From Pseudomonadota bacterium (GTDB taxonomy: Bacteria; Desulfobacterota; JAPLJL01): a stretch of 64,000 bases of DNA. The notes under the pieces are model-generated. The model saw only the letters and a list, made by a program, of their open reading frames with translations, made no database searches and was not told the DNA's origin. A program made the position numbers and the translations under genes. Below, in pieces: positions 1 to 64,000 of this stretch. Location of the stretch: contig JAPLJI010000057.1 of NCBI GenBank assembly GCA_026388655.1, forward strand, positions 3,604-67,603, written 5' to 3'. How positions within the stretch are numbered: position 1 is the first letter of the stretch; each line of letters opens with the position of its first letter.

Positions 1-175
<175 letters not shown>

Positions 176-328
176 TTATCTGGTCTACCTGGTCTATCTG
201 GTCTGTCATTTTAATTGACGAATGACGATTTTAGATTGACGATTCAATTTTTTTGCATTCGTCAATCGTCATTTCTTATGATTTCTTTGGTTTTCACTCC
301 GCAATCCGCAATCTACAATCCGCAATCG

Positions 329-1318
329 TCATTTCTTCTTTGCCCTGACCACCCGGTCCCTTCCGGAAAGATCCGGCAGGATCATTATTTCTTCATACCC
401 TCCGGTTCGGGCCAGGATTTCCTCTACCGCCCGGGCCTGGTTATCCCCAATCTCCATCAGTAAAAACCCCGGGGTTTTGAGAAATTGAAATCCTTTTTCC
501 GCCACCCGGCGGATGACCCCGAGACCATCCTCCCCCCCATCCAGCGCCAACCGGGGTTCGCCGTTGGCAACCTCCGGGGCCAGGGTCGGGATCACGGCGC
601 TCGGAATGTAGGGTGGGTTGCATACCAGGAGATCAAAAAATCCGTGATATTGCTCCAGGGGCGCGAAAAGATCACCCGCTAAAAACTGGATTCTGTCTTC
701 GAGTTTGAGGCGGCGGGCATTCCCGGCCGCGATCCGGAGAGCTTCGGGAGACAGATCCGTGGCCCAGGCCCGGGCCTCCCGGATTTCCGTCAGAAGGGCC
801 AGGGCGACCGCTCCCGAACCCGTCCCCAAATCCAGGAAATTCAGTTCCGAGTTTCGAGTTTCGGGTTTCGGGTTCGGACGGGAAGAAGATTTTTCCATTC
901 CGCAATCCCTCCGGGCCGTAAGCCCTACTGGGCCGGAGGCCGCATTCCGTTTACCCTGATCGAAGTCGAAGGGCAATCCGCATTCTCTTGCCAGCCGGAT
1001 CGCTTCCTCCACCAACAGCTCGGTTTCCGGCCGCGGGATTAATACCCCGGGGGCTACCCGGATCGGGAGGGACCAGAACTCCCGCTCCCCCAGGAGGTAA
1101 AAAAGCGGTTCCCGTTCCCCCCTGCTCCGGATCAATTCCCGGTATTTCTTCTCTTCCGCCGGCGCGACCGGGGCCTCCCGGTCTCGGTAAAATTCCGCCC
1201 GGGCGATTCCGCCCGCCGAAAGGAAAAGCAACTCGGCCTCGACCCCGGAGCCGGGAATCCCCCGCCCTTCGAGATATTCCTTCCCCCATTCCACCAGGGC
1301 GCTGCGAGTTATCTTCAT
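329..1318 (-). CDS. prmC: Release-factor glutamine N5-methyltransferase PrmC/HemK, carrying an in-frame ~45-aa insertion encoded by a repeat element
   Basis: 329-aa ORF containing the PRPETE, DLGTGSGAVALAL and NPPY motifs, located immediately upstream of prfA as in many bacteria. The segment between the TELLVEEA motif and the DLGTGSG motif is ~40 aa longer than in E. coli PrmC. Confidence 0.85.
   Translation of the reverse strand: MKITRSALVEWGKEYLEGRGIPGSGVEAELLFLSAGGIARAEFYRDREAPVAPAEEKKYRELIRSRGEREPLFYLLGEREFWSLPIRVAPGVLIPRPETELLVEEAIRLARECGLPFDFDQGKRNAASGPVGLTARRDCGMEKSSSRPNPKPETRNSELNFLDLGTGSGAVALALLTEIREARAWATDLSPEALRIAAGNARRLKLEDRIQFLAGDLFAPLEQYHGFFDLLVCNPPYIPSAVIPTLAPEVANGEPRLALDGGEDGLGVIRRVAEKGFQFLKTPGFLLMEIGDNQARAVEEILARTGGYEEIMILPDLSGRDRVVRAKKK
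845..950. repeat. MITE/REP-like element copy inside the prmC reading frame, carrying a (GTTTCGRG)n array and a CCGCAATCCCTCCGGGCCG box
   Basis: The same composite motifs occur in the intergenic spacers at 7171-7330, 10884-11198 and 47808-48020. Here they are translated in-frame as part of PrmC. Confidence 0.7.
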
Positions 1319-1501
1319 CTGGTAAGTTTATAAATTATCGGGCGATTCTCAAACTTGACCAGGCGAGAAACGCGGGAAAAGTCCTTCGGCTTCGCTTCCC
1401 TCGACCCCGAACGGGTCTTCGGGACTAGAACCCCGGAGGGGCAGGATAAATGGTACAGGTGGGACACGCAGGATATAAAAGAAAAAATGAAGCCGAGCGA
1501 T

Positions 1502-2599
1502 TTATTGCCCGGGCATGGTCTGCAGGATAGATTCCGCGGCCTGGGTCTGGAAATGGGCGATCGCCCCTTCCACCAGCTCATCCAGTTCCCCGTCGAGGAC
1601 GCCTTCCAGGTTGTGCCGGCTCATCCCGATCCGGTGATCGGTGACCCGGCTCTGGGGAAAGTTGTAGGTCCGGATCTTTTCGCTGCGGTCCCCGGTTCCC
1701 ACCTGGGTCCGGCGGGCCTGGGAAATTTCCTTTTCCTGTTCCTGGCGATAGCGATCCATCAGCCGCGCCCGCAGGACCCGCATCCCCTTGGCCCGGTTCT
1801 TATGCTGGGATTTTTCGTCCTGGCACTGAACCACGATCCCGGTGGGCAGGTGGGTGATCCGGATCGCCGACTCCACCTTGTTGACGTTCTGGCCCCCGGG
1901 TCCCGAGGCCCGGAAGGAATCCACCCGGACCTCCTCTGGCTTGATTTCCACCTCCACCTCCTCAGCCTCCGGCAGGACCGCCACCGTGGCCGTGGAGGTA
2001 TGGATCCGTCCCGAGGCTTCCGTCGCCGGCACCCGCTGCACCCGGTGCACCCCGCTCTCGTACTGGAGGCGCCGGAAAGCCCCCTTGCCCTCCACCAGGG
2101 CGATGATCTCCTTCAAGCCCCCGGTGCCGGTCTGGCTCTTGCTCATCACCTCCACCCGGAAGCCTTTCCTTTCGGAGTACCGCGAATACATCCGGAAAAG
2201 ATCCGCTACGAACAGGGCCGCCTCGTCTCCGCCCGCGCCGGCCCGGATCTCGATAATTATATTCTTCTCGTCCCGGGGATCCCGGGGCACCAGGAGCGCC
2301 TGGATTTTTCCCTCGAGGCCCTTCTCCCGGTCCCTCAGGGTCTGCAATTCCTCCTGGACCAGCTCTTTCAACTCGGGATCACCCTCGGCAAACAGCTCCT
2401 CGTTCTTTTTCTTCTCGGCCTCCACCTTCCGCCACTCCCGGTAGGCCTGAGCAAGTTCCTCGATCTCCCGCCGCTCCGAGACGATCTTTTTGGTCTCCGG
2501 GGGGTTCTTTAAAACCGCCGGGTCCTGCAGCTTCCGGGAAAGCTCGTCGTAATGGGACCCGAGCTTCTCGAGGTAATCTAAGGTTTTGGAGTTCAGCAT
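1502..2599 (-). CDS. prfA: Peptide chain release factor 1
   Basis: 365-aa ORF with the GGQ motif ([37 protein letters not shown]), typical of RF1 and of RF1 length. Confidence 0.9.
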
Positions 2600-2683
2600 C
2601 CGGTTAATAAGCCGGTCCCCTCCTGGCCCGGAAGCTCGGACCCGTCGGGGCCCCGCTCTCTCCGAGGGCTGGGATCAGCCTGG

Positions 2684-2953
2684 TTACTTCGCCTTGGCGG
2701 ATTTGACGGATTTGACGGATTTGGCGGCTTTGGCGGAGCGGGCGTCCTGGGCGGCCTGCGAGTAGCGGCGCTGGAAGCGTTCCACCTTTCCGGCCGAGTC
2801 GATCAGCTTCTGCTTTCCGGTAAAGAACGGATGGCAGTTGGAACAGATGTCAATTTTGATTTCCCCTCCCCGGGTAGAGCGGGTTTCGATCCTGTTCCCG
2901 CAGGCGCAGAGAAATCGAGTGGGTTTATATTCCGGGTGAATTTCCTTTTGCAA
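2684..2953 (-). CDS. rpmE: 50S ribosomal protein L31 (zinc-ribbon type) with a repeat-encoded Lys/Ala-rich C-terminal tail
   Basis: The N-terminus reads MQKEIHPEY, with CxC...CSNCHPFFTG. The tail AKAAKSVKSVKSAKAK is encoded by ggatttgac tandem repeats at 2690-2730. Confidence 0.85.
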   Translation of the reverse strand: MQKEIHPEYKPTRFLCACGNRIETRSTRGGEIKIDICSNCHPFFTGKQKLIDSAGKVERFQRRYSQAAQDARSAKAAKSVKSVKSAKAK

Positions 2954-2963
2954 TTTTCCTCTC

Positions 2964-4298
2964 CTATTTATTCATGGACTCGATAAAATCGGCGTTGGTC
3001 TTGGTTCCCTGCATTTTATCCAGCATAAATTCCATCGCTTCGATCGGGGGCATCGGCTGCAGGATCTTCCGGAGAATATAGAGCCGGTTCAGGACTTCCT
3101 TGGTGAGGATCAATTCTTCCTTCCGGGTGCCGGAGCGGTTGATGTCGATCGCGGGGAAGATCCGCCGGTCGGCCAGGCGCCGATCCAGGACGATTTCCAT
3201 GTTGCCGGTGCCCTTGAACTCTTCAAAAATTACTTCGTCCATCTTGGACCCGGTTTCCACCAGGGCGGTGGCGATGATGGTCAGGCTACCCCCGTCCTCG
3301 ATATTCCGAGCGGCCCCGAAAAACCGCTTGGGGCGGTGGAGGGCGTTGGAATCCACCCCGCCGGAGAGCACCTTCCCGCTGGGAGGTACCACCGAGTTGT
3401 AAGCCCGGGCCAGCCGGGTGATGGAATCCAGCAAGATGACCACGTCTTTCTTGTGCTCGATCTGGCGCTTGGCCTTATCGAGCACCATCTCGGCCACCTG
3501 CACGTGCCGGGAAGCCGTTTCGTCAAACGTTGAGCTGATCACCTCGCCCTTGACCGAGCGCTGCATGTCGGTCACCTCCTCCGGCCGCTCGTCGATCAGT
3601 AAAACGATGAGCACGATCTCCGGGTGGTTGGCGGTGATGGAGTTGGCGATCGCCTGGAGGATCATGGTTTTCCCGGCCCGGGGCGGCGAGACGATCAGGC
3701 CCCGCTGGCCTTTGCCGATGGGGGTCAGGAGATCCATGATCCGCATGGTATAGTTTTTGGGTTCAAACTCGAGCTTGATCCGCTCGTTGGGATAGAGGGG
3801 GGTAAGGTTGTCGAAGAGCACCCGGTCGCGGACCGCTTCCGGGTCTTCGAGGTTAACTGCCTCGACCTTCAGCAGGGCGAAGTAGCGTTCCCCTTCCTTG
3901 GGGGGACGGACCTGCCCGGCCACGTTATCCCCGGTGCGGAGATCAAACCGGCGGATCTGGGAGGGGGAGACGTAAATGTCATCCGGGCCGGCCAGGTAGC
4001 TGTAGATCTGGGAGCGGAGGAACCCGAAACCGTCGGGCAGGATCTCCAGGACCCCGTCTCCGTAAATCAGGCCGTTCTGCTCGGCCTTGGCCTGGAGGAG
4101 GGAGAAAATCAAATCCTGTTTCCTCTGCCCGCTCGCCCCTTCCAGGTTCAAATCGCGGGCCAGGGACACCAGTTCCGACATCTTCATCAACTTCAATTCC
4201 CGTAGATTCAATTCCTTGTCGGAGTTGTTCTTTTTCCCTTTCCCCGTCCCTTTTTCCGACTCGATTACCTCAGTCTGCCCCTGAACCTGGGTTCCCAT
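2964..4298 (-). CDS. rho: Transcription termination factor Rho
   Basis: 444-aa ORF with the Walker A motif PPRAGKT, an OB-fold RNA-binding N-terminal domain, and the conserved Rho C-terminal RecA-like domain. Confidence 0.9.
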
Positions 4299-4421
4299 TT
4301 CTTCTTTTACCTCCGATTGTTTGGCTAAAAGCCGGGAAGAAAATTAATCTGCAAATTTCCGAGGGATCCTAAAAGATTATCCTTTTTAATCCTGAGGACT
4401 AATTAGATATAAGAACTTATA

Positions 4422-5228
4422 CTACAAATATTTTTCTACCGCAACACTTTGTTCGATCCGGCCCACGAAGGCCACCTGCCGTCCGCCTTTTCCGCCTTCC
4501 CTTCGCGCGGAATAAAAATGATCATCCCGACAAAAGGTACAAAGAGAAATGGCAAAGATTTGATCCGCGGGAACCCCGGCGGCCCGGAGCTGGGATTGGT
4601 TGGCCCGGATCAGATCCAACCGGAGCGAACCATCCGGTGCCAGATTTATATAATCGTCCGCATCGGAAAAGTCAACCCGGAAAGCCTCCTGGACATCGGG
4701 GCCGACCTGGTAACAGCACGAGCCGATCGCCGGCCCCATCCCCACCCAGAGGTCCTCCGGGGCCAGGCGGTACCGCTCTTTCCCCGCCGCGATGAGCCTT
4801 GCCACGATCCGGGCCCGCGTCCCGCGCCAGCCGGCATGGGCGATCCCCACCACCCCCTTTTCCGGGGCCAGGAAGATCACCGGCAGGCAGTCGGCCACCC
4901 GGATGGCCAGGATCACCCCGGGCGCGCCGGTGATCATCCCGTCCCCGGGAACCTGCTTGTCTTCGGTAATCCCCTCCGGGGAGAACCCCGCCCCGGTTTC
5001 CTCCACCGCGATGATCCGGTCTCCGTGAACCTGTTTCAGGAAAAGCGGGGAATATCCACCCACCTTCAGTTTTCCCGCCTCTTCAACCTTGCGGGTAAAA
5101 CCGTGGACAAAACCCGGGAAACGGGAAAACCCGGTGAGGCGGAAAAACCCCGCGGGCGACAGTTCCGCCCCGGGAAAAAGCTCGCGATCATTTTGAGCTA
5201 TCTTTGGTTTAACACAAATTGAAGGCAT
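4422..5228 (-). CDS. pgeF: YfiH/PgeF-family (DUF152) purine nucleoside phosphorylase / peptidoglycan editing factor
   Basis: Contains VADCLPV, HAGWRG and GxCCYxVG, the catalytic His/Cys/His constellation of the family. The exact start is uncertain. Confidence 0.75.
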   Translation of the reverse strand: MPSICVKPKIAQNDRELFPGAELSPAGFFRLTGFSRFPGFVHGFTRKVEEAGKLKVGGYSPLFLKQVHGDRIIAVEETGAGFSPEGITEDKQVPGDGMITGAPGVILAIRVADCLPVIFLAPEKGVVGIAHAGWRGTRARIVARLIAAGKERYRLAPEDLWVGMGPAIGSCCYQVGPDVQEAFRVDFSDADDYINLAPDGSLRLDLIRANQSQLRAAGVPADQIFAISLCTFCRDDHFYSARREGGKGGRQVAFVGRIEQSVAVEKYL

Positions 5229-5309
5229 TGAATTGAATGATATGGGAGGGAAAATTTATTAATTGATCGTGGTTGGGCTTTCCCATCTCGGACAAAATAC
5301 CTCATTCTT

Positions 5310-6353
5310 TCATCTCGCCGCCGACAATTGTTTGACCAGCTCGGCAAACGAATCAGGCAGGGGCTCCTGCAGGGAAAGCGTCTTCCCCGAGATCGGGTGC
5401 TTGAATTCCAGGGCGTAGGCGTGCAGGGCGAACCCCGGCAACATTATAAGCGCCCCCTGAATCCCCGGGGCAATGGAACCCGGAAGATTCCGAGCCCGCC
5501 CATAGACCAGGTCCCCCACCACCGGGTGCTTGAGCGCGGCCAGATGCACCCGGATCTGGTGGGTCCGGCCGGTCTCCGGAAAAACCCGGAGCAGGGTAAA
5601 CCCCTTAAACCTCTCCAAGACCCGGACCCGGGTGACCGCTTCCCGGCTCTTGAGCCCACCCACGGCCATTTTTTTCCGATCATTAGGGTTGCGCCCGATC
5701 GCCCCCTCGAGTTTCAGCTCGTCCCGATTAAACTCGCCCCAAACCAGGGCCCGGTATTCCTTCTTCACCCGCCGCTCCTGGAAATCGCGGGAAAGGGTTC
5801 GCTGGGTAAACTCATCCTTGGCCACGAGGAGGAGTCCCGAGGTGTCGCGGTCCAAACGGTGGACTATCCCCGGCCGGTCCGATCCGATCGCCTCCGGCAG
5901 TTTCTGGTAGCGATAAAGGAGAGCATTAGCCAAGGTGCCCCCGGACCGGCCCGCCCCGGGATGAACCACCAGCCCCGCCGGCTTGTTGACCACTAAAAGA
6001 TGCTGATCCTCATAAACCACCTCGAGCGGGATCGGCTCGGGGGCAAGCTTCCCCCTCCCCGGCTCCTCCGGTTTCCTCCAGTCCAGAATTTCCAGGCTTT
6101 CCCCGGCGGAAAGGCGGGTCCCGACCTTGAGCCCCCGGCCTTCTCCGCGGATGATTTTTCCCCCCACGATCAGTCCCTGGATCCGGGTGCGGGAAAGCTC
6201 GGGGAAACGGCGGGCCAGGATGATATCCGCCCGCTCCCCGGCTTCTTCCGGATTAATTTTCAAAACCTGGGGACCGACCTTTAATTCCTCGGGCTTCATT
6301 CCGTTTATCCTGCTTGTCCCGCGCGAAGCGGCGGGGAGCTTGTCGAAGGGCAT
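5310..6353 (-). CDS. rluD: 23S rRNA pseudouridine synthase, RluA/RluD family
   Basis: S4-like N-terminal region followed by the HRLDRDTSGLLLVAKD catalytic motif. Confidence 0.8.
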   Translation of the reverse strand: MPFDKLPAASRGTSRINGMKPEELKVGPQVLKINPEEAGERADIILARRFPELSRTRIQGLIVGGKIIRGEGRGLKVGTRLSAGESLEILDWRKPEEPGRGKLAPEPIPLEVVYEDQHLLVVNKPAGLVVHPGAGRSGGTLANALLYRYQKLPEAIGSDRPGIVHRLDRDTSGLLLVAKDEFTQRTLSRDFQERRVKKEYRALVWGEFNRDELKLEGAIGRNPNDRKKMAVGGLKSREAVTRVRVLERFKGFTLLRVFPETGRTHQIRVHLAALKHPVVGDLVYGRARNLPGSIAPGIQGALIMLPGFALHAYALEFKHPISGKTLSLQEPLPDSFAELVKQLSAAR

Positions 6354-6372
6354 TCCGAATTCCGCATTATTC

Positions 6373-7149
6373 TTATTCTTCTAATTTAAAAAGCCGATTC
6401 GCGTTTTCCGTGGTCACCCGGGCCACTTCCTCCACCGGGACGGAGAGAATCCGGCCGATCTCCTCGGCCACCCAGGGAATATAAGCCGGCTCATTCCGGG
6501 TGCCCCGTTTCGGCTGGGGCGTTAAAAATGGGCAGTCGGTCTCGAGCAGAAGACGGGAAAGCCCCATTTCCCGGATCACGCCCCTAAGCTTCTCCGACCT
6601 GGGATAGGTTACCGCCCCGGTAATCCCCAGCCAGAAATTGAGTTCCACGTACTCGCGGGCCTCCGGCATTCCCCCGGAAAAACAATGGATCACCCCCCGA
6701 AGACCGCCGGACCGTGCGCGCTTTAAAACCTCCAGCGTTTCCGGGTGCGCCTCGCGGCAGTGGATGGAAACCGGCCTGCCGGTCTGGAGGGCCAGCTCCA
6801 GCTGGGCCTCGAAAGCCCGGAACTGCTCCCGGCGGGGGGAGAGGTTGCGGTAGAAATCGAGCCCGCATTCGCCCACCGCCACCACCCGGGGCGCCTGGAG
6901 CAGGGCGCGCAGTTCGGAGAGGGCGGCCGGGCTGAATTCCCGGGCCTCGTGGGGATGAAGCCCGACGGTGGCGAAAATCCCCGGGGTCCCCCGGGCCAGT
7001 TCCACCGCCTCCGGGTTCCCTTCCATCCCCTTCCCGGCCCCCACCACGATCATCCGGGTGACCCCCTGCTTCCGGCTGCGCTCCAACACCGCCGGAAGGT
7101 CGGACGCGAAATCCGGGAAATTCAGATGGGCGTGGGTATCTATGAACAT
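6373..7149 (-). CDS. tatD: TatD-family metal-dependent hydrolase/DNase
   Basis: MFIDTHAHLNFPDF N-terminus and a 258-aa TIM-barrel TatD pattern. Confidence 0.85.
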   Translation of the reverse strand: MFIDTHAHLNFPDFASDLPAVLERSRKQGVTRMIVVGAGKGMEGNPEAVELARGTPGIFATVGLHPHEAREFSPAALSELRALLQAPRVVAVGECGLDFYRNLSPRREQFRAFEAQLELALQTGRPVSIHCREAHPETLEVLKRARSGGLRGVIHCFSGGMPEAREYVELNFWLGITGAVTYPRSEKLRGVIREMGLSRLLLETDCPFLTPQPKRGTRNEPAYIPWVAEEIGRILSVPVEEVARVTTENANRLFKLEE

Positions 7150-7170
7150 GGGGGAAAAATAAGTTTATAG

Positions 7171-7330
7171 TTTCAGGTTTATGGTTTCGAGTTAAAGGAC
7201 GGAAAGCATAAACTGAAAAAAAGGGTTGAGGGTTCGGAGAAAAATTTACGGTTTTGCTTTTGAGGTCGTGGGTTTCTGGCCTCCCCTTCTGAGTTTCTGA
7301 ACCCGAAACCCGAAACTCGAAACTTCAAAC
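7171..7330. repeat. MITE-like element with (GTTTCGAGTT)-type terminal inverted repeats in the tatD-metG spacer
   Basis: tttcaggtttatggtttcgagtt at the left end and gagtttctgaacccgaaacccgaaactcgaaac at the right end are mutually inverted. No ORF lies within. Confidence 0.6.
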
Positions 7331-7335
7331 ATTTT

Positions 7336-8862
7336 TTATTCTATCCTCGGGAAAAGCGCTCGACCCCGCTGGACCCGGCCGGGAGGCCAGGAAACCCGCC
7401 ATTCCGAGAGGGAAGAAAATCCATCGTTCCACTCGCTCCCGGCGATCCCCAGCTGCTTCCGCATCTCCACCCCGGAATCGGGGAGGAAGGGGGAAACGAA
7501 CAGGGTGATCCAGCGCAGGGACTCCAGGCTGGCGAAAAGCACCGTGTCCAGCCGGCCTTTCTTTTCCGGATCCTTGGCCAGGTTCCAGGGGGCGGCCCGG
7601 TCCAGGTAGCGGTTCACCGCTCCGACAAATTCCCAGACCGCGATTAAAGCCGACTGGAAGGCCAGCTCCGGGAGCAGGCGGTGATATTCCTCCCGGGCTT
7701 TTTCCGCCGCCGCGATCAGGGTCTTCTCCTCCGGACCGGTGTCGGCCGGGGGATACTCCCCGCCGCGGTAGCGCACCACCATGGCCAGGATCCGGGAAAA
7801 GAGGTTTCCCAGGTCGTTGGCGAGGTCGGAATTGATCCGGCCCACTAGGGCCGCCTGAGAATAGTCCCCGTCCAGCCCGAAGGGAACCTCCCGGAGGAGA
7901 AAATAGCGGAAAGCATCCACCCCGAAACGATCGGCCACCTCCCCCGGGTCCACCACGTTCCCGAGCGATTTGCTCATTTTCTTGCCCTCCACCGTCCACC
8001 AGCCGTGGGCAAAAACCCGGCGGGGCAGCGGGAGCCCGACCGACATCAGAAAGGCCGGCCAGTAAACCGCGTGGAAGCGGAGGATATCCTTCCCGATCAC
8101 GTGCAGGTCCGCCGGCCAGAACCGGGAGAAGCGGGAATCCTCCTCCGGAAACCCCGCCCCGGTCAGGTAATTGGTCAGGGCGTCAAACCAGACATAAATG
8201 ATATGGCCGGGGTCGTCCGGAACCGGGATTCCCCAGCGGAAAGTCGTCCGGGAGACGGAGAGATCCCGGAGACCGCCCTGGACGAAGCTCAGGATCTCGT
8301 TTCTCCGGGTCGGGGGAGAAATAAATTCCGGGTGACTCTCGATATGCCGGAGCAGTTTTTCCTGGTAACGGCTCATCCGAAAGAAGTAGCTCGCCTCCTT
8401 GAGTTTCTCCAGCGGCCGGCCGCAGTCGGGACAGACCGGTTTTTCTTCCTGGAGCCCGGGGATGAAATTTTCATCGTGGACGCAGTACCAGTCTTCGTAT
8501 TCCCCGAGGTAGATATCCCCGTTGGCCTTCACCCGGCGCCAGATTTCGGCCACCGCCCGGTACTGCCGCTCCTGAGAAGTTCGGATAAAATCATTGTGGG
8601 AAATGCTGAGCTTCCCCCAGAGCTGCCGGAAGCGCTCCACCACCTGGTCGGCCAGCTCGATGGGCTTCAGCCCCCGCTCCCGGGCCGCCCGCTCGATCTT
8701 CTGGCCGTGCTCGTCGGTCCCGGTCAGGAACAGAACCTCCCGTTTGTTCATCCTTTGATAACGGGCCAGGACATCGCAGGCCACCGTTGTGTAGGCATGC
8801 CCAATGTGGGGAACGTCGTTGACGTAATATATCGGCGTGGTTAGATAATATTTTTCCATCAA
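7336..8862 (-). CDS. metG: Methionyl-tRNA synthetase
   Basis: HIGH-type motif (PIYYVNDVPHIGHAYTT), KMSKS (KKMSKSLGNVVDP), and a CPDCGRP zinc knuckle. Confidence 0.9.
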   Translation of the reverse strand: MMEKYYLTTPIYYVNDVPHIGHAYTTVACDVLARYQRMNKREVLFLTGTDEHGQKIERAARERGLKPIELADQVVERFRQLWGKLSISHNDFIRTSQERQYRAVAEIWRRVKANGDIYLGEYEDWYCVHDENFIPGLQEEKPVCPDCGRPLEKLKEASYFFRMSRYQEKLLRHIESHPEFISPPTRRNEILSFVQGGLRDLSVSRTTFRWGIPVPDDPGHIIYVWFDALTNYLTGAGFPEEDSRFSRFWPADLHVIGKDILRFHAVYWPAFLMSVGLPLPRRVFAHGWWTVEGKKMSKSLGNVVDPGEVADRFGVDAFRYFLLREVPFGLDGDYSQAALVGRINSDLANDLGNLFSRILAMVVRYRGGEYPPADTGPEEKTLIAAAEKAREEYHRLLPELAFQSALIAVWEFVGAVNRYLDRAAPWNLAKDPEKKGRLDTVLFASLESLRWITLFVSPFLPDSGVEMRKQLGIAGSEWNDGFSSLSEWRVSWPPGRVQRGRALFPRIE

Positions 8863-9872
8863 GAACCCTTATTCCCCTCCGGGGGCTTTTTCTCTTCTCT
8901 CCTCCGCTCTTCCGGCCTGCGCCCTTCCGGTTTTCTCCTCTCGGGGCGCTTTTCCTCGAGCGCTTCCACCGCCTCTTCCCCCGGAACCGGGGCCTCCCGC
9001 TTGCCCTCCGAGAGGGGACGGATATCCGCGATCGCCACTTCCGCCTCCTCCCCGCTTTCCAGGCGCACCTTCAGGCGGCGGCCAAAAATGTTGCGGGAGA
9101 GCACCTCGGCCCGCCCCTGGGTAACCATCACTCTTTCCCCGATCTGGGGCACCCCCCGGACCAGCTCCTGATAAACCTCCTTCTCGTAGGAGAGGCAGCA
9201 GAGCAGGCGGCCGCAGGGCCCCGAAAGTTTCTGCGGGTTCAGGGGCAGATCCTGCTCCTTGGCCAGCCGGACCGAAACCGGCTCGAACTCGGACAGGAAA
9301 TCCTGGCAGCACAGGATCCGCCCGCACATCCCCACCCCGCCCAGGAGCTTGGCCTCGTCCCGGACCCCGATCTGCTGCATCTCGATCCGGGTGTGGAAGC
9401 GCTGGGCCAGCTGGTGGACCAGTCCCCGGAAATCCACCCGGTCCCGGGCGGTGAAATAGAAAATCATCTTGCTCCCGTCGTAGAAATTCTCCACCTGGAT
9501 CAGTTTCATGGTCAGGCCCATCTCCCGGATCCGTTCCTGGCAATAGCGCAGGGCCTCCTGTTCCCGTTCGGTGTTGCGCACCTCGCGCTCCAGGTCGTCC
9601 TTGTTCACCCGGCGCAGGACCTTTTTCAGCGGCTTTTCCCGCTTGGGTTCCTCCTCGGTTGCGGCCTGGGGCTCGAGCACCACCGTGCCGATGCCCAAAC
9701 CCTTATCGGTCTCGATCAGGACCCGGTCCCCCCGCTTGAGTTCCAGGTCGCTCGCGTCGTAATCGTATATCTGCCCGACCCTCCGGGCCTTGACCTTTAC
9801 TATTCTTTTCGCCACAAGCGTTATTCTCCTCTGTTCAGGTCGGAGAACCCCGACCTTTAATTCAAATATCAA
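8859..9872 (-). CDS. PSP1-domain protein (YaaT/RicT-like) with a charged Glu/Arg/Lys-rich C-terminal tail
   Basis: Paired Cys clusters GMCGRILCC and GPCGRLLCCLSYE are typical of the PSP1 C-terminal domain. It lies between holB and metG, the same position yaaT occupies in Firmicutes. Confidence 0.7.
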   Translation of the reverse strand: MIFELKVGVLRPEQRRITLVAKRIVKVKARRVGQIYDYDASDLELKRGDRVLIETDKGLGIGTVVLEPQAATEEEPKREKPLKKVLRRVNKDDLEREVRNTEREQEALRYCQERIREMGLTMKLIQVENFYDGSKMIFYFTARDRVDFRGLVHQLAQRFHTRIEMQQIGVRDEAKLLGGVGMCGRILCCQDFLSEFEPVSVRLAKEQDLPLNPQKLSGPCGRLLCCLSYEKEVYQELVRGVPQIGERVMVTQGRAEVLSRNIFGRRLKVRLESGEEAEVAIADIRPLSEGKREAPVPGEEAVEALEEKRPERRKPEGRRPEERRREEKKPPEGNKGS

Positions 9873-9891
9873 AAATCAAAAAGGCAACGCA

Positions 9892-10863
9892 TTAGTTTCT
9901 CCCCAGAAAGAGCTGATCCGCCGCCAGGCGCGGATTGGCATTGGCCCGCACCAGGGAAATGGTGGATTCCAGGATCTCGAGTCTCCGAAAGATATCCTCC
10001 CAGTCTCTTTCCCGCTCGGCCTCCAGCAGATCCTCGAGGTCGGGGTTAATGAGCGGCAAACCCTTTTCTCTCTTTCCGGGGGACAGCTTCCAGACCATCA
10101 GGTCCCGGAACAGGCCCCGGAAAAATTCCAGCTCTTCCAGGAGTTCCGCCCGGTCGGAGGCCATGACTTCCTCTCCGAGCCCGGTTCCCGCGTCCGTTTC
10201 CCGCCAGACCCGGCCGGCGAGTTCCCTTAAATGCTGGCGCGATTCGGGGGTGATGGCCAGGGCCCGGGCCAGGCTTCCCTGGGCGGATGCGGCGATCGCC
10301 TGGGCCTCCACCCGGGGCACCCCCCGCTTCTCTTCCAGGTAAGCGGCCATCTCTTCCCCGTTCAAGGGGGAAAAAAGCACCCGCTGGCAGCGCGACACGA
10401 TGGTGGGGAGCAATCCCTCCGGGCCCGGGGCGATCAGGATGAAAATCGCGCCTCCCGGCGGCTCTTCCAGTATCTTCAGGAGCGAATTGGCCGCCTGGGG
10501 GGTGAACTTTTCCGCCCCGTCAATCACGATAACCCTCCGGCTTCCCTCCCCGGGATGGTAAAAAAGTAACTTGTTGAGCTCCCGGATCTTCTCGATCTTG
10601 ATGGTTCCTTCCTCCGCGCCGTAAAAAATCACCTCGGGAAAATTCCCGGAATCAATCCGGCGGCAGACCGAGCAGGCGTCGCAAAAGTCCCCCCGGTTTC
10701 CTTCCGGGCAGGAAACCGCCTTGGCCAGGGCCCGGGCCACCTCCCGGCGGCCCACCCCCTCCGGCCCGGCAAAAAGGTAGGCGGGGGGAAGGCGGCGGCT
10801 GGCCACCGCGCTCCGGAGCATCTCGATCTCCTTCTTATGCCCGATTATCTCTTCCCAGCGCAT
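9892..10863 (-). CDS. holB: DNA polymerase III delta-prime subunit
   Basis: AAA+ clamp-loader motifs LFAGPEGVGRRE plus a CxxC zinc module (CPEGNRGDFCDACSVC). Confidence 0.8.
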   Translation of the reverse strand: MRWEEIIGHKKEIEMLRSAVASRRLPPAYLFAGPEGVGRREVARALAKAVSCPEGNRGDFCDACSVCRRIDSGNFPEVIFYGAEEGTIKIEKIRELNKLLFYHPGEGSRRVIVIDGAEKFTPQAANSLLKILEEPPGGAIFILIAPGPEGLLPTIVSRCQRVLFSPLNGEEMAAYLEEKRGVPRVEAQAIAASAQGSLARALAITPESRQHLRELAGRVWRETDAGTGLGEEVMASDRAELLEELEFFRGLFRDLMVWKLSPGKREKGLPLINPDLEDLLEAERERDWEDIFRRLEILESTISLVRANANPRLAADQLFLGRN

Positions 10864-10883
10864 CTCTCAAATCAAAGTTTATA

Positions 10884-11198
10884 ATTTCGGGTTTCGGGTT
10901 TCGAGTTTAAATCAATCATATTTTCCTGATCACCTGCTGCCCTGATATCCACTCCCTGATTCCCTGGTTACCTGATTTCCTTCGTTTCCCGTTTATCGTT
11001 TCTCGCAAGGCTGAAGCCTTGCCCTCTCCGAGCCGTAGGCTCTTCCGAGCCGGAGGCTACGTTCTGGTTAATCTGGTTTATTGAGTTTCTTTGGTTTAAC
11101 CCGAAACCAGAAACTAGAGACCCGAAACTTTCTTTATATATTCCGCAATCCCTCCGGGCCGGAGGCCGCAATCTGCAATCCGCAATTCATTTTGTTTT
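10884..11198. repeat. Composite repeat block containing (TTTCGGG)n inverted arms, a CCTGAT-type repeat, GCTGAAGCC hairpins and a CCGCAATCC box
   Basis: tttcgggtttcgggtttcgagttt at 10884 pairs with cccgaaaccagaaactagagacccgaaac at 11100. ttccgcaatccctccgggccggaggccgcaatctgcaatccgcaat at 11151 matches the sequence at 901-950. Confidence 0.6.
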
Positions 11199-12587
11199 TT
11201 CGAGATATTCCCGGTATCTCGCCAGGGCCGAGAAGACCCGGGCGGCGTTCTCCGGCGAGCTGATGATCGGCACCCGGTCTCCGAAAGCTTCCCGGAGGAT
11301 CTCGATCCAGGCCCGGTTCCCGATCGGGGCCAGGATCAGGGTTTTCCCTCCCGGCCCCAGCAATTCCTTCGGCAGGTTTCCCACTAGCGAGGCCGGCGGG
11401 ACCCCCTGTCGGACGAATTCCTTGGCCACGAAGGAAGGCAGGACCGGGATCCCGATAATCCCGTCCAGGTCCGGATCGGAAAGGATCACGGACAGGCCCT
11501 CGCCGAAAAGTCCGGAAGGCCCCACGTCCAGGGGATTGCGGATGGACATCCAGGCGGGGGCGATCTTTTTCATCTCGTTCCGGCTCCGCTCGGAAATGTC
11601 CGGGATCGTGAGCCCCAGGTTCACGCAGGTATCAGCGGTCTGCACCCCCATCGAGCCGGAAGAGGTGATGATCCCCGCCCTCCGCCCTTTCGGGAGGGAG
11701 GCCACCGAGAAAGCCCGGGCCAGGTCAAAGAGACCGAAAAAGTCATCCGACCGAACCACCCCGCACTGGCGAAAAGCCGCCTCGAAAATGGCGTCGTCCC
11801 CGGACAAGCTGCCGGTGTGCGAGAGGGCGGCCTTCCGGCCCACCTCGCTCCGCCCGCTCTTCAGGATCAGGATGGGTTTTTTCCGGGTCACCCGCGCGGC
11901 CAGGGAAAGAAAGGCCCGGCCGTTCTGGACTCCCTCTAGATATAAAACGATCACCTTGGTGGCCGGGTCGTCCGCCAGGTACTCGATCAGGTCGAGCTCC
12001 CCCACGTCCATCCGGTTACCGATGGTGATCACCTTGCTGAAGCGGATCCCGTTTTCCGGCCCCCAGTCGAGAATGATGTTCCCGAACACCCCGCTCTGGG
12101 CCACCACCGAGATCGGCCCGGGGGCCAGGCTTTCCTGCGGAACCTGGGTGGAGATGAAGCGGTTCGCGGTGTTCACCACCCCGATGCAGTTGGGGCCGAT
12201 CACCCGGATCCCGGCCTGGCGGGCGAATTCCTTCAGTTCCTCCTCGCGCTTTTTCCCTTCCGGCCCGGTTTCGGAAAAGCCGGCCGCCTCCAGGATGATG
12301 GACTTGATTCCCTTCCGGGCGCAGGCCTGGAACACCGGGAGGCAGATCGGGGCGGGGACAACCACAATGGCGAGATCCACCTTTCCCGGGATGGCCTCCA
12401 CGTCCGGGTAAACCGGAAGCCCGATGATCTCCTTTTCCCGGGGATTGACCAGCCGGAGCCGGTCCCGGTAGCCGTTTTCGGAAAGGCAGAGGGGCAATCC
12501 GGCCCCGAAAGCGATTCCCTTGGTGGCCCCGACAATCGCGACGGTTTCCGGCTCAAAAAATGGCTTTAATTCCTGTCTCAGCTCCAA
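11187..12587 (-). CDS. NDP-forming acyl-CoA synthetase, alpha-type subunit (CoA-binding plus succinyl-CoA-synthetase-like flavodoxin domains)
   Basis: 466-aa ORF with a CoA-binding Rossmann N-terminus (VAIVGATKG...) and the phospho-His loop region SHTGSLSG. No ATP-grasp part is present in the window. Confidence 0.7.
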   Translation of the reverse strand: MELRQELKPFFEPETVAIVGATKGIAFGAGLPLCLSENGYRDRLRLVNPREKEIIGLPVYPDVEAIPGKVDLAIVVVPAPICLPVFQACARKGIKSIILEAAGFSETGPEGKKREEELKEFARQAGIRVIGPNCIGVVNTANRFISTQVPQESLAPGPISVVAQSGVFGNIILDWGPENGIRFSKVITIGNRMDVGELDLIEYLADDPATKVIVLYLEGVQNGRAFLSLAARVTRKKPILILKSGRSEVGRKAALSHTGSLSGDDAIFEAAFRQCGVVRSDDFFGLFDLARAFSVASLPKGRRAGIITSSGSMGVQTADTCVNLGLTIPDISERSRNEMKKIAPAWMSIRNPLDVGPSGLFGEGLSVILSDPDLDGIIGIPVLPSFVAKEFVRQGVPPASLVGNLPKELLGPGGKTLILAPIGNRAWIEILREAFGDRVPIISSPENAARVFSALARYREYLEKTK

Positions 12588-12832
12588 AAATCCCTCCTTG
12601 ATTATTCGCCCAGGTTAAAAAAATAGTTTCTCCCCCACCCGATGTCCATAACCACGAGCCGTCTAATTATAGTAATTTTCTATCTATTGCAAAATGTTTG
12701 GCCGCGTCTTGACCTCGGGTGGGGAGGGACCTCATTGGCGAAAACCTCTTTGGCCCGCAACCTAAAAATTTTCCCCCTTATTGTTATCATTAGCAACCTA
12801 ATGTACTGCGTCGAAAGTCCCTTTACATTCTT

Positions 12833-12984
12833 GTCATTCCGGGCTTGACTGAGCCTGCCCCGTATTTGATCCGGGGGAATCCAGCCTTTTAATCGGATTC
12901 CCACTGGAGTTTATCCCGCACTCTGATGCGGGATGGGAATGACCCCGCTTTTTTGCGGGCAGATAGAAGAAAGACGGGAATGAC
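12833..12984. repeat. GTCATTCC...GGAATGAC hairpin repeat element (about 112 bp core plus an extra hairpin)
   Basis: The core is about 88% identical to 59579-59690. The inverted termini gtcattccggg / cccgggaatgac match the short copies at 15940, 20202, 27407 and 35740. Confidence 0.75.
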
Positions 12985-13159
12985 GGCTTCGAAATTAATG
13001 TAACGAAGTGTTGGATGCACGACACTAAATGCGATAAGATGGGTCTACACGTTAAATCAACCCAACGCCTTCCATGGCATTAACCATGCAATCCTTGATG
13101 ATTCGAAATACCCTCAGCCCCGGTCCATTTCCGAAGATCTTCATTTCGGAATTTTACCT

Positions 13160-15136
13160 TTGTTCCATTGGCAAAAATCCATCATGAACAATTTTTTCAT
13201 GTCCGATTATAGTTATCTGCTCCTGCTGAAATCCTTTGTCACCATAATAAAAAATTCCTTCCTCGTGTCCTTTATTATCGCCTTATCGGTATCCTTGGGA
13301 AGTTACCTGTTAGAAAAACTTAAATTCAATTTCCCCTCATTATTAGAAAAGCTTGTTTGCTCGGCCGGGGTGGGCCTGGGGTTATATGCCCACCTGGTTC
13401 TCTTGATCGGGTTCCTGGGATGGTTATATCCTCAGGTTTTTTATGCAATTTTATTAATCAATTTTTTGCTATTTTATGGAAACCTTAAAAAATGGGTTCT
13501 GCAATTAAAAGAACAGAATTTGCTGGTTTTTTTCAGGTTTTCTGACTGGAAGCAGGTCTTTTTTTACGGGGGAGCGGCGGTAATTATCCTTTCTTCATTT
13601 CTGGTAAATCTTACCCCGGTTTCATTCTATGATAATCTAATTTACCACTACGGGGTTCCTAAATACTATATCGCCTCCCATCGAATCATATTCATCGAGG
13701 GAAATATTTATGCAAATTTCCCTCAAATAGCGGAAATGCTTTTTCTGCTGGGGATGATTCTGGATTCTCCCTTGACCGCCAATCTTATCCATTTTTCCCT
13801 GGGCATCTTTCTTTTGCTTACGGTTTACTCATTCAGCCGAAACCGCTGGGGCAATTCCGCCGCCAATTTCGCCATATTATTCCTGGTCATGACTCCCGGA
13901 TTAATGCAATGGATAAGCCTGCCAAACGTGGATATAGAATTCGCCTGGTTTAACCTGCTCGCCCTTTTTATTTTGCTTAAATGGTTTGATTGTCGGAGTC
14001 CGAAAATCCTGGTCCTGTCCGCGGTGTTTGCCGGGCTTTCAATCGGGGTGAAATATACCGGGCTCATTTATTCTTTGGGAATTTTTATTTTGTTGATGGC
14101 AATCGAAAATATCATCACCCGTCAGTTAAGCTCCCTTAAGTTGCTAAAAAATATTTCCATCTATTGCGGGGTCGGGTTGATTGTTTTCCTTCCTTATTTG
14201 ATCAAAAATTATCATTTCACCGGGAATCCGGTTTCCCCGGCGCTTCCTCAGGTATTCAATCCCAACGGGGATCAGACCCGTGAATACCAGGCCTTATTGC
14301 GGGACGGGAAAAACGTAACTTTCTCAAAAGATTTTCTCCATACGATTCCTCAGCTGGTAAAAACTTTCTTAAATAATACTGTTCTGGTAAAAAAATATAT
14401 CGAATTCGGATCGTTTATCGGACCCCATTTTTTAATATTCCTGCCTTTAATATTTTTTCTCCGAAGGAAATGGAAAGAAATCCGGCTCTTAATTTATTTC
14501 CTCATCCTTTACGCGGGATTTTGGATTGGCACCTTTTGGATGATTAGATTTTTATATCCGGCCATCATCGTTACCTTCATGCTCATTGGTTACGCCTTCG
14601 ATAATTTAGACAAAAAACCAGGTTATCCAAGATTACTTATGCAGGCGGTTTTTATCTTGATCTTTGCGTTAAATTTTTTCGTTTTCCTGGAAATCTTTGA
14701 TCGGACAAAATCAATAAAATTTATTTTCGAAGGGATGGATGACAAATTATATATGTCCCGGGTTCTAAGCTCTTATCCCGTAATGGAGAAAGCGAATACC
14801 GAATTGCCCCCCTCCGCGAAGATTTTATGCCTGGGGGAAACCAGAAATTTTTACCTGGATATTCAAAATATCTGCCCTTCCGTATTCAATGCCAATCCCC
14901 TGTTCAAAATCCTGAAAGAATCCAATGATGTTATAGAAATAAAGGCCGGATTAAAGCAGCTGAAAATCACCCACATCCTCTACGACCCGGATGAATTGGA
15001 ACGAATTAGCCATTTCGGTGTTTATTTCCCGCCCCGGAATGAAAATAGCAAGGCCGCGCTCTTTAACAAATTTTTGGAAGATTGTTGGCCCCCAGTTTAC
15101 GAACAAAATCGTGTTTATTTATTAGGGATTAAATAA
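13160..15136 (+). CDS. Polytopic membrane protein, probably a GT-C-fold glycosyltransferase (GT39/ArnT-like), in a sharply AT-rich insert
   Basis: 658-aa ORF with at least 12 predicted TM helices and a C-terminal soluble domain of about 150 aa. Local GC is far below the flanking DNA. The true start may be the MNNFF or MSDYS Met. Confidence 0.5.
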   Translation: MFHWQKSIMNNFFMSDYSYLLLLKSFVTIIKNSFLVSFIIALSVSLGSYLLEKLKFNFPSLLEKLVCSAGVGLGLYAHLVLLIGFLGWLYPQVFYAILLINFLLFYGNLKKWVLQLKEQNLLVFFRFSDWKQVFFYGGAAVIILSSFLVNLTPVSFYDNLIYHYGVPKYYIASHRIIFIEGNIYANFPQIAEMLFLLGMILDSPLTANLIHFSLGIFLLLTVYSFSRNRWGNSAANFAILFLVMTPGLMQWISLPNVDIEFAWFNLLALFILLKWFDCRSPKILVLSAVFAGLSIGVKYTGLIYSLGIFILLMAIENIITRQLSSLKLLKNISIYCGVGLIVFLPYLIKNYHFTGNPVSPALPQVFNPNGDQTREYQALLRDGKNVTFSKDFLHTIPQLVKTFLNNTVLVKKYIEFGSFIGPHFLIFLPLIFFLRRKWKEIRLLIYFLILYAGFWIGTFWMIRFLYPAIIVTFMLIGYAFDNLDKKPGYPRLLMQAVFILIFALNFFVFLEIFDRTKSIKFIFEGMDDKLYMSRVLSSYPVMEKANTELPPSAKILCLGETRNFYLDIQNICPSVFNANPLFKILKESNDVIEIKAGLKQLKITHILYDPDELERISHFGVYFPPRNENSKAALFNKFLEDCWPPVYEQNRVYLLGIK

Positions 15137-15167
15137 GGCCACGACAAAAATTTAAAAGAATCCTGTT

Positions 15168-15824
15168 CTAACGGGTCAGGTTGGAGGAGAGCGTTTGGCT
15201 CGCTATTTTGACCACCTGCCGGTATACCTCTTTCACCGGTAAAGCAGCGTTGATTACTTTTACCCGTTTTTTCTCAGCCCGGGCGATCCGGAGGTAGCCC
15301 GCGCGGACCTTACGGTGGAAATCGAGTTTCTCCCGCTCAAACCGGTCGAGCGTCTTCTTCGCTTTCCGGATCCGCCGGAATCCCTCGGCGGGGTCCAAAT
15401 CGAAAAGCAGGGTCAGGTCCGGTTGAACCCGAAGCGGAAGGAACTTGAGGAGCCGGCGGATTTTTTCCATCCCGAGGCCCCGCCCCGCCCCCTGGTAGGC
15501 CAGCGTGGCGTCCTCGTAACGGTCGCAGAGCACGATCTTCCCGGCGGCGCGGGCGGGAATGATCACCTCGGCCAGGAGCTGCTGGCGGCTCGCCAGGTAG
15601 AGCAAGAGTTCGACCCGGGGATCGATCCGGCCGGCGTTGGCCGGGTCCAACAGCAATTTGCGGATGGCTTCGCCGAGCCTGGTTCCGCCCGGCTCGCGGG
15701 TGACCAGGACCTTAAGACCCCGGCTGGAAAGATAATCCGCGAGGAGACGGGTCTGGGTGGATTTTCCGCATCCCTCTATTCCTTCAAAAGTAATGAATCG
15801 GCCCGGTACTTTTTTCAAAGTCAT
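15168..15824 (-). CDS. tmk: Thymidylate kinase
   Basis: P-loop FITFEGIEGCGKSTQ and a DRY-like LCDRY lid motif. The start is set at MTLKK because the upstream extension of the ORF runs into a hairpin repeat. Confidence 0.85.
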   Translation of the reverse strand: MTLKKVPGRFITFEGIEGCGKSTQTRLLADYLSSRGLKVLVTREPGGTRLGEAIRKLLLDPANAGRIDPRVELLLYLASRQQLLAEVIIPARAAGKIVLCDRYEDATLAYQGAGRGLGMEKIRRLLKFLPLRVQPDLTLLFDLDPAEGFRRIRKAKKTLDRFEREKLDFHRKVRAGYLRIARAEKKRVKVINAALPVKEVYRQVVKIASQTLSSNLTR

Positions 15825-15983
15825 TGTTCTTTTCCGTTTATCTCTAACCACATATTTAACAAGATAGGTAGCCGCAACCTTTAGGTTGCGCCATTTTCGC
15901 AGGCTGAAGCCTGCGGCTACCACTGAAAAATTTAACCCTGGATTCCTGCTTTCGCAGGAATGACACCCAAAAAACCTAAACTG

Positions 15984-16991
15984 TTATGAAACAAAATGTT
16001 CGTAACCCCCTCGAGAAAACGGTAGGATTTTCCCTTGGCGGTCCTTCACCGTGACCTCCGGTTTTCCCGCCTTTACCCTGCCGATCCGTTGGAGCGGAAG
16101 CTTTATTTTCCGGGCCAGCTTTTCCACCGCCTCCCATTTTCCCGGGGGCGCGGTGAAAACCAGCTCGTAATCCTCCCCCCCGGTCAGGGCCAGCCGGAGC
16201 GGGTCCCGCCCGATCTTCCGGGCCGAGGCGGCAAAACCGGCCGGGAGCTTGATCCAGTCGGCCTCGATCTCGATGGCGACCCGGCTCTCCCGGGCCAGGC
16301 GCTTAAGATCCAGGACTAGGCCGTCGGAAAGGTCCATCAGGGAGTTGGCCAGCTTATGGCGGGCCAACTCCTGGCCCAGCCGGAGCCGCGGTTCGGGGAC
16401 GAGGTGCTTCCGGATCCAGCGCCGGCCTGCCGGGTCCAGCTTTTTGCCCCGGCTTAAAAATTCCCATCCCAGGGCCGATTCCCCCGGCCAGCCCGAGACA
16501 AAAACCCCGTCTCCGGGCCGGGCCCCGTCCCGCCCGATAAAACCGGACGGGAGGGTCTCGCCCAAAACCGTCACCGCGATGAATACCGCCGGGGCGCGGG
16601 AGATGTCCCCCCCGACGAGATTGGTTTCATATCTCCGGGCCGCCCGGGCAAAGCCGGAGAAAAAATCCCGGAGGAAATCCCGGGAAAGCCCGGCGGGAAG
16701 CCCGAGCCCCAGGAAAGCGTAACGGGGCACGCCCCCCATCGCCGCGATATCGCTTAGATTCACCGTGAGAGACTTGAATCCCAGGTCGCGGGGAGGGGTG
16801 AAAACCAGGTCAAAGTGCACCCCCTCGATTAAAAGGTCGGTGGTCGCCAGCAACCGGGAACCAGGGGACGGAAGAATCACCGCGGCATCGTCCCCGATCC
16901 CCCGCAGGGCCCGGGGACGAAAATCCCGGAATCTCTTCCGGATCAAGTCAACGATTGCAAGCTCGCCGAGCTCGCGCAACTTTTTGGACAT
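15984..16991 (-). CDS. thiL: Thiamine-monophosphate kinase
   Basis: AIR-synthase-related fold with IGDDAAV and [10 protein letters not shown] motifs. The annotated start overlaps the lon 3' end by 44 nt. Confidence 0.8.
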
Positions 16992-19419
16992 TCCCGCTCG
17001 AAATATTTTGGGAGGCTTTCCGGGGCTGGGAAGGGCCGGCCTTGATCTTGTTCCGCAAGGCGATGGCGATCACCTGGTCGACATTCCGGACCGGAAGAAA
17101 CTTCACCTGTTTCTTCACGTACCTGGGGATCTCGACCAGGTCCTTCAGGTTCTGCTCGGGAATGATGATCTCCTTGATCTTGGCCCGCGCGGCCGCCAGG
17201 GTCTTTTCCTTCAGTCCCCCGATCGGCAGCACCTGGCCCCGGAGGGTGATTTCCCCGGTCATGGCCACTTCCCGCCTTACCGGGATCCGGGTCAGGGCCG
17301 AAACCAGGGCCACCGCCATCGTGATCCCGGCCGAAGGGCCGTCCTTGGGGGTGGCGCCGGCGGGGACGTGGATGTGAATATCGCTCTCCCGGTAAAAATT
17401 CCCGTTCAGCCCGAACCGGTCCGCCCGGCTCCGGGCATAGGAGAGGGCGGCCCGGGCGGATTCCTTCATCACCTCGCCCAGGTGCCCGGTCAGGATCAGC
17501 TCCCCCTTCCCCTTCATGATGATGGCTTCCACCCGGATGATATCCCCGCCGTTCTCCGTCCAGGCCAGGCCGGTGGAAACCCCCACGGAATCCTGTTCCT
17601 CCTCCTCTTCGGGCAGGAAGCGGGGCGGGCCGAGTAGCTTTTCCACGAAGTGCGGATCGATATGAAAAGGCCCCTTTTCCCCTTCCGCTACCTTCCGGGC
17701 CACCTTGCGGCAGACCTGGGCGATCTCGCGCTCGAGATTGCGGAGGCCCGCCTCCTTGGTGTACTGGCTGATGATCTTCTTCATCGCCTTATCCGAGAAC
17801 TCCAGGTGCCCCGGCTTCAGTCCGTTGGCGTCCAATTGCCGGGGGATCAAAAATTTCCAGGCGATGTTCAGCTTGTCCTCGTCGGTATAACCGGAAATGG
17901 TGATGATCTCCATCCGATCCCGGAGGGTCGGGTGAATCGAGTCCAGGAGATTGGCGGTAGCGATGAAGAGAACCCGGGAGAGGTCGAAGGGCACCCCCAG
18001 GTAGTGGTCGGTGAAATTGGTGTTCTGCTCCGGGTCCAGAATCTCGAGCAGGGCCGAGGAAGGGTCCCCGCGGAAATCCTGCCCTAGCTTGTCCACCTCG
18101 TCCATCATGAAAACCGGGTTGTGGGAACCGGCCTGCTTCATCCCCTGGATGATCTTGCCCGGGAGCGCCCCGACATACGTCCTCCGGTGGCCGCGGATCT
18201 CGGCTTCATCCCGCAGGCCCCCGAGCGAGATCCGGACGAAATTTCTCCCCATCGCCCGGGCGATGGACCGGCCCAGGGAGGTTTTCCCCACCCCGGGGGG
18301 GCCGACGAAGCAGAGAATGGGGCCCCGCATATCTTGTTTCAGCTTGCGCACCCCCAGGTATTCGAGAATCCTTTCCTTCACCCGCTCCAGGTCGTAATGA
18401 TCCTCTTCCAGGATTTTCTGGGCTTGGGGGAGTTCCAGGAAATCCTTGGTTTGTTTGCTCCAGGGAAGCTCGATCAGCCAGTCCAGGTAGGTCCGGGCCA
18501 CCGTGGCCTCGGCGGAATCCTGGTGCATCCTTTCCAGGCGGGTCAGCTGTTTTTCCGCCTCCTCTTCCACCTCCCTGGGCATCTTGGCCGCCTTGATTTT
18601 GTTCCGGAGCTCCTCCATCTCGGAGAGCCGCTCGTCCAGTTCCCCGAGCTCGCCCTGGATCGCCTTTAACTGCTCGCGCAGGAAATATTCCCGCTGGGAT
18701 TTGGTGATCCCCTCGCGGGCCTGGGACTGGATCTTGGCCTGCATGGTCAGGAGCTCGAGTTCCCGGCCCAGGATCTCGTTCAGGGAAGTCAGGCGCTGGA
18801 TCGGGTCCATGGTCTTCAGAACCTGCTGGGCGTTCTCGATCTTGAGATTCAGGTTGGCGGCCACCACGTCGGCCAGCCGGCCCGCGTCGTTGATATTCTC
18901 GATCACCATCATGAAATCCGGGGGAACCACCCGGCCCAGGGAAACCATCTTTTCCAGCTGTTCCCGGACATTCCGGATCCGGGCCTCGAGTTCCAGGTTG
19001 AGCTCCGGGGCGGGAAGCTCGGCGACCCGCTCCACCCGGACCGCCAGGAAAGGTTTTTCCTGGGTAAATTCGCGGATCCGGCCCCGTTCGAGTCCCTGGA
19101 TCAGGACCTTGACCCGGCCGTCGGGCAACTTCAGCATCCGCATGATCAGCGCGATCGTTCCGAATTCGAAGATATCCTTGGGATTAGGGTCTTCCTCGGC
19201 CGGGCTTTTCTGGGCGGCGATAAAGATGAAACGGCCCCGCTCCAGGGCCTCGTCCACCGAGCGGATGCTAATCTCCCGGCCCACGAAGAGGGTGATGATC
19301 ATGTAGGGGAAGACCACCACGTCCCGGACGGCCAGGAGTGGCAGGACTTCCGGGATCCGCAATTCCTCGGGATCCAGTTCCTTTTCCAGGGCGACTGCTT
19401 TTTCTTCCCCTTCGCTCAT
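16948..19419 (-). CDS. lon: ATP-dependent protease Lon
   Basis: 823-aa ORF with an N-terminal LON domain, the AAA+ Walker A motif GPPGVGKTS, and the Ser-Lys protease dyad region PKDGPSAG. Confidence 0.9.
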
Positions 19420-19436
19420 GCCATGCTCCGTCCGGG

Positions 19437-19895
19437 TTACTCCTGGGTGCGGATGGAAATCTTGCGCCGCCGGACCCGGCGGTCCACCACCTTGGGAAGC
19501 TCAAGATAGAGCACCCCTTCTTCCATCCAGGCTTCGATCTTACCGGTGTCCACCGACCCGGGAATCTCGATCACCCGGCGAAAGCGCCCGAATTCGCGCT
19601 CCATGCAGAGGTAGCGGCGCCGCTCTCCGGGGGTCTCAACCTCTTTCTTGTCCCCCTCGATAATAACGATATCCGAGGAGACGTGTAACTCGATTTCCTG
19701 GTCAGTCAGGCCGGTTAGCTCCACCACGATCCGGACTTTGTCTTTGGTCTCATGGATATCCACCAGGGGATAAGGCTGTCCCCTTTGCAGGGCCAGACTC
19801 TCGCGAAACTCGGAGAAAAAGGAACGGATCATCCGCTCCACCTCCCGCTCGATCGAGATAAGCCCGAGAGAATACCAGTCATCCCCTAACATCAT
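19437..19895 (-). CDS. Hsp20/alpha-crystallin family small heat-shock protein
   Basis: 152-aa ORF with an alpha-crystallin domain pattern ([18 protein letters not shown]...). It sits directly upstream of lon on the same strand. Confidence 0.75.
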
Positions 19896-20275
19896 TGCCT
19901 ATCCACCCCTTTTTTCTGATCAATTAATTTTATCTTCGTTGGGGTTTTTTGACTAACTATCTTCCTATAACTTTTAGGCTTCTTAAACTCTTAGGCTTCT
20001 TAACTCTATTTAATATATAGTAGAAATCCCCGGGCGGGTCAAAAAGCGTCTAGGATAAAGCAATGAATAAAGTAAAATATAACCTACATGGGATAAATCA
20101 AAATAATTTTTGTCCAATTTAATATGGCAGTTATTAATTACTCGCATAATCAGGTTGCTGCGTTGCGGAGTTTACACTGAACAAAGTGAATGTGCTCCCT
20201 CGGAATGACGATAGGACGTGTCATTGCGAGCCCGAGTCCGACGAGGGCGCGGCAATCTTGAAACCAAATCTAAAA

Positions 20276-22144
20276 ATGGAAAAGTTAATTGTATCCTTAT
20301 TAATTTTTCTTCTTCCCTTATTTTCCCTTCCTTATCAGAATTTCTACAACTTCGAGCTGGGCAAGGAATTCCTGCTCTTTTTCCTTTCCTTTTCCGGCTT
20401 GGCTGTCTGGCTGGTCCGGAGCCTGTCCGCCGGGGAAATCCTTTACCGCCCGCACCGCCTTCACCTTTGCCTGGGGGCTTTCCTGCTCTGGACCGGGCTG
20501 TCCCTTTTCTTCGCCCCCAGCCCTTATTTCGCTTTCCACGGGTTGGCCGTGCTGCTGGCCGTAATCTCGGTGTACTGGCTCCTGGTTAACTGCCTCACCC
20601 GGGCCGAGGATTACTATTCCCTGCTTTTTCTCATTTCCATCTCCGCCGGGATCGTCGCCCTGCTGGGCCTCTTCCAGGCCGCCGGAATCTTCTGGGAAAG
20701 GATCCCCGACCTGTACGGGGAGCCCATGGTCACGGGCACCTTTGACCATGCCAACCATGCCGCCCAGTTTCTGGCACTTTCCCTCCCCCTGACCGCCGTT
20801 CTCCTGGGGACGGCCTCCACTCCCCGTCGCCTGGCGGCCGGGATTTCCTTTCTCCTCCAGATTTCCCTCCTGGTGCTCTCCCGCTCCCGGGCCGCCTGGG
20901 TCGCCGCCTTCCTGATCCTGCCCCCCGCCCTCTTCTTCCTCCTCCGTCCCTTCCGCCGACGTTTTCTGATTCTCCTCCTCGCCGTGGGGATAATCGTTTT
21001 CGGTCTCTTCCTGAAAATCCCCGAGACCGCCTCTCAGCGAACCCTCTTCACCCACCTGAAAACCCTCTTCTCGACCCAGTACAGCTCCAACCGGATCCGG
21101 CTGCTGGTCTGGCAAGACACCCTCGGCCTGATCCGTTCCCACCCCCTCCGGGGCGTCGGGGCGGAAAATTTCCCGGTCGAGTTTCCCCGGGCCCAGAGCG
21201 ATCGCCTGGCCCGCGAGCTGGCCCAGCTCGACCAGATCGCGGAAAGCCCTCACAACGATTATCTGCGGGTCCTGTCCGAAAGCGGACTGGTCGGGTTCGT
21301 TCTGCTCGCCGGCGCTTTCTGCTTTCTCTTCCTCCCCCTGATTCGCGCCCGGAAACTCCGAAACCTCCCGGAAGAAAATTCCCGCCTCCTTCTCGCCCTG
21401 ATCTTTGCTTCGGGCGCCCTGCTCCTGGATGCCTGTTTCGATCACCCTCTGACCAAGACCGCGCCGCTCGTGGTCCTGGCCCTCCTCGGCGCCGGCCTGG
21501 CCCGCCTGTCTCCCGCCGAGCCCAAAACCCGGATCATTTTCATCCGCCGCCCGCTGTTCCGCTGGCTTCTGGTTGTCCTGGTCCTGCTTCTTTACGGTGC
21601 CTTTCTGCTCCTCCTCGGCCGCGGGATCGCTTCCGACTATTACCGGGCCCGCTCCCGGGCCGAGGCCCGGACTTCCTACGCCGGGGCGATAGTCGCGATC
21701 GAAAAATCCCTGAAAATAAATTCCTTCAGCTACCTTTCCCACTTCCTTTATGGAAATTATCTTTCCAACCTCGGTAACGCCGGTCAGGACCCCCGGCTGC
21801 TTTCGCAAAGCCTGTCCGCCTACGAGCGGGCGTTGAAGCTTTACCCCACCTTCTACCCCGCCCGCCTGAACCAGGGGCAGGTCCTGCTCAAGCTCGGGCT
21901 CCCCCGGGAAGCCCAAAAAGCCCTGGAACAGGTCCTGGCGATTCAACCCTACCAGCCCCGGGCCAATTACCTGCTTTCCACCATTCTCCTGGGGCAGGGG
22001 GAAACCGCGGAAGCCCGCCGGCGTTTCCGCCTGGCCATCTCCCTCTGGCCTTGGCTCCAGGATGAAATCAAGGACAATCCCCGGTTCAAACCTTTATTCT
22101 CCGATCCCCCCGGTTTAAAATTAGAAACGGGGGAAAAACCATGA
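20276..22144 (+). CDS. O-antigen ligase/polymerase-family (Wzy_C-like) membrane protein with C-terminal TPR repeats
   Basis: Multiple TM helices and a periplasmic loop with the conserved H (SPHNDYLRVLSESG), followed by a TPR-like tail. The start is set at MEKLIV because the upstream extension covers a hairpin repeat. Confidence 0.65.
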   Translation: MEKLIVSLLIFLLPLFSLPYQNFYNFELGKEFLLFFLSFSGLAVWLVRSLSAGEILYRPHRLHLCLGAFLLWTGLSLFFAPSPYFAFHGLAVLLAVISVYWLLVNCLTRAEDYYSLLFLISISAGIVALLGLFQAAGIFWERIPDLYGEPMVTGTFDHANHAAQFLALSLPLTAVLLGTASTPRRLAAGISFLLQISLLVLSRSRAAWVAAFLILPPALFFLLRPFRRRFLILLLAVGIIVFGLFLKIPETASQRTLFTHLKTLFSTQYSSNRIRLLVWQDTLGLIRSHPLRGVGAENFPVEFPRAQSDRLARELAQLDQIAESPHNDYLRVLSESGLVGFVLLAGAFCFLFLPLIRARKLRNLPEENSRLLLALIFASGALLLDACFDHPLTKTAPLVVLALLGAGLARLSPAEPKTRIIFIRRPLFRWLLVVLVLLLYGAFLLLLGRGIASDYYRARSRAEARTSYAGAIVAIEKSLKINSFSYLSHFLYGNYLSNLGNAGQDPRLLSQSLSAYERALKLYPTFYPARLNQGQVLLKLGLPREAQKALEQVLAIQPYQPRANYLLSTILLGQGETAEARRRFRLAISLWPWLQDEIKDNPRFKPLFSDPPGLKLETGEKP

Positions 22145-23526
22145 ATATTGCCCAGGGCCGCGTCCGCCAGTCTTTCCTGATCGTGCTGGACGCCTGCTTT
22201 CTTTCCCTCTCCTGGATCGCCTCCTACTGGATCCGTTTCTGGCTGACCCCCCTCTTCGACAACCCGGTCAATCACTTTCGCCCTTACTTAATCGGGCTCC
22301 CGCTGATCATCGCTTCCTGGCTCCTGATCGGGGCCGGGCTGGGGCTCTACCGCCGCCCCCGCGAGCCCCAGGGGATCGAGCAGATCCGGTCCCTCCTGAA
22401 GCTCACCCTCCTGGGGCTCCTGGTCACCATGTCGATCTCTTTCCTCTTCCGGGAGTTCGAATTCGCCCGCTCCGTGGTCCTGGTCTCCTCGCTTTCCAAC
22501 CTGGTTTTTCTCGGGCTTTCCCGGGGCATTTTCCGCCGGATCGAAAAATACCTGAAGGCCGAGGGACGGGACGGGGTCAAAGTCCTGATCGTGGGCGCCG
22601 GTTACGCCGGGGCCCGGATCCTGCAGAAACTGCAGGACCACCCCACCACCACCTACCGGGTGGTCGGATTCCTCGACGATAGTCCCGACAAGAAGGACTT
22701 CTCCATCGGCAAGGCCCGGGTGATCGGCCGGCTTAACGAAATCCGCAAGGTGGTCCAGTCCGAAGGGCTCGAAGAAATTTTCGTGGCCATCCCCAATCTC
22801 CCCCACTCCCAGATCCTCCAGCTGGTCATGGAATGCGAGGGCTTGGACGTGAATTTTCACATCGTATCCGATCTCTTCGGCGTCCTGGCCCACGAAACCC
22901 GGATCGAGCTCCTGGAGGACTTCCCCATTTTCGATCTCTCGAGCGGCCAGACTGACCGTTCCTATCGGGTGGCGAAAAGGGCTTTCGATCTCGCCCTGAC
23001 CCTGCCCGCCTCCCTGGTTTTCTTTCTCACCTACCCCCTCATCGCCCTGGCCATCCGCCTCGAGTCCCGGGGCCCGATGATCTTCAAGCAGGAAAGGGTC
23101 GGCCTGGGAGGAAAGGTTTTTATCCTTTATAAATACCGGACCATGTTCATCGACACCGCCGCTTACTCCGAGGCTCCCCGCCAGGAGGGCGATTCCCGGG
23201 TCACCCGCGTGGGCCGCTTCCTCCGGAAGACGAGTCTCGACGAGCTCCCCAACCTGCTCAACGTTCTCCGGGGGGACATGAGTCTGGTGGGACCCCGCCC
23301 GGAGATGCCCTTCATCGTGGAGAAATACCAGGAATGGCAGCGCAAGCGGCTGGAGGTCAAGCCCGGCCTGACCGGGCTCTGGCAGATTTTGGGGAGGAAG
23401 GACCTGCCCCTGCACGAAAACCTCGAGTACGACTTTTATTACATCAAGAACCGCTCCTTGCTTCTGGATTTCACGATTCTCTTGAGGACCATCCCGGCCC
23501 TGCTCATCACTCGCGGGGCGTACTAA
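22141..23526 (+). CDS. Polyprenyl-phosphate hexose-1-phosphate transferase (bacterial sugar transferase, WbaP/PssY-like)
   Basis: N-terminal TM segments, a Rossmann-like linker, and the C-terminal Bac_transf domain ([24 protein letters not shown]...SLVGPRPE). ATGA overlap with the upstream gene. Confidence 0.8.
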
Positions 23527-23624
23527 TAAAACATTTTCCCGCCTGCCCGGAAGGAAATTATCGGTTATAATAATTATATAGTTTGGTGGTTGTTCGTTGT
23601 GCCCACATAACCTCGTCAATAAAT

Positions 23625-23930
23625 ATGAATAAATTTGGAATTGCCCTCCCCGTAGAACAAATAAAATCTTTCTGCCAAAAGTGGAAAGTAAAGGAATTCT
23701 CACTCTTCGGCTCCGTACTTCGTCCCGATTTCAATCCCGAAAGCGACGTGGATGTTCTAGTGGTCTTTGCCGAAAATGCTGGCTGGGATCTCTGGGACAT
23801 CATCGAGATGCGGGATGAGCTGAAAACCATTTTTGGCCGGGAAGTGGATCTGGTGGAAAAACGCGCCCTGCGGAATCCTTTCCGGAAGCATGAAATCCTT
23901 CAGACCCACGAGATCGTCTATGCCTCCTGA
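23625..23930 (+). CDS. mntA: MntA-type nucleotidyltransferase antitoxin
   Basis: FGSVLRPD...SDVDVLVVF is the minimal nucleotidyltransferase (GS-x9-DxD) signature. The ORF extends upstream to 23583. Its stop overlaps the start of the next gene. Confidence 0.75.
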   Translation: MNKFGIALPVEQIKSFCQKWKVKEFSLFGSVLRPDFNPESDVDVLVVFAENAGWDLWDIIEMRDELKTIFGREVDLVEKRALRNPFRKHEILQTHEIVYAS

Positions 23931-24285
23931 AAAACGCGACCCAGCTCTCCTGTGGGACATCCTTAACACCGCCAAAAAGACGATCAAATCCATCGAAGGG
24001 CTTGAACTCAAGGATTACTTGGCGGATGAGAACCTCAGACTGACGGTTGAACGCCGGATCGAAATTATCGGGGAAGCCGCCCGGCGAACCAGCGAAGCAT
24101 TCCGGAACAGCCATCCCGAGATCCCTTGGAAATCAATGATCGGCCAGCGCAACGTGATGGCCCACGAGTATGACGAGATTGATCACGAGCGGGTATACAA
24201 TCTTGTCAAGCAACACCTGCCAGCATTGGTCAGCCTTCTGGAACCGCTCGTCCCTCCTCCTCCACCGGAAGAAAAAGTCTCCTAA
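23920..24285 (+). CDS. hepT: HepT-type HEPN toxin (DUF86)
   Basis: Contains RNVMAHEY, an R-x4-H-x-Y HEPN motif. ATGCCTCCTGA overlap with mntA. The long ORF from 23833 is probably an upstream extension. Confidence 0.75.
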   Translation: MPPEKRDPALLWDILNTAKKTIKSIEGLELKDYLADENLRLTVERRIEIIGEAARRTSEAFRNSHPEIPWKSMIGQRNVMAHEYDEIDHERVYNLVKQHLPALVSLLEPLVPPPPPEEKVS

Positions 24286-24589
24286 CGATTTCTCGGATTT
24301 CCCAACCTCATCGTAATAAATATACGTTCTGCCCTCCGCCTGCAGGGGGTAATAAACCCAACCCCAAGGTAGGTTTAGATCAAGATTATTAAAAAGCGCC
24401 AAATATTGGGGAGTCTTTCAAGGTAAACCCCTATTTACCCTATACCTTGAGAGTTCTTCCCTCGATCCCGAAGGTCTCGGGACTGAAGGGAGGGACGAAA
24501 ACCCCGGAGGGATGGGAAAAGAACCCAAATGGGCAGGATAAAAACCTCTACGAGCCCCCGTCTCGAATTTTATGAGATTGTCTGAGTAT

Positions 24590-24961
24590 TTAGCGAAAAA
24601 CCTTTAAAAGAAAGAGATTCAATCTTCTCAATTTATCTTTACTTGCATGCCGAAGCAAAGAAATGATATTTATCATAACTTCTTCTTTTTCCTTTTCATT
24701 TGGCAGAAGATCGAATGAGAAAAGTTCCCCAAGTTTAACCCCAAGAACACTGGCAAGATTATCCATTGTTTTCAAGGTAACATTTATCTGGCCCCTCTCT
24801 ATCGCCCCATAATATTTAGGATTAATCCCGCCTCGTTCAGCCACTTCCTCTTGAGTTAAACCTTTGGCTTTTCTTATTGATCTCAGCCTTTCCCCAAAAG
24901 CCTTATAAATATTTACCAAATCCCACCTCCTGGTTTTTATAGTAGGAGGTTGGATTAACAA
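24590..24961 (-). CDS. XRE-family helix-turn-helix transcriptional regulator
   Basis: LRSIRKAKGLTQEEVAERGGINPKYYGAIERGQINVTLKTMDNLASVLGV is a classic HTH_3 domain. It is divergent from the two downstream plus-strand genes. Confidence 0.75.
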   Translation of the reverse strand: MLIQPPTIKTRRWDLVNIYKAFGERLRSIRKAKGLTQEEVAERGGINPKYYGAIERGQINVTLKTMDNLASVLGVKLGELFSFDLLPNEKEKEEVMINIISLLRHASKDKLRRLNLFLLKVFR

Positions 24962-25229
24962 GCAAAACCATATTATAAATAGGATTGTTTGTTGATTATC
25001 CTATTTATATATGGTATTTATAATTTCATAGAAGGGCATGACCGGTTATTTCTTTAACTTCGTGGGTAATAAAAGGTTTTATTTTAATTCCAATGAATGA
25101 TAAATGGCGAAAAGGAATCATAAACTTAGATGATTCAAAATCAATTTACTTAAGAGCCCCTCCTTGTTTTGGGTAGGGGAAGTTACTTTTTAAAAAAATA
25201 AATATAAATACCAATAAGGGGGGCACAAA

Positions 25230-25628
25230 ATGTTCAAAAGGTTGAGTTTGATTTGCGGTTCGATTCTTTTTTCATTATTGATTGGTTGCGCGGTTAATGG
25301 AACTATTCCAAAAAATTATTACATTAGCACGGGGACTTTAACTACACCGGATTATCAATTGAGAGAATCGGTAAGTGGACAAAGTTGCTCCGGTTTTTAT
25401 CTTTGGGGTTTTAAAGGTGGGAAAATTGGCAGCGTTCAGGAAGCGATAGAAAATGCAATAAAAAATAATCCGAGGTTACGGGAACAAGGTGATGGAATTG
25501 TGATGTATAAGGAGAAAACCAGTCTTACTGCTTACGCTTTTTTATGTCTCTTAACTTATGGATTGGTTTGCCCAAATGTTAATTGTGTTAATGTTCAAGG
25601 AACTATGGTAAAGAAATTCGAAAAGTAG
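25230..25628 (+). CDS. Small predicted lipoprotein of unknown function
   Basis: Signal peptide with lipobox LLIGC. AT-rich. It lies between the XRE regulator and the HEPN-like gene. Confidence 0.5.
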   Translation: MFKRLSLICGSILFSLLIGCAVNGTIPKNYYISTGTLTTPDYQLRESVSGQSCSGFYLWGFKGGKIGSVQEAIENAIKNNPRLREQGDGIVMYKEKTSLTAYAFLCLLTYGLVCPNVNCVNVQGTMVKKFEK

Positions 25629-25714
25629 TTTTGTTTGAAATAAGTTCGCAGTCCTCATCCTTTTCGGGGGTGTAGTAGTGGCCCTCAACGACCGCCCCAC
25701 AGGGAAGAATTATC

Positions 25715-26569
25715 ATGAGCGACCTGATTTTTGAAATAACGAATTTTTCTTTTTTCGAGCAACTGGAATTCGGGAGAATAAGAGTAATTCCTAAAAACGA
25801 TGCAGAAAATTATTTAAAAGAATTAAAGGAAAAAGCAAATCGAAGTGGTTTTTTTCTGCCGCCAGATAATACGCCTACGCATGAAGTCACAATTGGGCCA
25901 TCTTCATGCCGGGAATCAAATCAAGATATGGAGTTTGTTTGCTGGTTACTTTCCTTCTTCAGTAAGCGATTGGTTCTCGGCTGGGATAGGGTTTATCATA
26001 ATCCGACAAATGTTGTTAATAAATGCTTAATTCCAAATAAGTCAAATTTGGAGAAAGTCTTAAAGCATTTTCTTGAAAGGTATGACTGCGCATATTATAG
26101 GAAGGTTCGGAGTAAGTATTTCAAATTTAATCCAAAAGAAGAATTTGAAGAACAGGCAATATTAAGAGCTATCCTGTATCAGCATGTTAGGCAGTATGAT
26201 TATTGGAGTAAGGACTGGATCCATGCCGCAATCGCATTTATGGAACATGACAACTTAAAAATGGTATTAGCAAATCATTCTGGCGATTACGAATTAGATG
26301 GCAAAAAACTTTTCAATAAATATGGACTTTATCAACCCAAAAAAGCCAATGAATTTCGCGATCTAAGAAATGAATTTTTCCATCGGGGAACATTTTATGG
26401 GGTTCTGTTTGATTTAAATGGAAACATTAAAAGTAATGACTTAATGAAAGAGATGACCCACCTTCGAGCACTTAACCAGCGTTTAGTATGCTTGGCTTTT
26501 GATTATGAGAATAAATTTACCAAAACCCCTTGGGACGATCGAGCAACTCACCCATTTGACATCATTTAA
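25715..26569 (+). CDS. Uncharacterised 284-aa protein with a C-terminal R-x4-H motif; candidate HEPN-domain Abi2/AbiD-like abortive-infection effector
   Basis: FRDLRNEFFHRG (R218-x4-H223) resembles the phi-RNxxxH HEPN signature. Low GC, no TM helices. Sits in an island with another HEPN toxin and an XRE regulator. Confidence 0.4.
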   Translation: MSDLIFEITNFSFFEQLEFGRIRVIPKNDAENYLKELKEKANRSGFFLPPDNTPTHEVTIGPSSCRESNQDMEFVCWLLSFFSKRLVLGWDRVYHNPTNVVNKCLIPNKSNLEKVLKHFLERYDCAYYRKVRSKYFKFNPKEEFEEQAILRAILYQHVRQYDYWSKDWIHAAIAFMEHDNLKMVLANHSGDYELDGKKLFNKYGLYQPKKANEFRDLRNEFFHRGTFYGVLFDLNGNIKSNDLMKEMTHLRALNQRLVCLAFDYENKFTKTPWDDRATHPFDII

Positions 26570-26882
26570 TTTCATCTGTCGCGGAAATTCGAGGGTCATC
26601 TAATGAATCTCCCTGCGGCAGAGACCGCAGGGTATCTGGGAAGGAAGCCTTCATCCCCGTGGCAAGACCACGGGGAATTCGGCAAAATCCTTGGTTAAAA
26701 GTCGCCCTAAAAAAGCTGCTTCTCTTTTCTAAAGATAAAATTTTTATTTTAATTCTCAATCTCGGTAAGAAAGAAATTTAGTTCTGGATTTTCCGCTTCT
26801 CAATTTATTTTCACCCTCCCCCTACTTCGCTAATCCATCCTTCGCTAAAGCTTCGGAGGACAGGAGCTTCGAAGGGCAGGCC

Positions 26883-26925
26883 ATCGTCCCCTCCCATCAA
26901 GGGAGGGGACGATGATTTTTATTAA
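26883..26925 (+). terminator. Perfect GC-rich hairpin followed by a T-run (catcgtcccctccc-atcaa-gggaggggacgatg-atttttatt)
   Basis: 14-bp perfect stem and a U-tract, lying downstream of the 25715-26569 gene. Confidence 0.5.
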
Positions 26926-26957
26926 CAATAACTTCCTGCCCACCCGTTAAAACAAGC

Positions 26958-26993
26958 AGTCTACTCTAAAGTAGACTACTCCAAAGTAGACTA
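26958..26993. repeat. Tandem palindromic site agtctactctaaagtagact / actccaaagtagacta
   Basis: 7-bp inverted repeat arms AGTCTAC...GTAGACT, with the GTAGACTA half-site repeated 16 bp later. Lies in ORF-free AT-rich DNA. Confidence 0.5.
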
Positions 26994-27406
26994 AACTTTC
27001 ATTGGTTATGATGAACCTGATTTCCTCATTTCTTGGCGGCGAGAATACCGGCGACTTGCGGGCGAAGTTCTTTCTCAAACTATTACCATAATGAAGAAAA
27101 TAACTATGTTTTATTATATTTTCTATGGCAAATGTTCGTGTAAGTCAAACAATTTCCATTTGTAATCTAATCGATAGTACAATGAAAAAACACTCTTTAG
27201 TGAATTACCCCGCTCTTACGGGCAAGGCATCACGGACAATCGTTACGTTTTAGCTTTTGTTAAAATGCTGGTAGGGGCCGATGCCCCCATCGGCCCACAT
27301 AATTGGTGCGTTCGGGGAACGCACCCTACAAAAAACCGTTGCAATGAAGCTCCCCGCGGCAAGACCGCGGGGTATCTAAATCAAAAAGACTCTTATGTTG
27401 TCTATC

Positions 27407-27474
27407 GTCATTCCTGCGGAAGCAGGAATCCAGAAAAACAAAAAAACTAGATTCCGCATCAAGTGCGGAATGAC
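27407..27474. repeat. GTCATTCC-hairpin repeat (short copy)
   Basis: gtcattcctgcggaagcaggaatccag ... gattccgcatcaagtgcggaatgac. Confidence 0.7.
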
Positions 27475-27601
27475 GGAATAAGGCAACCCTGTGGCAAGAC
27501 CACGGGGAATGGCAAGTTCATCCCCGCCCTTGACGGGGTTTTCGTATTTAACTATGAACGTTGAACCGTGAATCTTTAACCGGCCTATTTACAAAAACGA
27601 A

Positions 27602-30600
27602 TTATTTGTCCTGCCCCATTTCCTTGAGGACCTGGCGGAGTTCGTTCCAGTGCCGCTTGCTCTCCAGGCGGGAAAGGAGGGTCATGGCGCAGGGGACCAC
27701 GAAGAGGGTGAGGAGGGTGGAGACCAGCACACCCCCGATCACCGCGATCGCCATCGGGATCCGGATCTCCGCACCCGGGCCCAGGGCCAGGGCCGGCGGG
27801 ATGGCCGCGGCGATGGTGGCGATCGAGGTCATTAAAATCGGGCGGAGCCGGATCGGGCAGGCGTCCAGCAGGGCCTCCCGGAGCTCCATCCCCTGCTCGC
27901 GGCGCTTGTTGGTGAAATCCACCAGGAGGATGGAATTCTTTTTCACGATCCCCATGAGCAGGATCAGCCCGATCATGCTGTAAATATTGAGCGAGCGGCC
28001 AGCCAGATAGAGGGCGATGAACGCCCCCGAGACGCTGAAGGGCAGGGCCAGGAGCACGGTGACGGGATGGACAAAGCTCTTGAACTGGGAGCCCAGAACC
28101 ATGTACGCCACCACGATTCCCAGGATGAGGGCGAAAATCAGGCTCTGAAACGATTCGGTGAAGGTCTGCGCGCTTCCGGCCAGGACGGTCCGGTAGCCCT
28201 CCGGAAGCACCTGCTTGCCGATTTTTTCGACCGTGGCGATGGCCTCGGCCTGGGATTTCCCGGGAGCGATATTCGCCGTGATCCGTACGGCCCGCTCGCG
28301 GTTCCGGCGCGTGATCGACACCACCGTGGGCTTCTCGACCACCTTCACCACCTCGGAGAGACGCAGGAGTTCCCCGCGGTTGTTCCGGATCCAGATCCGG
28401 CCGATATCCTTGGTCTTGTTTCTTTCCTCCGAGGCCAGCCGAACCCGGATATCGTAACGGCGTTCCCCCTCGGTGTACTGGCCTACCCGGACCCCGCCGA
28501 TCAGTGAATTGATCGACCGGGCCACCGTGGCCACGTCCACCCCGTGTTCCCCGCAGGCCTCCCGGTCCGGGAGCACCCGGATCTCGGGCGCGCCGATCAC
28601 ATAGTCGGTATCGATATCAACCATCAGGCCGGAAACCTCCATCTGCTTCATGATCTCCCGGGAAAACCCCACCAGTCTGTCCCAGTCCGGGCCCCGCACG
28701 GTGAACTCGATCGGGAACCCGCGCATGGAGGCGAAACCCGACATCGAGGGATCCTGGATCACTACCTTGCGCAAGCCCTGGATCTTATTCAGGCCGGCGC
28801 GCCAGACCCCCATCAGCTCCTGCTGGGTCAGAGGGGCCTTCCGGGGAGGAACCACGGGCCGCTCCTTGAAGGGGTAAAGGGTCACGAACATCATCCCCGT
28901 GTTCACATCCCCGCCGCCCATGCCCCCGATGTCGCCGAAATAACGGAGCACCTCCGGACGGTGCGAGAGATAATCCTCAATCTGTTTTAAGGCGGCATCG
29001 GTATAGGCCAGGGAGGAGCCCGGCGGGGCCTGGAAACGGATGAGGAGGATACCCTGGTCCTGGGGCGGGATAAACTCCTTTTTCAGGCGGGGTAGAAATT
29101 GATAATAGGACGCGAAGAAAAAGGCCGCCGCCCCGAGAAGCACCAGCCACCGGTATTCCAACGCCCCGGAAAGGGCGTAACGGTAACCCTTCCGGAGGGC
29201 GTCCATCCCGCGGTCCACCCCCCGCCCGAGAAACGTCCGCCGTCCGACCTTCAGGAATTGGGAGGTTCGCATTGGGGTCAGGGTCAGGGCCTCGAGCAGC
29301 GAGAGCAACACCGCGACCGACATCGTCACCCCAAACTGGAAGAAATACTTTCCGATAATCCCGGACATGAAAGCCACCGGGACGAAGATGGCCAGCACCG
29401 CGATCGAGGTGGCGATCGCGGCGAAGGTGATCTCGTTGGCCCCGGTCATGGCCGCCTTGATCCGGCTCAACCCCTTTTCCCGGTAACGGCTGATGTTTTC
29501 GAGCATCATGATCGCGTCGTCGACTACGATCCCCACCGCCAGGGTCAGCCCCAGGATGGTAAAGGTGTTCAGGGTAAATCCGAGAAAATAAATGACAATG
29601 AAGGAACCGATGATCGAGGTGGGAATGGCCAGGAGGATGTTGATCGTGGCCGTCCAGGAGCCCAGGAAAAACCAGCAGACCAGGGAGGTCAGGAGCGCGG
29701 ACAGGATCAGGGTGAAATTCATCTCCCCGACCGCCTCCTCGGTGAACTTGGTGGTATCGAAATTCAGGGCCAGTTCCATCCCCGCGGGCAGTTCCTTCTG
29801 GACCTCGGCCATGCGCTTCTTGACCTCGTGGGCCACCGCCACCGCGTTGGAACCCCGCTGCTTACGGATACCCAACCCGACCGCGGTATCGCCCATGGTC
29901 CGGGAGAGGCGGCGGATATCGGCCAGGCCTTCTTCCACCCTCCCCACGTCCTTGAGCCGGAGGATCTTGAAAATCGGCCCGCCTCCGGCCCGGGCGGGGA
30001 TGATGATGTTTTCAAATTCCTTGACGTCCCCCGCCTCCCCGGTCACCCGGACGTTTCTTTCCCGCTCCGAGCCTTCGATCAGCCCGGCCGGGAGCTCCAC
30101 GTGCTGCATCTGGATCGCGTTCATCACGTCATCGACCGTGATCTCGAGCCGCTCCATCTTCTTCGCGTCGAGCCAGACCCGCAGGTTCGGATCCGTGAAT
30201 CCTCCCAGGAAGACCTCGCCGACGCCGGAAATGGTCTGGAATTTGTCCTTCAGGTGATCGCGGGTGTATTCCATCAGCTCCCGGAGGGACTTTTTCCCCC
30301 GGAGCGAGAGCCAGAGGATGGGCTGGTCCTCGGGGTTGGACTTATGATATTCGACCGGGTCCATCTCCCGCGGGAGATCCCGCGCAATCTGGGCCAGGCG
30401 GGCCTGGATCTCCTGGAGGGCCACATCAATGTTCTTGCTCAGGACGAACTCCACCGAGATCGAGGCCCGGCCGTACCTCGCCGAGGAGGAAACCTCCTTG
30501 ACCCCCTCGATCCCCATGATCGCCTCTTCCATCTGATCCACGATCTCGGTTTCCATCACCTCCGGGGCGGCTCCCTGCATCAGGGCGGAGATACCGATGA

Positions 30601-30730
30601 TCGGAGAATCCACGTCCGGCATCAGGCCCATCCCCATCCGGCGGTAGGAAATCACCCCGAAGAGGATCAGCCCGATCATCAGCATCCAGGCGAAAACCGG
30701 GTTCCGGATCGCGCGGTCGGCCAGGGTCAT
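27602..30730 (-). CDS. RND-superfamily efflux permease (AcrB/HAE1-like)
   Basis: 1042-aa ORF with a 12-TM, two-large-periplasmic-loop architecture and a typical N-terminus MTLADRAIRNPVFAWMLMIGLILFG. Confidence 0.9.
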   Translation of the reverse strand: MTLADRAIRNPVFAWMLMIGLILFGVISYRRMGMGLMPDVDSPIIGISALMQGAAPEVMETEIVDQMEEAIMGIEGVKEVSSSARYGRASISVEFVLSKNIDVALQEIQARLAQIARDLPREMDPVEYHKSNPEDQPILWLSLRGKKSLRELMEYTRDHLKDKFQTISGVGEVFLGGFTDPNLRVWLDAKKMERLEITVDDVMNAIQMQHVELPAGLIEGSERERNVRVTGEAGDVKEFENIIIPARAGGGPIFKILRLKDVGRVEEGLADIRRLSRTMGDTAVGLGIRKQRGSNAVAVAHEVKKRMAEVQKELPAGMELALNFDTTKFTEEAVGEMNFTLILSALLTSLVCWFFLGSWTATINILLAIPTSIIGSFIVIYFLGFTLNTFTILGLTLAVGIVVDDAIMMLENISRYREKGLSRIKAAMTGANEITFAAIATSIAVLAIFVPVAFMSGIIGKYFFQFGVTMSVAVLLSLLEALTLTPMRTSQFLKVGRRTFLGRGVDRGMDALRKGYRYALSGALEYRWLVLLGAAAFFFASYYQFLPRLKKEFIPPQDQGILLIRFQAPPGSSLAYTDAALKQIEDYLSHRPEVLRYFGDIGGMGGGDVNTGMMFVTLYPFKERPVVPPRKAPLTQQELMGVWRAGLNKIQGLRKVVIQDPSMSGFASMRGFPIEFTVRGPDWDRLVGFSREIMKQMEVSGLMVDIDTDYVIGAPEIRVLPDREACGEHGVDVATVARSINSLIGGVRVGQYTEGERRYDIRVRLASEERNKTKDIGRIWIRNNRGELLRLSEVVKVVEKPTVVSITRRNRERAVRITANIAPGKSQAEAIATVEKIGKQVLPEGYRTVLAGSAQTFTESFQSLIFALILGIVVAYMVLGSQFKSFVHPVTVLLALPFSVSGAFIALYLAGRSLNIYSMIGLILLMGIVKKNSILLVDFTNKRREQGMELREALLDACPIRLRPILMTSIATIAAAIPPALALGPGAEIRIPMAIAVIGGVLVSTLLTLFVVPCAMTLLSRLESKRHWNELRQVLKEMGQDK

Positions 30731-32031
30731 GGTTCACCCCCAAATCTCGAGATGGCTCCGGCCGCCACCGCGAGACGGATGGCATTGAGCTTGGCCGCGT
30801 ACTGGACTTGATCCCTCCGGAGCCGGGCGGCGTAAAGATCGGTGAGGGCCTGGAGCACTTCCAGATTAGAGACCAGGCCCCGGCGATAATCCCCGGCTTG
30901 AAGTTTATAATTGCGATCGGCCAGGGCGACTACCTTTTCGTAATAGTTCAATTCAGACAAGAAGGCCCGGAGGCTATCCCAGGCGTTGCGCACTTCGGTC
31001 TCGACCTGCCGTTCCTGGAGCTTGAGCGCAAGTTCCGTCGCGCGCAGTCGGGAATTGGCCTCTCGAATCGAGGATTGGACCTGGCCCCAGGAGTAGAGCG
31101 GGACTTCGATCGCCGCCATAAAATCCCACTTGATTGGCCCCTGACCCTGATTCCCTTCCCGGACCGGGTAATAATTAGTATTGATGCTCAGGTTAGGATA
31201 ATGACCTGACCGGGCCACCTTCACCGCCGCTTGCGAGGTCGCCATTACTTCCTTCTGGGCCAGGATATCTGGCCTTTGCCGGGCCGAATCCAGATAGCGG
31301 GAAAGATCGTTGGGCTGGTCCGGGAGCGGGATGGTATCCGCGAGAGGAACATCTTTGTCGGCCCCGGTGAAGAAGGCCAGGGACTCCCTTGCCAATACCC
31401 GCGCTTGTTCCAATTCTTCCCGATTGGCCTCGATCCCCGCGAGTTGGCTCTGGGCCGCCACCACCTCCGCCTCGCGGGAACGCCCGATCCGCTCCCGTTC
31501 GGAAAGCTCTTTGATCCGGTCCTGCATCAGCGCCTGTTGGGATTTTGTCACCTGGATCTGGTTCTCAATCTGGATCACGTTCCAGAAGGCCTGGGCCACA
31601 TCGACGAGGAGACTCTGCTCGGCCCGCTTCATCTCATATTCCCGCCGCCGGGTGATGGCGGTGGCTGACCTCAAAGCGGCCATCTCCCGGTAACCGGTTA
31701 AAGCCGGTAATTGGAGTTTAAAGGCCCCCTGGGGTTGCCGTAATTTAGTTTGTGAAGGGTCCTGGTAGAGTTCCTGCCATTGAAATGAGAGCCGGGGAGG
31801 AATCTGGGCCCAGGTCTGCCGGTATTGTTCCTCGGCTTGCCTGATGACTTCTTCGCTTATGGCAATATTTTCGCTTTGCTTTAGCGCCCTTTCATAACAC
31901 TGCCGGAGGTCCAGCGCTCCCAACGGCGCCGCTTTTTCTTCCGCAGCCGGGGCGGATACCGAAAGAAGCATAATCATGATCGCCGACGCGGTGATTTTTT
32001 TCGGATTAAGACACATTGGCCTGAAAATCAT
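30727..32031 (-). CDS. TolC-like outer membrane efflux protein (OEP family)
   Basis: Signal peptide, two OEP repeats, and coiled alpha-helical segments. Overlaps the RND gene by 4 nt. Confidence 0.8.
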   Translation of the reverse strand: MIFRPMCLNPKKITASAIMIMLLSVSAPAAEEKAAPLGALDLRQCYERALKQSENIAISEEVIRQAEEQYRQTWAQIPPRLSFQWQELYQDPSQTKLRQPQGAFKLQLPALTGYREMAALRSATAITRRREYEMKRAEQSLLVDVAQAFWNVIQIENQIQVTKSQQALMQDRIKELSERERIGRSREAEVVAAQSQLAGIEANREELEQARVLARESLAFFTGADKDVPLADTIPLPDQPNDLSRYLDSARQRPDILAQKEVMATSQAAVKVARSGHYPNLSINTNYYPVREGNQGQGPIKWDFMAAIEVPLYSWGQVQSSIREANSRLRATELALKLQERQVETEVRNAWDSLRAFLSELNYYEKVVALADRNYKLQAGDYRRGLVSNLEVLQALTDLYAARLRRDQVQYAAKLNAIRLAVAAGAISRFGGEP

Positions 32032-32221
32032 CTTTCTTTGCCAAAGTCACCTTTATATTTTTCGACCTTTTCGACCGGGAAAGGTTCTTTTCCTTTATAA
32101 AGACCCTGGAATAGGTCTTTTGGTTTACACGCGCCTTCAACTCCGCTTAAATATAGAAGAATTCAGAAAAAGAGGGAGATAAGGGTTTCCGCCCGGGTTT
32201 GGCCTTTTATCCGGGTTTTTA

Positions 32222-33268
32222 CTATTCCGGGTCACGGGAAAAATTGAAATCCGCCGGCGAGCCGGCGAAGGCGGCGGCATTATCGGGGGTCAGATACTTT
32301 TGGTAGCCTTTCTCGCCCGCCAGGTAAACCTGGAAGAACGCCACCGCGTAATTGCGGACGATCTCCCACATCCTCTCCGAACCGAGGGAGCCGTCCAGGT
32401 TGCCCGAGTCGGTAAACCCGGTATGCCCCCCGCCGATGATCTGGATATAAAACCTGGGGTTCGGGGGAAGCGCCGGGTAAAGCACTTCCAGCTTTTGCCG
32501 GGGAACAAGGATGTCCGTGGTCCCGCCTATGATCATAACGGGAACGGTCACGCTGCCGGCCCCGTGCATGTTCTCGCCCCAGACCTCGTTCAATCCCGGG
32601 GCCAGGGCCATGCCCGCCTTGATCCGGGGATCGGCCAGTTCCGGGATCTGGGCCGGAAAATCGATAAAACCGCACCCCGTGGAAGGATTGGGCTCCTCGC
32701 ACATCTGGTTAAACTCATCCACTTTCAGGGAAGCCCCGGCCAGGGCCAGGGTGGTATATCCGCCGAAGGAATGCCCGGCGGCCCCGATCTTTTCCGGGTC
32801 AATCAGACCGGAAAGAAGCGGGTCCCCGCCCCGCTCCGACTCCAGGATCCGGTCGAGGGCGAAGGATATATCCTGGGGCCGTTTGATGGCCATATACGGT
32901 TCCGAAGGAACGAATTGGTCCAGGCCTACGTTCCCCTGGTGGTCGCAGGCGGCGGCCACGAAGCCGTGGGTGGCCAGATGTTCGGTGATGAAGGTGTATA
33001 AGTCGCGGCTTCCCCCGCTCCCATGCGAAAAGAGAATCAGGGGGTAGGGGGCGTGGCTCCGATCCACGGTGCCGTCCAACCGGGCGGGATACCAGATCGA
33101 AGTGGGAAGCGCGCGGTCCCGGGAATCATCGTGCCAGTCATAAACCGCCTTCGAGGCCGCATACGGCCCGGCCGCGGCGGGATCGGAGACCGGCCCCCCG
33201 GAACAGGTCAGCGCGCTGGCAAAGGAAAGCAGGATTAGACCGGGGAAAATGCTTTTCCCCAAATCCAT
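32222..33268 (-). CDS. Secreted alpha/beta-hydrolase (esterase/lipase-like)
   Basis: Signal peptide, GHSFGG nucleophile elbow, and HGxGGS oxyanion-type region. Confidence 0.65.
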   Translation of the reverse strand: MDLGKSIFPGLILLSFASALTCSGGPVSDPAAAGPYAASKAVYDWHDDSRDRALPTSIWYPARLDGTVDRSHAPYPLILFSHGSGGSRDLYTFITEHLATHGFVAAACDHQGNVGLDQFVPSEPYMAIKRPQDISFALDRILESERGGDPLLSGLIDPEKIGAAGHSFGGYTTLALAGASLKVDEFNQMCEEPNPSTGCGFIDFPAQIPELADPRIKAGMALAPGLNEVWGENMHGAGSVTVPVMIIGGTTDILVPRQKLEVLYPALPPNPRFYIQIIGGGHTGFTDSGNLDGSLGSERMWEIVRNYAVAFFQVYLAGEKGYQKYLTPDNAAAFAGSPADFNFSRDPE

Positions 33269-33281
33269 CGCTAATCTGGGA

Positions 33282-33713
33282 TTATTCTCCGGCCGGTTTT
33301 TTCTTGAAGATCTTGCCGGGCTTCTTCATCGTGTCGCCGGCCGCCTTGACCACGTTGTTGAACCAGAGCCCCCGGTTCATGTCGCCTTCGAAGCGGACCT
33401 TCTGCTCCATCATTCCCTGGGCCACTGCTTCCTCGGACCCCGCCTTGAGGATGTCAAACCCGGCCTTGGCGTCGGAAAAAACCCAGGAAAACTCCGGGTT
33501 GGGGTGAATTCCCTTTCTACTCTCGAGCTTTCCGCCCCGGAGGATGTAATACCTCCCGATGTCCTCCCGCTCCGCCTTGAACTGGACGATCAGGTCATTC
33601 TCCTTGGCCATCTTTTTGACTTCGGGATTAAGCACCCGGCCCCAGCGGAGGGCGAAGCAGATCCCCCGGAGCGTCAAGAGGAACTTCAAATCATCCGCAT
33701 TGTAGAGTTTCAT
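33282..33713 (-). CDS. SCP2 sterol-carrier-like domain protein
   Basis: 143-aa ORF whose C-terminal GMMEQKVRFEGDMNRGLWF pattern resembles the SCP2 GKLKxxGD motif. Confidence 0.45.
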   Translation of the reverse strand: MKLYNADDLKFLLTLRGICFALRWGRVLNPEVKKMAKENDLIVQFKAEREDIGRYYILRGGKLESRKGIHPNPEFSWVFSDAKAGFDILKAGSEEAVAQGMMEQKVRFEGDMNRGLWFNNVVKAAGDTMKKPGKIFKKKPAGE

Positions 33714-33889
33714 TGATCCACCTCCTTTTTCTAAAAACCCATTAGGACGTTTTTATTTACTTTATCATAAACGAAATCTATTTTTTTTTCAGCAAGGGTC
33801 CGGTTAAGATAGCTCAATAATCGGCTCCTATTTTCGATAACCAAATTTTTCATGGTGGTTTAACCCATTTTATGAAGTAAGGAAGGCAG

Positions 33890-34441
33890 ATGAGAAACCG
33901 ATTCGTTACGCTCGCTCTGGTGATCTCGACATTCGCTCTGGCCAACTCCGCCTGTTTCGGCAAGTTCGAACTCACCCGGAAGCTTTATCAATTCAATCAT
34001 GATGTTCACAAAGACCCCTTCGTCCGCTCGGCGGTGATGTGGGTGATGATCCTCGTCCCCATTTACGAAATCGGTGCCTTCCTCGATTTTACTTTCTTCA
34101 ACCCCATCGAGTTCTTCACCGGCTCCAATCCCGTCACCGCGCTCGACGGGAAGCCCATGATCGTCACCGACGGGTCAAACCGGGCCGTGATCTCCCGGAC
34201 GGAAAACCAGATCAAGATTGATTTTTATGAGCACGACACCTGCCTTGGCTCCATCCGGGTCACCCAGGATGAAATGGGCGTGGTCCGCGCCGCCGGCAAA
34301 CTCGGCTCCGAAGGCGACTTCACCGCCACCTACCAGAACGGCACCTTCACTATCAGCGATAAAAACGGGATGGAAACCCTTTCCACTGACGAGGTCCGGG
34401 CCCGGGTCGAGGCCTCCGGCTTCACCGTACCCGCTTTATAA
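33890..34441 (+). CDS. Secreted/lipoprotein-like hypothetical protein (DUF3332-like)
   Basis: Signal peptide ending ...LANSAC. No catalytic motifs recognised. Confidence 0.4.
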   Translation: MRNRFVTLALVISTFALANSACFGKFELTRKLYQFNHDVHKDPFVRSAVMWVMILVPIYEIGAFLDFTFFNPIEFFTGSNPVTALDGKPMIVTDGSNRAVISRTENQIKIDFYEHDTCLGSIRVTQDEMGVVRAAGKLGSEGDFTATYQNGTFTISDKNGMETLSTDEVRARVEASGFTVPAL

Positions 34442-34520
34442 AAAATATCCCCCTTGAACCCTTGAACCCTTGAACCCTAAACTTAAAACTTGGAACCCTA
34501 TTTTTGATTGGAGGTGATTT

Positions 34521-35702
34521 ATGGCCGGACCCCTGAAAGGAATGAAGATCCTCGATTTTTCCGCCCTGCTCCCCGGGCCCTTCGGCACGATGATCCTGGG
34601 CGACCTGGGCGCCGAGGTCCTGAAGGTCGAGGCCCCCAACCGCCCCGACCTGATGCGCTTCGCCCCGCCCTACGACGGCGGAGAATCCTCCATGCACCAC
34701 GTCATTAATCGAAATAAAAAATCCATCGGGATCAACCTGAAATTTCCGGAAGGGGTCGAGCTGGTGAAAAAACTAGTCCGGGCCTACGACATCATGATCG
34801 AGCAGTTCCGCCCGGGGGTGATGGAAAAACTGGGGGTTGGATACGAAACCCTGAAAAAGGAAAATCCCCGGCTGATCTACTGTTCCATCACCGGCTACGG
34901 TCAAACCGGGCCCTACCGCGACCGGGCCGGTCATGACATCAACTACCTCTCCACCGCTTCGATCCCGAGCTTCTCCCATCGGAAGGGCGAGCGGCCCTTT
35001 CCCCAGGCCGTCCAGATCGCCGACGTGGGCGCCGGCTCCTACCAGGCGGTGGTCGCGATCCTGGCCGCGGTAATTCACCGGGAAAAAACCGGGGAGGGCC
35101 AGTATCTCGACGTTTCCATGACGGACGGGGCGGTCTCCTGGATCACCCACCACGCCCCCTCTTACCTGATTGACGGGAAAAGCCCGGGGGCGGAGGACGC
35201 CTTCCTCTCCGGGGGCGTGCATTTTTACGACTATTACGAGACCAAGGACGGCCGTTTCATGAGCGTGGGCTCGATCGAGCCCCAGTTCTACGCCGACCTC
35301 TGCCGCGGCCTCGGCCGGGAAGACCTGAAGGAAAAACAAAATGTCGAGGGCCAGGCCTCGGCGGAACTCAAGGCCGAGCTGCGCAAGATTTTCTCCGGGA
35401 AAACCCAGAAGGAATGGATCGAGATTTTCGCCAAGCTCGACGCCTGCGTCGAGCCCGTCCTGACCATGGGCGAGATGTGCGACCATCCCCAGACCCGGGC
35501 GCGGGGGATGGTGGTCACGGTGAAGAAACCGGACGGAACGCCGCAGAAACAGATCGCGAGCCCCTTCAAGCTCTCGGCCACCCCGCCCGAGATCCGTTCG
35601 GTCGGCCCCAAGATGGGCGAACATACCGACGAAGCCATGAAAGCCATCGGCTATTCCGAAAAAGAGATCCAGGCCCTCCGGGAAAAAGGCGTGGTCGCGT
35701 AA
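34521..35702 (+). CDS. Family III CoA-transferase (CaiB/BaiF/Frc-like)
   Basis: N-terminus LKGMKILDFSALLPGPFGTMILGDLGAEVLKVE and an overall length of ~390 aa are typical of the family. Confidence 0.8.
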   Translation: MAGPLKGMKILDFSALLPGPFGTMILGDLGAEVLKVEAPNRPDLMRFAPPYDGGESSMHHVINRNKKSIGINLKFPEGVELVKKLVRAYDIMIEQFRPGVMEKLGVGYETLKKENPRLIYCSITGYGQTGPYRDRAGHDINYLSTASIPSFSHRKGERPFPQAVQIADVGAGSYQAVVAILAAVIHREKTGEGQYLDVSMTDGAVSWITHHAPSYLIDGKSPGAEDAFLSGGVHFYDYYETKDGRFMSVGSIEPQFYADLCRGLGREDLKEKQNVEGQASAELKAELRKIFSGKTQKEWIEIFAKLDACVEPVLTMGEMCDHPQTRARGMVVTVKKPDGTPQKQIASPFKLSATPPEIRSVGPKMGEHTDEAMKAIGYSEKEIQALREKGVVA

Positions 35703-35739
35703 ATGACGATTGACGATTGCGGAATTTGGTTTTTACGCT

Positions 35740-35872
35740 GTCATTCCCGCGAAAGCGGGAATCCAGACCCTTTTCGTCATCCCCGCGAAGGCGGGGATCC
35801 AGAAGCAGAGGATGGATTCCCCCGGATCAAGTCCGGGGCAGGCTTGGTCAAGCCCGGAATGACAAACACTCG
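35740..35872. repeat. Cluster of three GTCATTCC-family hairpins (reverse orientation relative to the 12833 copy)
   Basis: gtcattcccgcgaaagcgggaatccag; gtcatccccgcgaaggcggggatccag; ggattcccccggatcaagtccggggcaggcttggtcaagcccggaatgac. Confidence 0.7.
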
Positions 35873-35951
35873 AAAAAGAAGGTGGCTTGGCTTGTCCTGA
35901 GCAAAATCGAAGGATTGTTGGGTGGCTAGAAAAAGCGGATAATAATCAGCG

Positions 35952-36347
35952 ATGAAGAAAAGAACCTATACTGAAGCACACGCCCGCGCCGGGCTTTCCG
36001 AAAAGCTGCCCGCGATCGAGTGTTTTGAAAACCAGTTCCCGGGCTACGAGATCACGATCGAGATCCCGGAATTCACCTCGATCTGCCCCCGCACCGGCCT
36101 CCCCGACTTCGGAATGATCACGATCGTTTACACCCCCGGGAAACTTTGCCTCGAGCTCAAGTCGCTCAAGGAATACATCCTCGCCTACCGCGACCTGGGG
36201 ATCTTCAACGAAAACGCCGTGAACCGGATTTTAAAGGACGTGGTCCGCGCCTGCCGTCCCGTCCGGGCCGCGGTCCGGGGCGAGTTCAACCCCCGGGGCG
36301 GGATCGGCCTCGTCGCCGAGGCCCGCCATCCCCGCCAGAAAAACTGA
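35952..36347 (+). CDS. queF: NADPH-dependent 7-cyano-7-deazaguanine reductase
   Basis: 131-aa unimodular QueF with the catalytic Cys (TSICPRTGLPDFG) and the ELKSLKEY QueF motif. Confidence 0.85.
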   Translation: MKKRTYTEAHARAGLSEKLPAIECFENQFPGYEITIEIPEFTSICPRTGLPDFGMITIVYTPGKLCLELKSLKEYILAYRDLGIFNENAVNRILKDVVRACRPVRAAVRGEFNPRGGIGLVAEARHPRQKN

Positions 36348-36356
36348 CTTTCGGAT

Positions 36357-37814
36357 TTATAAATCCGGCCTGCGGGAATTGGGAAAGATCTTTTCCTTCA
36401 CCTGGTCGGCGATTCCCTTCGCTTCCGGCATCTCGGGAAATTCCGGTTCTTCGATTTCGACCAGGGTCCGGTAGATCTCGGCGCGGTCGAGCACGCTTTT
36501 GACGTATTCGACCACCGCCCCGCACCGGCAATAGCCGCTCTTCGTCTTCTGGTAATACTCCCTCTCCGCCAGGAGGGGCAGGGTCTCCCGAATGCCCCCG
36601 ATCCATCCCTTCGGGTTGAGATTTTTCTGCCAGGCCAGGTCCTGGGCGGCGCGGACATGCTCGGTCCCGACCAGATAAGCCGCCAGGGCGAAGTTCATCC
36701 GCTCCGCTTCGGGGATGTTCGCGAAGACGTCCCGGAGCTGGTGGAGATATTTCGCGCCCCCGCGGATCCCCGCTTCCGGCTCCACCGGGTTTGAAATCCC
36801 GAGGGCATAGGCCGTGGTCGGGGTCAGCTGGGTGAGCCCGAGCGCCCCGGTGAAGCTCTCGGCCTCCGGGTCGAAGTTGGATTCCTCGTAAATCAGGGCC
36901 GCAAGCAGGGTCCATTCCAGCCCGTTGGCCTCCGCGTATTTCCGGATCAGGCGGTCGTAGGGACTGATCCGCCCCTTCTCCTTGACCTGCCGGTGGGCCT
37001 GGCGGTAGCGGGTGGGTGAATAAACGTAGTACCTCCGCATGAGCATGTTATAAAACATCGAGCGGTAGGTTTCCTCCCAAAAACGGTCGATGGCCGCGAG
37101 CAAGAGGGGGGAGCTCTTCCGGACCAGCCAGGACAGGGGAAGGTCCCCGGAGATCTCGAAGGCGATCTTCAGATTGGGGTGGTACTTGATCTCGAGCTCG
37201 GCCATGTGGCTGTAAGCCACCGTGGAGTCGATCTTGCCCTCGGAAAGCAGTCCGAGGATGTCCTCGGTATCGAATTCGCCCCGGAGCGGAACGATCTTGA
37301 TCTTGCCCTTGAGTCTCCGGTTCAGGGCCTGCAAATGTTTCTGCAGGTTGGTGCCCTTCCGGACCCAGACCCGGCGTCCCGGCAGGTCGAGGACGGATTT
37401 CAAGTTCTCGTTGTCCTTACGGACGACCACCGCCACCCGGGTGAAATCGTAAGGACGGGTCGAGGTCACCCGGCTGGCGGGCCGTTCCTCAAGTGGAACC
37501 GAGGCGGCCACCAGGTCGCCCTTCCCGGCCAGGAGCCAGGGGATTAAGTCTTCACCCCGGGGGGGGATCACCACCTCGATCTTCACCCCCAGCTCTTCCG
37601 CGAACTTCCGGGCCAGCTCGTATTCGAAGCCCCGCTCCTCTCCCCGGTAAAGAAAGAAACAGTTGTAGTTGTTCCGGGTTAAAACCCGGAGCGTCCCCCC
37701 GGCTTTAATCTCCGGGAGATCCGGTTCATCATTTTTCTGACAGCTGGAGGCGAGAAAGAAGGAAGCGCAAAACCAAACCAGGAGGGAATATATTTTCAGC
37801 TTTCGTTTCCGCAT
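36357..37814 (-). CDS. mltF: Membrane-bound lytic murein transglycosylase F-like (solute-binding-protein family 3 domain fused to an SLT domain)
   Basis: N-terminal lipoprotein/SBP_bac_3 fold. The C-terminal SLT domain carries the catalytic Glu (ESNFDPEAES...GLTQL). Confidence 0.75.
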   Translation of the reverse strand: MRKRKLKIYSLLVWFCASFFLASSCQKNDEPDLPEIKAGGTLRVLTRNNYNCFFLYRGEERGFEYELARKFAEELGVKIEVVIPPRGEDLIPWLLAGKGDLVAASVPLEERPASRVTSTRPYDFTRVAVVVRKDNENLKSVLDLPGRRVWVRKGTNLQKHLQALNRRLKGKIKIVPLRGEFDTEDILGLLSEGKIDSTVAYSHMAELEIKYHPNLKIAFEISGDLPLSWLVRKSSPLLLAAIDRFWEETYRSMFYNMLMRRYYVYSPTRYRQAHRQVKEKGRISPYDRLIRKYAEANGLEWTLLAALIYEESNFDPEAESFTGALGLTQLTPTTAYALGISNPVEPEAGIRGGAKYLHQLRDVFANIPEAERMNFALAAYLVGTEHVRAAQDLAWQKNLNPKGWIGGIRETLPLLAEREYYQKTKSGYCRCGAVVEYVKSVLDRAEIYRTLVEIEEPEFPEMPEAKGIADQVKEKIFPNSRRPDL

Positions 37815-37886
37815 CCTACCTTCCTGTTTCCTGACCCCTTCCGGGGCTAGGAAACAATAATCGGAATTGGTCCCGGGCGGGCGTCT

Positions 37887-39032
37887 TCAGATGATCTTTT
37901 CGGCCCGCAGGGATTCGATCTGCTCGCTAGAAAAACCCAGGATGTTTTTCAGGATTTCCCCGGTGTGCTGGCCCAGCATCGGCGGCGGATCGAAGGTTTC
38001 CCCGGGGGTTTCGGACATCTTGATCGGGTTCCCCGCCAGGCGGAGCTTGCCCCCCCGGGGATGCTCGGTTTCGACCAGCATTTTCTGGTCCAGCACCGCC
38101 GGGTCGGAAAACACCTGGTCCAGGGAATTGATCGGGGCGCAGGGAACCCCGTTTTTCTCGAGCTCGGGAAGCCATTCCTCGGCGGGGCGGGCGAGGAAAA
38201 TCTCCTCCAGGGTCCGCATGATCTCCCCCCGGTTCTTGAGCCGGGCCTCGTTATCGAGGAAGCGCGGGTCGCAGGCGAGCCCCTCCCGGTCGATCACCCG
38301 GCAGAGCGACTCCCAGAACTTGGGCAGGTGGGCGTCCACCACGATCCAGCGGGTCTTGGTCCGGAAGGCGGCGTAGGGCACGAAGGATGCGTGGCTCGAG
38401 CCCGCCGGCCCGGGCACCTTCCCGGAATGAAGGTAGTAGCCGGCGTTGTAGGTTAAAAGCGAAACCATCGCGTTGAGAAGCGGGATGTCGATCATCTGCC
38501 CCTGCCCGGTTTTTTCCCGGTGGTGAACCGCCGCCAGGATCGCGGTGGCGGCCAGCATCGCCGCGGCGTGGTCCACGATCGAGATCCCCATCCGGAGGGG
38601 GAGCCCGCCCGGTTCGCCGGTCAGGCTCATCCCCCCGCCCCGGGCCTGGAGCATGAGATCGAAGGCGGGGAGATCGCGGAAGGGGCTCTTCACCCCGTAA
38701 CCGGTGATCGAGCAGCAGATGATCCGGGGGTTAATCTTCTTCAGGTTTTCATAATCCAGCTTGAGCTTCTCCAGGGCTCCCGCCCGGAGGTTGTCGATGA
38801 CCGCGTCGGATTTCCGGACCAGCTCCAGGAATATCTCCTTGCCCTTTTCCTTCTTGAGGTCGAGGGTGATGGATTTCTTGTTCCGGTTGAAGCTCTGGAA
38901 ATAAACGCTGTCCCCGTGGACGAAGTAAGGCGGGGTCGCGCGGGCCGAGTCCCCGCCGTCGGGGGATTCCACCTTGATCATCTCCGCCCCCAGGTCGCCG
39001 AGAATCATCCCGGTAAAAGGACCGGCGATCAC
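37887..39032 (-). CDS. Family III CoA-transferase (CaiB/BaiF-like), second paralogue
   Basis: 381-aa ORF with N-terminus MIAGPFTGMILGDLGAEMIKVE and the conserved Asp region. Confidence 0.8.
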   Translation of the reverse strand: MIAGPFTGMILGDLGAEMIKVESPDGGDSARATPPYFVHGDSVYFQSFNRNKKSITLDLKKEKGKEIFLELVRKSDAVIDNLRAGALEKLKLDYENLKKINPRIICCSITGYGVKSPFRDLPAFDLMLQARGGGMSLTGEPGGLPLRMGISIVDHAAAMLAATAILAAVHHREKTGQGQMIDIPLLNAMVSLLTYNAGYYLHSGKVPGPAGSSHASFVPYAAFRTKTRWIVVDAHLPKFWESLCRVIDREGLACDPRFLDNEARLKNRGEIMRTLEEIFLARPAEEWLPELEKNGVPCAPINSLDQVFSDPAVLDQKMLVETEHPRGGKLRLAGNPIKMSETPGETFDPPPMLGQHTGEILKNILGFSSEQIESLRAEKII

Positions 39033-39177
39033 CTGGGTCAGAAAGACGAATTCCTAATCAATGACCAATGCCAAATCCCCATTGACCAATCAACTACCTA
39101 AGTTTGATTTCCGATATCAGGTTTGGTTATTAGAGTTTGGGATTCGATTAGACATTAGAAATTAGTCATTAGTAATT

Positions 39178-39618
39178 CTATAGCTTTACCAAAATTGTTA
39201 ATTTTCCTTCCTGGACCACCTCGCCCTTCTGGTTCTTGAGCTTCCGTTCGAACACTACCTTCCCGGCATTTCCTTCCAGGGGCAGTTTTTCCGCCACCTG
39301 GTTGTGGAGAACCACCGTGTCTCCGAAAAAGATGGGGGCCGAGAAGCGCCAATCGATGTTCACGTAACCGGCCTCGGCCAGGGGCGGGCTCACCGAGCCC
39401 AGGCCCGACATGATTGCCGCCCCTAAAAGCCCGTGGGCGATGTTCTTCCCGAAGATCGTCTTGTTCCGCCCGTATTCGGCGTCCACGTGGAGGGGGTTGA
39501 AGTCCCCGGAGAGTCCGGAAAAGTTGACCACGTCGGCCTCGGTCACGGTCCTCCCCTGGGAAACGAACTCGTCCCCCGCCTTGAAATCCCCGTAATGCAG
39601 TCTTCCCTCTTTATCCAT
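39178..39618 (-). CDS. MaoC-like (R)-specific enoyl-CoA hydratase/dehydratase (hotdog fold)
   Basis: DFNPLHVD...IAHGLL hydratase motif. Confidence 0.75.
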   Translation of the reverse strand: MDKEGRLHYGDFKAGDEFVSQGRTVTEADVVNFSGLSGDFNPLHVDAEYGRNKTIFGKNIAHGLLGAAIMSGLGSVSPPLAEAGYVNIDWRFSAPIFFGDTVVLHNQVAEKLPLEGNAGKVVFERKLKNQKGEVVQEGKLTILVKL

Positions 39619-39820
39619 CTCGCCTCCGATCTGGTCTGTCTTGTCTATTTAGTCTATCTGGTTCATTTAGTCTGTTTAGTCTGTTTGGTTTATCTGGTTT
39701 ATCTGGTTTATCTGGTTTCTCCGGTTTCTTTGGTTAACTGATACCCTGATGCCCTGATATCCATCTCCTGATTCCCTGATTGCCTGATTTCCTGTTTTCT
39801 CTTTCTAGCCACCTAACCAC

Positions 39821-40282
39821 CTAGCTACCTTTATTTTTTTTCCGGTGCACCATCAGCATCGCGTCCCCGGTTTGGATCACCTTGCCGTCCTGGTTCAAAA
39901 GCTCCCGGCGGAAGCGGACGATCCCGCGGTCATCCTTCTTGGTCTCGCGTTTTTCGACCACCGTTTGCCGGGAATGGATGGTATCTCCGATCCGGAGAGG
40001 CGCTTGGAATTCCATGTTGAACCCCATGAAGGCCATCGTCGCGATCGGGGCGATCGGCCGCCGGAGACCCGAGGCGATCGCCACCCCCAGGAGGTCATGG
40101 GCGGTCCGTTCCCCCGCCGGCGAGGTCCGGCCGTAAGTCTCGTTCATGTGCTGGGGGCGGAAATCCCCGGAGATGGCCGCGAACATCTGGACGTCCGCCA
40201 CCGTGACCACCCGGGCATCGGTAAGAAAATTCTGCCCCACCTCCAGGTCTTCATAATAAAGCCGATTTTCCTCGTATCCCAT
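39821..40282 (-). CDS. MaoC-like dehydratase, second paralogue
   Basis: DFRPQHMN...TAHDLL motif. A repeat-filled spacer separates it from the first paralogue. Confidence 0.7.
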   Translation of the reverse strand: MGYEENRLYYEDLEVGQNFLTDARVVTVADVQMFAAISGDFRPQHMNETYGRTSPAGERTAHDLLGVAIASGLRRPIAPIATMAFMGFNMEFQAPLRIGDTIHSRQTVVEKRETKKDDRGIVRFRRELLNQDGKVIQTGDAMLMVHRKKNKGS

Positions 40283-40502
40283 GATCTCCTCCTTGAATCG
40301 CGTTTAACTGGATCCCATCTTTCTCCTAATCATCCTCGCAGCCCATGATTATATTGGAAAAGAAAGCGGTAGCAAATTCCCCGGTCTTATTCCGTCTGCG
40401 GACTGGTGCTCACCTTATAATAATAAGGTATACTTTTAGAAAAGCCCCACCCGGCGCAAGTTCCATAACCGTCAAACGAGCCGGCCGGGCAAAGGAGGAA
40501 AA

Positions 40503-41366
40503 ATGCGATTTCAAGCGTATAAATCTTTCGCGTTCGCCTTTCTGTTTCTGGCTCTTTTTCTCGGCCCGGCCGCTTCCCGGGCGGACGAAAAAACCATTGA
40601 GAACGCCGGCAAGAAACCTGAAGCCAAATCGGATAAAAAAGCCGAAGGACCTTTTACCTTCGGAAAACGCTGGGATACTCACTCTTACATTGAACTGGAC
40701 GTGTTGTTCGATCGCTACCGGGGGGCTTTCAAACAGGAGATGAGAGGAGATCCCGTGGGGGTCAGGTTAAGAAGGGGGGGGTACTGGAAATATGTCGCCT
40801 TCCATTTCGACCTAGCCGGAGGCTACGCTGGTTCCTTAAAATCCTCGAAATCCTCAGCCACCAAAATCAGTAACGGGAACCTGGGTTTCGCGAACATGAA
40901 CCTTCGCTTGAACGGCGTCCTACCGGTCTTATACGGGGTTATGCTCCAGGGCGGGATCATGAATGAAACCTGGGGCGAATTCGCCGAATATGAAACCCCG
41001 GTTCAGAAAGAAGCCAACATTTACATCGTCAACGGCCTGGGGCCGAATGTCATGCTCAGTTTCTCCCCGATCAAATATGTTTCCTTGAATTTCGAATATT
41101 CCGCGATCCTCAAACCCCTGGTAAACAAACACATGTATGGTAGTTACGCCAAGAATGATAATTTCACCGCCGATGATTATTCCGTTTCCAGCGCCAGTTT
41201 TTCCACGGTGGAAGTCGGGGTCTCGGCCCGGCCGCTCAAGTATCTCTCCATCGGCTTGACCTACGGCGAGAAAAAAATGTCTCATTGGGTTAAAACCCAG
41301 CCGCAAAAAACCAAATTTTCAGGCGCGAACTATTATACTTCCCTTTACCTCTCCTTCACGTATTAG
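40503..41366 (+). CDS. Putative outer-membrane beta-barrel protein
   Basis: Signal peptide (LGPAASRA-DEK), alternating amphipathic beta-strand pattern, and an aromatic C-terminus (...SLYLSFTY). Confidence 0.5.
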   Translation: MRFQAYKSFAFAFLFLALFLGPAASRADEKTIENAGKKPEAKSDKKAEGPFTFGKRWDTHSYIELDVLFDRYRGAFKQEMRGDPVGVRLRRGGYWKYVAFHFDLAGGYAGSLKSSKSSATKISNGNLGFANMNLRLNGVLPVLYGVMLQGGIMNETWGEFAEYETPVQKEANIYIVNGLGPNVMLSFSPIKYVSLNFEYSAILKPLVNKHMYGSYAKNDNFTADDYSVSSASFSTVEVGVSARPLKYLSIGLTYGEKKMSHWVKTQPQKTKFSGANYYTSLYLSFTY

Positions 41367-41411
41367 AAACCGGGGATTCCGCCCAATCAGCTCACTAACG
41401 CTCTCAACTAT

Positions 41412-41948
41412 ATGACCGAGGTTTATCTTAGCCTGGGTTCCAACCTGGGCGACCGGCGAAAAAATCTCAAGCTGGCGCTCAGGGAGATTTCCCGCCTGCC
41501 CCGGACCAGGATCTGGAAAACCTCCTCCATCTATAAAACCGGTCCGATCCTCCCGCCGGTTTCGCCCACCCAGCCGGATTACTTAAACCAGGCGGCCGGG
41601 ATCGAAACCCAGCTTGCTCCCCCCGTCCTGCTAGGCCGGCTTCTCGAAATCGAAAAAAAACTCGGCCGCGTCCGCGGACGGAAAAACGCTCCCCGAATAA
41701 TTGATATCGATATTGTTTATTACGGCCGGGAAATCCTGGCCCAAAAAGGCCTGGCCATTCCCCACCCCCGGGCCGCGGAGCGCCGCTTCGTCCTCAAACC
41801 TCTCAGCGAGCTCGCCCCCCAGTTCCTTGACCCGGTCCACCAAAAAACCGTGACCGAGCTCCTGAAGTCCGCGCCGCCGGGCCAAAAAATCCGCAAGCTC
41901 CCCGTTTCCCTCAATAGAATAAAGAAGGGAAAAAAGGTTCGTTCGTAA
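41412..41948 (+). CDS. folK: 2-amino-4-hydroxy-6-hydroxymethyldihydropteridine pyrophosphokinase
   Basis: N-terminus MTEVYLSLGSNLGDR and the IIDIDIVYYG motif. Confidence 0.85.
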   Translation: MTEVYLSLGSNLGDRRKNLKLALREISRLPRTRIWKTSSIYKTGPILPPVSPTQPDYLNQAAGIETQLAPPVLLGRLLEIEKKLGRVRGRKNAPRIIDIDIVYYGREILAQKGLAIPHPRAAERRFVLKPLSELAPQFLDPVHQKTVTELLKSAPPGQKIRKLPVSLNRIKKGKKVRS

Positions 41949-41966
41949 AATAGTTGAGGATGTATA

Positions 41967-42185
41967 TGTCTATGGATAAGCTGAAGCGAATCAAAACGCT
42001 GAATTTCCCTTGTTTAAATCATTCACTTTCGGTTTATTATGACAATCGCATGCTAACGGCCTTAGCCCCTGCGGGGCGGCTTGTCCTGAGCGATTTATCC
42101 CGAGCCAAAACGAGGGGAGCCGAAGGGCCGGCTGCGTTTTCGGAATAAAGCTAATTGTTTTGAGAGCGAAAGCTTATCCATGGAC
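41967..42185. repeat. MITE-like element with about 20-bp terminal inverted repeats (gtctatggataagctgaagcg ... gagcgaaagcttatccatggac)
   Basis: The two ends are mutually inverted. A related solo end with the same aattgttttg box lies at 53604-53650. Confidence 0.55.
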
Positions 42186-42279
42186 TTGGAAATCTTATCT
42201 TTCAAACGCTAAAGCTATGGCGGATTATCCACTTTTTCATCCGCGGCCCAGGCCGTGGGTCTTCTGCGGAGGTGGATAA

Positions 42280-42525
42280 GTGACCCGTTTCCTTGTTTTT
42301 ATCCTTCTGATTTATATCGTTTACCGGCTCTTCAGGAAAAAAGAGCCCCGCCGGAGGACTGGAAACAGCTCCTCCCCCCGGGAACTGGTCCAGGACCCCC
42401 AGTGCCAGATCTATTTCCCCAAGGATAAAGCGCTGTCCCTGAAATCCAACGGGGAAACTCTATATTTTTGCAGTGAAGAATGCCGGAAGGCCTTCAAATC
42501 CGGGAAGAAGAAAAAACCGGATTGA
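42280..42525 (+). CDS. Small membrane-anchored YHS-domain metal-binding protein
   Basis: N-terminal TM helix, then DPQCQIYF...YFCSEECRKAF, matching the YHS pattern (DPVCGM / YYFCSxxC). Confidence 0.5.
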   Translation: MTRFLVFILLIYIVYRLFRKKEPRRRTGNSSSPRELVQDPQCQIYFPKDKALSLKSNGETLYFCSEECRKAFKSGKKKKPD

Positions 42526-42710
42526 GCTTGAGAATAAGAAAGGGTTAATATTACTAAAACTCGGATTTTTTCGGAGTAATTTTATAGGTTTTTTGTCTAA
42601 AGGTTGCGAAGCTCGTTTCGGCCAACGGTTGCGGCTTTCGGGTAAAAACTCAACCGAACCACGCAACCTAAACGAGCAGCGCAACCGATAACCGTTATAC
42701 GTAATCAAAA

Positions 42711-43058
42711 ATGAAACAGATCAAACTCGACGTTCCCGAACCGGGCCACCTGAGCATCGCGGCCCTGATGATTTACGAGCAGATCCATAAAAACCTGGCC
42801 CGGCCGGAGCGCAGCCGCTGGGTCGAAAATCTCGACTTCGTGATCCAGGTCAACGCTGCGAAAATGTTCTTTTTCGTCACCAAGAAGAACGGTACGGTCC
42901 GGATCCAGAACGGACAGGCTTCCCGCCCCGACGCGACCCTTACCCTCGCGCGGGTCCGCTTCTGGGGCAACCCGCTCCTCCTGGTTCTCCGCCGGCAGAT
43001 TCATCTCCGCGGGAGCATGCTTAAACTGATGCGTTTTCTCCTTTTCATCACCCCTTAA
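42711..43058 (+). CDS. Hypothetical protein, possibly SCP2-like
   Basis: 115-aa ORF with weak resemblance to the SCP2 fold. Low confidence. Confidence 0.3.
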   Translation: MKQIKLDVPEPGHLSIAALMIYEQIHKNLARPERSRWVENLDFVIQVNAAKMFFFVTKKNGTVRIQNGQASRPDATLTLARVRFWGNPLLLVLRRQIHLRGSMLKLMRFLLFITP

Positions 43059-43082
43059 ATTTCAACCCTTGAACCCTGAACC

Positions 43083-44537
43083 TTGAACCTTGGTAAAAAA
43101 ATGGAGAAGGAAGAGATTAAGAAACGGTTGGAGGAGATCGCGGGCAAGGAATGGGTGAGAGACGATGCCGCCACCCTTTTCCTTTATTCGCGGGACATGA
43201 CGGAAAACGAGCCCCACGCCCCCGACTGGGTGGTGATGCCGGAAAACCCGGGCGAGATCCAGGCGGTGATGCGCCTGGCCAACGAAACCCTGACGCCGGT
43301 CACCCCCTACGTGAGCGGCGCTAATGTCGGGGGCCTGACCATCCCGGTCAAGGGCGGGATCATCCTCGACCTGAAACGGATGAACCGGATCCTGGAAATC
43401 AACGAAAGCGACATGTACGCCTTGGTGGAGCCGGGGGTCACCTTCGGCCATCTCCGGGCCGACCTGGACCGCAATCACCCGAAGCTGATCTACACCTACC
43501 CGATGGCCCCGCCCTTCACCTCGGTGACCTGCAACGCCCTGCTCGACGGCCTCTGCAACCTTTCCCACCCGCACGGCGCCACCTCCGACTGGATCAATTC
43601 CCTCGAGGTGGTCCTTCCCTCCGGGGAGCTCGCCCGGATCGGCTCGGCCGCCATCTCCGGCCGGTGGGTCAGCCGGGTTCCCCTCCCGGACCTGGCCGGC
43701 TTATTCATCGGCTGGCAGGGTCTCACGGGCATCGTTACCAAGATCGCTGTCCAGCTCTGCCCCAAGCCCGCCTTCCTGAAGCGTGCCTTCATCCTGCCCT
43801 ATTCCTACTCCACCGCCTACGAAATGATGCGGGAGCTTTCCTGGACCCGGGTCCTCGATGATATCGCCGGGCTTTCCTGGGTCGCGGGCAAAATGATGTA
43901 CGGCCGCCACGGCCCGATCACCCGGGACCCGGGCGAACCCGGTTTTATCCTGTTTGTCGAATATTCGGCCAATACCCGGTCCGAGCTCTGGTCCAAGACC
44001 ATGATCCTGAACAACCTCCTGAAAGACTTCGAGAGAAAAGGCAAAACCTTCGAGGGGCCCCTCGACATCAACGCCATCCTGCGCTTCTTCCCGGAATATG
44101 CCAAGCTGGCGAATTTCCCCACCACCCTCGACTTCCTTCTCGATTACGCCGAAAGCGGAGGTTTTTCCTGGGTCGGCTCCTACGGCCCCACCTCCAACTG
44201 GACGAGTCCTACGGAAAAGGGCTCCGCGATCATGGAAAAATACGGGTTCCCACCCCTCTTCAACTGCCGCTCGATGAAGGGCGGCCATTACGGCTCGCTC
44301 CGCTTTCTCATCCCCTTCGACAAGCGCGACCCCGAGGTGACAAAAAAGCTCCGAATCTGTCTGGAGGAGATCTGCGATCTCCTTCTTGATGAAGGATTCA
44401 TCCCCTATAAAGCCCCGAACTGGGCGGCGAAAAAAATCATCTCCCGGGCCGATCCCGGCTGGGTTAACCTGCTCAAGACCGTCAAGAACGCCCTCGACCC
44501 GAACGGAATTTTAAACCCCGGCCACTGGGGATTTTAA
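43083..44537 (+). CDS. FAD-linked oxidase (GlcD/D-lactate dehydrogenase-like; FAD_binding_4 plus C-terminal oxidase domain)
   Basis: 484-aa ORF with an FAD-binding PCMH-type domain (PENPGEIQAVMRLANE...) and a typical C-terminus ...DPNGILNPGHWGF. The start may be the downstream MEKEE Met. Confidence 0.75.
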   Translation: MNLGKKMEKEEIKKRLEEIAGKEWVRDDAATLFLYSRDMTENEPHAPDWVVMPENPGEIQAVMRLANETLTPVTPYVSGANVGGLTIPVKGGIILDLKRMNRILEINESDMYALVEPGVTFGHLRADLDRNHPKLIYTYPMAPPFTSVTCNALLDGLCNLSHPHGATSDWINSLEVVLPSGELARIGSAAISGRWVSRVPLPDLAGLFIGWQGLTGIVTKIAVQLCPKPAFLKRAFILPYSYSTAYEMMRELSWTRVLDDIAGLSWVAGKMMYGRHGPITRDPGEPGFILFVEYSANTRSELWSKTMILNNLLKDFERKGKTFEGPLDINAILRFFPEYAKLANFPTTLDFLLDYAESGGFSWVGSYGPTSNWTSPTEKGSAIMEKYGFPPLFNCRSMKGGHYGSLRFLIPFDKRDPEVTKKLRICLEEICDLLLDEGFIPYKAPNWAAKKIISRADPGWVNLLKTVKNALDPNGILNPGHWGF

Positions 44538-44605
44538 AAATCGGTAGAGCGTAATTAAACAAACCAGAGTAACGATCTTGAAGCTTTTCCGGGGTCTACG
44601 CTGAG

Positions 44606-45781
44606 ATGATGGAATTTGACGACATCCGGAACTGGGTCGTCCGCTGCGTCCGCTGCGGCACCTGCAAATACACGAACGAGACCTACCTCCCGAGCTGTCC
44701 CGCCGGTGAGCGCTTCCGGTTCGAGCCCTTTTATGCCAGCGGGAAGAATTTTATCGCCCGCGGGATTATCGAAGGGGCGCTCAAGTTTTCCGACCCCGGC
44801 GTGGTCGAGGCCATTTACTCCTGCCCGACCTGTGGCAACTGCCAGAGCCAGTGCCCTTTACCCCACCACGAACACCTGGTGGATATCTACGAAGCCATGA
44901 GAGCCCGGGCGGTGGAGGAGGGAGCGGGCCCGCTCCCTGCCCACAAGCCGCTCTTAGCTTCCCTCCGCCAGTATGACAACCCCTGGATGCAGCCGCGCGC
45001 GAGCAAGGTCCGCTGGGCCAAGGAGCTCGGAATCAAGGACATTTCTAAGGAGAAAGCGCGGGTTCTCTATTTCGTCGGCTGCACCGCCGCCCTCGACCCG
45101 ACCCTCCGGAACATCCCGACCGCCACCGCCACCCTCCTGAAATCCGCGGGAGTGGACTTCGGGATCCTGGGCGAAGCGGAGATCTGCTGCGCTTCCACCA
45201 CCCTGCGGATCGGTGATCGGAAGCTCTTTAAAAATCTCGCGGAGCGGAATATCGAGCTTTTGAACCGGATTAAGGTCGAAACCATCGTCACCTCCTGCGC
45301 GGGCTGTTTTAAAACCCTGAAGCACGATTATAAAAGCATCGGTAAAATCAAACCCCAGATCCTGCACAGCTCGGAGTTTATTTACCGACTTTTCCTGGGA
45401 GGGAAACTGAAGTTTAAAAAAGAAGCTAACCAGGTTGTTACTTATCACGACCCCTGCCACCTGGGCCGCCTGGGCGGGGTCTTCGATCCCCCCCGCCGGA
45501 TCCTCCGTTATCTGCCCGGGATCACCTTCCGGGAAATGGACCGGATCCGGGAGAACGCCTACTGCTGCGGGGCCGGCGGCGGGGTCCGCACCGCCTTCCC
45601 CGACTGGGCCACCGACAATGTCGGCACCCGGATCGAGGAGGCGGAAAAAACCGGGGCCCGGCTCCTGGTTTCCACCTGCCCCTTCTGCGCGCAGAATTTC
45701 ATGACCGGGATCGAAAAGAAAGGCTCGAGCCTGGAATACGTCGACCTGGTTGATTTGCTCAACCGCCTGATCCGAGAATAA
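44606..45781 (+). CDS. Fe-S oxidoreductase with two 4Fe-4S ferredoxin motifs and two CCG domains (GlcF/heterodisulfide-reductase-like)
   Basis: CVRCGTCKY and CPTCGNCQSQCP motifs, plus two C-x(n)-CCG-x(n)-C-xx-C modules (CCASTT...CAGC; CCGAGGG...CPFC). Confidence 0.75.
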   Translation: MMEFDDIRNWVVRCVRCGTCKYTNETYLPSCPAGERFRFEPFYASGKNFIARGIIEGALKFSDPGVVEAIYSCPTCGNCQSQCPLPHHEHLVDIYEAMRARAVEEGAGPLPAHKPLLASLRQYDNPWMQPRASKVRWAKELGIKDISKEKARVLYFVGCTAALDPTLRNIPTATATLLKSAGVDFGILGEAEICCASTTLRIGDRKLFKNLAERNIELLNRIKVETIVTSCAGCFKTLKHDYKSIGKIKPQILHSSEFIYRLFLGGKLKFKKEANQVVTYHDPCHLGRLGGVFDPPRRILRYLPGITFREMDRIRENAYCCGAGGGVRTAFPDWATDNVGTRIEEAEKTGARLLVSTCPFCAQNFMTGIEKKGSSLEYVDLVDLLNRLIRE

Positions 45782-45819
45782 GTTTAAAATTTATTGTTTC
45801 AAGTTTGGAGTTTTAGTGA

Positions 45820-46701
45820 CTATTTCAGTTTCTTCAGAATATTCATCGCTAGCCTTTTTATTTCCATATCTGGATCGTCAACCAAAACGCTGATTTCTTC
45901 CCTCGTTTCGGGTAACAGGCTTCCGCTATTCTCCGATAACCTTTCTAGGGCCAACTTCCGAATGCGTTGGTCGTTATCCCGCAGACATTTCCGGTAGACT
46001 TCAACAAAATTTTCATCTTCCTCCAGCGGACCGAGCAAAACCAGGGCATCGAAACGCATTTCCGCGTTTTCGTGCTCCAGGTACTTGAGGTAAACGTTTT
46101 TTACTTCTTCCCGTTTCGAATAAAACCGCCACAGGTTGAAAAGTATGGCCCTTTTTTGCTCCTCGGGGCCGTGTTCCAAACGCTCTAACAGCATATTTAA
46201 TATCCGATCATCCCGGATATTGCACAAGGCATTTACGGCATTCTGTTGAACCCGGATATCACTGTCATATAACCTCCCAATGAGCGGAATTGCCGCTTGG
46301 TGATTTCCTTCCCATCCCAACGCGAAGGTTGCATAAAGCCTCAAATCGGCATCCGGGCTTTCCAGATCATTCAATAGCTTCTCGACGAGAGGCTGTGGGT
46401 CTTTTAAAAACGGACCGACCACACTCAAATGGATTGAGGCGTTATTCCTGATCTCCTCACCCTCGGATTCATTCTTAATCATTTCATAAAAAATCCAGCT
46501 GGCTTCAGGTTTGGCAAAGGAGGCAAGCAAAAGCATAACTTCAACTTTTATATCTCTTTCCGCAAACTTTAAAGTTTTCAAGAGCAGAGGCACAGCTTTA
46601 TCTTTCTCGGCGAGAAACAATTCCGGGGAGTCAATATATTTCCGAGCTGCGGCCAGGATTTTCTTCCTGGACTCGAATTCGATGACGTTATTTTCTTCCA
46701 T
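45820..46701 (-). CDS. HEAT/PBS-lyase-type repeat protein, AT-rich
   Basis: Repeated amphipathic helix pairs (...DIRVQQNAVNALCNIRDDRILNMLLERL...). Local GC is much lower than the flanks. Confidence 0.55.
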   Translation of the reverse strand: MEENNVIEFESRKKILAAARKYIDSPELFLAEKDKAVPLLLKTLKFAERDIKVEVMLLLASFAKPEASWIFYEMIKNESEGEEIRNNASIHLSVVGPFLKDPQPLVEKLLNDLESPDADLRLYATFALGWEGNHQAAIPLIGRLYDSDIRVQQNAVNALCNIRDDRILNMLLERLEHGPEEQKRAILFNLWRFYSKREEVKNVYLKYLEHENAEMRFDALVLLGPLEEDENFVEVYRKCLRDNDQRIRKLALERLSENSGSLLPETREEISVLVDDPDMEIKRLAMNILKKLK

Positions 46702-46821
46702 AACCTCTTTAAAATTATTTTTAGCTTGTATTAATCCGCAATCGTCAATTTAAAATCCTCAGAAAAGATAACCTAAAATCGCAGTATTCTGAAGATTTTT
46801 GGGGGAGCCCGCTTTGCTTTT

Positions 46822-47082
46822 TCATCGCCTCCGGTAGATGCCGCGTCGATGACCGACTCTATACACACGAACCAGGCGCGTCTTGTCATCCACGGTGTAA
46901 AGGATCCGGTAGTCACCTTTCCGAAGGCGGTATCCGCTTTTTGCCACGAGTCGCTTGGCCCCGGGTGGACGCGGATCTGTCTCCAGGTCGTCAATAGCTT
47001 CCGTGATTATCTCCCGGATCTGGCCGGGAAGGCCCTGAAACTCCCGCCTCGCCCGGGTCTCCACTTCAATCCGGTATCTCAC
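46822..47082 (-). CDS. relE: RelE/ParE-family type II toxin
   Basis: VRYRIEV...LRKGDYRILYTV...VGHRRGIY. The start is taken as GTG, overlapping the antitoxin stop (GTGA). The long ORF extends to 47124. Confidence 0.7.
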   Translation of the reverse strand: MRYRIEVETRARREFQGLPGQIREIITEAIDDLETDPRPPGAKRLVAKSGYRLRKGDYRILYTVDDKTRLVRVYRVGHRRGIYRRR

Positions 47083-47336
47083 TTGGGATTTTCTTGGTTG
47101 CGTCCCTTTTTCACTTCCTCCCACGGGCGGAAACCGGTGGCCTCGCGGACCGCCTCCTGAAGGTCCTCGGCATCAAGAAGATCCTCAATTTTTTCCCGGA
47201 GCGCCGCTTCGATAACGAAGTTCTTCCGCAACCCCAGTCGCTTGCAAACGTCATCCAGCGCCTTCGTGAGGTCGGTGGGGAGCTTGGTCGCGATCGCCTG
47301 TGTCTTCACGATATGCCTCCTTTCACGCTTATTCAT
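47079..47336 (-). CDS. relB: Antitoxin (ribbon-helix-helix/RelB-like) paired with the RelE-family toxin
   Basis: 85-aa ORF immediately upstream of the toxin with a 4-nt overlap. Small basic N-terminus. Confidence 0.55.
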   Translation of the reverse strand: MNKRERRHIVKTQAIATKLPTDLTKALDDVCKRLGLRKNFVIEAALREKIEDLLDAEDLQEAVREATGFRPWEEVKKGRNQENPK

Positions 47337-47434
47337 TCTTATTCTTGCTTAATCTTACCCAATCTTGACAAATCTTACAATATATTTACTGGGAGGGGAA
47401 TCGTAGCATTTCATCCGTATTTTCTATTCGGACT

Positions 47435-47800
47435 TTATTTTCCCTTCCACCCCGGCTCGATGGATTCGGGGGGGAGGGAAGCAATTTTAACTTTCACCTC
47501 GGCGATAAAAACGTCGGCCTGGGGAGGGGTGATGTTTATATTTTTCAACAGGCCCCTTTTTCTCGTGATCACCACCATCTCCCGTCCGGGAAAAGGCAAG
47601 GCCCAGTTTTCCCCCAGAAGCGCCTTGCCCTTTTTGATCTCGGCGATATCTCGGAGTTTGACCTTGCGGAGCGGGACTCCCAGGATCCGGATCTGAATTT
47701 CCGTCTGGGTGATCCGGTAGCGCAGGGAGAACATCGCGGCGAAAACCACCAGGGCGACGACGATCAGAAATATTACGGGGAGGATTTGCTGCCAGTCCAT
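47435..47800 (-). CDS. Membrane-anchored bacterial PH-domain-like protein
   Basis: N-terminal TM helix followed by a ~90-aa soluble domain. Confidence 0.35.
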   Translation of the reverse strand: MDWQQILPVIFLIVVALVVFAAMFSLRYRITQTEIQIRILGVPLRKVKLRDIAEIKKGKALLGENWALPFPGREMVVITRKRGLLKNINITPPQADVFIAEVKVKIASLPPESIEPGWKGK

Positions 47801-47807
47801 AATAATG

Positions 47808-48020
47808 ATTTCGAGTTTCTGGTTTCGAGTTCCGAGTTAATAACCAAAAAGCGTAAATTTTGTTGACGCCATTAAAGTTACGAGTTTCGAGTCTCGAGTT
47901 TCGAGTTCAAGACCAAAGATAGAATAACTATCCTGTTTACTGACTCAATATTTAAATTCGCTTGTGCGGTTGATTTATTTCTTTGTTCAACCAGAAACCA
48001 GAAACTCGCAACTCGAAACT
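47808..48020. repeat. MITE-like element with (GTTTCGAGTT)n terminal inverted repeats in the spacer upstream of the CrtI-like gene
   Basis: tttcgagtttctggtttcgagttccgagtt at the left, gagtttcgagtctcgagtttcgagtt internally, and aaccagaaaccagaaactcgcaactcgaaac at the right. Confidence 0.6.
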
Positions 48021-48024
48021 TAGG

Positions 48025-49509
48025 TTAAGGTATTAACCCATGCCGGAAATCGGAATCCAGGATCTCGGCGCACTCGAGCGCGCTCTGGGCGGCGAGCTCG
48101 GTCCCGATTCCCCTTCCGCCGGCTCCGTCGCCGGCGAAATAGAGGCCGGGGATGGGGCTCCGGATCCCGGGCCGTTCCCCGGCCACCTGGCCGGGAACCT
48201 GGGCGGTGGAAATCGCGGGGCCACCGGGCTTCCCGGTCCAGCTTTCGATCGCCTGGGCCCCGACCACCTCTTTCCAGAGGATATGCCGCTCAATCCCCGG
48301 AACGGCTTCCCGCAGGGTTTTCATCATCGCCTTCTCCCAGGCCTCGGGCGGGTCCTCAAGCTTGGCCGTGGTCACCGGCACCCCCGTGCACATGGTGACG
48401 AACTGTTTGCCCGGCGGGGCGAGGCGGGGATCGAAATTGGTGGGAACCACGAGATAAAGCGGAACGAGCTCGGGAATCCGGCCGGAGAGCAGGTCCTCGT
48501 AAACCTTATGGACCCGGGGGATCGTGGCAGTCTTGGGCCGGAAATCACCATGGGGACTGCCCAGGATGATCAGGCTGCCCTCCTGGATTACCCGCCGGTT
48601 GAGAGCCAGCTTGATCTGGATGGCGTTATGGGATTCCTGGAGCCCTTTGACCCTCTCCCGGAAATCGGCCGGGAAATACCTGGCCCCCGCCAGGTTGAAA
48701 ACCGTGTCCTTGAGCGAGCTGGTGCTGACCACCGCCCCGCCCCGGAATTTCCTCCCGTCGGCCAGTTCCACCCCCCGGACGGCGCCTTTCTCCACCCTGA
48801 TCTTCCTGACCCGGGCCCGGGTCAGGAGCGTGGCCCCGGAATCTTTGGCCGCGTCCAGCATCACCCGGGGCACGATCACTGTCCCGCCCTTGGGATAAGA
48901 AACCGCCCGGGACTCCATCATCCGCTTGGTGCACCAGATCGCCTCCCCGGCCGAGGATTTCCAGTAAGGGTAGACGAAATATAGCGCCATCATCACGTTG
49001 ATATGGGAGAGCAGCCCGGGGTTCCGGGAATACTTAAAAATAAATTCCTCCACCGTCCGATCATTCCACTTTTCGATCTCGGAATCCGGCATCCAGAAGA
49101 AATCATGGGTAAGGCGCAAGACATCCGGGAATTCCCGGAGGGTAACCCCGAGCTGGTGATTGAGCCGGAACATGGTTTTGAAAAGAGTCCGGAACGAGGT
49201 GTAGAGAGGCACATCCAGGCCCAGGCCCGTGATCCGGCAAAGCTTGCGGGGCTGGACGAATTCCACCCGAGAGGTTCCCCCCACCCGCCGCAAAACCTCG
49301 CCGACGGCCCCCTTTCCCCCCCGGGTGCAAAGATGGGTGCCGAAATCCACGTGGAACCCGTCCTTTTCATAGTAAGAACAGGCTCCCCCGATCCGGGGAT
49401 TCTTTTCGAGGACCAGCGTCTTCAAGCCCGCCCGGGCGGAAAGCGCCGCCAGGCTCGATCCCCCGATCCCGGTCCCCACCACGATCACGTCAAAAATCGG
49501 CTCCGGCAT
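48025..49509 (-). CDS. FAD-dependent oxidoreductase of the phytoene desaturase (CrtI/CrtD) family
   Basis: N-terminal dinucleotide-binding motif DVIVVGTGIGGSSLA and a ~490-aa length. Confidence 0.7.
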   Translation of the reverse strand: MPEPIFDVIVVGTGIGGSSLAALSARAGLKTLVLEKNPRIGGACSYYEKDGFHVDFGTHLCTRGGKGAVGEVLRRVGGTSRVEFVQPRKLCRITGLGLDVPLYTSFRTLFKTMFRLNHQLGVTLREFPDVLRLTHDFFWMPDSEIEKWNDRTVEEFIFKYSRNPGLLSHINVMMALYFVYPYWKSSAGEAIWCTKRMMESRAVSYPKGGTVIVPRVMLDAAKDSGATLLTRARVRKIRVEKGAVRGVELADGRKFRGGAVVSTSSLKDTVFNLAGARYFPADFRERVKGLQESHNAIQIKLALNRRVIQEGSLIILGSPHGDFRPKTATIPRVHKVYEDLLSGRIPELVPLYLVVPTNFDPRLAPPGKQFVTMCTGVPVTTAKLEDPPEAWEKAMMKTLREAVPGIERHILWKEVVGAQAIESWTGKPGGPAISTAQVPGQVAGERPGIRSPIPGLYFAGDGAGGRGIGTELAAQSALECAEILDSDFRHGLIP

Positions 49510-49517
49510 TTTCCCCC

Positions 49518-49919
49518 CTAATCTTTTTGTTTATCATCCGCCGATGGCCTGGCCCGCAATTGTTCGCTCAACGAGTTGCAGACCAGAACGAGGCAGAACC
49601 AGAAAACGGTCCAAGCCAGAGGCAGATACAGCCGGTAGTCCTGAAGCTGAAAATGGGGGCCCTGAACCAGGAAGTAAACCACCGCTCCCAGGGCGATGAG
49701 GGTCACCATCAACCCCAGGGTAAAAGCGATCAGGCTGAAGAAGCCGATGGTATCCAGCAGGTAATTTTTCCAGCGGAGACGGATCGCCGCGAATCCCCGC
49801 CGGAAAGAACCCAGAAATTCCTTCGGCCCCTCCGCGAGTAAAAGCAAAAACAGGCCGAGGCCAGTGAGACCGGCCACAATTGACAGGGTCACCCCTAAAG
49901 GGCCGAGATTAGACATCAT
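49518..49919 (-). CDS. Small integral membrane protein
   Basis: 133-aa ORF with 3-4 predicted TM helices. Adjacent to and co-oriented with the CrtI-like gene. Confidence 0.4.
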   Translation of the reverse strand: MMSNLGPLGVTLSIVAGLTGLGLFLLLLAEGPKEFLGSFRRGFAAIRLRWKNYLLDTIGFFSLIAFTLGLMVTLIALGAVVYFLVQGPHFQLQDYRLYLPLAWTVFWFCLVLVCNSLSEQLRARPSADDKQKD

Positions 49920-49977
49920 CGTAGCGGTAATCTCCGAATTTTTAACGGCATATTCTCGGTTAATCCCCCTTTACCCG

Positions 49978-50961
49978 TTACCGCTTCTGGCAGACAGCGA
50001 CCACAAAATCACTTTGAATATCTCCGCTTCCCAAAAGCAAGTCCTCAATGTTAAAGCAGAGTTTGATAAAATTTTTAGTCTCGGGGTCTTCGGAATGAAA
50101 ATTATGGGCGATGCTGCTGAAAAGTGTTTGCAGGATGGTTCCCCCGTACCCCTTAACTTCGATTACGTTAAAAATCCGATATAGTAACGGCAAGATTTTC
50201 GACGATTCCACCGCTTCAGAGGGATCAACTAAAACCATGCTCAATCTTCCCGGACGAAAAACCCTGGATTTAACCGAACCGTTGTCCCACCGGGTTTTGT
50301 ATTTAGCCGGCAGAATTGAGAGAATCCCATTCACCACCTCCAATTGCCGGTCGGTCCATTGGAATCTGGTGGGGCCGACAAACTCGTTGGCAATGAAATA
50401 ACCACCCTCCTTAAGCGAGCGGTTGGCCCTCAACAGGATTTCTTCCAAGGGAGAGAAATGATGCAAGGCCTGCTCGGCCAGGATCACGTCGTAATAATTC
50501 TCCCGGATTTCCAAGTCATAAACATCGGCAACCAGGTAATTAATAATCTTTCCCAAGCCTTTTTCTTCCGCCCGGCTCCGGGCACATTCTATCCTTGCCT
50601 CCGAGAGATCATACGCATCGATCCTTTCAAATTTGCCCAGTTCCGTCCATCTCAGTTCACGTTCACCGGACCCGCAGGCAAGCGATAACGCCAGCAGGGA
50701 TCTCCGGTCCGCGAAATACTTGCGGGTGATATATTCATGGTAATCAACTTGAGGATCCCCCGAAATCAAATGATTCCAATGTTCCCCGATCCCCGCAACG
50801 TTCCACCAATTTGTCGGAGGTTCTTCCACCCGTTCCCAGGTTTGCTTTATCCTTTTTCGTTTGCCAAAAGTCAATTTCGAGCGGATCCAGTCAAATTGTC
50901 TTTGCCGGATTTTTTCGGCAAATTTCGACAGGTCATGAACGTTAATCAGGTTATTAAACAT
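49978..50961 (-). CDS. Class I SAM-dependent methyltransferase
   Basis: Motif I LSLACGSGERE. GC is lower than the surrounding DNA. Confidence 0.65.
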   Translation of the reverse strand: MFNNLINVHDLSKFAEKIRQRQFDWIRSKLTFGKRKRIKQTWERVEEPPTNWWNVAGIGEHWNHLISGDPQVDYHEYITRKYFADRRSLLALSLACGSGERELRWTELGKFERIDAYDLSEARIECARSRAEEKGLGKIINYLVADVYDLEIRENYYDVILAEQALHHFSPLEEILLRANRSLKEGGYFIANEFVGPTRFQWTDRQLEVVNGILSILPAKYKTRWDNGSVKSRVFRPGRLSMVLVDPSEAVESSKILPLLYRIFNVIEVKGYGGTILQTLFSSIAHNFHSEDPETKNFIKLCFNIEDLLLGSGDIQSDFVVAVCQKR

Positions 50962-50987
50962 CGCGCCTTTAAACGACTATCGCCATC

Positions 50988-52370
50988 TCAGAAATTGTAA
51001 TTCACCGTGGTCTGGACCGCGATGAGATTCCCCCCGGAGGAGTAGCCTGGATAACCGGGGTTTTGCACTCCTTCGGTATATGGATCGGCGTCATAACTGT
51101 TTGGATCACCAATCTTGGTGACCGATCTTCCGAATAAATGCTGCCACTGACAGCCGAGATCCCCCCGGATGGTTTTCCCCAGGAACTTGAGTGGATAACC
51201 GACCCCGAATGAGAACGCGAGCCGGTCGTTATCCACGAGGTTCTGGATCCGGGCCTGGGAGGGAATGGGGGAGGGAGCATATATCAGCCCGGCCCAGAAG
51301 CGGCGTTCCTTCTCGTCCTGCTTTTCGATCCCGGCCCGCAGGTTGGCCGAGTCCCGGACGGGCGGGTCATCCTCGCCGCTAATGCTGACATCCTGGGTAT
51401 TCCGGTAGCCCGACCAGCGGAACCAGTCAATGCCGAGCTCCAGGCTCAGGGTCGGGGAAAAGATGAGCCCCACCGAGCCGGAGATCTTGTCCGGGCTGTA
51501 GAAAAGATAACTGTCGATCTTCTGGGTGAAATAATCATCGGGATTAAGCGGATCGTTGATGCCTCCCAGCCGGACCTGGGCCTCGCCCTGGATCGGAAAG
51601 ACGCTCGCCCCCCGGTAGGAAATCCCGAGCCGGATCATCGGGCTGGCCTGGAAATATAAACCCAGGATCGGGCTGACCTCGTTTGACTGGTAACTGTTCA
51701 TATTAACGTAGACCTCGTTCGCGTTCAAAAGATTCGGCTGGTATACGCTTTCCATCAAATGGGTCAGGATCGAAATCGAAAATCCGAGTCCCAAGGAAAA
51801 AGACGGGAAAAGCTGGTATCCGCCCCCGATGATGATGGTTTGCACCTGGGTTACATCCCCGATCAGGGAAAAATAAAGCCGGTTGGTCAGAAAATATTCC
51901 TGGGCGTTGGTGTAATAGCTGTGCTGGAGCTGGAGCCGGTTCACCGGGCTGTAAATCAAGGCCCCCAGGCGAAACTTGGGGATCCCCAGGTCGGAAGCCA
52001 GGCCCACCACCACCCCTTGGGTGTTGGGGATATCGTTCGAGGGTTTCGTATCGGGGTTCTGCGGATTGATGTAAAGCTGATCCCAGACCCCGTTATAACC
52101 GACTACGAAATACTGGTCGATCATCGGGGCCCGGGCGGGATTGTAATAAAAAGCGCAGGGATCGTCGGCCAGGGTGACCAGGGAATTGCCCATCGCCATG
52201 CCCCGGGCGCCGCACCCGTAAACGTCAAAGACGTCGGCGTAGGCCCGGGAATACGAAAAAACCAGTCCGAAAATAATCCCCAGCCCGATAAAAATTATTT
52301 TCCCTTTATTCCTCATTATTATCACCCCCGGTTGTTTCGATCTAAAAACCTCCCGGTAAAGCTTTTTCAT
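50988..52370 (-). CDS. FadL/TodX-family outer-membrane hydrophobic-compound transporter
   Basis: Signal peptide, the N-terminal hatch motif GARGMAMGNSLVTLADDP, and a C-terminal aromatic residue (..VNYNF). Confidence 0.65.
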   Translation of the reverse strand: MKKLYREVFRSKQPGVIIMRNKGKIIFIGLGIIFGLVFSYSRAYADVFDVYGCGARGMAMGNSLVTLADDPCAFYYNPARAPMIDQYFVVGYNGVWDQLYINPQNPDTKPSNDIPNTQGVVVGLASDLGIPKFRLGALIYSPVNRLQLQHSYYTNAQEYFLTNRLYFSLIGDVTQVQTIIIGGGYQLFPSFSLGLGFSISILTHLMESVYQPNLLNANEVYVNMNSYQSNEVSPILGLYFQASPMIRLGISYRGASVFPIQGEAQVRLGGINDPLNPDDYFTQKIDSYLFYSPDKISGSVGLIFSPTLSLELGIDWFRWSGYRNTQDVSISGEDDPPVRDSANLRAGIEKQDEKERRFWAGLIYAPSPIPSQARIQNLVDNDRLAFSFGVGYPLKFLGKTIRGDLGCQWQHLFGRSVTKIGDPNSYDADPYTEGVQNPGYPGYSSGGNLIAVQTTVNYNF

Positions 52371-53484
52371 AGATCCGGTAGGTTTTATAAACCTCCCCCC
52401 CCATCAGCCGGATGGCCCGGTTCATCTGCTCGTTGCTGTCCAGGATCCAGGACATCTCCCCCCACTCAAACCCAAGCCGTTTCCCGGTCATCAGGGTTTC
52501 CAAGTAGAAGAGGGAGGCGATCCCGGACTTGCGGTATTCCGGGATCACTCCCAGGGCGTAGACCCGGGCGGACTTGATCTTCCGGATCCCGGCCAGAAAA
52601 TGAAAGATCCCGAAGGGGAGGAGCCGCCCGTTCATCCGCCGGAAAACCTCGTTAAAATTGGGGACGGTCAGGGAGAAGCCCACCGGCCGGCCCTCCACCT
52701 CGGCGAAGAGAATCCAAGGGGCCACCTTCTTCCGGACCGCCGGGAGTTGAAAATACCCGGTATGGTTGGAGAGCTCGGCCGGGGTCAACGGAACAAAACC
52801 CCAGTTCTTGAGCCAGGCCGAGTTGTAAACCTCCATGATCCTCCCGCCCTCACCTTTCACGTCCCGGATATTAAAATGCCGGATGGTGATCTTTTCCGAA
52901 TGCTTCACCTCCTCGGCAAACTTGACAATCTGCTCCGGGGGTTCCGCGAGGGTCGAAAGCCGGTAGGCATAAAGATCGCGGATCTTTTTAAACCCCAGGC
53001 CCTCGAGCAGGGAAGCGTAGTAAGCCGGGTTGTAGGTCATGAACACCATCGGCGGGGAGTCGAACCCGTCCACCAGGAGCCCGGCCTCGTCGTTCAGGGA
53101 GGGGTTGACCGGCCCCCGGATGGTTTTCTTCCCCCGGCGGAAGAGCCAGATCCCCGCCTTCTCCAGGAGCGCGCCCGCCACCGCGGGGTCATTCACCGAC
53201 TCGAAGAAACCGAAGAGCCCGGCCCCGTCGCGGTGAAATTGTTCGTGACGGTGATCCACGATGGCCGCCACCCGACCCAGAATTTTCTTCCCGGCGCGGG
53301 CCAGGAAAAGCTGCACCTCGGCGTGCTCGAAAAAAGGGTTCCGTTTCGGGTTTAAACGGATTTTTAATTCGAGGAGAAGCGGGGGAACCCAGTGGGGATC
53401 ATTTTGAAAAAGCTGAAAGGGGAACCGAACGAAATCCCGAAAATCCCTGCCTCCGGAAACCGGAATGATCTCCAGGCTGCTCAT
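52342..53484 (-). CDS. GNAT-fold acyltransferase-like protein (~380 aa)
   Basis: C-terminal acetyl-CoA-binding-like region VIPEYRKSGIASLFYLE...GFEWGEMSW. Confidence 0.45.
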   Translation of the reverse strand: MSSLEIIPVSGGRDFRDFVRFPFQLFQNDPHWVPPLLLELKIRLNPKRNPFFEHAEVQLFLARAGKKILGRVAAIVDHRHEQFHRDGAGLFGFFESVNDPAVAGALLEKAGIWLFRRGKKTIRGPVNPSLNDEAGLLVDGFDSPPMVFMTYNPAYYASLLEGLGFKKIRDLYAYRLSTLAEPPEQIVKFAEEVKHSEKITIRHFNIRDVKGEGGRIMEVYNSAWLKNWGFVPLTPAELSNHTGYFQLPAVRKKVAPWILFAEVEGRPVGFSLTVPNFNEVFRRMNGRLLPFGIFHFLAGIRKIKSARVYALGVIPEYRKSGIASLFYLETLMTGKRLGFEWGEMSWILDSNEQMNRAIRLMGGEVYKTYRIYEKALPGGF

Positions 53485-53717
53485 TGTAATTTAGTATACC
53501 TTCTCTATTTTTAAAGGAAAACCGGAAAGGGTTATAAAATGCCCGATTTTCTGATAAAAGATAATATGGCGAATGCTATATGATTATAATTCGGTAGCAG
53601 CGAATTGTTTTGCTTGCCCCGTAAGAGGGAGCGAAGACTTATCCATAGACTGAAAAAACACCTTTTTCGACTTTTTTGGCAATAAACGAATAAATTATTT
53701 AACCAAGGAGGGGAAAA

Positions 53718-54488
53718 ATGAAGCTTACCGGGAAAAGGGCCCTGGTTACCGGGGGTGGAAGGGGCATCGGGCATGGGATTGCACTTTGCCTGGGCAAATA
53801 CGGAGCCGACCTGGTCCTGGGCTACCGCAAGGATGAAAGCGCCATCCAGGAAACGATCGCCGAGCTCAAGCGGATGGGCCGCAAGGCCAAGGCGGTCAAG
53901 GCGGACGTGACCAATCCCCAGGAAGTGGAAGCCATGGTCGCGGAAGCGGTCAAGGAGTTCGGGGGCCTCGACATCGTCGCGGTCAACGCCGGGGTCGCCT
54001 CCCGCGGGCAAACGGTCCGCGACACCGAGCCGCAGGAATTCCAGCGGGTGGTTTCCACCAACCTGCTGGGCGCGTTTTATACCGCCAAGTACGTGACCCG
54101 GCAGATGCACGAGCAGGAAACGGGCGGTTCGATCACCTTCACCTCCTCGATCATCACCCGGGTGCTCACCCCCTGGAGCGCCCCCTATGCCGCCGCCAAG
54201 ACCGGCCTGGAGGCCCTGATGGTGGTCCTGGCCAAGGAAGAGGTCTCCCAGAAAATCCGGGTCAACGCCGTCGCCCCCGGCCTGGTCGAGACCGAAATGG
54301 GCCGGAGGCTGATCCGGGCCCGGGGCGTCGACGACATCAAGGGCATGTCCTCCGTGCTGCCCTTCGGGCGGGTTTGCCAGCCCCAGGATATCGGCGAGCT
54401 GATCGCCTTCCTGGCCAGCGAGGAAGGCAGCTACATCACCGGCCAGGTGATCGGACTGGAAGGCGGAGCAAGTTTCCTGGGGATGTAA
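53718..54488 (+). CDS. SDR-family oxidoreductase (FabG-like)
   Basis: TGGGRGIGHGIA cofactor motif, NAG motif, and YAAAK catalytic dyad. Confidence 0.85.
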   Translation: MKLTGKRALVTGGGRGIGHGIALCLGKYGADLVLGYRKDESAIQETIAELKRMGRKAKAVKADVTNPQEVEAMVAEAVKEFGGLDIVAVNAGVASRGQTVRDTEPQEFQRVVSTNLLGAFYTAKYVTRQMHEQETGGSITFTSSIITRVLTPWSAPYAAAKTGLEALMVVLAKEEVSQKIRVNAVAPGLVETEMGRRLIRARGVDDIKGMSSVLPFGRVCQPQDIGELIAFLASEEGSYITGQVIGLEGGASFLGM

Positions 54489-54705
54489 ATAAACGGCCTT
54501 GAGTCCGAAGTCCTAAAAACGAAAACCGTTAGAAAAAAACCTACGGTCTTCGCCTACGCCCAGTTCGCTTTATAAAGGGAGATGACTCCTGGCCCCCAAA
54601 AAATCGGAAGCCGGACGAATCATTTCGGTTTTCCCGGGTGGCATCTTTTTAAAATCCTTAAGAATTCATACAATAAGAAAGGATTTTAGGGGTCAAACAA
54701 AAATC

Positions 54706-55626
54706 ATGAGAGAAATTGCCGCCCGGTTCGGAATTTTCAGCCTGGGGATTTTTATCTCCTTGCTCCTGCAGCCGGCCTTTTCCCCCGCCGCCGATGTGTT
54801 CGTGCTCAAGAGCAACGACATCCCGGCCTATGACGAGGTCCTCCGCGGTTTCCGGGAGGTGGTGGGGGACAGCGCCTTCGAAACCTTCAGCCTGAAAGGC
54901 AACCCCGCCTCGGCCGCGCAGGCGGTGCCCACCGCCCAGGCCAGTCATCCTTCCGTGATCCTGGCCGTGGGCAGCGAGTCGGCCCGGATCGCCCGGGAAC
55001 AGCTGGCCGGCGTTCCCACCGTGTTCTCCATGGTCCTGGATCCCTCCGAATTCCAGAAAAACGAGAAAATTACCGGCGTGAGTTTCCAGGTGCCGGCCCG
55101 GGCCCAGTTCCAGGCCCTCAGTTCCATCCTGCCCAAGGCCCGCCGGATCGGGGTCATCTACAACCCCACCTTGAGCCTTTTCGTTATCCGGGACGGCCGC
55201 CAGGCCGCCGCAGCGCTGGATCTCACCCTGGTCGAAAAACCGATCAGTTCGAGCAACGAGATCGCCAACGCGATCAAGGAAATGATCTGGACCGTGGATG
55301 CCCTCTGGATGATCCCGGACCAGACGGTGGTTTCGAAAGATTCCTTCCGTTACATGCTGGAGGCCACCCTGAACCGGAAGATCCCGATCCTGACCTTCTC
55401 CCAGAGCTTTGTTAAGGGCGGGGCCCTTCTGGCCCTGGCCCCCAACTACCAGGACATGGGCCGCCAGGCCGGTCGCCTGGTGCAAAAAATTCTGGGCGGG
55501 ACCTCCCCCGGCAGTCTGCCTTCGGCCCACCCGCAGGGGTACCTGTTTTTGAACCTCAATACCGCCAACGCCTTGAATATAAGCGTCGCCCCGGAAATCC
55601 TCCAGAAGGCTGAACAGATCCAGTGA
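54706..55626 (+). CDS. Periplasmic ABC-transporter substrate-binding protein (ABC_sub_bind family), orphan
   Basis: Signal peptide and a two-lobe SBP pattern. No permease or ATPase gene is adjacent. Confidence 0.6.
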   Translation: MREIAARFGIFSLGIFISLLLQPAFSPAADVFVLKSNDIPAYDEVLRGFREVVGDSAFETFSLKGNPASAAQAVPTAQASHPSVILAVGSESARIAREQLAGVPTVFSMVLDPSEFQKNEKITGVSFQVPARAQFQALSSILPKARRIGVIYNPTLSLFVIRDGRQAAAALDLTLVEKPISSSNEIANAIKEMIWTVDALWMIPDQTVVSKDSFRYMLEATLNRKIPILTFSQSFVKGGALLALAPNYQDMGRQAGRLVQKILGGTSPGSLPSAHPQGYLFLNLNTANALNISVAPEILQKAEQIQ

Positions 55627-55994
55627 AATACCCCGCTCACAAGGCGGGGCTTCAAAATCCAACCAAAATCCATCTCCCCTCCCTCGACGGCCTCCGGCTC
55701 GGAGAGGAGGGGATTGAGAGGAGGGCGATTGAAATACCATTTTCACCCTCTCCTTCATCCTCCCCCATCCCCGCCCTTGACGGGGCAAGCCAAGGGGGAG
55801 GAAAATCAACCCTTCGACTTCCCCGGTCTAAAGCCCGGGGTATGCTCAAGGTTGATGCTGAGCGGCGCCTTTTTGCCTTCAGGGTGAATCCCCTCAGGAT
55901 GAACCCCGCCTTAAAGGGCAAGGTTTTGGCACCGTCGAAGTATCAATAAATCCGGGACAAATTCTGTTTTTAGGGAATATTATTGATTCCTAGC

Positions 55995-56552
55995 TTACGC
56001 TGACGGCTTTTTCCGCCGGATCCGGAGCTTGGAAATCTTGGGAATTTTCGGAATCCGGGGAGCCCGGATTTTCCGACCCGCGGGTTTTTTCGGCAGGACC
56101 GCTCCTGGAGCCAGTGGAACGGTCAAGACGGGGAAGGCCGCCCGGCGGACCACCCGCTCGGCCACGCTCCCGATCAGGGCCCGCGAAAACCCGGTCCGGC
56201 CATGGGTTCCCATAACAATCAGGCTGGCCTGTTCCTCTCGGGCCCCCGCCAGGATCTCCTCGTGGGGATCCCCGAAGCGGAGGCGGGTTTCGATTTTCAC
56301 CTTCTCGCCGCCCTTGCGCTGGGCCATGGCCTTGAGTCTATCCTCCGCTTCCTTTTCCATCTCCCGGCGGAGATCGGCCTCAGTCACTATTCCGGAAACA
56401 AAAAGAGGGTAACTGGCCAGAGTCTGGATGACGTGAAGAAGAATAATCGATGACCCGCAGTTCTCAGACAGATGAACGGCATATTCGAGGGCGGCCTCCG
56501 AGTTGTCGGAGAAATCCGTGGGGACCAGAATCTTGGGGAAGAAATTAGCCAT
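55995..56552 (-). CDS. Universal stress protein (UspA fold) with a basic Lys/Arg/Pro-rich C-terminal tail
   Basis: ILVPTDFS...GTHGRTG ATP-binding motif. The tail reads PKKPAGRKIRAPRIPKIPKISKLRIRRKKPSA. Confidence 0.75.
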   Translation of the reverse strand: MANFFPKILVPTDFSDNSEAALEYAVHLSENCGSSIILLHVIQTLASYPLFVSGIVTEADLRREMEKEAEDRLKAMAQRKGGEKVKIETRLRFGDPHEEILAGAREEQASLIVMGTHGRTGFSRALIGSVAERVVRRAAFPVLTVPLAPGAVLPKKPAGRKIRAPRIPKIPKISKLRIRRKKPSA

Positions 56553-56574
56553 ATGTTTTATTATTTACCAAAAT

Positions 56575-56950
56575 TCATTGGTTAAGTAAATACCAGGTCT
56601 TTACCTTGCTATTTGCGACTATTTTCTCCACCTTCTTCCGGAACTTCAAATCCTCCTCCACTTTCCTCTTCATGTCGCTCACACACCGGCTCACCCCGGT
56701 ATACCCCAGGCCAAACTTCTCGCCAATTTCCCTCAATCTTAATCCCAATACCCGCCTACAAAACCACTCCGAACTGATCAACCACATCCAGAAGAACCTT
56801 GACAAAACGCTTCCGATCTTCGTCATCAATAACAATATTCCTCCGCTCGTTGCCCCGAGCGGTCACATGATATACCGCGCCCTCGTAACTAATCCTCAAT
56901 GGTCTGGAATGGTCTGGCCATATTTTTATCCTACCCCTGCCAAATACCAA
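56575..56950 (-). pseudogene. Frameshifted IS200/IS605-like (Y1 HUH) transposase remnant with a C-terminal DnaA-like HTH
   Basis: ORF 56756-56950 encodes AVYHVTARGNERRNIV, the Y1_Tnp N-terminal signature. The out-of-frame ORF 56575-56835 encodes LREIGEKFGLGYTGVSRCV, a DnaA_C-type HTH. AT-rich. Confidence 0.55.
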
Positions 56951-57048
56951 AGTAAAGACCTGACCCTAGAATTTCTCTAGAATTTACTGAGGAATTTGGG
57001 TTAATATATCGGAGTTGTTTTCGTTAACTAATCGAAAGGGAGAACCCG

Positions 57049-57858
57049 ATGAAGAATCTACATGACAAAGTCGCCCTCGTCACCGGCTCCGCCAGCGGAA
57101 TTGGGAAGGCCACCGCCTTGAAACTGGCCGAGGAGGGAGCCCATCTGGTCCTCGCGGATATTAATGAAGAAGGACTAAAAAGCGCTTCCAATGAAATCGA
57201 GGCCTTGGGCCGTAAGGCCCTGAGCGTTAAGACCGACGTCTCTAAGCGGGATCAGGTTGAACAACTATGTCAAAAGGCCCTGGCCGAGTTCGGCCGGGTG
57301 GACATCCTGATGAACAACGCCGGGGTGGCCTTGATTTCCGAGATCAAGGACACCGAACTTTCGGAATGGGAATGGATCCTGGGGATCCATCTCTGGGGGG
57401 CAATCTATACCATTCATTACCTCCTTCCCCAGATGGTGGAAAGAAAGTCGGGGCACATCATCAACATCTCCTCCTGGGCCGGCATCCTCGGAACCCCCAC
57501 CTGCGGGGCCTACGCCACCGCCAAATTCGGCCTGGTGGGGATGTCGGAGGTCCTTCGCACCGAACTGGAGAGGTTTGATATCGGGGTCACGGTGGTGTGC
57601 CCGGGGATGGTAAAAACCAACGTATTCAGTTCCGCGAAAATGAAGGGTTTTAAGCGGGAATTCGTGGAAAAGGGCGGTACCTTCGGAACCAGCCCGGAAG
57701 CGGTCGCCCGGAAGATCGTCCGGGCGGTGAAGCATAACCAGGCCGTGGTGCTCACCGACCTGGCCAAAGTCGCCTGGAGCGTCAAGCGCCTCTCTCCCGC
57801 CCTGGGCCGCCAGTTCCTGAAGGTGTTCCTCAAGGCCAGCGAACGGGCGAGGGGATAA
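57049..57858 (+). CDS. SDR-family oxidoreductase
   Basis: TGSASGIGKATA, NNAG, and YATAK motifs. Confidence 0.85.
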   Translation: MKNLHDKVALVTGSASGIGKATALKLAEEGAHLVLADINEEGLKSASNEIEALGRKALSVKTDVSKRDQVEQLCQKALAEFGRVDILMNNAGVALISEIKDTELSEWEWILGIHLWGAIYTIHYLLPQMVERKSGHIINISSWAGILGTPTCGAYATAKFGLVGMSEVLRTELERFDIGVTVVCPGMVKTNVFSSAKMKGFKREFVEKGGTFGTSPEAVARKIVRAVKHNQAVVLTDLAKVAWSVKRLSPALGRQFLKVFLKASERARG

Positions 57859-58036
57859 ACCTCAAAATTCAAATTGTTAATTTCTAATGACGAATTTCGA
57901 AAAAATGTCCGATATTCAATAACCAATGACTGATTTTTTATCAAAATTCAAATTTGTTAATAAATCGTTTAACGTCTAACGTCTCACATCTTACGTCTTT
58001 AAGCTGTCTAGCTTCCCAGCCTCCCAGCATATTGAT

Positions 58037-58657
58037 ATGAACGTCTGCGAAATCTTCCCCACCATCCTCGGTGAATCCTCCCGGAGCGGTTACCCGGTCG
58101 TCCTGGTCCGCCTGGCCGGCTGCAATCTCCGCTGCCGCTACTGCGACACCGCCTACGCCTACTCCGGCGGGCAGGAACTGCCCCTCCCGGAAATCGCCGG
58201 GCAAATCCGAGGTTTGGGAATTTCCCTGGTTTTAATCACCGGCGGGGAACCTCTGCTCCAGGCGGAAACCCCGGCGCTGATCGAAGCCCTCCTGGATTCC
58301 GGCTTCACCATCCTGGTCGAAACCAACGGCTCGCTTCCCATCTCCACGATTGACCCCCGGGCCGTAATCATCCTCGACCAGAAATGCCCGGGCAGCGGGA
58401 TGTCCGACCGGATGGATCCGGCCAACCTCGACCTGATTCGTCCTCACGATGAAATCAAGTTCGTCCTTTATGACTCCGACGATTACAGCTTCGCCCGGGA
58501 CCTGGTTTCGAAAAAAAACCTGGCTCGGCGGTCCCAGGTTATTTTCTCGCCGGTTCACGGATTTCTTCCCCCCCAGACCCTGGCGGAGTGGATTCTCCGA
58601 GACCGTCTTCCGGTTAGATTGGGTATTCAACTTCACCACCATATTAGGGTAAAATAG
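58037..58657 (+). CDS. queE: 7-carboxy-7-deazaguanine synthase (radical SAM)
   Basis: CNLRCRYCDT cluster motif in a ~200-aa QueE-type protein. Confidence 0.8.
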   Translation: MNVCEIFPTILGESSRSGYPVVLVRLAGCNLRCRYCDTAYAYSGGQELPLPEIAGQIRGLGISLVLITGGEPLLQAETPALIEALLDSGFTILVETNGSLPISTIDPRAVIILDQKCPGSGMSDRMDPANLDLIRPHDEIKFVLYDSDDYSFARDLVSKKNLARRSQVIFSPVHGFLPPQTLAEWILRDRLPVRLGIQLHHHIRVK

Positions 58658-58750
58658 CCGTCTACCCCCTCACCCTAACCCTCTCCCTCGAGGGGAGAGG
58701 GAAGGGGAGAGGGTGAAAAACTCACCTTGATCATGGATGAGGTGGAATAA

Positions 58751-59470
58751 ATGAAAAAAAGAGCACCGTCTATTGTTCTTTTAAGCGGAGGCCTGGATTC
58801 CACCGTGACCGCCGCGGTCGCCCGGCGGGACCGGCCCCGGAATCCCCTGGCCCTGCTCCATATCAATTACGGGCAGAAATCCGAGGCCCGGGAGTTGAAA
58901 TCCTTCCGGAGGATCGCCGATTTCTTTGCGGCCCCCTGCCGGCTCACCCTCGATTTTTCCCACCTGAGAAAAATCGGCGGCTCCAGCCTGACCGACCCGA
59001 AAATGAAAATCCCGGGAAAACACCCCGGGAGCAGGATCCCCACCACCTACGTTCCCTTTCGCAACGCCAACCTCCTGGCCGCCGCCGTCGCCTGGGCCGA
59101 GGTTATCGGGGCCGACCGGGTTTACCTCGGGGTGAATGAACCCGATTCCCGTCATTACCCCGATACCAGGCTGGAATTCATCCGGGCCTTCGGGCGGGCG
59201 GTGAGGCTCGGGACCAAACCGAACACCCGGATCACCCTTCATGCCCCCCTGCTCCGGTTACGGAAATCCGGGATCGTCCGCCTCGGGTATAAGCTCGGGG
59301 CTCCATTTCACTTGACCTGGTCATGCTACCAAAGCGGGTCCCGTCCCTGCGGCCGTTGCTCCAGCTGTCTCATCCGCGGGGAGGGTTTTCAAAAAGCCGG
59401 CTTTCCCGATCCTTTCTTCCCGGAAAAATCCCTCGGCCGGAAAAATTCTCGCGCCCTGAACCGGAAATAA
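58751..59470 (+). CDS. queC: 7-cyano-7-deazaguanine synthase
   Basis: PP-loop LLSGGLDST and a C-terminal zinc site CYQSGSRPCGRCSSC. Confidence 0.85.
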   Translation: MKKRAPSIVLLSGGLDSTVTAAVARRDRPRNPLALLHINYGQKSEARELKSFRRIADFFAAPCRLTLDFSHLRKIGGSSLTDPKMKIPGKHPGSRIPTTYVPFRNANLLAAAVAWAEVIGADRVYLGVNEPDSRHYPDTRLEFIRAFGRAVRLGTKPNTRITLHAPLLRLRKSGIVRLGYKLGAPFHLTWSCYQSGSRPCGRCSSCLIRGEGFQKAGFPDPFFPEKSLGRKNSRALNRK

Positions 59471-59578
59471 AAATCATGCGGTGTATTAATGAAACGCTCA
59501 CCATTAATAAATTTTTCATCGTTTGCAGGGAAATATTATTCATAACGAAATAATTATGTGTGCGGCTCAAAAGTCCTT

Positions 59579-59690
59579 GTTATTCCAGGCTTGACCATGC
59601 CTGCCCCGTATTTGATCTGGGTGAATCCAGTCTATTTTTCTGGATTCCCGTTAGAGTTTATCCCGCACTCTGATGCGGGACGGGAATGAC
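59579..59690. repeat. GTCATTCC...GGAATGAC hairpin repeat element (long copy)
   Basis: About 88% identical to 12833-12943 over ~112 bp. Confidence 0.75.
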
Positions 59691-59725
59691 GATTAATGCG
59701 CAACTATTTAAGACGCTGCGTATAG

Positions 59726-60619
59726 ATGAAAAAAACGAGCGCAGATTTCTATCTCAACCTTGCTCTCAAGAATCAGGGCCACCCCGTCTCCGTACCCCTG
59801 GCGGGAAGCCCTTTTGTCCGGATCGGGAGTTCGTTGACCAGCGACGTCCTGATCAACTCCCCGGAGATCTCCCCCCGGCACGCGGAAATCCTCTCCGGCC
59901 CGGAGGGGTTTGTCCTCCGGGAACCGGGGGAAGGGCGGGAGCGGAAGCTCGCCCCCGGTCAAAGCCAGAACCTGGGCATCCTGAGTATCTCCTTAAGCTC
60001 CGGGAAACCTTGCCTTTCTCCCCCCGCGGCGAGGAAATCCAGGACGAAGATTTCTCCCGGCCGGCTTCGCCTCATCCTCTTCGCTCTCATCGGCCTGGCC
60101 CTGGTCGGGCTTTTTCTGCTTCCCGCCCCGAAAGCCCCGGGACCGCCCTCCCTGCGGGAGGAGAACACCGGGTCCCCGGAACCCGGCCCCGGCCCGGGAG
60201 CAAATAGTTCACCGTCCTCTCCCGGCGGGGAGAGCATTTCCCTTCCTCCCGGTGAGAGAATCTCCCGGGCCCGGAATTCCCTCGCGCTGGGGGAGCAAAG
60301 GCTCCGGGACCGGAAGATCAGCATTGAAAACCTCGGCCTGGCCCGGGCGGAGTTCCAGAAAGCGGTTGATCTCCTGGAAGACCTCCCTCCCGCCCCGGAT
60401 TTATTGACCGCCCTGAACGCGCGGCTCCAGGAAACCGAGGGTTTTCTGGAAGAAGAATTCCGCCGGCGGAAGTTTTCCGCCGAGCAGGCCATCCGCTTCC
60501 AGGATTTCGACCGGGCCGAGCTCGAGTTGAAAAACATCCAGAAGCTCCTGGGCAACCCCAACGATCCCCGCTCCCGCTCCGCCCAGGAGCGGCTGAAAGA
60601 GATTGGCAGGGCAAATTAA
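59726..60619 (+). CDS. FHA-domain membrane protein
   Basis: N-terminal FHA-like segment (FVRIGSSLTSDVLINSPEISPRHAEI), one TM helix, and a Pro/Gly-rich linker followed by a helical C-terminus. Confidence 0.55.
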   Translation: MKKTSADFYLNLALKNQGHPVSVPLAGSPFVRIGSSLTSDVLINSPEISPRHAEILSGPEGFVLREPGEGRERKLAPGQSQNLGILSISLSSGKPCLSPPAARKSRTKISPGRLRLILFALIGLALVGLFLLPAPKAPGPPSLREENTGSPEPGPGPGANSSPSSPGGESISLPPGERISRARNSLALGEQRLRDRKISIENLGLARAEFQKAVDLLEDLPPAPDLLTALNARLQETEGFLEEEFRRRKFSAEQAIRFQDFDRAELELKNIQKLLGNPNDPRSRSAQERLKEIGRAN

Positions 60620-60659
60620 CGCCAGGAGACTGGGACACTGGGAAGAGGGAAAATAAAAA

Positions 60660-62264
60660 ATGCATAAACTCTTAATCTATCGGGAAAAGGAGTTGGTCCG
60701 GGAACTCGACCTGGAAAAGGAGTCCTATACCCTGGGCCGCGACCCGCATTGCGACCTTCCCCTCGAGGGTAACTTCATCTCCCGCCGGCACGCCCGGATT
60801 TGCCGGATCGAAACCGGCTGGATGATCGAGGATCTAAAAAGCACCAACGGGACCTTGATCGCCGGGGAAAGGATCTCTCGGAAAAAGCTGGAAGGCGGGG
60901 AGGAAATCCGGATCGGCCCCTTCCGGATCAATTTCCTCGCGCCCCCCCCGCCCGTCGAGCCAACCCGTGTGGCTCCCCCGGAAGAAACCACCGACAAAAC
61001 CGAGGGGAGGGATAAAGTCCCCGAAAAACCCGGCGAGGTCTTAAACGGAAAACCCGGCCTTCTTCTCCTCGGCCCGGAAGGCCTCCGCCGCTTTTTCCCG
61101 CTCCCCGAAAACCCGGGAGCCAGGGTCAGTCTCCCCGGGATCTCCGCCGAAATGGTTCGGGAGGACAAAAATATCATCCTCAGGTTTCCCTCCGAAAAAA
61201 ACCGGCCGGAAATGGTGGTCAAACCCGGGTGGCAAAACCTGCCTTCCGGTTTCTCGATCCTCCGGATCGAGCCCGGGGAAATCGTTTCCCTCGCTTCACC
61301 CGGGGCCCAAGATAAATCCGGCTTCAAAATCAAGCCCATCGCCCTGTTCATACCGCTTTTGCTGGCGGGGATTCTCTATCTGGTTTTTTCACCCCTGCCT
61401 TTTACGAAAAGCTCTTCCGCGCCCGCTCCCGCTCCGCCCCGGAACAAAATCGAATCACCCCCGGCAACCGGGACCGAAACCCCCTCGCCCACCCTTCCCC
61501 CGCCGGATCAAAACCTGGGCCTGGGCCCTTCGCCCGAGTCCCGAAAAACTCCGCCTCCCCTGCCCCCGCCCCCGGTCATGCTCCCTCCCGGGCCCGGTCC
61601 GACCCGGCCCCGGTCCGAGCCGCCCGAGGTGGTGATGCCCTCCGAGCCGCTCACCCCGGAGGAATCCCGCCCGGCTTCCCCGGACCGCCTGGCGAAAGGT
61701 TTTCAGGCTTACTCCGAAGGCAATCTCGGGCAGGCCCGGGAGGAATGGGCCTCGCTCGCCGTAAGAATCCCCCCGGCCGAACCCGACCGGGAAAGGGCCC
61801 TGCGGCTGGCCCAGCTTGCGGGAAAACTGCGGAGCGAGCTTCTCTTCGAGCAGGAGGCCGAAAAGCAGAAAAACCTGCAGGCCGCGCGGTTTCACTTCGA
61901 GTCCGCCCGGGCCCTGGACGGCGAGATCAACCCGGGCGGGAAAAGCCGGGTCCTGAAAGAAGCCCGGGAGGGATTGGCCCGGCTCATCTCCCTGGAAGGC
62001 GAGGATGCCTTCCGGCAGGGCGATTTCCCCGCGGCCTTTCTCCGCTTTAACGAAGCCCTGCGCTTTTCCCCCGATCTCGCGCCGGCCCGGAATGGCCTCG
62101 ACCGCCTGGCTGACCAGGCCCAGATCCTTTTCCGCGAAGCCTACAACCTGGAATCCGCCAACTGGGAAGAAGCCTCGAAAAAATACCGCCTGATTCTCCA
62201 GATCATCCCCGCAGGGCAGGAATACTATCGGAAGGCCTTCCGGAGGCTCGAGTTGCTCAAATGA
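60660..62264 (+). CDS. FHA-domain membrane protein with a Pro-rich linker and TPR-like C-terminus
   Basis: FHA signature YTLGRDPHCDLPLEGNFISRRHARI...STNGTLI, a TM helix, and a PPxP-rich region. ATGA overlap with the downstream kinase. Confidence 0.7.
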   Translation: MHKLLIYREKELVRELDLEKESYTLGRDPHCDLPLEGNFISRRHARICRIETGWMIEDLKSTNGTLIAGERISRKKLEGGEEIRIGPFRINFLAPPPPVEPTRVAPPEETTDKTEGRDKVPEKPGEVLNGKPGLLLLGPEGLRRFFPLPENPGARVSLPGISAEMVREDKNIILRFPSEKNRPEMVVKPGWQNLPSGFSILRIEPGEIVSLASPGAQDKSGFKIKPIALFIPLLLAGILYLVFSPLPFTKSSSAPAPAPPRNKIESPPATGTETPSPTLPPPDQNLGLGPSPESRKTPPPLPPPPVMLPPGPGPTRPRSEPPEVVMPSEPLTPEESRPASPDRLAKGFQAYSEGNLGQAREEWASLAVRIPPAEPDRERALRLAQLAGKLRSELLFEQEAEKQKNLQAARFHFESARALDGEINPGGKSRVLKEAREGLARLISLEGEDAFRQGDFPAAFLRFNEALRFSPDLAPARNGLDRLADQAQILFREAYNLESANWEEASKKYRLILQIIPAGQEYYRKAFRRLELLK

Positions 62265-64000
62265 ATCTTCCCTACCGCCTGGAAAGGTATGTCCTGATCG
62301 ATCTGATCGCTTCGGGCGGGATGGCCCAGGTTTACCGGGCCAAGACCCTGGGACCGGGCGGGTTCGAAAAAACCGTGGCGGTGAAAATGATCCATCCCCA
62401 CCTCTCCGCCGACCGGGACTTTATCGACATGCTGATCGACGAAGCCAAGCTGACCGCCCGTCTTACCCACCCGAACATCGCCCAGACCATCGATTTCCTG
62501 GAAGACGAAAATCATTACTTCCTGGTGATGGAATTCATCGAAGGGCAGAACCTCCGGAGGATCCTGAAAAGAGCCGAGGAGCTCGGCCGGCCCCTCGCCT
62601 TTCCGGACACCGCCTTCATCGCCCTGGGCGCGGCGGCCGGACTCGGCTTCGCCCATACCCGGATGGACGAGGACGACCGCCACCTGGGGATCATCCACCG
62701 CGACGTGAGCCCGCAGAACATCCTGGTCTCCTACGAGGGCGAAGTGAAGCTGGTGGATTTCGGCGTGGCCAAGGCCGCCGGGCGCCTCTCCGTCACCCAG
62801 ACCGGGGTCCTGAAGGGCAAGTTCGCCTACATGTCCCCCGAGCAGGCCGACGGCCAGGCCCTGGACCACCGCTCCGACATCTTTTCCCTCGGGGTGGTGA
62901 TGTACGAGCTTTTCACCGGCGACCGCCTCTTCCAGGGCGACAGTGACATCTCCACGCTCCGCCGCGTGCGCGAGGCCCGGGTGGAACCGCCCCGGAAAGC
63001 CTGCCCCGAGATCCCGGAGGAGCTCGAGGCCATCACCCTGCGCTGCCTGGCCCGCGAACCCGGCGCGCGCTACCAGGCCGCGGCCCGGCTCCGGGACGAC
63101 CTCCAGCTTTTTCTTTCCCGCTCCGGGTATTTCCAGTCTTCCCAGACCCTAAGCCGTTACCTGCTGGAGGCCTTTTCCGAAGAGCGGAAAAAAAACCGGA
63201 AAGAGGAGGAAAAGGATTTTAAAAAATATTTAACCGAGTCGGGATCGGAATCCGCCCAGTCCTCCTCGAGCCTGATCGGGACAACCCCTCTTCTGCTTCC
63301 CGGAAGCGCCGGAAAGGACGCCACGAAAAAACTGGCGGAAAAAATAACGTCGCCCTGGCTCAAGGTGATTTTCACCGGCATCGTGATTCTGATGCTCGCG
63401 GCCGCCGGCTTCTGGGCTTACCCGCGCTTTTTCCGGCCGGGATCAACCCCGGCGGAAACCGCCTCCCCGCCGGCCGTGACCGAACCCGCGGCCCCTGCCC
63501 CCCTGATGAATCCTCCCGTTCCGCCGCCGGTCGCCTCCCCGCCCGCGGAGCGGGAACAACCTCGGATTGTTTCGACCGGGGAAGTGGAGAGGAAAACGCC
63601 GAGTCCGCCGGCGGCGAAAAAAGCCCTCCCGCCTGCCGCCTTCCCTCCGGCCGCCACCCCGAAACCGATCGAGGTGGTCAAGCCTGAGCCGGACGTGGTC
63701 CTGCCCTCTGAGGACCTCAATCCCGAGGTCAAGCCCAGAACCGCCGCCAAAACCCCGGCGGTGGTAACCCCCTCCAAAAGCGAGGTTCTCGTCCCCGCCA
63801 AGGCGCCCGCCGAGCCGGGGATTCTCGCCCTGAACGTTCTGCCCTGGGCCATGGTCTTTATCGATGGGGAAAAGAAAGGGCGGAACACCCCGATCATCAG
63901 CCTGGAGCTCGCCCCCGGGTATCACTCGGTCCGGATCATCAACACCGAGCTGAAGGTGGACCGGACCATCCCGCTCGAGATCAGGCCCGGCGAAACCACC
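62261..64000 (+). CDS. Ser/Thr protein kinase (Hanks-type), 5' portion; continues past the window end
   Basis: Gly-rich loop IASGGMAQVY, VAVK, HRDVSPQNIL, and DFG. Followed by a TM helix and a Pro/Ala-rich extracellular region. Confidence 0.85.
   Translation, partial: MNLPYRLERYVLIDLIASGGMAQVYRAKTLGPGGFEKTVAVKMIHPHLSADRDFIDMLIDEAKLTARLTHPNIAQTIDFLEDENHYFLVMEFIEGQNLRRILKRAEELGRPLAFPDTAFIALGAAAGLGFAHTRMDEDDRHLGIIHRDVSPQNILVSYEGEVKLVDFGVAKAAGRLSVTQTGVLKGKFAYMSPEQADGQALDHRSDIFSLGVVMYELFTGDRLFQGDSDISTLRRVREARVEPPRKACPEIPEELEAITLRCLAREPGARYQAAARLRDDLQLFLSRSGYFQSSQTLSRYLLEAFSEERKKNRKEEEKDFKKYLTESGSESAQSSSSLIGTTPLLLPGSAGKDATKKLAEKITSPWLKVIFTGIVILMLAAAGFWAYPRFFRPGSTPAETASPPAVTEPAAPAPLMNPPVPPPVASPPAEREQPRIVSTGEVERKTPSPPAAKKALPPAAFPPAATPKPIEVVKPEPDVVLPSEDLNPEVKPRTAAKTPAVVTPSKSEVLVPAKAPAEPGILALNVLPWAMVFIDGEKKGRNTPIISLELAPGYHSVRIINTELKVDRTIPLEIRPGETT

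What the first reader, a model, noticed from the sequence alone, without database searches (positions are those of the whole stretch)
845..975. Repeat element inserted in-frame inside prmC, lengthening the methyltransferase by about 40-45 aa
The PrmC ORF is 329 aa. The segment between the conserved PRPETE-LVE motif and the DLGTGSG SAM-binding motif is about 50 aa, against about 9 aa in E. coli PrmC. The DNA encoding it (gagtttcgagtttcgggtttcggg ... ttccgcaatccctccgggccg ... ggccggaggccgc) is the same composite repeat found in the intergenic spacers at 7171-7330, 10884-11198 and 47808-48020. The reading frame stays open. This resembles Rickettsia palindromic elements, which insert in-frame into housekeeping genes.
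Basis: seen in the sequence. Interest (0 to 1): 0.7.

Follow-up and report, generated by a model that had tools for sequence, protein, structure and literature searches.

The report
Repeat-built variable linker inside prmC
An essential translation-termination enzyme (PrmC) of an uncultured bacterium carries about 40 extra amino acids encoded by the same short 7-base repeat arrays and tiny hairpins that fill the genome's spacers between genes, and this in-frame stretch is swapped for other repeat cassettes in near-identical strains.

Summary
prmC (329..1318, minus strand, 329 aa) has 62 residues between its PRPETE and DLGTGSG motifs; 90 of 112 homologues have 17-27. The extra DNA (about 836-997) matches intergenic repeats: 26/26 bases to 7299-7324, and 22/22 plus 15/15 to 11140-11170.

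This is not one discrete RPE-like palindromic element. It is a mosaic of a GTTTCGR 7-mer array, a spacer, and a CCGCAAT 7-mer array interrupted by a 33-nt and a 24-nt hairpin insert. The intergenic copies are foldbacks with inverted arrays. The prmC copy is not.

Relatives show the site is a hypervariable cassette. One contig has flanks 96-99% identical to the window but carries a completely different, still in-frame, repeat cassette. The hairpins are present or absent among relatives. PrmCs only 42-45% identical carry in-frame 7-mer-array foldbacks in the same loop.

The AlphaFold model puts the insert in a low-confidence loop between a helix and strand β1. All catalytic motifs are intact.

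The nested hairpin belongs to a 31-33 nt family found on metagenome contigs of 36-60% GC. It often sits inside 7-mer arrays, and it lies in-frame in a dnaX and a radA gene.

Verdict: a real feature, a new variant of a known kind, of moderate to high interest.

The parts
329..1318 (-). prmC ORF (329 aa), release-factor glutamine N5-methyltransferase
   Evidence: ORF. Pfam PrmC_N plus MTS and Methyltransf domains. The AF2 model matches HemK/PrmC structures 1NV8, 2B3T and 1T43 at target-normalised TM 0.89-0.92. NPPY, GTGSG and other invariant residues are intact. Annotated by NCBI as MCX5866603.1.
836..997 (-). Variable cassette: the whole stretch that differs from the near-identical strain contig L006. 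It encodes RLARECGLPFDFDQGKRNAASGPVGLTARRDCGMEKSSSRPNPKPETRNSELNF. The net gain over ordinary PrmC is about 40 aa.
   Evidence: Alignment A3. L006 flanks are 99% and 96% identical by DNA, but the cassette does not align.
843..877 (+). GTTTCGR 7-mer array, about 4.6 units. On the coding strand it reads CGAAACY and is translated as NPKPETRNSEL.
   Evidence: TRF, motif scan, and a 26/26 match to 7299-7324.
878..896 (-). Spacer between the two arrays (coding strand ggaaaaatcttcttcccgt), conserved in type-A cassettes of relatives
897..907 (+). CCGCAAT-type 7-mer unit(s) flanking the hairpin on one side
   Evidence: A 22/22 match including the hairpin junction to 11140-11161. Relatives L001, L005 and L008 have an uninterrupted ATTGCGG array here.
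908..939 (+). Nested hairpin element CCTCCGGGCCGTAAGCCCTACTGGGCCGGAGG. It is a 33-nt insert when one flanking G/C is counted, and it is translated as ASGPVGLTARR.
   Evidence: Pattern found twice in the window against 0.15 expected. Absent from the same array in L001, L005 and L008; present in L004, L007 and L013. RNA hairpin of -17.9 kcal/mol. Member of a metagenome-wide family.
940..949 (+). CCGCAAT-type unit on the other side of the hairpin
   Evidence: A 15/15 match across the junction (930-944) to 11156-11170.
950..973 (-). Second small insert (coding strand cccttcgacttcgatcagggtaaa, 24 nt, translated PFDFDQGK). It splits the ATTGCGG array.
   Evidence: Absent in L001, L005 and L008. It is 15 nt in L007 (cccttacagggtaaa), and 24 nt with different content in L004.
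974..985 (+). Remaining CCGCAAT-type units (coding strand gaatgcggattg, translated ECGL)
7156..7337 (.). Intergenic foldback whose arms are GTTTCGR arrays (7156-7193 and 7300-7337). It contains the 26/26 match to the prmC array.
10874..11131 (.). Intergenic foldback with GTTTCGR arms (10874-10910 and 11095-11131). Its interior holds further arrays and small hairpins.
11140..11186 (+). Intergenic CCGCAAT array carrying the 15-nt short form of the same hairpin (11151-11165), with the same junctions as in prmC
47809..48020 (.). Intergenic foldback with GTTTCGR arms (47809-47838 and 47989-48018) plus an extra array at 47876-47907
126..328 (.). prmC-murA spacer made of CTGGTCTAC, ATTGACG and CCGCAAT arrays. 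It is replaced in a strain whose flanking genes are 97.6-100% identical.

Best explanation
The extra ~40 residues of PrmC are a translated piece of this lineage's fast-evolving intergenic-type repeat DNA.

The DNA consists of two short tandem arrays of 7-base units: ATTGCGG and CGAAACY on the coding strand. Two tiny hairpin elements, of 33 nt and 24 nt, were later inserted into the ATTGCGG array.

The segment lies in the loop between the first helix of the methyltransferase domain (residues 97-112) and strand β1 (159-164). This is the end of the Rossmann sheet opposite the SAM and substrate pocket. There it is tolerated as a probably disordered, functionally neutral passenger.

Selection on prmC acts only as a filter. 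Only events that keep the frame and contain no stop codon survive.

The site behaves like an intergenic spacer of this genome. Whole cassettes are exchanged between closely related strains, most likely by homologous recombination through the conserved flanks or by ectopic conversion from other arrays. Hairpins come and go.

Shown here: location, repeat homology, in-frame state, nested structure, presence/absence polymorphism, cassette replacement, and recurrence in distant PrmCs.

Inferred: neutrality and disorder, the molecular mechanism of array spread and hairpin insertion, and the production of a full-length active protein.
For: - Repeat homology to intergenic modules.
- Mosaic anatomy, with empty and filled sites for both hairpin inserts among relatives.
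- A second copy of the hairpin sits in the other array in L005 and P0013.
- L006 has flanks 99%/96% identical but a different in-frame cassette (GGAGCCC, AATCAAA and CCCCTGC arrays).
- L007 (type A) and L002 or L009 (type B') have flanks 92-97% identical.
- Intergenic spacers on both sides of prmC are likewise replaced between the window and L013, while the genes are 97.6-100% identical.
- In the whole window, period-7 and period-8 arrays are otherwise all intergenic.
- Every array family found in a prmC cassette is stop-free in the orientation used. Three of them would give stops in the opposite orientation. In L137 the arm expected to read TGACCCC reads TGG/TGT/TGCACCC instead.
- AF2: overall pLDDT is 89, but it falls below 50 for most of residues 118-155 (three segments), between helix 97-112 and strand 159-164.
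- The fold matches PrmC/HemK crystal structures, and the catalytic motifs are invariant.
- The same allele was assembled independently in NCBI, JGI, ENA and Logan data.
Against: - There are no expression or proteomic data.
- Low pLDDT is not proof of disorder.
- All relatives are metagenome assemblies, so some mosaic flank patterns (L004, L011) could be chimeras.
- Occupation of the same loop by 7-mer arrays in PrmCs only 42-45% identical is more than a purely random 'permissive site' model predicts. Only 1 of about 55 genes in this window has an internal array. This hints at targeting, ancient inheritance with turnover, or some function.
Confidence: 0.72

Rival explanations
1. One reading: one discrete RPE-like or MITE-like palindromic mobile element transposed as a unit into prmC. 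The intergenic sites would be sister copies of that same element.
For: The intergenic sites are foldbacks with array arms. Distant PrmCs (L135, L137) carry complete foldbacks in-frame, with strong predicted stems (z -4.2 and -3.8). An ancestral unit insertion is therefore conceivable.
Against: - The window's insert has one GTTTCGR arm only.
- Its other array (CCGCAAT) is not complementary to that arm.
- It has no inverted pair of 12 nt or more, and its fold z-score is -0.26.
- There is no full-length copy elsewhere in 64 kb; matches are 15-33 nt modules in varying order and orientation.
- No target-site duplication is evident.
Confidence: 0.1
2. One ancient foldback insertion in this loop, in a common ancestor of a broad clade including NC10-like bacteria, has been kept ever since. 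Its sequence is continually overwritten by concerted evolution with each genome's dominant 7-mer families. This differs from the best explanation only in history.
For: The same loop is occupied in PrmCs 42-45% identical, each by that lineage's own array families. Synteny rpmE-prfA-prmC-murA is shared.
Against: - Array-bearing distant PrmCs are no closer to the window's PrmC than array-free ones: 42-45% against 45-48% identity.
- The nearest outgroup P0012 (55%) has a short, array-free loop.
- Insert boundaries differ by a few residues.
Confidence: 0.12
3. The segment is functional. It could be a phase-variable switch, since gain or loss of one 7-nt unit shifts the frame and turns PrmC off, which would tune stop-codon readthrough. 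Alternatively it could be a cis-acting nucleic-acid site (protein-binding array, internal regulatory hairpin), or a linker under diversifying selection.
For: The unit length is not a multiple of 3. The site is recurrent across lineages. Cassettes are polymorphic among close strains.
Against: - The arrays are short (4.6 units or fewer) and imperfect.
- Unit number is unchanged among the 97-100% identical alleles (window, L013, L014, P0122, P0124).
- All full-length variants examined are in frame.
- The two truncated gene calls are contigs that simply end inside the hairpin.
Confidence: 0.05
4. Assembly or binning artefact: repeat DNA wrongly joined into the gene.
For: Assemblies do break at the hairpin.
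Against: The identical 329-aa protein or its allele was recovered on long contigs from independent projects and assemblers: 70.6 kb from NCBI, 69.3 kb from ENA, and 33 and 52 kb from JGI. The frame is preserved in every variant.
Confidence: 0.01

Closest known systems
Rickettsia palindromic elements (RPE; Ogata et al. 2000/2002, as summarised in PMC10969869 and PMC3733652)
   Same: Repeat DNA that is otherwise intergenic is inserted in-frame into housekeeping genes. It adds a surface peptide compatible with fold and function.
   Different: RPEs are discrete elements of about 100-150 bp with a family consensus and a long palindromic fold. Here the insert is a mosaic of 7-mer tandem arrays plus hairpins of 15-33 nt, is not a foldback, has no full-length sister copy, and is exchanged as cassettes between strains. 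The lineage is unrelated to Rickettsia.
Heptanucleotide tandem repeats of bacteria: STRR of heterocystous cyanobacteria, GGGNATC repeats of Xanthomonas/Nostoc (PMC4692102), TAACTGA repeats of Beggiatoaceae (PMC4679880)
   Same: There are many families of tandem 7-nt units, about 3-5 copies each. They are overwhelmingly intergenic and close to gene ends, and they are shared between distant lineages. Stop-codon content limits which orientation can enter ORFs, the same argument made for TAACTGA.
   Different: Those reports describe intragenic cases mainly at ORF ends. Here two arrays lie in the middle of a catalytic domain of an essential-type enzyme, paired as foldbacks in some lineages, and vary as whole cassettes.
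Small dispersed repeats (SDR) of Nostoc punctiforme (Elhai et al. 2008, Genome Res 18:1484). The paper is not held in the library. The description comes from my memory of the abstract and from PMC4390886, which cites the precise insertion of SDR5 into HIP1.
   Same: Very small hairpin elements are found nested inside tandem heptamer repeats and inside each other. Presence/absence polymorphism suggests mobility.
   Different: SDRs are 21-27 nt and were reported as confined to a subgroup of cyanobacteria. The hairpin here is 31-33 nt, GC-rich, and occurs on contigs of 36-60% GC from many environments, including in-frame in dnaX and radA. Sequence relatedness to SDRs could not be tested.
REP/REPIN elements, including REPs located inside ORFs (PMC3733652, PMC3116915)
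   Same: GC-rich palindromes of 20-40 nt, dispersed, sometimes inside genes and translated.
   Different: There is no terminal GTAG or CGTC tag. The only GTAG-like tetranucleotide is internal (in the window's own copy only its reverse complement CTAC occurs). No RAYT gene was looked for or seen. The preferred context is 7-mer arrays.

Membership tests
PrmC/HemK release-factor methyltransferase | PrmC_N helical domain plus class I MTase domain, with GxGxG SAM loop and NPPY catalytic motif | tested here: met
   Pfam PF17827 and PF05175. GTGSG and N234-P-P-Y237 are invariant. Foldseek to 1NV8, 2B3T and 1T43 gives E about 1e-24.
PrmC/HemK release-factor methyltransferase | Genomic linkage to prfA | tested here: met
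   prfA is at 1502..2599 (minus strand), directly upstream of prmC. Relatives show the same order.
Rickettsia palindromic element (RPE) | Discrete element of about 100-150 bp with a long palindromic (foldback) structure | tested here: not met
   No inverted arms of 12 nt or more in 820-1000. The RNA fold is no better than shuffles (z -0.26).
Rickettsia palindromic element (RPE) | Dispersed full-length copies sharing a family consensus | tested here: not met
   Only module-level matches of 15-33 nt within the 64-kb window.
Rickettsia palindromic element (RPE) | In-frame insertion into ORFs of housekeeping genes | tested here: met
MITE | Terminal inverted repeats and target-site duplication | tested here: not met
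   The prmC insert has no TIRs and no duplication at the cassette borders. Intergenic copies have array arms that could act as TIRs, but no TSD was seen.
Heptanucleotide tandem repeats (STRR-like SSR) | Tandem 7-nt units, 3 or more copies, in multiple families, enriched in intergenic DNA | tested here: met
   TRF and motif statistics. Arrays are also present in relatives.
REP / REPIN | Palindrome of 20-40 nt tagged at one end by GTAG or CGTC | tested here: not met
   The family consensus is G|CCTCCGGCCC NNN GGGCCTAC GGCCCGGAGG|G. There is no terminal tag.
REP / REPIN | Cognate RAYT (Y1 transposase) gene in the genome | not tested
   The window's ORFs were not screened for PF01797, and the complete genome is not available.
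SDR elements (Elhai 2008) | Tiny hairpin repeats nested in tandem heptamers, with presence/absence polymorphism | tested here: met
SDR elements (Elhai 2008) | Sequence or structure identity with SDR1-8, and cyanobacterial host | not testable with these tools
   The paper and its sequences are not held. The host here is labelled Pseudomonadota bacterium.
Phase-variable contingency locus | Strain-to-strain variation in unit number that shifts the frame, with frameshifted alleles | tested here: not met
   Same unit number in near-identical alleles, and every full-length variant examined is in frame. The truncated calls are contig ends.

The most novel reading that the evidence does not exclude
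The 31-33 nt GC-rich hairpin (G|CCTCCGGCCC-NNN-GGGCCTAC-GGCCCGGAGG|G) could be an ultra-small, site-preferring (N^GA) mobile element. It would spread across unrelated bacterial lineages (contigs of 36-60% GC), colonise 7-mer arrays, and insert in-frame into essential genes such as prmC, dnaX and radA. On this reading the PrmC helix-β1 loop is not merely permissive. It would be a recurrently targeted or maintained landing pad, where foldback 7-mer arrays are kept across deep lineages, possibly with a nucleic-acid-level role.
Probability: 0.2. Interest if true: 0.8.

Novelty: new variant of a known kind. Interest (0 to 1): 0.6.

Why it matters
- The finding shows that the junk-like repeat systems of bacterial intergenic DNA (7-mer arrays plus nested mini-hairpins) can be written into the middle of a catalytic domain of a core translation enzyme. 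There they are kept in frame and swapped as cassettes between strains with nearly identical flanks.
- This gives a natural map of an insertion-tolerant loop in PrmC.
- It offers a tractable example of how repeats create protein length variation.
- The hairpin family may be one of the smallest mobile DNAs known outside cyanobacteria. The empty and filled sites found here make its mobility and target preference testable.
- For annotation, 7-residue-periodic peptides such as KPETRNS or FEFRVSS in otherwise conserved proteins are repeat-derived, and assemblies tend to break at the hairpin.

Tried and rejected
- Rfam gathering scan and tRNA scan of the whole window found nothing. The repeats are not a known RNA family.
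- A protein search with the translated CGAAAC array returned only short spurious ORFs over long arrays, including eukaryotic telomere-like repeats. It did not answer which real proteins carry such inserts.
- BLAST of the hairpin consensus against PLSDB plasmids gave no match. The low-complexity filter or the short query may be the cause.
- A literature search for the hairpin sequence returned only unrelated primer hits.
- Elhai et al. 2008 could not be opened.
About 35 of the hits listed by the script belong to the family, so abundance cannot be estimated, and the outer stem was imposed by the pattern.
- The 16/16 match at 10410-10425 lies in the conserved PGPEGLLPT region of a DNA polymerase III delta'-like AAA+ protein (identified from my own reading of the motif; no family search was run). 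I judged it chance.
- The 189-aa 'short PrmC' cluster members were examined as possible frameshift alleles. They are contig-end truncations.
- The organism could not be placed beyond the submitter's label 'Pseudomonadota/Proteobacteria bacterium'.

Full report
**Observation**

The minus-strand ORF 329..1318 encodes a 329-aa protein. It has a PrmC_N domain and a small methyltransferase domain. It lies directly downstream of prfA at 1502..2599. NCBI annotates it as release factor glutamine methyltransferase MCX5866603.1 of a MAG labelled Proteobacteria/Pseudomonadota bacterium.

An alignment with 15 homologues, and then with 107, places a long extra segment between the PRPETELLVEEA helix and the LDLGTGSG SAM loop. 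Among 112 homologues that have both motifs, the distance from PRPETE to DLGTGSG is 17-27 aa in 90 of them. It is 62 aa here. The gene therefore carries about 40 extra residues.

**Significance of the repeat similarity**

I ran BLAST of 830-989 against the window. It gave these matches:
- 26/26 identical bases to 7299-7324 (E 5e-9)
- 22/22 to 11140-11161 (E 1e-6), plus 15/15 to 11156-11170
- further matches with E from 4e-6 to 8e-4 to arrays at 10885, 11098, 47809, 47876 and 47989

The GTTTCGR double unit occurs 30 times against 6.3 expected. The CCGCAAT double unit occurs 8 times against 0.85 expected. No shuffle reached either count.

**Anatomy**

On the coding strand the segment reads, in order:
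- ATTGCGG-type units (ECGL)
- a 24-nt insert, cccttcgacttcgatcagggtaaa
- more ATTGCGG-type units (RNA)
- a 33-nt hairpin, gCCTCCGGCCCAGTAGGGCTTACGGCCCGGAGG (ASGPVGLTARR)
- further ATTGCGG-type units (DCG)
- a 19-nt spacer
- a CGAAACY array of about 4.6 units (NPKPETRNSEL)

Their 30-38 nt arms are inverted GTTTCGR arrays, set 106-184 nt apart. The prmC segment has only one such arm and no inverted pair of 12 nt or more. Its RNA fold is no better than shuffled sequence (z -0.26). What is shared with the spacers are modules, not one composite element.

The CCGCAAT array at 11140-11186 carries a 15-nt short form of the same hairpin, with identical junctions. It could derive from the long form by deletion between the direct repeats GGGCCG. 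That last step is an inference.

In the whole window, TRF and my own period scan find period-7 and period-8 arrays only in intergenic DNA, apart from this one.

**Close relatives**

Ten relatives with 65-98% protein identity were recovered with their DNA. All have an in-frame extra segment at this site, but the content differs.
- Type A (window, L013/14, L001, L004, L005, L007, L008): ATTGCGG array, spacer, CGAAACY array.
- Type B (L006, L011/12): GGAGCYC, AATCAAA and CCCCTGC arrays.
- Type B' (L002, L009/10): a GGAGCAG array, followed in L002 by a TCGTCAA array.

Within type A the 33-nt hairpin and the 15-24 nt insert are absent from uninterrupted arrays in L001, L005 and L008. They are present in the window, L013, L004 and L007. 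L005 and P0013 instead carry a copy of the hairpin family in the CGAAAC array, read in another frame as LRPVRAYGPEG. These are empty and filled sites, the classical signature of insertion or precise loss.

The most telling comparison is with L006. It is 97.3% identical to the window in prfA, 98.7% in the 5' part of prmC and 95.9% in the 3' part. Yet the cassette, and also the prfA-prmC spacer, do not align at all. L007 (type A) against L002 and L009 (type B') have flanks 92-97% identical.

The spacers on both sides of prmC are also replaced between the window and L013, whose genes are 97.6-100% identical. Only the promoter-proximal ends are kept. The prmC linker thus evolves like an intergenic spacer of this genome, under the added constraint of an open frame.

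**Distant relatives**

PrmCs only 42-45% identical to this one also carry 7-mer arrays in-frame in the same helix-β1 loop, within a few residues.
- L135: [GTTTCGA]x4.5, 35 nt, [CGAAACY]x4.5, a perfect foldback (RNA -43.4 kcal/mol, z -4.2)
- L136: GTTCCAA-type inverted arrays
- L137: [GGGGTCA]x4 and [TGNACCC]x4 (z -3.8)
- An NC10 MAG protein (P0100) shows the peptide signature WPVASGQWP...HWSLVTDH.

These proteins are no closer to the window's PrmC than array-free ones (42-45% against 45-48%). The nearest outgroup, P0012, has a short loop. The data do not say whether this reflects one old insertion with turnover or repeated hits.

Every array family seen in a prmC cassette is stop-free in the orientation used. 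Three of them would give stops if inverted. In L137 the arm expected to read TGACCCC reads TGG/TGT/TGCACCC in every unit. This is direct evidence that selection keeps the frame open.

**The hairpin family**

About 35 of the hits share a loop that the pattern did not impose, giving the consensus G|CCTCCGGCCC NNN GGGCCTAC GGCCCGGAGG|G.

Family members sit on contigs of 36-60% GC. Many are nested in 7-mer arrays of various families:
- ATTGACG in L035 and L126
- GAGACTC/CGAAAC in L120
- GGAGGTT in L102
- GTTACGG in L022
- AATCAAA in L040

In the forward orientation the right flank begins with GA in 13 of 17 cases I read, which hints at a target preference.

Two copies lie in-frame in other genes of low-GC contigs.
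- A DnaX gene (L025 1926..3425, Pfam-confirmed) carries the peptide ASGPEGLRPGG.
- A RadA gene (L090 2381..3100) aligns to the RadA structure 5LKM with a gap exactly at LRAVGPMGRRQ.

Assemblies break at the hairpin.

**Protein context**

The AlphaFold2 model has mean pLDDT 89.4 and pTM 0.83. Residues 118-155 are below 50, apart from two isolated residues, and lie between helix 97-112 and strand 159-164. The ordered part matches Thermotoga and E. coli HemK/PrmC, including the RF1 complex 2B3T, at target-normalised TM 0.89-0.92.

In Rossmann-type methyltransferases, cofactor and substrate bind at the C-terminal ends of the strands. A loop entering β1 is at the opposite edge. This is established knowledge that I did not compute here.

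**Mechanism**

My best reading (confidence about 0.7) is a tolerated, probably disordered passenger built from the genome's own repeat systems. It is filtered by selection for frame and for absence of stops. It is exchanged as cassettes by recombination through the conserved flanks or by conversion from other arrays, with mini-hairpins inserting into the arrays.

Rivals:
- A unit RPE/MITE-like insertion (about 0.1). The window's copy lacks the defining foldback and has no sister copies, although distant lineages do carry whole foldbacks.
- A single ancient insertion that has since turned over (about 0.12).
- A functional switch or cis-element (about 0.05). I found no unit-number variation and no frameshifted alleles.
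- An artefact (about 0.01). The allele was assembled independently many times.

**Comparison with known systems**

In effect the insert works like RPEs and intragenic REPs (PMC10969869, PMC3733652). In substance it belongs with bacterial heptanucleotide repeats (PMC4692102, PMC4679880).

It fails the RPE, MITE and REP membership tests on structure, copy and tag criteria.

I rate it a new variant of a known kind. The new aspects are the mid-domain location in a core enzyme, the strain-level cassette replacement, the recurrence in the same loop across deep lineages, and a hairpin family that crosses GC classes and enters genes in-frame.

**Limits**
- All comparators are metagenome assemblies.
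- The mosaic flank identities of L004 and L011 could be chimeras.
- The hairpin's outer stem was forced by the search pattern.
- There are no expression data.
- The taxon is not resolved.

Noticed in passing
L015-L134 (e.g. L035 8954-8985, L126 1410-1441, L120 119-150, L102 11795-11826, L022 1149-1179): A 31-33 nt GC-rich hairpin family (CCTCCGGCCC-NNN-GGGCCTAC-GGCCCGGAGG) recurs on metagenome contigs of 36-60% GC. It is often nested exactly between units of 7-mer arrays. The right flank starts with GA in 13 of 17 copies read.
   Followed up: partly
L025 2809-2839 (ORF 1926..3425 +) and L090 2555-2585 (ORF 2381..3100 -): The same hairpin lies in-frame inside a DnaX gene (peptide ASGPEGLRPGG, contig GC 38%) and a RadA gene (LRAVGPMGRRQ, contig GC 41%). 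The RadA alignment to PDB 5LKM has a gap exactly at the insert.
   Followed up: partly
window 1319-1501 and 126-328, against L013 2696-3000 and 3991-4163: Both intergenic spacers flanking prmC are replaced by unrelated repeat-rich sequence in a strain whose genes are 97.6-100% identical. Only about 25-30 nt next to each start codon are kept.
   Followed up: partly
window 2691-2736 (rpmE, ORF 2684..2953 -): Ribosomal protein L31 ends in a lysine-rich tail, SAKAAKSVKSVKSAKAK, encoded by a 9-nt tandem repeat (about 5 units). The same repeat is present in L013.
   Followed up: no
window 1322-1332, 7161-7169, 10876-10884: A conserved motif TATAAACTT (read on the gene strand) lies about 10-25 nt upstream of several minus-strand start codons, directly next to the array arms. 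It is also kept upstream of prmC in relatives. It may be a promoter -10 or leader element.
   Followed up: no
window 39619-39845: A divergent intergenic region made almost entirely of consecutive 8- and 9-nt tandem arrays (GTCTATTTA, TGGTTTATC, CCTGATNC, CTAGCCAC).
   Followed up: no
L004 and L011 prmC: The 5' halves of these prmC genes are only 70-75% identical to the main clade, while the 3' halves are 89-97% identical. This suggests recombination, or assembly chimerism, with a breakpoint at or near the repeat cassette.
   Followed up: no
L138 1-30, L139 1-40: Two independent Logan contigs end inside the 33-nt hairpin of prmC. As a result, gene callers report a 189-aa 'short PrmC' starting at the Met inside the insert.
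   Followed up: yes
L135 2761-2789, L136 2860-2926, L137 1586-1642: In the distant lineages, the annotated N-terminal extensions of PrmC also consist of translated 7-mer arrays (GTGCGAG, GTGCGAA/CGCACCC, CCGAAAT). These may be real extensions or upstream spacer wrongly included in the ORF.
   Followed up: no

What the first reader, a model, noticed from the sequence alone, without database searches (positions are those of the whole stretch)
7171..7330. Family of (GTTTCGRGTT)n-armed MITE/REP-like elements occupying several intergenic spacers
At least three spacers (7171-7330, 10884-11128, 47808-48020) carry 150-220-bp ORF-less elements. Their two ends are mutually inverted arrays of GTTTCGAG/GTTTCGGG units, as in miniature inverted-repeat transposable elements or REP/BIME-type structures. 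A fourth copy lies within prmC. The density, about one per 10-15 kb, is high.
Basis: seen in the sequence. Interest (0 to 1): 0.5.

Follow-up and report, generated by a model that had tools for sequence, protein, structure and literature searches.

The report
Palindromic gene spacers with heptamer-repeat arms
Several gaps between genes in this uncultured bacterium hold fast-changing, hairpin-forming DNA whose two arms are short runs of a 7-base unit; Geobacter genome papers already noted this kind of thing without explaining it, so it is real and curious but not new in kind.

Summary
Inverted arrays of GTTTCNR bound three intercistronic spacers (7150-7335, 10864-11186, 47801-48024), and one array lies in frame inside prmC. 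The motif gives 30 hits against 3.5 expected.

These arrays are one unit family among many 7-9-nt tandem-array modules in this genome. Unit copy number differs between strains. Strains 99.5-99.8% identical in the flanking genes carry a metG-tatD spacer with the same architecture but a different unit (GGGTYCR). Close outgroups have overlapping metG/tatD codons, which serves as an empty site. Geobacteraceae have a hairpin with arms of a third unit at the same junction.

MITE criteria fail: no target-site duplication, no shared core and no transposase. No Rfam family matches, and hairpin stability shows no sense-strand bias. Permuted control heptamers are as common in viral contigs as GTTTCGR, so the array alone is ordinary. 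The inverted pairing is specific: 19 pairs, all G/T-rich arm first.

The closest precedent is the paired tandem 7-9-nt "putative global regulator sites" of Geobacter metallireducens (2009).

Best reading (about 0.4): these are REP/BIME- or foldback-like non-autonomous palindromic repeats, shaped by slippage and recombination, that loop out of operon transcripts. Function remains untested.

The parts
7150..7335 (-). Element 1. It fills the whole metG-tatD intercistronic spacer. On the minus strand it reads: TAA stop, 5 nt, 5' arm, about 110-nt interior, 3' arm, 13 nt without a Shine-Dalgarno sequence, then ATG.
   Evidence: Strains L001-L004 and L006 replace the spacer with an unalignable element of a different unit. 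The spacer is 77% identical to that of L007, against 69-74% at third codon positions.
7300..7330 (-). 5' arm of element 1: GTTTGAA GTTTCGA GTTTCGG GTTTCGG on the minus strand.
7163..7188 (-). 3' arm of element 1: TCGAAAC CATAAAC CTGAAAC TATAAAC on the minus strand. The outer units are decayed.
10864..11186 (-). Element 2. This composite spacer lies between a CoA-ligase-like gene and holB. On the minus strand it reads: an ATTGCGG array with a nested GC hairpin (11130-11186), the GTTTCNG 5' arm (11098-11128), 9-mer units (11063-11097), GC hairpins, ATCAGG-type 8-mers (10926-10981) and the YCGAAAC 3' arm (10877-10909).
   Evidence: Strains L088 and L089 have one extra heptamer in the 3' arm. L007 has a 96-nt element with arms of an AGGTCAN-type unit at this junction.
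47801..48024 (-). Element 3, between an amine-oxidase-like gene (stop at 48025) and a 121-aa ORF (start at 47800). The arms are at 47989-48019 and 47808-47833, with an extra 3'-type array at 47876-47907.
   Evidence: The fold z-score is -3.9.
840..960 (-). In-frame insertion in prmC, just before the LDLGTGSG motif. It holds a (YCGAAAC)n array at 843-874 that encodes NPKPETRNSEL, and an ATTGCGG/GC-hairpin module at about 900-950.
   Evidence: The loop is hypervariable among homologues of 65-98% identity. A complete inverted element occupies the same loop in L149 and in the NC10 cluster.
124..328 (-). A spacer built on the same plan with other units: (ATTGCGG)4 at 298-327, an inverted ATTGACG/CGTCAAT pair at 214-244 and 258-280, and GACCAGATA 9-mers at 179-211.
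39619..39820 (-). The MaoC-MaoC spacer, made of 8-mer and 9-mer arrays. It has no inverted partner and keeps a GGAGG ribosome-binding site. It shares a 56-nt segment at 86% identity with 10926-10981.
   Evidence: The number of 9-nt units differs by one or two between strains.
34451..34489 (+). A (CCCTTGAA)n array upstream of a plus-strand gene. Its unit resembles the YGRACCC units in the 3' arm of the L001-type allele. A second such array is at 43061-43092.
35701..35732 (+). An ATGACG/ATTGACG/ATTGCGG array that starts at the TGA stop of a plus-strand CoA-transferase gene. It has the same orientation relative to its gene as the arrays at 298-334 and 11159-11189.
   Evidence: (I11)

Best explanation
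These are non-autonomous palindromic repeat elements whose arms are short tandem arrays of a 7-nt unit. They resemble REP/BIME elements or foldback transposons in form.

Origin and turnover at the DNA level:
- Arrays gain, lose and homogenise units by replication slippage. This is shown.
- Whole modules are copied or exchanged between loci and strains by recombination rather than by cut-and-paste transposition. The exchange is shown; the mechanism is inferred.

Why they persist:
- They sit in originally very tight intercistronic junctions and in one tolerant protein loop.
- The arms abut the upstream stop codon and the downstream start codon, so they can pair.
- Pairing would loop the insert out of the operon transcript, or out of single-stranded DNA, as a 25-35-bp stem with periodic mismatches.

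Inferred consequence. The stop codon and a start codon that lacks a Shine-Dalgarno sequence stay juxtaposed, so termination-reinitiation coupling could survive the insertion. The stem could also act, as REP elements do, as a barrier to mRNA decay or as a partial terminator.

The GTTTCGR elements are one unit family among many in this lineage. They are the same kind of object as the paired tandem-repeat sites of Geobacter metallireducens.
For: Slippage:
- Strains differ by one heptamer at the holB spacer.
- Strains differ by one or two 9-mers at the MaoC spacer.
- Each arm is more uniform internally than it is complementary to its partner, for example L149 with GG GG GG against GA GA GA GA.

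Exchange between strains and loci:
- Strains 99.5-99.8% identical in the flanks carry an unalignable metG-tatD spacer with the same plan and another unit.
- The replaced block has sharp edges. SNPs cluster within 4 nt of the metG end and 12 nt of the tatD start, with the next SNP more than 150 nt away.
- A 56-nt segment is shared at 86% identity between 10926-10981 and 39738-39793.

Insertion into a tight junction:
- L008, L010-L014, L021, L028 and L076 have GTGA, ATGA or TAATG overlaps of the metG stop and the tatD start.

Architecture kept while sequence changes:
- The unit is GTTTCGR in the window and L007, and GGGTYCR in the L001 type.
- The unit is AGGTCAN-type at the L007 holB junction (fold z -3.3).
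- At least three unit types occur in 12 Geobacteraceae metG-tatD spacers. All fold as one hairpin running from the stop codon to about 12-16 nt before the ATG. Ten of the 12 have z of about -1.7 or lower, down to -5.9.

Other support:
- No Shine-Dalgarno sequence precedes tatD in the hairpin-bearing lineages, whereas GGAG is present in Desulfuromonadales.
- Arrays have no stop codon in any frame and occur in frame in prmC.
- Paired sites of 3-5 tandem 7-9-nt repeats on opposite strands at variable distance were reported between operon genes such as proB-proA. Similar repeats were reported inside genes without frameshift (PMC2700814 and PMC2996986).
Against: - There is no evidence of selection on the sense RNA. 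The sense strand folds more stably in only 5 of 13 and 7 of 14 elements. The RNAalifold covariation term is slightly unfavourable, with 5 of 15 pairs compensatory. Changes between the window and L007 arms are not compensatory by eye.
- Overall, the window spacer evolves at about the synonymous rate: 77% identity against 69-74% at third codon positions.
- A plain hairpin requirement does not predict the strict polarity. All 19 GTTTC pairs read GTTTC..GAAAC and none is everted.
- The coupling idea covers only co-directional gene pairs, and nothing about transcripts or translation was measured.
- Ectopic recombination as the means of spread is inferred. An unknown mobilising enzyme is not excluded.
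Confidence: 0.4

Rival explanations
1. True MITEs or REPINs: non-autonomous elements cut or copied by a transposase (a RAYT/IS200-like enzyme or another) that recognises the heptamer arrays as multiple binding sites in the terminal inverted repeats.
For: - The arms are inverted and terminal, with a strict outward polarity: 19 inverted pairs and 0 everted.
- Outgroups show an empty site at the metG-tatD junction.
- L007 carries an array at the tatD-rluD junction where the window has none.
- In L110, three consecutive intercistronic gaps carry copies with a homologous GC hairpin core.
- In-frame insertions occur in prmC in two distant lineages.
- In G. metallireducens, IS elements sit at a fixed distance from paired sites.
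- A possible degraded IS200-like ORF lies at 56575-56950.
Against: - No target-site duplication exceeds shuffles in 12 elements.
- The interiors of the window copies are unrelated, and arm lengths are unequal.
- The strain difference is a replacement, not an insertion or excision.
- The ORF fragments have no significant transposase hit.
- The arms lack the REP-type GTAG or CGTC tag.
- No autonomous element was seen in 80 metagenome loci and 46 viral loci.
Confidence: 0.15
2. Arrays of binding sites for DNA-binding proteins. Candidates are nucleoid-associated proteins or 'global regulators' such as IHF/HU, as proposed for Geobacter, or ribbon-helix-helix proteins that bind contiguous heptads. 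Two inverted arrays would bracket and loop an intergenic region.
For: - Each unit has a conserved 5-6-nt core and one or two free positions, and the arms are not exact complements.
- The 7-bp period is strict, and the polarity is strict.
- Hairpin stability shows no strand bias.
- The Geobacter authors' own reading was protein binding.
- From my own knowledge: the omega repressor of pSM19035 binds contiguous 7-bp heptads in direct or inverted orientation.
Against: - At least eight unit families in one 64-kb window, and unit swaps at a single locus between near-identical strains, would need many proteins or very loose specificity.
- Arrays tolerated in frame inside prmC argue against a site-specific regulatory role.
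- No candidate protein was identified.
Confidence: 0.15
3. Selected RNA-level devices: intercistronic hairpins that act as bidirectional intrinsic terminators or attenuators, RNase III or decay-barrier sites, or ribosome-shunt structures. The structure would be kept by selection while the sequence drifts.
For: - A hairpin is present at the same metG-tatD junction across Geobacteraceae and the window lineage despite different units.
- A shared ATTTTT(C/G)C..ATG tail follows the 3' arm.
- In 7 of 12 elements the flanks are A-rich on the left and T-rich on the right.
- Some elements hold a canonical GC hairpin followed by a T-run, for example L103.
- The arms are about 89% identical between the window and L007, against about 72% at third codon positions.
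Against: - No sense-strand G.U bias is seen.
- The covariation signal is weak.
- The terminator scan finds none on the transcribed strand in spacers 1 and 2, the two it covered.
- No Rfam family matches.
- The z-score for element 1 is only -1.7.
- Recurrent replacement by fresh palindromes would give the same comparative pattern without any selection.
Confidence: 0.2
4. Ordinary microsatellite-like slippage products in AT-rich spacers, with no common identity. The apparent family would be low-complexity coincidence.
For: - Permuted control heptamer arrays are as frequent in viral contigs as GTTTCGR: 25, 17 and 53 contigs against 46.
- Unit number is unstable between strains.
Against: - The motif is about 8-fold above shuffles in the window.
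- Period-7 arrays are about 10-fold denser than in related genomes: 13 per 64 kb against 23 per 942 kb.
- Partner arrays are inverted in 11 of 126 GTTTC loci and always with one polarity. Control loci give 3 partner pairs in 2 of 95 loci, with mixed arrangement.
- Both arms switch unit together.
- Complex segments are shared between loci.
Confidence: 0.05

Closest known systems
Paired 'putative global regulator binding sites' (classes 1-3) and heptanucleotide-repeat elements of Geobacter metallireducens, and the 6-42-nt intergenic direct repeats of G. bemidjiensis (Aklujkar et al. 2009, 2010; PMC2700814, PMC2996986)
   Same: - Each site is 3-5 tandem repeats of a 7-9-nt unit.
- Sites come in pairs on opposite strands at variable distance.
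- They lie in intergenic regions, including between operon genes such as proB-proA.
- One genome holds several unit classes.
- Some families lie inside genes without causing a frameshift.
- Function is unknown.
- Geobacteraceae in my comparison carry such a hairpin at the same metG-tatD junction.
   Different: - The unit sequences differ: GTTGCTYN, TCTCCGTS[Y], MTYCTGA and GGACCGG, against GTTTCGR here.
- The host lineage differs (MetG about 60% identical).
- The papers do not report strain-level unit replacement, the polarity rule or the stop/start abutment.
REP / BIME / REPIN elements of Enterobacteria and Pseudomonas
   Same: - They are extragenic imperfect palindromes, often in inverted pairs.
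- They are typically found after stop codons and between co-transcribed genes.
- They are hairpin-forming and dispersed.
- From my own knowledge, REPs affect mRNA stability, termination and translation of the upstream gene.
   Different: - REPs are 20-40-nt units with a family consensus and a GTAG or CGTC tag, and are linked to RAYT genes.
- Here the arms are tandem heptamers, no tag is present, the interiors are unrelated and no RAYT was shown.
Foldback transposons (Drosophila FB, Galileo) and MITEs with internally repetitive terminal inverted repeats
   Same: - The inverted arms are built from short tandem subrepeats.
- Arm length varies between copies.
- The 'loop' sequence between the arms is heterogeneous.
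   Different: - These are eukaryotic, much larger, transposase-mobilised and flanked by target-site duplications.
- None of these features was found here.
TAACTGA heptamer direct repeats of Beggiatoaceae, cyanobacteria and Bacteroidetes (MacGregor 2015, PMC4679880), and cyanobacterial STRR heptamers
   Same: - They are tandem heptamers in intergenic DNA.
- Most lie a few nucleotides upstream of start codons that lack a canonical ribosome-binding site.
- They occasionally occur inside ORFs.
   Different: - There is a single unit sequence, and the repeats are direct only (one indirect case is reported).
- They are not paired palindromes.
Rickettsia palindromic elements (RPE), which insert in frame in protein genes
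   Same: A palindromic repeat is tolerated in frame inside a conserved housekeeping gene (prmC here).
   Different: RPEs share a consensus of about 100-150 bp. Here only the unit-level arrays are shared, and the insert is hypervariable.

Membership tests
MITE | Terminal inverted repeats | tested here: met
   Inverted GTTTCNR arrays lie at both ends of all three spacers.
MITE | Target-site duplication flanking the element | tested here: not met
   In 12 elements the longest flanking direct repeat is 0-4 nt and never exceeds shuffles.
MITE | Copies share a homologous internal sequence and a defined length | tested here: not met
   The interiors of the three window copies are unrelated, and lengths range from about 60 to 270 nt. 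Only L110 shows a shared GC-hairpin core.
MITE | A related autonomous element encoding a transposase with the same ends | tested here: inconclusive
   None was found in the window or in the 126 array-bearing loci. The ORF fragments at 56575-56950 have no significant transposase hit. No whole genome was available.
MITE | Presence/absence polymorphism with an empty site | tested here: met
   metG and tatD overlap (GTGA/ATGA/TAATG) in L008, L010-L014, L021, L028 and L076. Between near-identical strains, however, the difference is a replacement.
REP/BIME/REPIN | Short extragenic imperfect palindromes, often as inverted pairs between co-directional genes | tested here: met
REP/BIME/REPIN | Family consensus with a terminal GTAG or CGTC tag | tested here: not met
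   The GTTTCGR arms carry no such tag. The criterion comes from PMC3733652.
REP/BIME/REPIN | A cognate RAYT gene in the genome | not testable with these tools
   Only 64 kb of the genome is held. The candidate remnant is not significant.
Geobacter paired tandem-repeat sites (Aklujkar classes 1-3) | Each site is 3-5 tandem repeats of a 7-9-nt unit | tested here: met
   definition
Geobacter paired tandem-repeat sites (Aklujkar classes 1-3) | Sites paired on opposite strands at variable distance, in intergenic regions including within operons | tested here: met
   The arms are 13-190 nt apart and lie between co-directional genes.
Geobacter paired tandem-repeat sites (Aklujkar classes 1-3) | Same unit consensus as one of the published classes | tested here: not met
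   GTTTCGR differs from GTTGCTYN, TCTCCGTS[Y] and MTYCTGA. The window's CCTGAT 8-mers loosely resemble MTYCTGA.
Intrinsic (bidirectional) terminator | A compact GC-rich stem immediately followed by a U-tract | tested here: inconclusive
   The scan finds no terminator on the transcribed strand in spacers 1 and 2, the two it covered. T-rich tails follow the 3' arm in many elements, but the stems are long, AT-rich and interrupted.
Known structured RNA family (Rfam) | A match at the gathering score | tested here: not met
   There are 0 matches in the whole window.

The most novel reading that the evidence does not exclude
The inverted short-tandem-array spacer, with its strict G/T-rich-arm-first polarity and its abutment to stop and start codons, may be a selected device that spans lineages (this lineage, Geobacteraceae, NC10). 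One possibility is a hairpin that lets ribosomes terminating at the upstream stop reinitiate on a downstream cistron lacking a Shine-Dalgarno sequence, as a bacterial analogue of ribosome shunting. Another is that the arrays are laid down or exchanged by a dedicated machinery that is still unknown. Either reading would replace the view that they are tolerated junk.
Probability: 0.15. Interest if true: 0.75.

Novelty: new member of a known kind. Interest (0 to 1): 0.45.

Why it matters
If the reading is right, operon junctions in these bacteria are occupied by a fast-turnover class of palindromic repeats. Their sequence is free to change but their architecture is not. This gives a concrete population-level example: a spacer swapped whole between strains that are 99.5-99.8% identical in the flanking genes. 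It also links the unexplained 'global regulator sites' noted in Geobacter genomes in 2009-2010 to a testable idea, namely hairpin looping at stop/start junctions.

Practical points:
- Assemblies break at these arrays.
- Gene callers mis-set start codons near them, as happened for holB.
- The arrays insert hypervariable peptides into PrmC.

Tried and rejected
1. Gene-centred 'panhandle'. The idea was that the 5' leader array pairs with the 3' trailer array of the same operon. It is rejected because arms match by spacer, not by operon. The L087-type strain has GAAAC upstream of holB but GGGTYC after metG, and L007 likewise mismatches.

2. TATAAAC as a -10 box giving near-leaderless tatD and holB transcripts. 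It is rejected because these are decayed GTTTCGA units, there is no -35 element, and the scan finds no minus-strand promoter there.

3. Wide occurrence of GTTTCGR arrays as evidence of a single mobile family. The pattern hit at least 120 metagenome contigs of GC 31-69% and 46 viral contigs. The inference is rejected because three permuted control heptamers are equally common.

4. Sense-strand RNA selection through G.U asymmetry. No bias was found.

5. Target-site duplications. None was found.

6. Rfam. Nothing matched.

7. The RAYT remnant. It is not significant.

8. Literature search by the repeat sequence itself. It returned only unrelated papers.

9. Exact-protein look-ups for holB (323 aa), the amine-oxidase-like gene, prmC and the 121-aa ORF found nothing. 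Strain variants of element 3 and of the prmC insert could therefore not be compared at the DNA level.

10. One search failed because of wrong coordinates. One search replaced it.

Full report
**Observation**

GTTTCNRGTTTC with up to one mismatch occurs 30 times in the window. Shuffles give 3.54 +/- 2.10, and 0 of 100 shuffles reach 30. TRF reports period-7 arrays at 843-874, 7300-7323, 10885-10908, 11098-11128, 47876-47907 and 47989-48020.

Pfam places the flanking genes on the minus strand:
- TatD at 6373-7149
- MetG at 7336-8862
- a PSP1 protein at 8859-9872
- HolB at 9892-10863
- a CoA-ligase-like protein at 11187-12587
- an amine-oxidase-like protein at 48025-49509

All three spacers are therefore intercistronic gaps between co-directional genes. 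On the transcribed strand the order is:
1. the stop codon,
2. a gap of 5, 58 or 5 nt,
3. (GTTTCNR)4,
4. an interior of 110-190 nt,
5. (YNGAAAC)4,
6. a gap of 13, 13 or 7 nt,
7. the ATG.

The arms pair in the minimum-energy folds, with z-scores of -1.7, -2.6 and -3.9. The prmC copy is a (YCGAAAC)n array plus another module. It lies in frame just before the LDLGTGSG motif.

**A wider phenomenon in the same window**

GTTTCGR is one of many unit families. Spacers also carry arrays of:
- ATTGACG, with an inverted CGTCAAT partner (214-280)
- ATTGCGG
- TTCAAGG(G)
- GACCAGATA and AAACCAGAT 9-mers
- ATCAGG-type 8-mers
- CGTCTAA and ATTAGAC

These are seen. Some complex stretches recur between loci. For example, 10926-10981 and 39738-39793 are 86% identical over 56 nt.

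Period-7 arrays with at least 3 copies number 13 in the 64-kb window and 4 in the 13 kb of L007, the closest GTDB genome. In 942 kb from 79 more distant relatives there are only 23. Geotalea sp. SG265 (L064) has many composite arrays of the same style.

**Comparative and population data**

Metagenome contigs with an identical TatD are 99.5-99.8% identical to the window in the flanking genes. In five of six, however, the metG-tatD spacer is unalignable. It keeps the same plan with another unit: GGGTYCR arrays, an interior, then YGRACCC arrays. Its fold has z = -3.5.

The replaced block has sharp edges. SNPs lie within 4 nt of the metG end and within 12 nt of the tatD start. The next SNPs are 167 or more and 1239 nt away.

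L007 (MetG 88% identical) keeps the GTTTCGR element at metG-tatD. That spacer is 77% identical to the window's, against 69-74% at third codon positions; the arms are about 89% identical. At the CoA-ligase-holB junction L007 has a 96-nt element with arms of an AGGTCAN-type unit.

Unit number also varies between strains:
- one extra heptamer in the holB 3' arm
- one or two extra 9-mers in the MaoC spacer

Across 80 GTDB genomes the metG-tatD junction takes three states:
- (i) Overlapping codons (GTGA, ATGA or TAATG) or gaps of 6 nt or less, in the next-closest relatives and in several other phyla.
- (ii) A small GC hairpin, a T-run and GGAG, in Desulfuromonadales.
- (iii) In Geobacteraceae: the stop codon, G-rich heptamer arrays, a short loop, C-rich arrays, then GGAAATTTTTCC-ATG. 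At least three unit types occur.

All 12 Geobacteraceae spacers tested fold as one hairpin running from the stop codon to about 12-16 nt before the ATG. Their z-scores range from -0.6 to -5.9. The tail ATTTTT(C/G)C..ATG resembles that of the window.

**Distribution and controls**

GTTTCGRGTTTCGRGTTTC hit at least 120 metagenome contigs (GC 31-69%) and 46 viral contigs. Three permuted control heptamers hit 25, 17 and 53 viral contigs. The array as such is therefore ordinary.

What is specific is the pairing:
- About 10 metagenome loci and 5 viral loci have an inverted partner within 400 nt.
- Every one reads GTTTC..GAAAC. With the window and L007 this makes 19 pairs and no everted pair.
- Of 95 control loci, two carry partner arrays (three pairs), and the arrangements are mixed.

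Most paired elements sit between a stop codon 0-14 nt away and a start codon 4-63 nt away, in co-directional genes. Position 7 of the unit is not complementary between arms, and each arm is homogenised internally.

**prmC**

Homologues 65-98% identical to the window protein are 300-331 aa long. The loop before motif I is hypervariable among them, and NPKPETRNSEL is replaced by unrelated peptides in some.

A group with about 43% identity carries a complete inverted element in frame in the same loop, encoding FEFRVSSFE...KPETRNPEL. L149 shows the same. One 90%-identity cluster in this group, that of P0073, includes Candidatus Methylomirabilis limnetica of phylum NC10.

**Tests of interpretations**

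MITE:
- No target-site duplications.
- No shared interior among the window copies.
- No transposase. The ORF fragments at 56575-56950 give only weak DnaA_C-like hits.

Structured RNA:
- No Rfam match.
- No sense-strand stability bias: 5 of 13 and 7 of 14 elements.
- Weak covariation.

Terminator or promoter: the scan was not informative.

A 5'-3' panhandle of whole operons is contradicted by the alleles.

**Literature**

Aklujkar et al. described pairs of sites in G. metallireducens, 24, 21 and 8 pairs in three classes. The sites lie on opposite strands at variable distance, and each is 3-5 tandem 7-9-nt repeats. One example lies between proB and proA. The authors read them as binding sites for unknown global regulators, perhaps IHF or HU.

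They also described a heptanucleotide family found within and between genes. In G. bemidjiensis they reported 6-42-nt direct repeats, multicopy sequences in 12% of intergenic regions, and one family inserted in genes without frameshift.

MacGregor described TAACTGA heptamers just upstream of start codons that lack a ribosome-binding site. No paper holds the GTTTCGR sequence in a relevant context.

**Conclusion**

Shown:
- The elements are real.
- They are palindromic.
- They were inserted into an ancestrally tight junction.
- Their unit number is unstable.
- They are exchangeable as whole modules.
- They are constrained in plan but not in sequence.

Inferred:
- They spread by slippage and recombination rather than by a transposase.
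- They persist because the arms can loop the insert out, which would keep the stop and start codons together.

I put about 0.4 on this reading. The rivals are a selected RNA device (0.2), a transposase-mobilised MITE or REPIN (0.15), protein-binding arrays (0.15) and plain microsatellites (0.05).

The strict arm polarity and the shared prmC site remain unexplained. In kind, this is a new unit family of an already reported but unexplained class.

Noticed in passing
window 39033-39077 region (compare L217 2050-2135): The window lacks 86 nt that four other strain contigs have. The missing stretch covers part of the spacer, the ATG and the first 12 codons of the CoA-transferase gene 37887-39032(-). 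This is either a real deletion or an assembly artefact.
   Followed up: partly
window 12830-12902, 35794-35865, 59576-59636: A different dispersed repeat of about 72 nt (CTTGTCATTCCGGGCTTGAC...), 83-85% identical, occurs in direct and inverted copies. It lies next to a GGATTCCC...GGGAATGAC palindrome and is unrelated to the heptamer arrays.
   Followed up: no
window 15938-15964, 27407-27433; 26652, 27349, 27484: Two further small hairpin repeat families were seen: CTGGATTCCTGC..GCAGGAATGAC, and CCCCGTGGCAAGACCACGGGG.
   Followed up: no
window 11130-11186 and 900-950; L007 7545-7577: GC-rich hairpins are nested inside heptamer arrays. CCTCCGGCCC..GGGCCGGAGG sits within ATTGCGG units here, and CCCGAGC..GCTCGGG sits within the GTTTC arm of L007. 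They look like a second small element that lands in the arrays.
   Followed up: partly
window 329-334, 11187-11192, 35698-35705: The TGA stop codons of prmC, the CoA-ligase-like gene and a CoA-transferase gene all lie in AAATGA(CG)ATTG.., the first unit of an ATTGCGG/ATTGACG array. The array therefore supplies or overlaps the stop codon, always in the orientation of the gene.
   Followed up: partly
window 13000-15000 and 24000-27000: Low-GC islands (0.36-0.45, against about 0.6 elsewhere) carry a glycosyltransferase-like ORF, an HTH_3 regulator, a HepT-like toxin gene and ORFs without a family. They are probably acquired DNA.
   Followed up: no
window 56575-56950 (-): Two overlapping ORF fragments were found. 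One has a YHVTARGNERRNI motif, and the other has a weak DnaA_C-like helix-turn-helix hit (E 0.007-0.15). They may be a degraded IS200-like gene, but the hits are not significant.
   Followed up: yes
window 10821 vs 10863: Metagenome gene callers start holB at an internal ATG (309 aa) that is preceded by AAGGAG. The conserved N-terminus MRWEEIIGH, which L007 shares, argues for the upstream ATG at 10863 with only a weak ribosome-binding site.
   Followed up: partly
window 2694-2737: A 9-nt tandem repeat (TTGGCGGAT, 4.9 copies) lies in frame at the 3' end of the small ORF 2684-2953(-). This is a coding tandem repeat of the same period class.
   Followed up: no
whole window: Rfam at gathering thresholds finds nothing in 64 kb: no tRNA, riboswitch or other known RNA.
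   Followed up: no

What the first reader, a model, noticed from the sequence alone, without database searches (positions are those of the whole stretch)
12600..15150. Strongly AT-rich insert encoding a single 658-aa polytopic membrane protein between acyl-CoA synthetase and tmk
The compositional shift is abrupt: the spacer at 12600-13160 carries a hairpin repeat and then becomes very AT-rich. The protein has many TM helices with a C-terminal soluble domain, resembling GT-C glycosyltransferases (PMT/ArnT-like) but with no clear match to the known catalytic motif in my reading. Together with the O-antigen-ligase/TPR and sugar-transferase genes 5 kb downstream, this may be a horizontally acquired envelope-glycosylation function.
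Basis: partly seen in the sequence, partly recalled or inferred. Interest (0 to 1): 0.5.

Follow-up and report, generated by a model that had tools for sequence, protein, structure and literature searches.

The report
Horizontally acquired ArnT-like membrane glycosyltransferase cassette
A 2.1-kb AT-rich promoter-plus-gene cassette for an ArnT/PMT-like (GT-C fold) membrane glycosyltransferase sits between tmk and an acetyl-CoA synthetase gene in this species only, so it is a clear but fairly ordinary case of a horizontally acquired cell-surface sugar-modifying gene.

Summary
Window 13,000-15,150 is about 40% GC against a median of 58%. It carries one ORF (13160/13184-15136, +) with GC3 0.49, against 0.70-0.85 for the neighbouring genes.

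The protein is a GT-C glycosyltransferase:
- Pfam PMT_2 scores above its cutoff.
- The AlphaFold model has pLDDT 90.

It is a real insertion:
- Four conspecific contigs carry it.
- Sister lineages at 87% and 72% nt identity have tmk directly followed by the CoA-ligase gene.
- A 94%-identical copy (13022-15136, ending at the stop codon) lies at a different intergenic site (DUF1015|yggS) in a related MAG.
- That site is empty in 95%-identical contigs and in the probable window species.
- Cassette dS is 0.13 against 0.21-0.43 for backbone genes.

No integrase, transposase, tRNA, duplication or terminal repeats were found, and no GT2 or flippase partner lies nearby. The Wzy_C/TPR and sugar-transferase genes 5 kb away are native, not co-acquired.

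The likely role is periplasmic modification of an envelope glycan or protein from a host-supplied polyprenyl-phosphate sugar. Verdict: a new member of a known kind, of moderate-to-low interest.

The parts
13184..15136 (+). CDS of the GT-C fold (PMT_2/ArnT-like) integral-membrane glycosyltransferase, 650 aa. The alternative TTG start at 13160 gives 658 aa.
13022..13183 (+). Non-coding leader that travels with the gene; presumed promoter and 5' UTR. It contains a hairpin at 13129-13151 followed by a T-rich run.
   Evidence: It is as conserved as the CDS between the window and L001, and homology starts sharply at 13022. The hairpin was listed by the scan. The fold is not better than shuffles (z -0.44). 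Promoter function is inferred, not shown.
13022..15136 (+). The transferable cassette: the stretch shared at 94% nt identity with a different chromosomal site in a related MAG (L001 9843-11955).
   Evidence: blastn 13025-15135 to L001 9843-11955, 94.0% over 2116 nt. No other gene-length similarity exists between the window and the 19-kb L001 locus. Boundary alignments.
12680..13021 (.). Insertion-associated spacer, absent from the empty sites of sister lineages and from L001. It includes the MITE-like element and a small GC hairpin with a T run (12942-12959).
   Evidence: No similarity to the L088 or L089 intergenic DNA beyond 12678. No protein-like ORF.
12830..12943 (+). MITE-like structured repeat with terminal inverted repeats GTCATTCC...GGGAATGAC; a dispersed family in this genome.
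   Evidence: Copies at 59576-59690 (86%) and 35865-35809 (91%, half copy). DNA fold -30.3 kcal/mol, z -4.38.
12618..12693 (-). Native promoter region of the CoA-ligase gene (-35 TTTGCA at 12693-12688, -10 TATAAT at 12671-12666). It marks the left edge of native DNA.
   Evidence: Best promoter match in the region, 10 of 12. Segments 12618-12648 and 12665-12678 are conserved in the empty-site relative L088.
15137..15167 (.). 31-bp spacer between the convergent stop codons of the glycosyltransferase gene and tmk; the right edge of the insertion.
   Evidence: Cassette homology to L001 stops at the stop codon. Homology to L088 resumes at about 15137-15203. The tmk C-terminus is intact compared with L089 and L009.
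11187..12587 (-). Native left flank: ADP-forming acetate-CoA ligase alpha-like gene.
   Evidence: Pfam and NCBIfam. Present next to tmk in L088 and L089. GC3 0.82.
15168..15827 (-). Native right flank: tmk (dTMP kinase).
   Evidence: TIGR00041 176.9 bits. Gene call of 219 aa in conspecific contigs.

Best explanation
A self-contained cassette of about 2.1 kb (leader plus one gene, 40% GC) was inserted by horizontal transfer into the tmk / CoA-ligase intergenic spacer of this roughly 60% GC, uncultured Desulfobacterota-like species.

The gene encodes a GT-C(A)-fold integral-membrane glycosyltransferase whose closest solved structure is ArnT. By analogy with the solved GT-C enzymes, I infer that it takes a sugar from a polyprenyl-phosphate-linked donor at the periplasmic face. 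The invariant Asp150 in the first periplasmic loop would act as the catalytic or acceptor-activating residue. The sugar would go to an envelope acceptor: an LPS, O-antigen or exopolysaccharide unit, lipid A/core, or a secreted protein.

No GT2 donor synthase or flippase travels with the gene, so it must use a lipid-linked sugar that the host already makes. This would work like GtrC or ArnT as the last step of a three-component periplasmic glycosylation pathway. The result would be a strain- or species-specific surface modification.

Shown here: the fold, the family motifs, the foreign composition, the presence/absence at two loci, and purifying selection. Inferred: donor, acceptor, promoter activity, biological role and the insertion mechanism.
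For: Fold and family:
- PMT_2 scores above the gathering cutoff.
- The AF2 model has pLDDT 90.
- Foldseek gives E 7e-8 to ArnT, followed by STT3, PglB, AglB, ALG and PMT.
- The family profile aligns to ArnT, including the NPxxP loop.
- D150 and H155 are invariant, and K290, Y291 and TGNP are near-invariant.
- The family is large: 13,812 representatives at E<=1e-30.
- Distant members sit next to GT2, GT4, epimerase and MraY-like genes.

Foreign origin:
- GC3 is 0.49 against 0.70-0.85 for the neighbours.
- Distant homologues match their hosts' GC.

Insertion:
- Conspecific contigs L082, L083, L084 and L086 carry it across both junctions at 97.8-98.8% nt identity.
- L088 (87% nt) and L089 (72% nt) have tmk followed by 316 or 128 bp and then the CoA-ligase gene.

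Second site:
- L001 has the cassette between DUF1015 and yggS.
- That site is empty in L099 and L101 (95% nt to L001), in L098 and in L096/L097.

Timing and selection:
- Cassette dS is 0.13 against a backbone dS of 0.21-0.43, and dN/dS is 0.33.

Mechanistic precedent:
- Three-component periplasmic glycosylation uses a GT-C enzyme and a lipid-linked donor (PMC11127046).
Against: - No partner genes (GT2 polyprenyl-phosphate glycosyltransferase, GtrA-type flippase) were seen among the 28 window ORFs scanned against Pfam; roughly half of the ~56 ORFs, including several at 32-42 kb and 56-63 kb, were not scanned.
- No integrase, transposase, tRNA, target-site duplication or terminal inverted repeats flank the cassette.
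- No plasmid, phage or viral-contig copy was found.
- No donor lineage is known. The next-best homologue among 5.8 billion proteins is only 29% identical.
- No Shine-Dalgarno sequence is evident before either candidate start (read from the sequence).
- The equivalence of D150 to the catalytic Asp of ArnT rests on its position in the model's secondary structure, not on a residue-level superposition.
- The assignment of L096/L097 to the window species rests on co-occurrence in the same samples.
- The dS comparison uses backbone pairs that may not be exactly the two genomes carrying the cassette.
Confidence: 0.72

Rival explanations
1. It is a native, vertically inherited core gene. Its AT-richness merely reflects the Phe/Ile/Leu/Asn/Lys-rich composition of a polytopic membrane protein, or long-term selection for low expression. 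The relatives lost it by deletion.
For: FILYNKM residues make up 55% of the protein, against 37-42% in other membrane proteins of the window. Polysaccharide genes such as wzy and wzx are classically AT-rich (own knowledge). The gene is fixed in all five sampled conspecific contigs.
Against: - GC3, which is largely independent of amino-acid content, is 0.49 against 0.75-0.85 for other membrane proteins.
- Family members in other hosts have host-like GC.
- Two successive outgroups (L088, L089) lack the gene at this site with intact short spacers.
- The only close copy lies at another locus that is itself polymorphic at 95% nt identity.
- That copy is less diverged than the backbone (dS 0.13 against about 0.33).
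Confidence: 0.05
2. The cassette is cargo of an unrecognised mobile element. It could be moved by MITE-mediated or hot-spot recombination, or by a trans-acting recombinase encoded elsewhere. The glycosyltransferase would then be a passenger whose spread is driven by the element rather than by host benefit.
For: - The same leader-plus-gene unit has sharp ends at two unrelated intergenic sites.
- A MITE-like repeat lies 80 nt upstream in the window, and other repeat families lie just upstream in L001.
- The L001 site is a hypervariable spacer. It carries heptamer tracts, and in L098 a 23S-rRNA-IVP gene occupies the same spot.
- A second AT-rich island in the window is also strain-variable and ends at a repeat.
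Against: - No TSD or TIR was found; only a 5-nt 'TAAAT' occurs near both ends, which is expected by chance in AT-rich DNA.
- The MITEs upstream in L001 are native to that spacer, because L096 has them without the cassette.
- The MITE next to the window cassette belongs to a different family.
- Only two insertion events are known.
Confidence: 0.15
3. The protein keeps the GT-C fold but is not an active glycosyltransferase on envelope glycans. It could be a protein O-glycosyltransferase for a specific secreted substrate, or a non-enzymatic membrane scaffold.
For: - Some family members carry C-terminal TPR repeats, which suggests protein partners (P0006, P0007, P0013).
- NCBI labels the homologue 'glycosyltransferase family 39', i.e. 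the protein O-mannosyltransferase family.
- dN/dS is relatively relaxed at 0.33.
- There is an extra N-terminal set of about three helices not present in ArnT.
Against: - The window protein has no TPR or MIR domain and no hit to the PMT model PF02366.
- The invariant Asp/His and KY/TGNP motifs are retained.
- The ORF is intact in all copies.
- Distant homologues sit in polysaccharide-type clusters.
Confidence: 0.08

Closest known systems
ArnT (CAZy GT83; L-Ara4N transferase; PDB 5EZM/5F15)
   Different: About 13-14% identity. No NCBIfam ArnT model was hit. No arn operon or ArnC-like GT2 gene lies nearby. About three extra N-terminal helices. The loop motif differs (P-x4-D-x3-Y-H). Acceptor and donor are unknown.
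GtrC-type O-antigen glucosyltransferases of the gtrABC three-component seroconversion systems (Shigella and Salmonella phages and islands)
   Same: This is a resemblance in how it would work. Both are horizontally acquired, strain-variable polytopic enzymes that perform the last, periplasmic step using a lipid-linked sugar. GtrC families are mutually very divergent (<18% identity) but nearly identical within a family. GtrA and GtrB can be supplied in trans (PMC3688519; PMC11127046). The present gene shows the same isolated-cluster pattern: 92% identity to one relative, then 29%.
   Different: It is not a member. No gtrA or gtrB is adjacent, and there is no prophage, tRNA or integrase context. 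No sequence relationship to GtrC was tested or shown. The host is an uncultured environmental lineage.
Protein O-mannosyltransferases (CAZy GT39; Pfam PMT PF02366; Pmt1/2/4, mycobacterial PMT)
   Different: The window protein has no hit to PF02366 at E<=0.1 and no MIR domain. The GT39 label is a by-product of the generic PMT_2 model, not evidence of O-mannosylation.
Uncharacterised bacterial PMT_2 / DUF8201 (PF26626) family, and NCBIfam LIC_10190 family membrane proteins
   Same: This is the actual sequence family. Full-length matches reach E 1e-143 to 1e-199 for more than 150 cluster representatives. Precomputed DUF8201 hits exist on the conspecific and L001 proteins. There is a weak full-length alignment to LIC_10190_fam.
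   Different: LIC_10190_fam scores 29.6 bits against a cutoff of 100, so the protein is not a member of that subfamily. No paper in the held library mentions DUF8201 or LIC_10190, so the family gives no functional information.

Membership tests
GT-C superfamily, GT-C(A) structural class | Polytopic membrane protein with the conserved GT-C transmembrane fold. | tested here: met
GT-C superfamily, GT-C(A) structural class | Conserved acidic residue in the first extracytoplasmic loop, just after a TM helix. | tested here: met
   D150 is invariant in 40 sequences at 19% mean column identity. It lies in 'LTPVSFYDNLIYH', directly after helix 122-141 and at the start of short helix 149-155.
GT-C superfamily, GT-C(A) structural class | That acidic residue superposes on the catalytic Asp of a solved GT-C enzyme (for example the ArnT or PglB loop-1 Asp). 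| tested here: inconclusive
   The fold searches return scores only, with no residue-level superposition. The HMMER alignment to ArnT covers only profile positions 211-513, downstream of D150.
GT-C superfamily, GT-C(A) structural class | Use of a polyprenyl-phosphate-linked or polyprenyl-diphosphate-linked sugar donor. | not testable with these tools
   This needs biochemistry. The only support is family analogy and GT2 or MraY-like neighbours of distant homologues.
Pfam PMT_2 (PF13231) | Whole-protein score at or above the curated gathering score. | tested here: met
   30.9 bits against 26.1; residues 198-339 match HMM positions 23-158 of 160.
CAZy GT39 protein O-mannosyltransferase (Pfam PMT PF02366, MIR domain) | Match to the PMT model and presence of a luminal/periplasmic MIR or equivalent domain. 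| tested here: not met
   No PF02366 or MIR hit at E<=0.1 for the window protein. The C-terminal domain resembles the AglB globular domain instead.
ArnT / GT83 lipid A L-Ara4N transferase | Match to curated ArnT models and an arn operon context (ArnC GT2, ArnE/F flippase). | tested here: not met
   No NCBIfam ArnT model was hit. No GT2 or flippase was found among the 28 window ORFs scanned. PDB sequence similarity is only E 0.013.
NCBIfam LIC_10190 family membrane protein (NF047510) | Score at or above the curated cutoff of 100 bits. | tested here: not met
   29.6 bits.
gtrABC three-component seroconversion module | GT-C gene adjacent to gtrA (flippase) and gtrB (GT2), usually in a prophage or a tRNA-linked island. 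| tested here: not met
   The neighbours are tmk and a CoA-ligase gene in the window, and DUF1015 and yggS in L001. There is no tRNA in 64 kb. No phage, viral or plasmid homologue was found.
Horizontally acquired genomic islet | Deviant composition, together with presence/absence polymorphism at an otherwise syntenic locus. | tested here: met
   GC3 0.49 against 0.70-0.85. Empty sites in L088 and L089 for the window locus, and in L096, L097, L098, L099 and L101 for the L001 locus.
Autonomous or site-specific mobile element (IS/transposon, integrative island, integron cassette) | A recombinase gene, terminal inverted repeats, a target-site duplication, or an attC/att site. | tested here: not met
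   No such gene lies between holB and lon. The repeat search and junction comparison found no TIR or TSD. The cassette ends at its stop codon, which leaves no room for a 3' attC.

The most novel reading that the evidence does not exclude
The 2.1-kb leader-plus-gene unit may be a recombinase-free 'surface-modification cassette' that moves between intergenic hot spots in a genus of uncultured Desulfobacterota-like bacteria. These hot spots are spacers rich in MITEs and heptamer tracts.

It would spread by an as yet undescribed route, such as hot-spot-targeted illegitimate recombination or a trans-acting recombinase. It would deliver a stand-alone GT-C enzyme from an uncharacterised subfamily (DUF8201/PMT_2 with an extra N-terminal three-helix module). 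That enzyme would rewire the cell surface by tapping a host lipid-linked sugar pool.

The evidence does not exclude this. There are two independent sites with sharp, identical cassette ends. The cassette is polymorphic at 95% ANI. Cassette dS is below backbone dS.
Probability: 0.12. Interest if true: 0.6.

Novelty: new member of a known kind. Interest (0 to 1): 0.33.

Why it matters
The locus is a clean natural example, with reciprocal empty sites, of single-gene horizontal acquisition of a GT-C surface glycosyltransferase in an uncultured environmental lineage. It shows that the strain-specific surface-glycan editing known from enterobacterial gtr and arn systems also occurs far outside the pathogens. 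Here it occurs as a lone last-step enzyme that must rely on host donor supply.

It also flags a very large family with no published study found in the held library: more than 13,000 50%-identity cluster representatives. The family has a well-defined invariant Asp/His loop motif that could be tested directly.

It does not open a long-standing question. Specialists in LPS and envelope genetics would find it expected.

Tried and rejected
- A genome-contig scan with tmk found no close relative (best 54% identity). It only gave the general tmk-holB adjacency.
- The exact-protein lookup of the long tmk ORF failed, probably because the called start differs.
- Rfam and tRNA scans of the whole window were empty.
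- A metagenome scan with the protein found only its own contig. Viral contigs, phages and plasmids gave nothing.
- PADLOC gave no hit for the glycosyltransferase.
- The afdb50 fold library was unavailable.
- The 5' leader folds no better than shuffled sequence, so I dropped the idea of a structured RNA element or riboswitch there.
- I looked for TSDs and TIRs at both insertion sites. Only a 'TAAAT' pentamer lies near both cassette ends, which I judged to be chance.
- I rejected an integron-cassette reading. The non-coding part is 5' of the ORF, the unit ends at the stop codon, and no intI was seen in the ORFs I scanned between holB and the RND pump.
- I rejected misassembly. Four conspecific contigs (L082-L084, L086) from different ENA and JGI samples span one or both junctions at 97.8-98.8% identity.
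- I rejected the idea that the insertion truncated tmk. The window's tmk ends where L089 and L009 end, and it is L088 that has a read-through extension.
- A literature search for DUF8201 and LIC_10190 returned nothing.
Full report
**Observation.**
The compositional break is real and sharp. In 400-nt windows, GC is 0.61-0.65 up to 12,400, 0.37-0.44 from 13,000 to 15,000, and back to 0.62 by 15,200. In 2-kb windows the region is 0.404 against a median of 0.579, a robust z of -3.9. Only one other island in the 64 kb is as low (23.5-27.6 kb).

One long ORF fills the region: 13160 (TTG) or 13184 (ATG) to 15136 on the + strand. Its GC3 is 0.49. Nine neighbouring genes have 0.70-0.85, including other polytopic membrane proteins (Wzy_C/TPR 0.75, RND pump 0.85). 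A CAI-like index trained on the neighbours is 0.41 against 0.57-0.74. Three distant members of the same protein family have the GC content of their own hosts. The AT-richness is therefore a property of this cassette, not of the family.

**Surroundings.**
On the minus strand the order is lon (16948-19419), thiL (15984-16991), tmk (15168-15827), then the insert. After it come an ADP-forming acetate-CoA ligase alpha-like gene (11187-12587), holB (9892-10863), a PSP1 gene, metG and tatD.

The 570-nt spacer left of the ORF has no convincing ORF. It contains:
- a 14-nt inverted repeat, 12633-12646 / 12711-12724;
- a 115-nt element (12830-12943) with terminal inverted repeats GTCATTCC...GGGAATGAC. 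This element folds far better than shuffles (z -4.4) and recurs at 59576-59690 and, as a half copy, at 35809-35865.

No Rfam family and no tRNA occurs anywhere in the window.

**What the protein is.**
- Pfam PMT_2 is hit above its gathering score (30.9 against 26.1 bits).
- NCBIfam gives only a sub-threshold full-length alignment to the LIC_10190 family (29.6 against 100 bits).
- An AlphaFold2 model built on a 40-sequence alignment is confident (pLDDT 90, pTM 0.92). It shows about 14 transmembrane helices, two large loops (142-195 and 347-413) and a C-terminal alpha/beta domain (about 541-650).
- Foldseek against the PDB returns ArnT (E 7e-8), then STT3, PglB, AglB, ALG12/9, Pmt4, AftA and Emb.

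This is a GT-C(A)-fold glycosyltransferase, nearest to ArnT.

D150 and H155 are invariant in 'P-x4-D-x3-(Y)-H-L-x2-P-K', directly after helix 122-141. K290-Y291 and T346-G-N-P349-x2-P352 are nearly invariant. HMMER aligns the latter motif to ArnT's '...VRNPEFP'. I could not obtain a residue-level superposition. The equivalence of D150 with the ArnT or PglB loop-1 Asp is therefore inferred from its position.

The family is huge and I found no published characterisation. It has 13,812 50%-identity representatives at E<=1e-30, and more than 150 full-length matches better than 1e-143. No paper in the held library mentions DUF8201 or LIC_10190.

**Is it an insert?**
A Lon search identified the relatives: 99%, 91%, 76% and 76% identity, then about 65% in Deltaproteobacteria/Thermodesulfobacteriota MAGs.
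- Four conspecific contigs from different ENA and JGI samples (L082, L083, L084, L086) align with the window at 97.8-98.8% nt. They do so in one piece across the whole tmk / insert / CoA-ligase region. That excludes misassembly.
- The 91%-Lon relative (L088, 87-88% nt) has lon-thiL-tmk, then 316 bp, then the CoA-ligase gene.
- The 76%-Lon relative (L089) has tmk, then 128 bp, then CoA-ligase, holB and PSP1.
- Neither relative has the glycosyltransferase.

Short conserved pieces of the native spacer survive in the window at 12618-12648 and 12665-12678. The latter is the -10 box of the best promoter match in the region, which reads towards the CoA-ligase gene. On the other side, native homology resumes at 15137-15203, next to the tmk stop. 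tmk itself is not truncated. About 2.45 kb (12680-15167) is therefore extra in this species.

In more distant genomes of many phyla, tmk is directly followed by holB (about 50 of 80 loci). The CoA-ligase gene is thus an older, lineage-wide insertion. The glycosyltransferase is a recent one.

**A second copy elsewhere.**
The only close homologue among 5.8 billion proteins is P0001, at 92% aa identity. It comes from MAG GCA_026388615.1. The next best hit is 29% identical.

Its locus (L001) has a different context: DUF1015 | glycosyltransferase | yggS-proC-yggT-divIVA. It is again a 39-42% GC island in roughly 60% GC DNA.

DNA identity between the window and L001 is confined to 13025-15135 against L001 9843-11955, at 94.0%. 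It starts abruptly 160 nt upstream of the ATG and stops at the stop codon.

The L001 site is empty in:
- L099 and L101, whose backbones are 95-96% identical to L001;
- L098, at 88%;
- L096 and L097, at 86%. These two come from the very JGI samples that hold window-species contigs, so they probably represent the window species.

The cassette therefore occupies mutually exclusive sites in two related species and is polymorphic within one of them.

Nei-Gojobori dS between the two cassette copies is 0.13. Backbone orthologues compared between these lineages give 0.21-0.43. dN/dS is 0.33, which indicates a functional gene under moderately relaxed constraint. The copies thus share a more recent ancestor than the genomes do. 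This points to transfer between the lineages, or to two captures from one unsampled AT-rich donor.

**How it moves is unresolved.**
- There is no integrase, transposase, tRNA, target-site duplication or terminal inverted repeat.
- The only shared feature of the ends is a 'TAAAT' pentamer, which I regard as chance.
- No phage, viral-contig or plasmid homologue exists in the collections searched.
- Both target sites are repeat-rich intergenic spacers. The DUF1015-yggS spacer is hypervariable: it carries different heptamer tracts in each lineage and a 23S-rRNA-IVP gene in L098.

I therefore favour illegitimate or microhomology-mediated insertion into permissive spacers. An unrecognised mobilisation route is the minority alternative.

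**How it most likely works.**
By analogy with solved GT-C enzymes and with three-component periplasmic glycosylation systems (PMC11127046), the enzyme should transfer a sugar from a polyprenyl-phosphate donor to an acceptor at the periplasmic face. D150 would be the key acidic residue.

Distant family members sit beside GT2, GT4, epimerase and MraY-like genes, which fits a role in glycan assembly or decoration. Here the gene travels alone. It would have to use a donor that the host already makes, much as GtrA and GtrB can serve heterologous GtrC enzymes (PMC3688519). Donor, acceptor and expression are inferred, not shown.

They are 60% GC and are conserved next to hsp20-lon in L089 and L090, which lack the insert. 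They could make the acceptor glycan, but nothing links them to the cassette.

**Comparison with known systems, and verdict.**
The closest known structure is ArnT. The closest working analogue is the horizontally acquired GtrC-type O-antigen glycosyltransferases. The protein is a member of neither (see the membership tests).

The NCBI label 'glycosyltransferase family 39' is nominal, because there is no PF02366 or MIR hit. The actual family is the uncharacterised PMT_2/DUF8201 group.

This is a well-documented new member of a known kind: a horizontally acquired envelope glycosyltransferase islet. The only unusual aspects are that it travels as a single gene and that no mobility signature is visible.

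Noticed in passing
window 23527-27607: A second AT-rich island (36-45% GC; ORF GC3 0.32-0.33) lies between the polyprenyl glycosylphosphotransferase gene and the RND pump. It carries an MNT/HepT toxin-antitoxin pair (23583-24285), an HTH_3 'control protein' (24590-24961, -) and two ORFs with no family (25230-25628 and 25715-26569). It is absent from conspecific contig L082, which has 66 bp there. In L083 and L085 it is present at only 85.6% nt and carries AbiEii, although the flanks are 97-99% identical. It is a strain-variable defence/TA hot spot.
   Followed up: partly
window 12830-12943, 59576-59690, 35809-35865: A dispersed 115-nt MITE-like repeat with terminal inverted repeats GTCATTCC...GGGAATGAC and a strongly favoured multi-hairpin fold (z -4.4). 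All copies are intergenic.
   Followed up: partly
window 27343-27520 and 1383-1450; L001 9388-9674; several copies in L096: A second short repeat family is shared at 76-87% identity between the window and the related genomes. One copy sits at the right edge of the second AT-rich island, and others sit just upstream of the cassette site in L001.
   Followed up: partly
window 298-327, 843-874, 2694-2737, 7300-7323, 10885-10908, 39634-39799, 43067-43092, 47876-47907; L001 12028-12073; L099 and L101 spacers: Many intergenic spacers carry short tandem tracts with 7-9 nt units. The DUF1015-yggS spacer of the relatives has a different heptamer tract in each lineage. The TCTTACG/TCTCACG tract differs in copy number between L099 and L101, so these tracts are hypervariable.
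   Followed up: no
window 9892-15827: The widespread tmk-holB adjacency (about 50 of 80 distant genomes) is interrupted in this whole lineage by an ADP-forming acetate-CoA ligase alpha-like gene. The same arrangement is present in L088 and L089.
   Followed up: partly
L088 4669-4821: tmk of the 87%-identical relative lacks the stop codon used in the window. It reads through for 39 extra codons into the spacer.
   Followed up: no
L098 3728-4099: In one relative, the spot that holds the glycosyltransferase cassette in L001 is occupied by a 123-aa 23S_rRNA_IVP (four-helix-bundle) gene. That spacer therefore accepts different cargo in different lineages.
   Followed up: no
window 1355-2512, 40503-41366, 52342-53484, 54658-55809: Four sizeable ORFs (287-385 aa) with host-like GC3 have no Pfam family at E<=1e-5. 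The 5' end of the first overlaps a copy of the short repeat, so its true start may lie further downstream.
   Followed up: no
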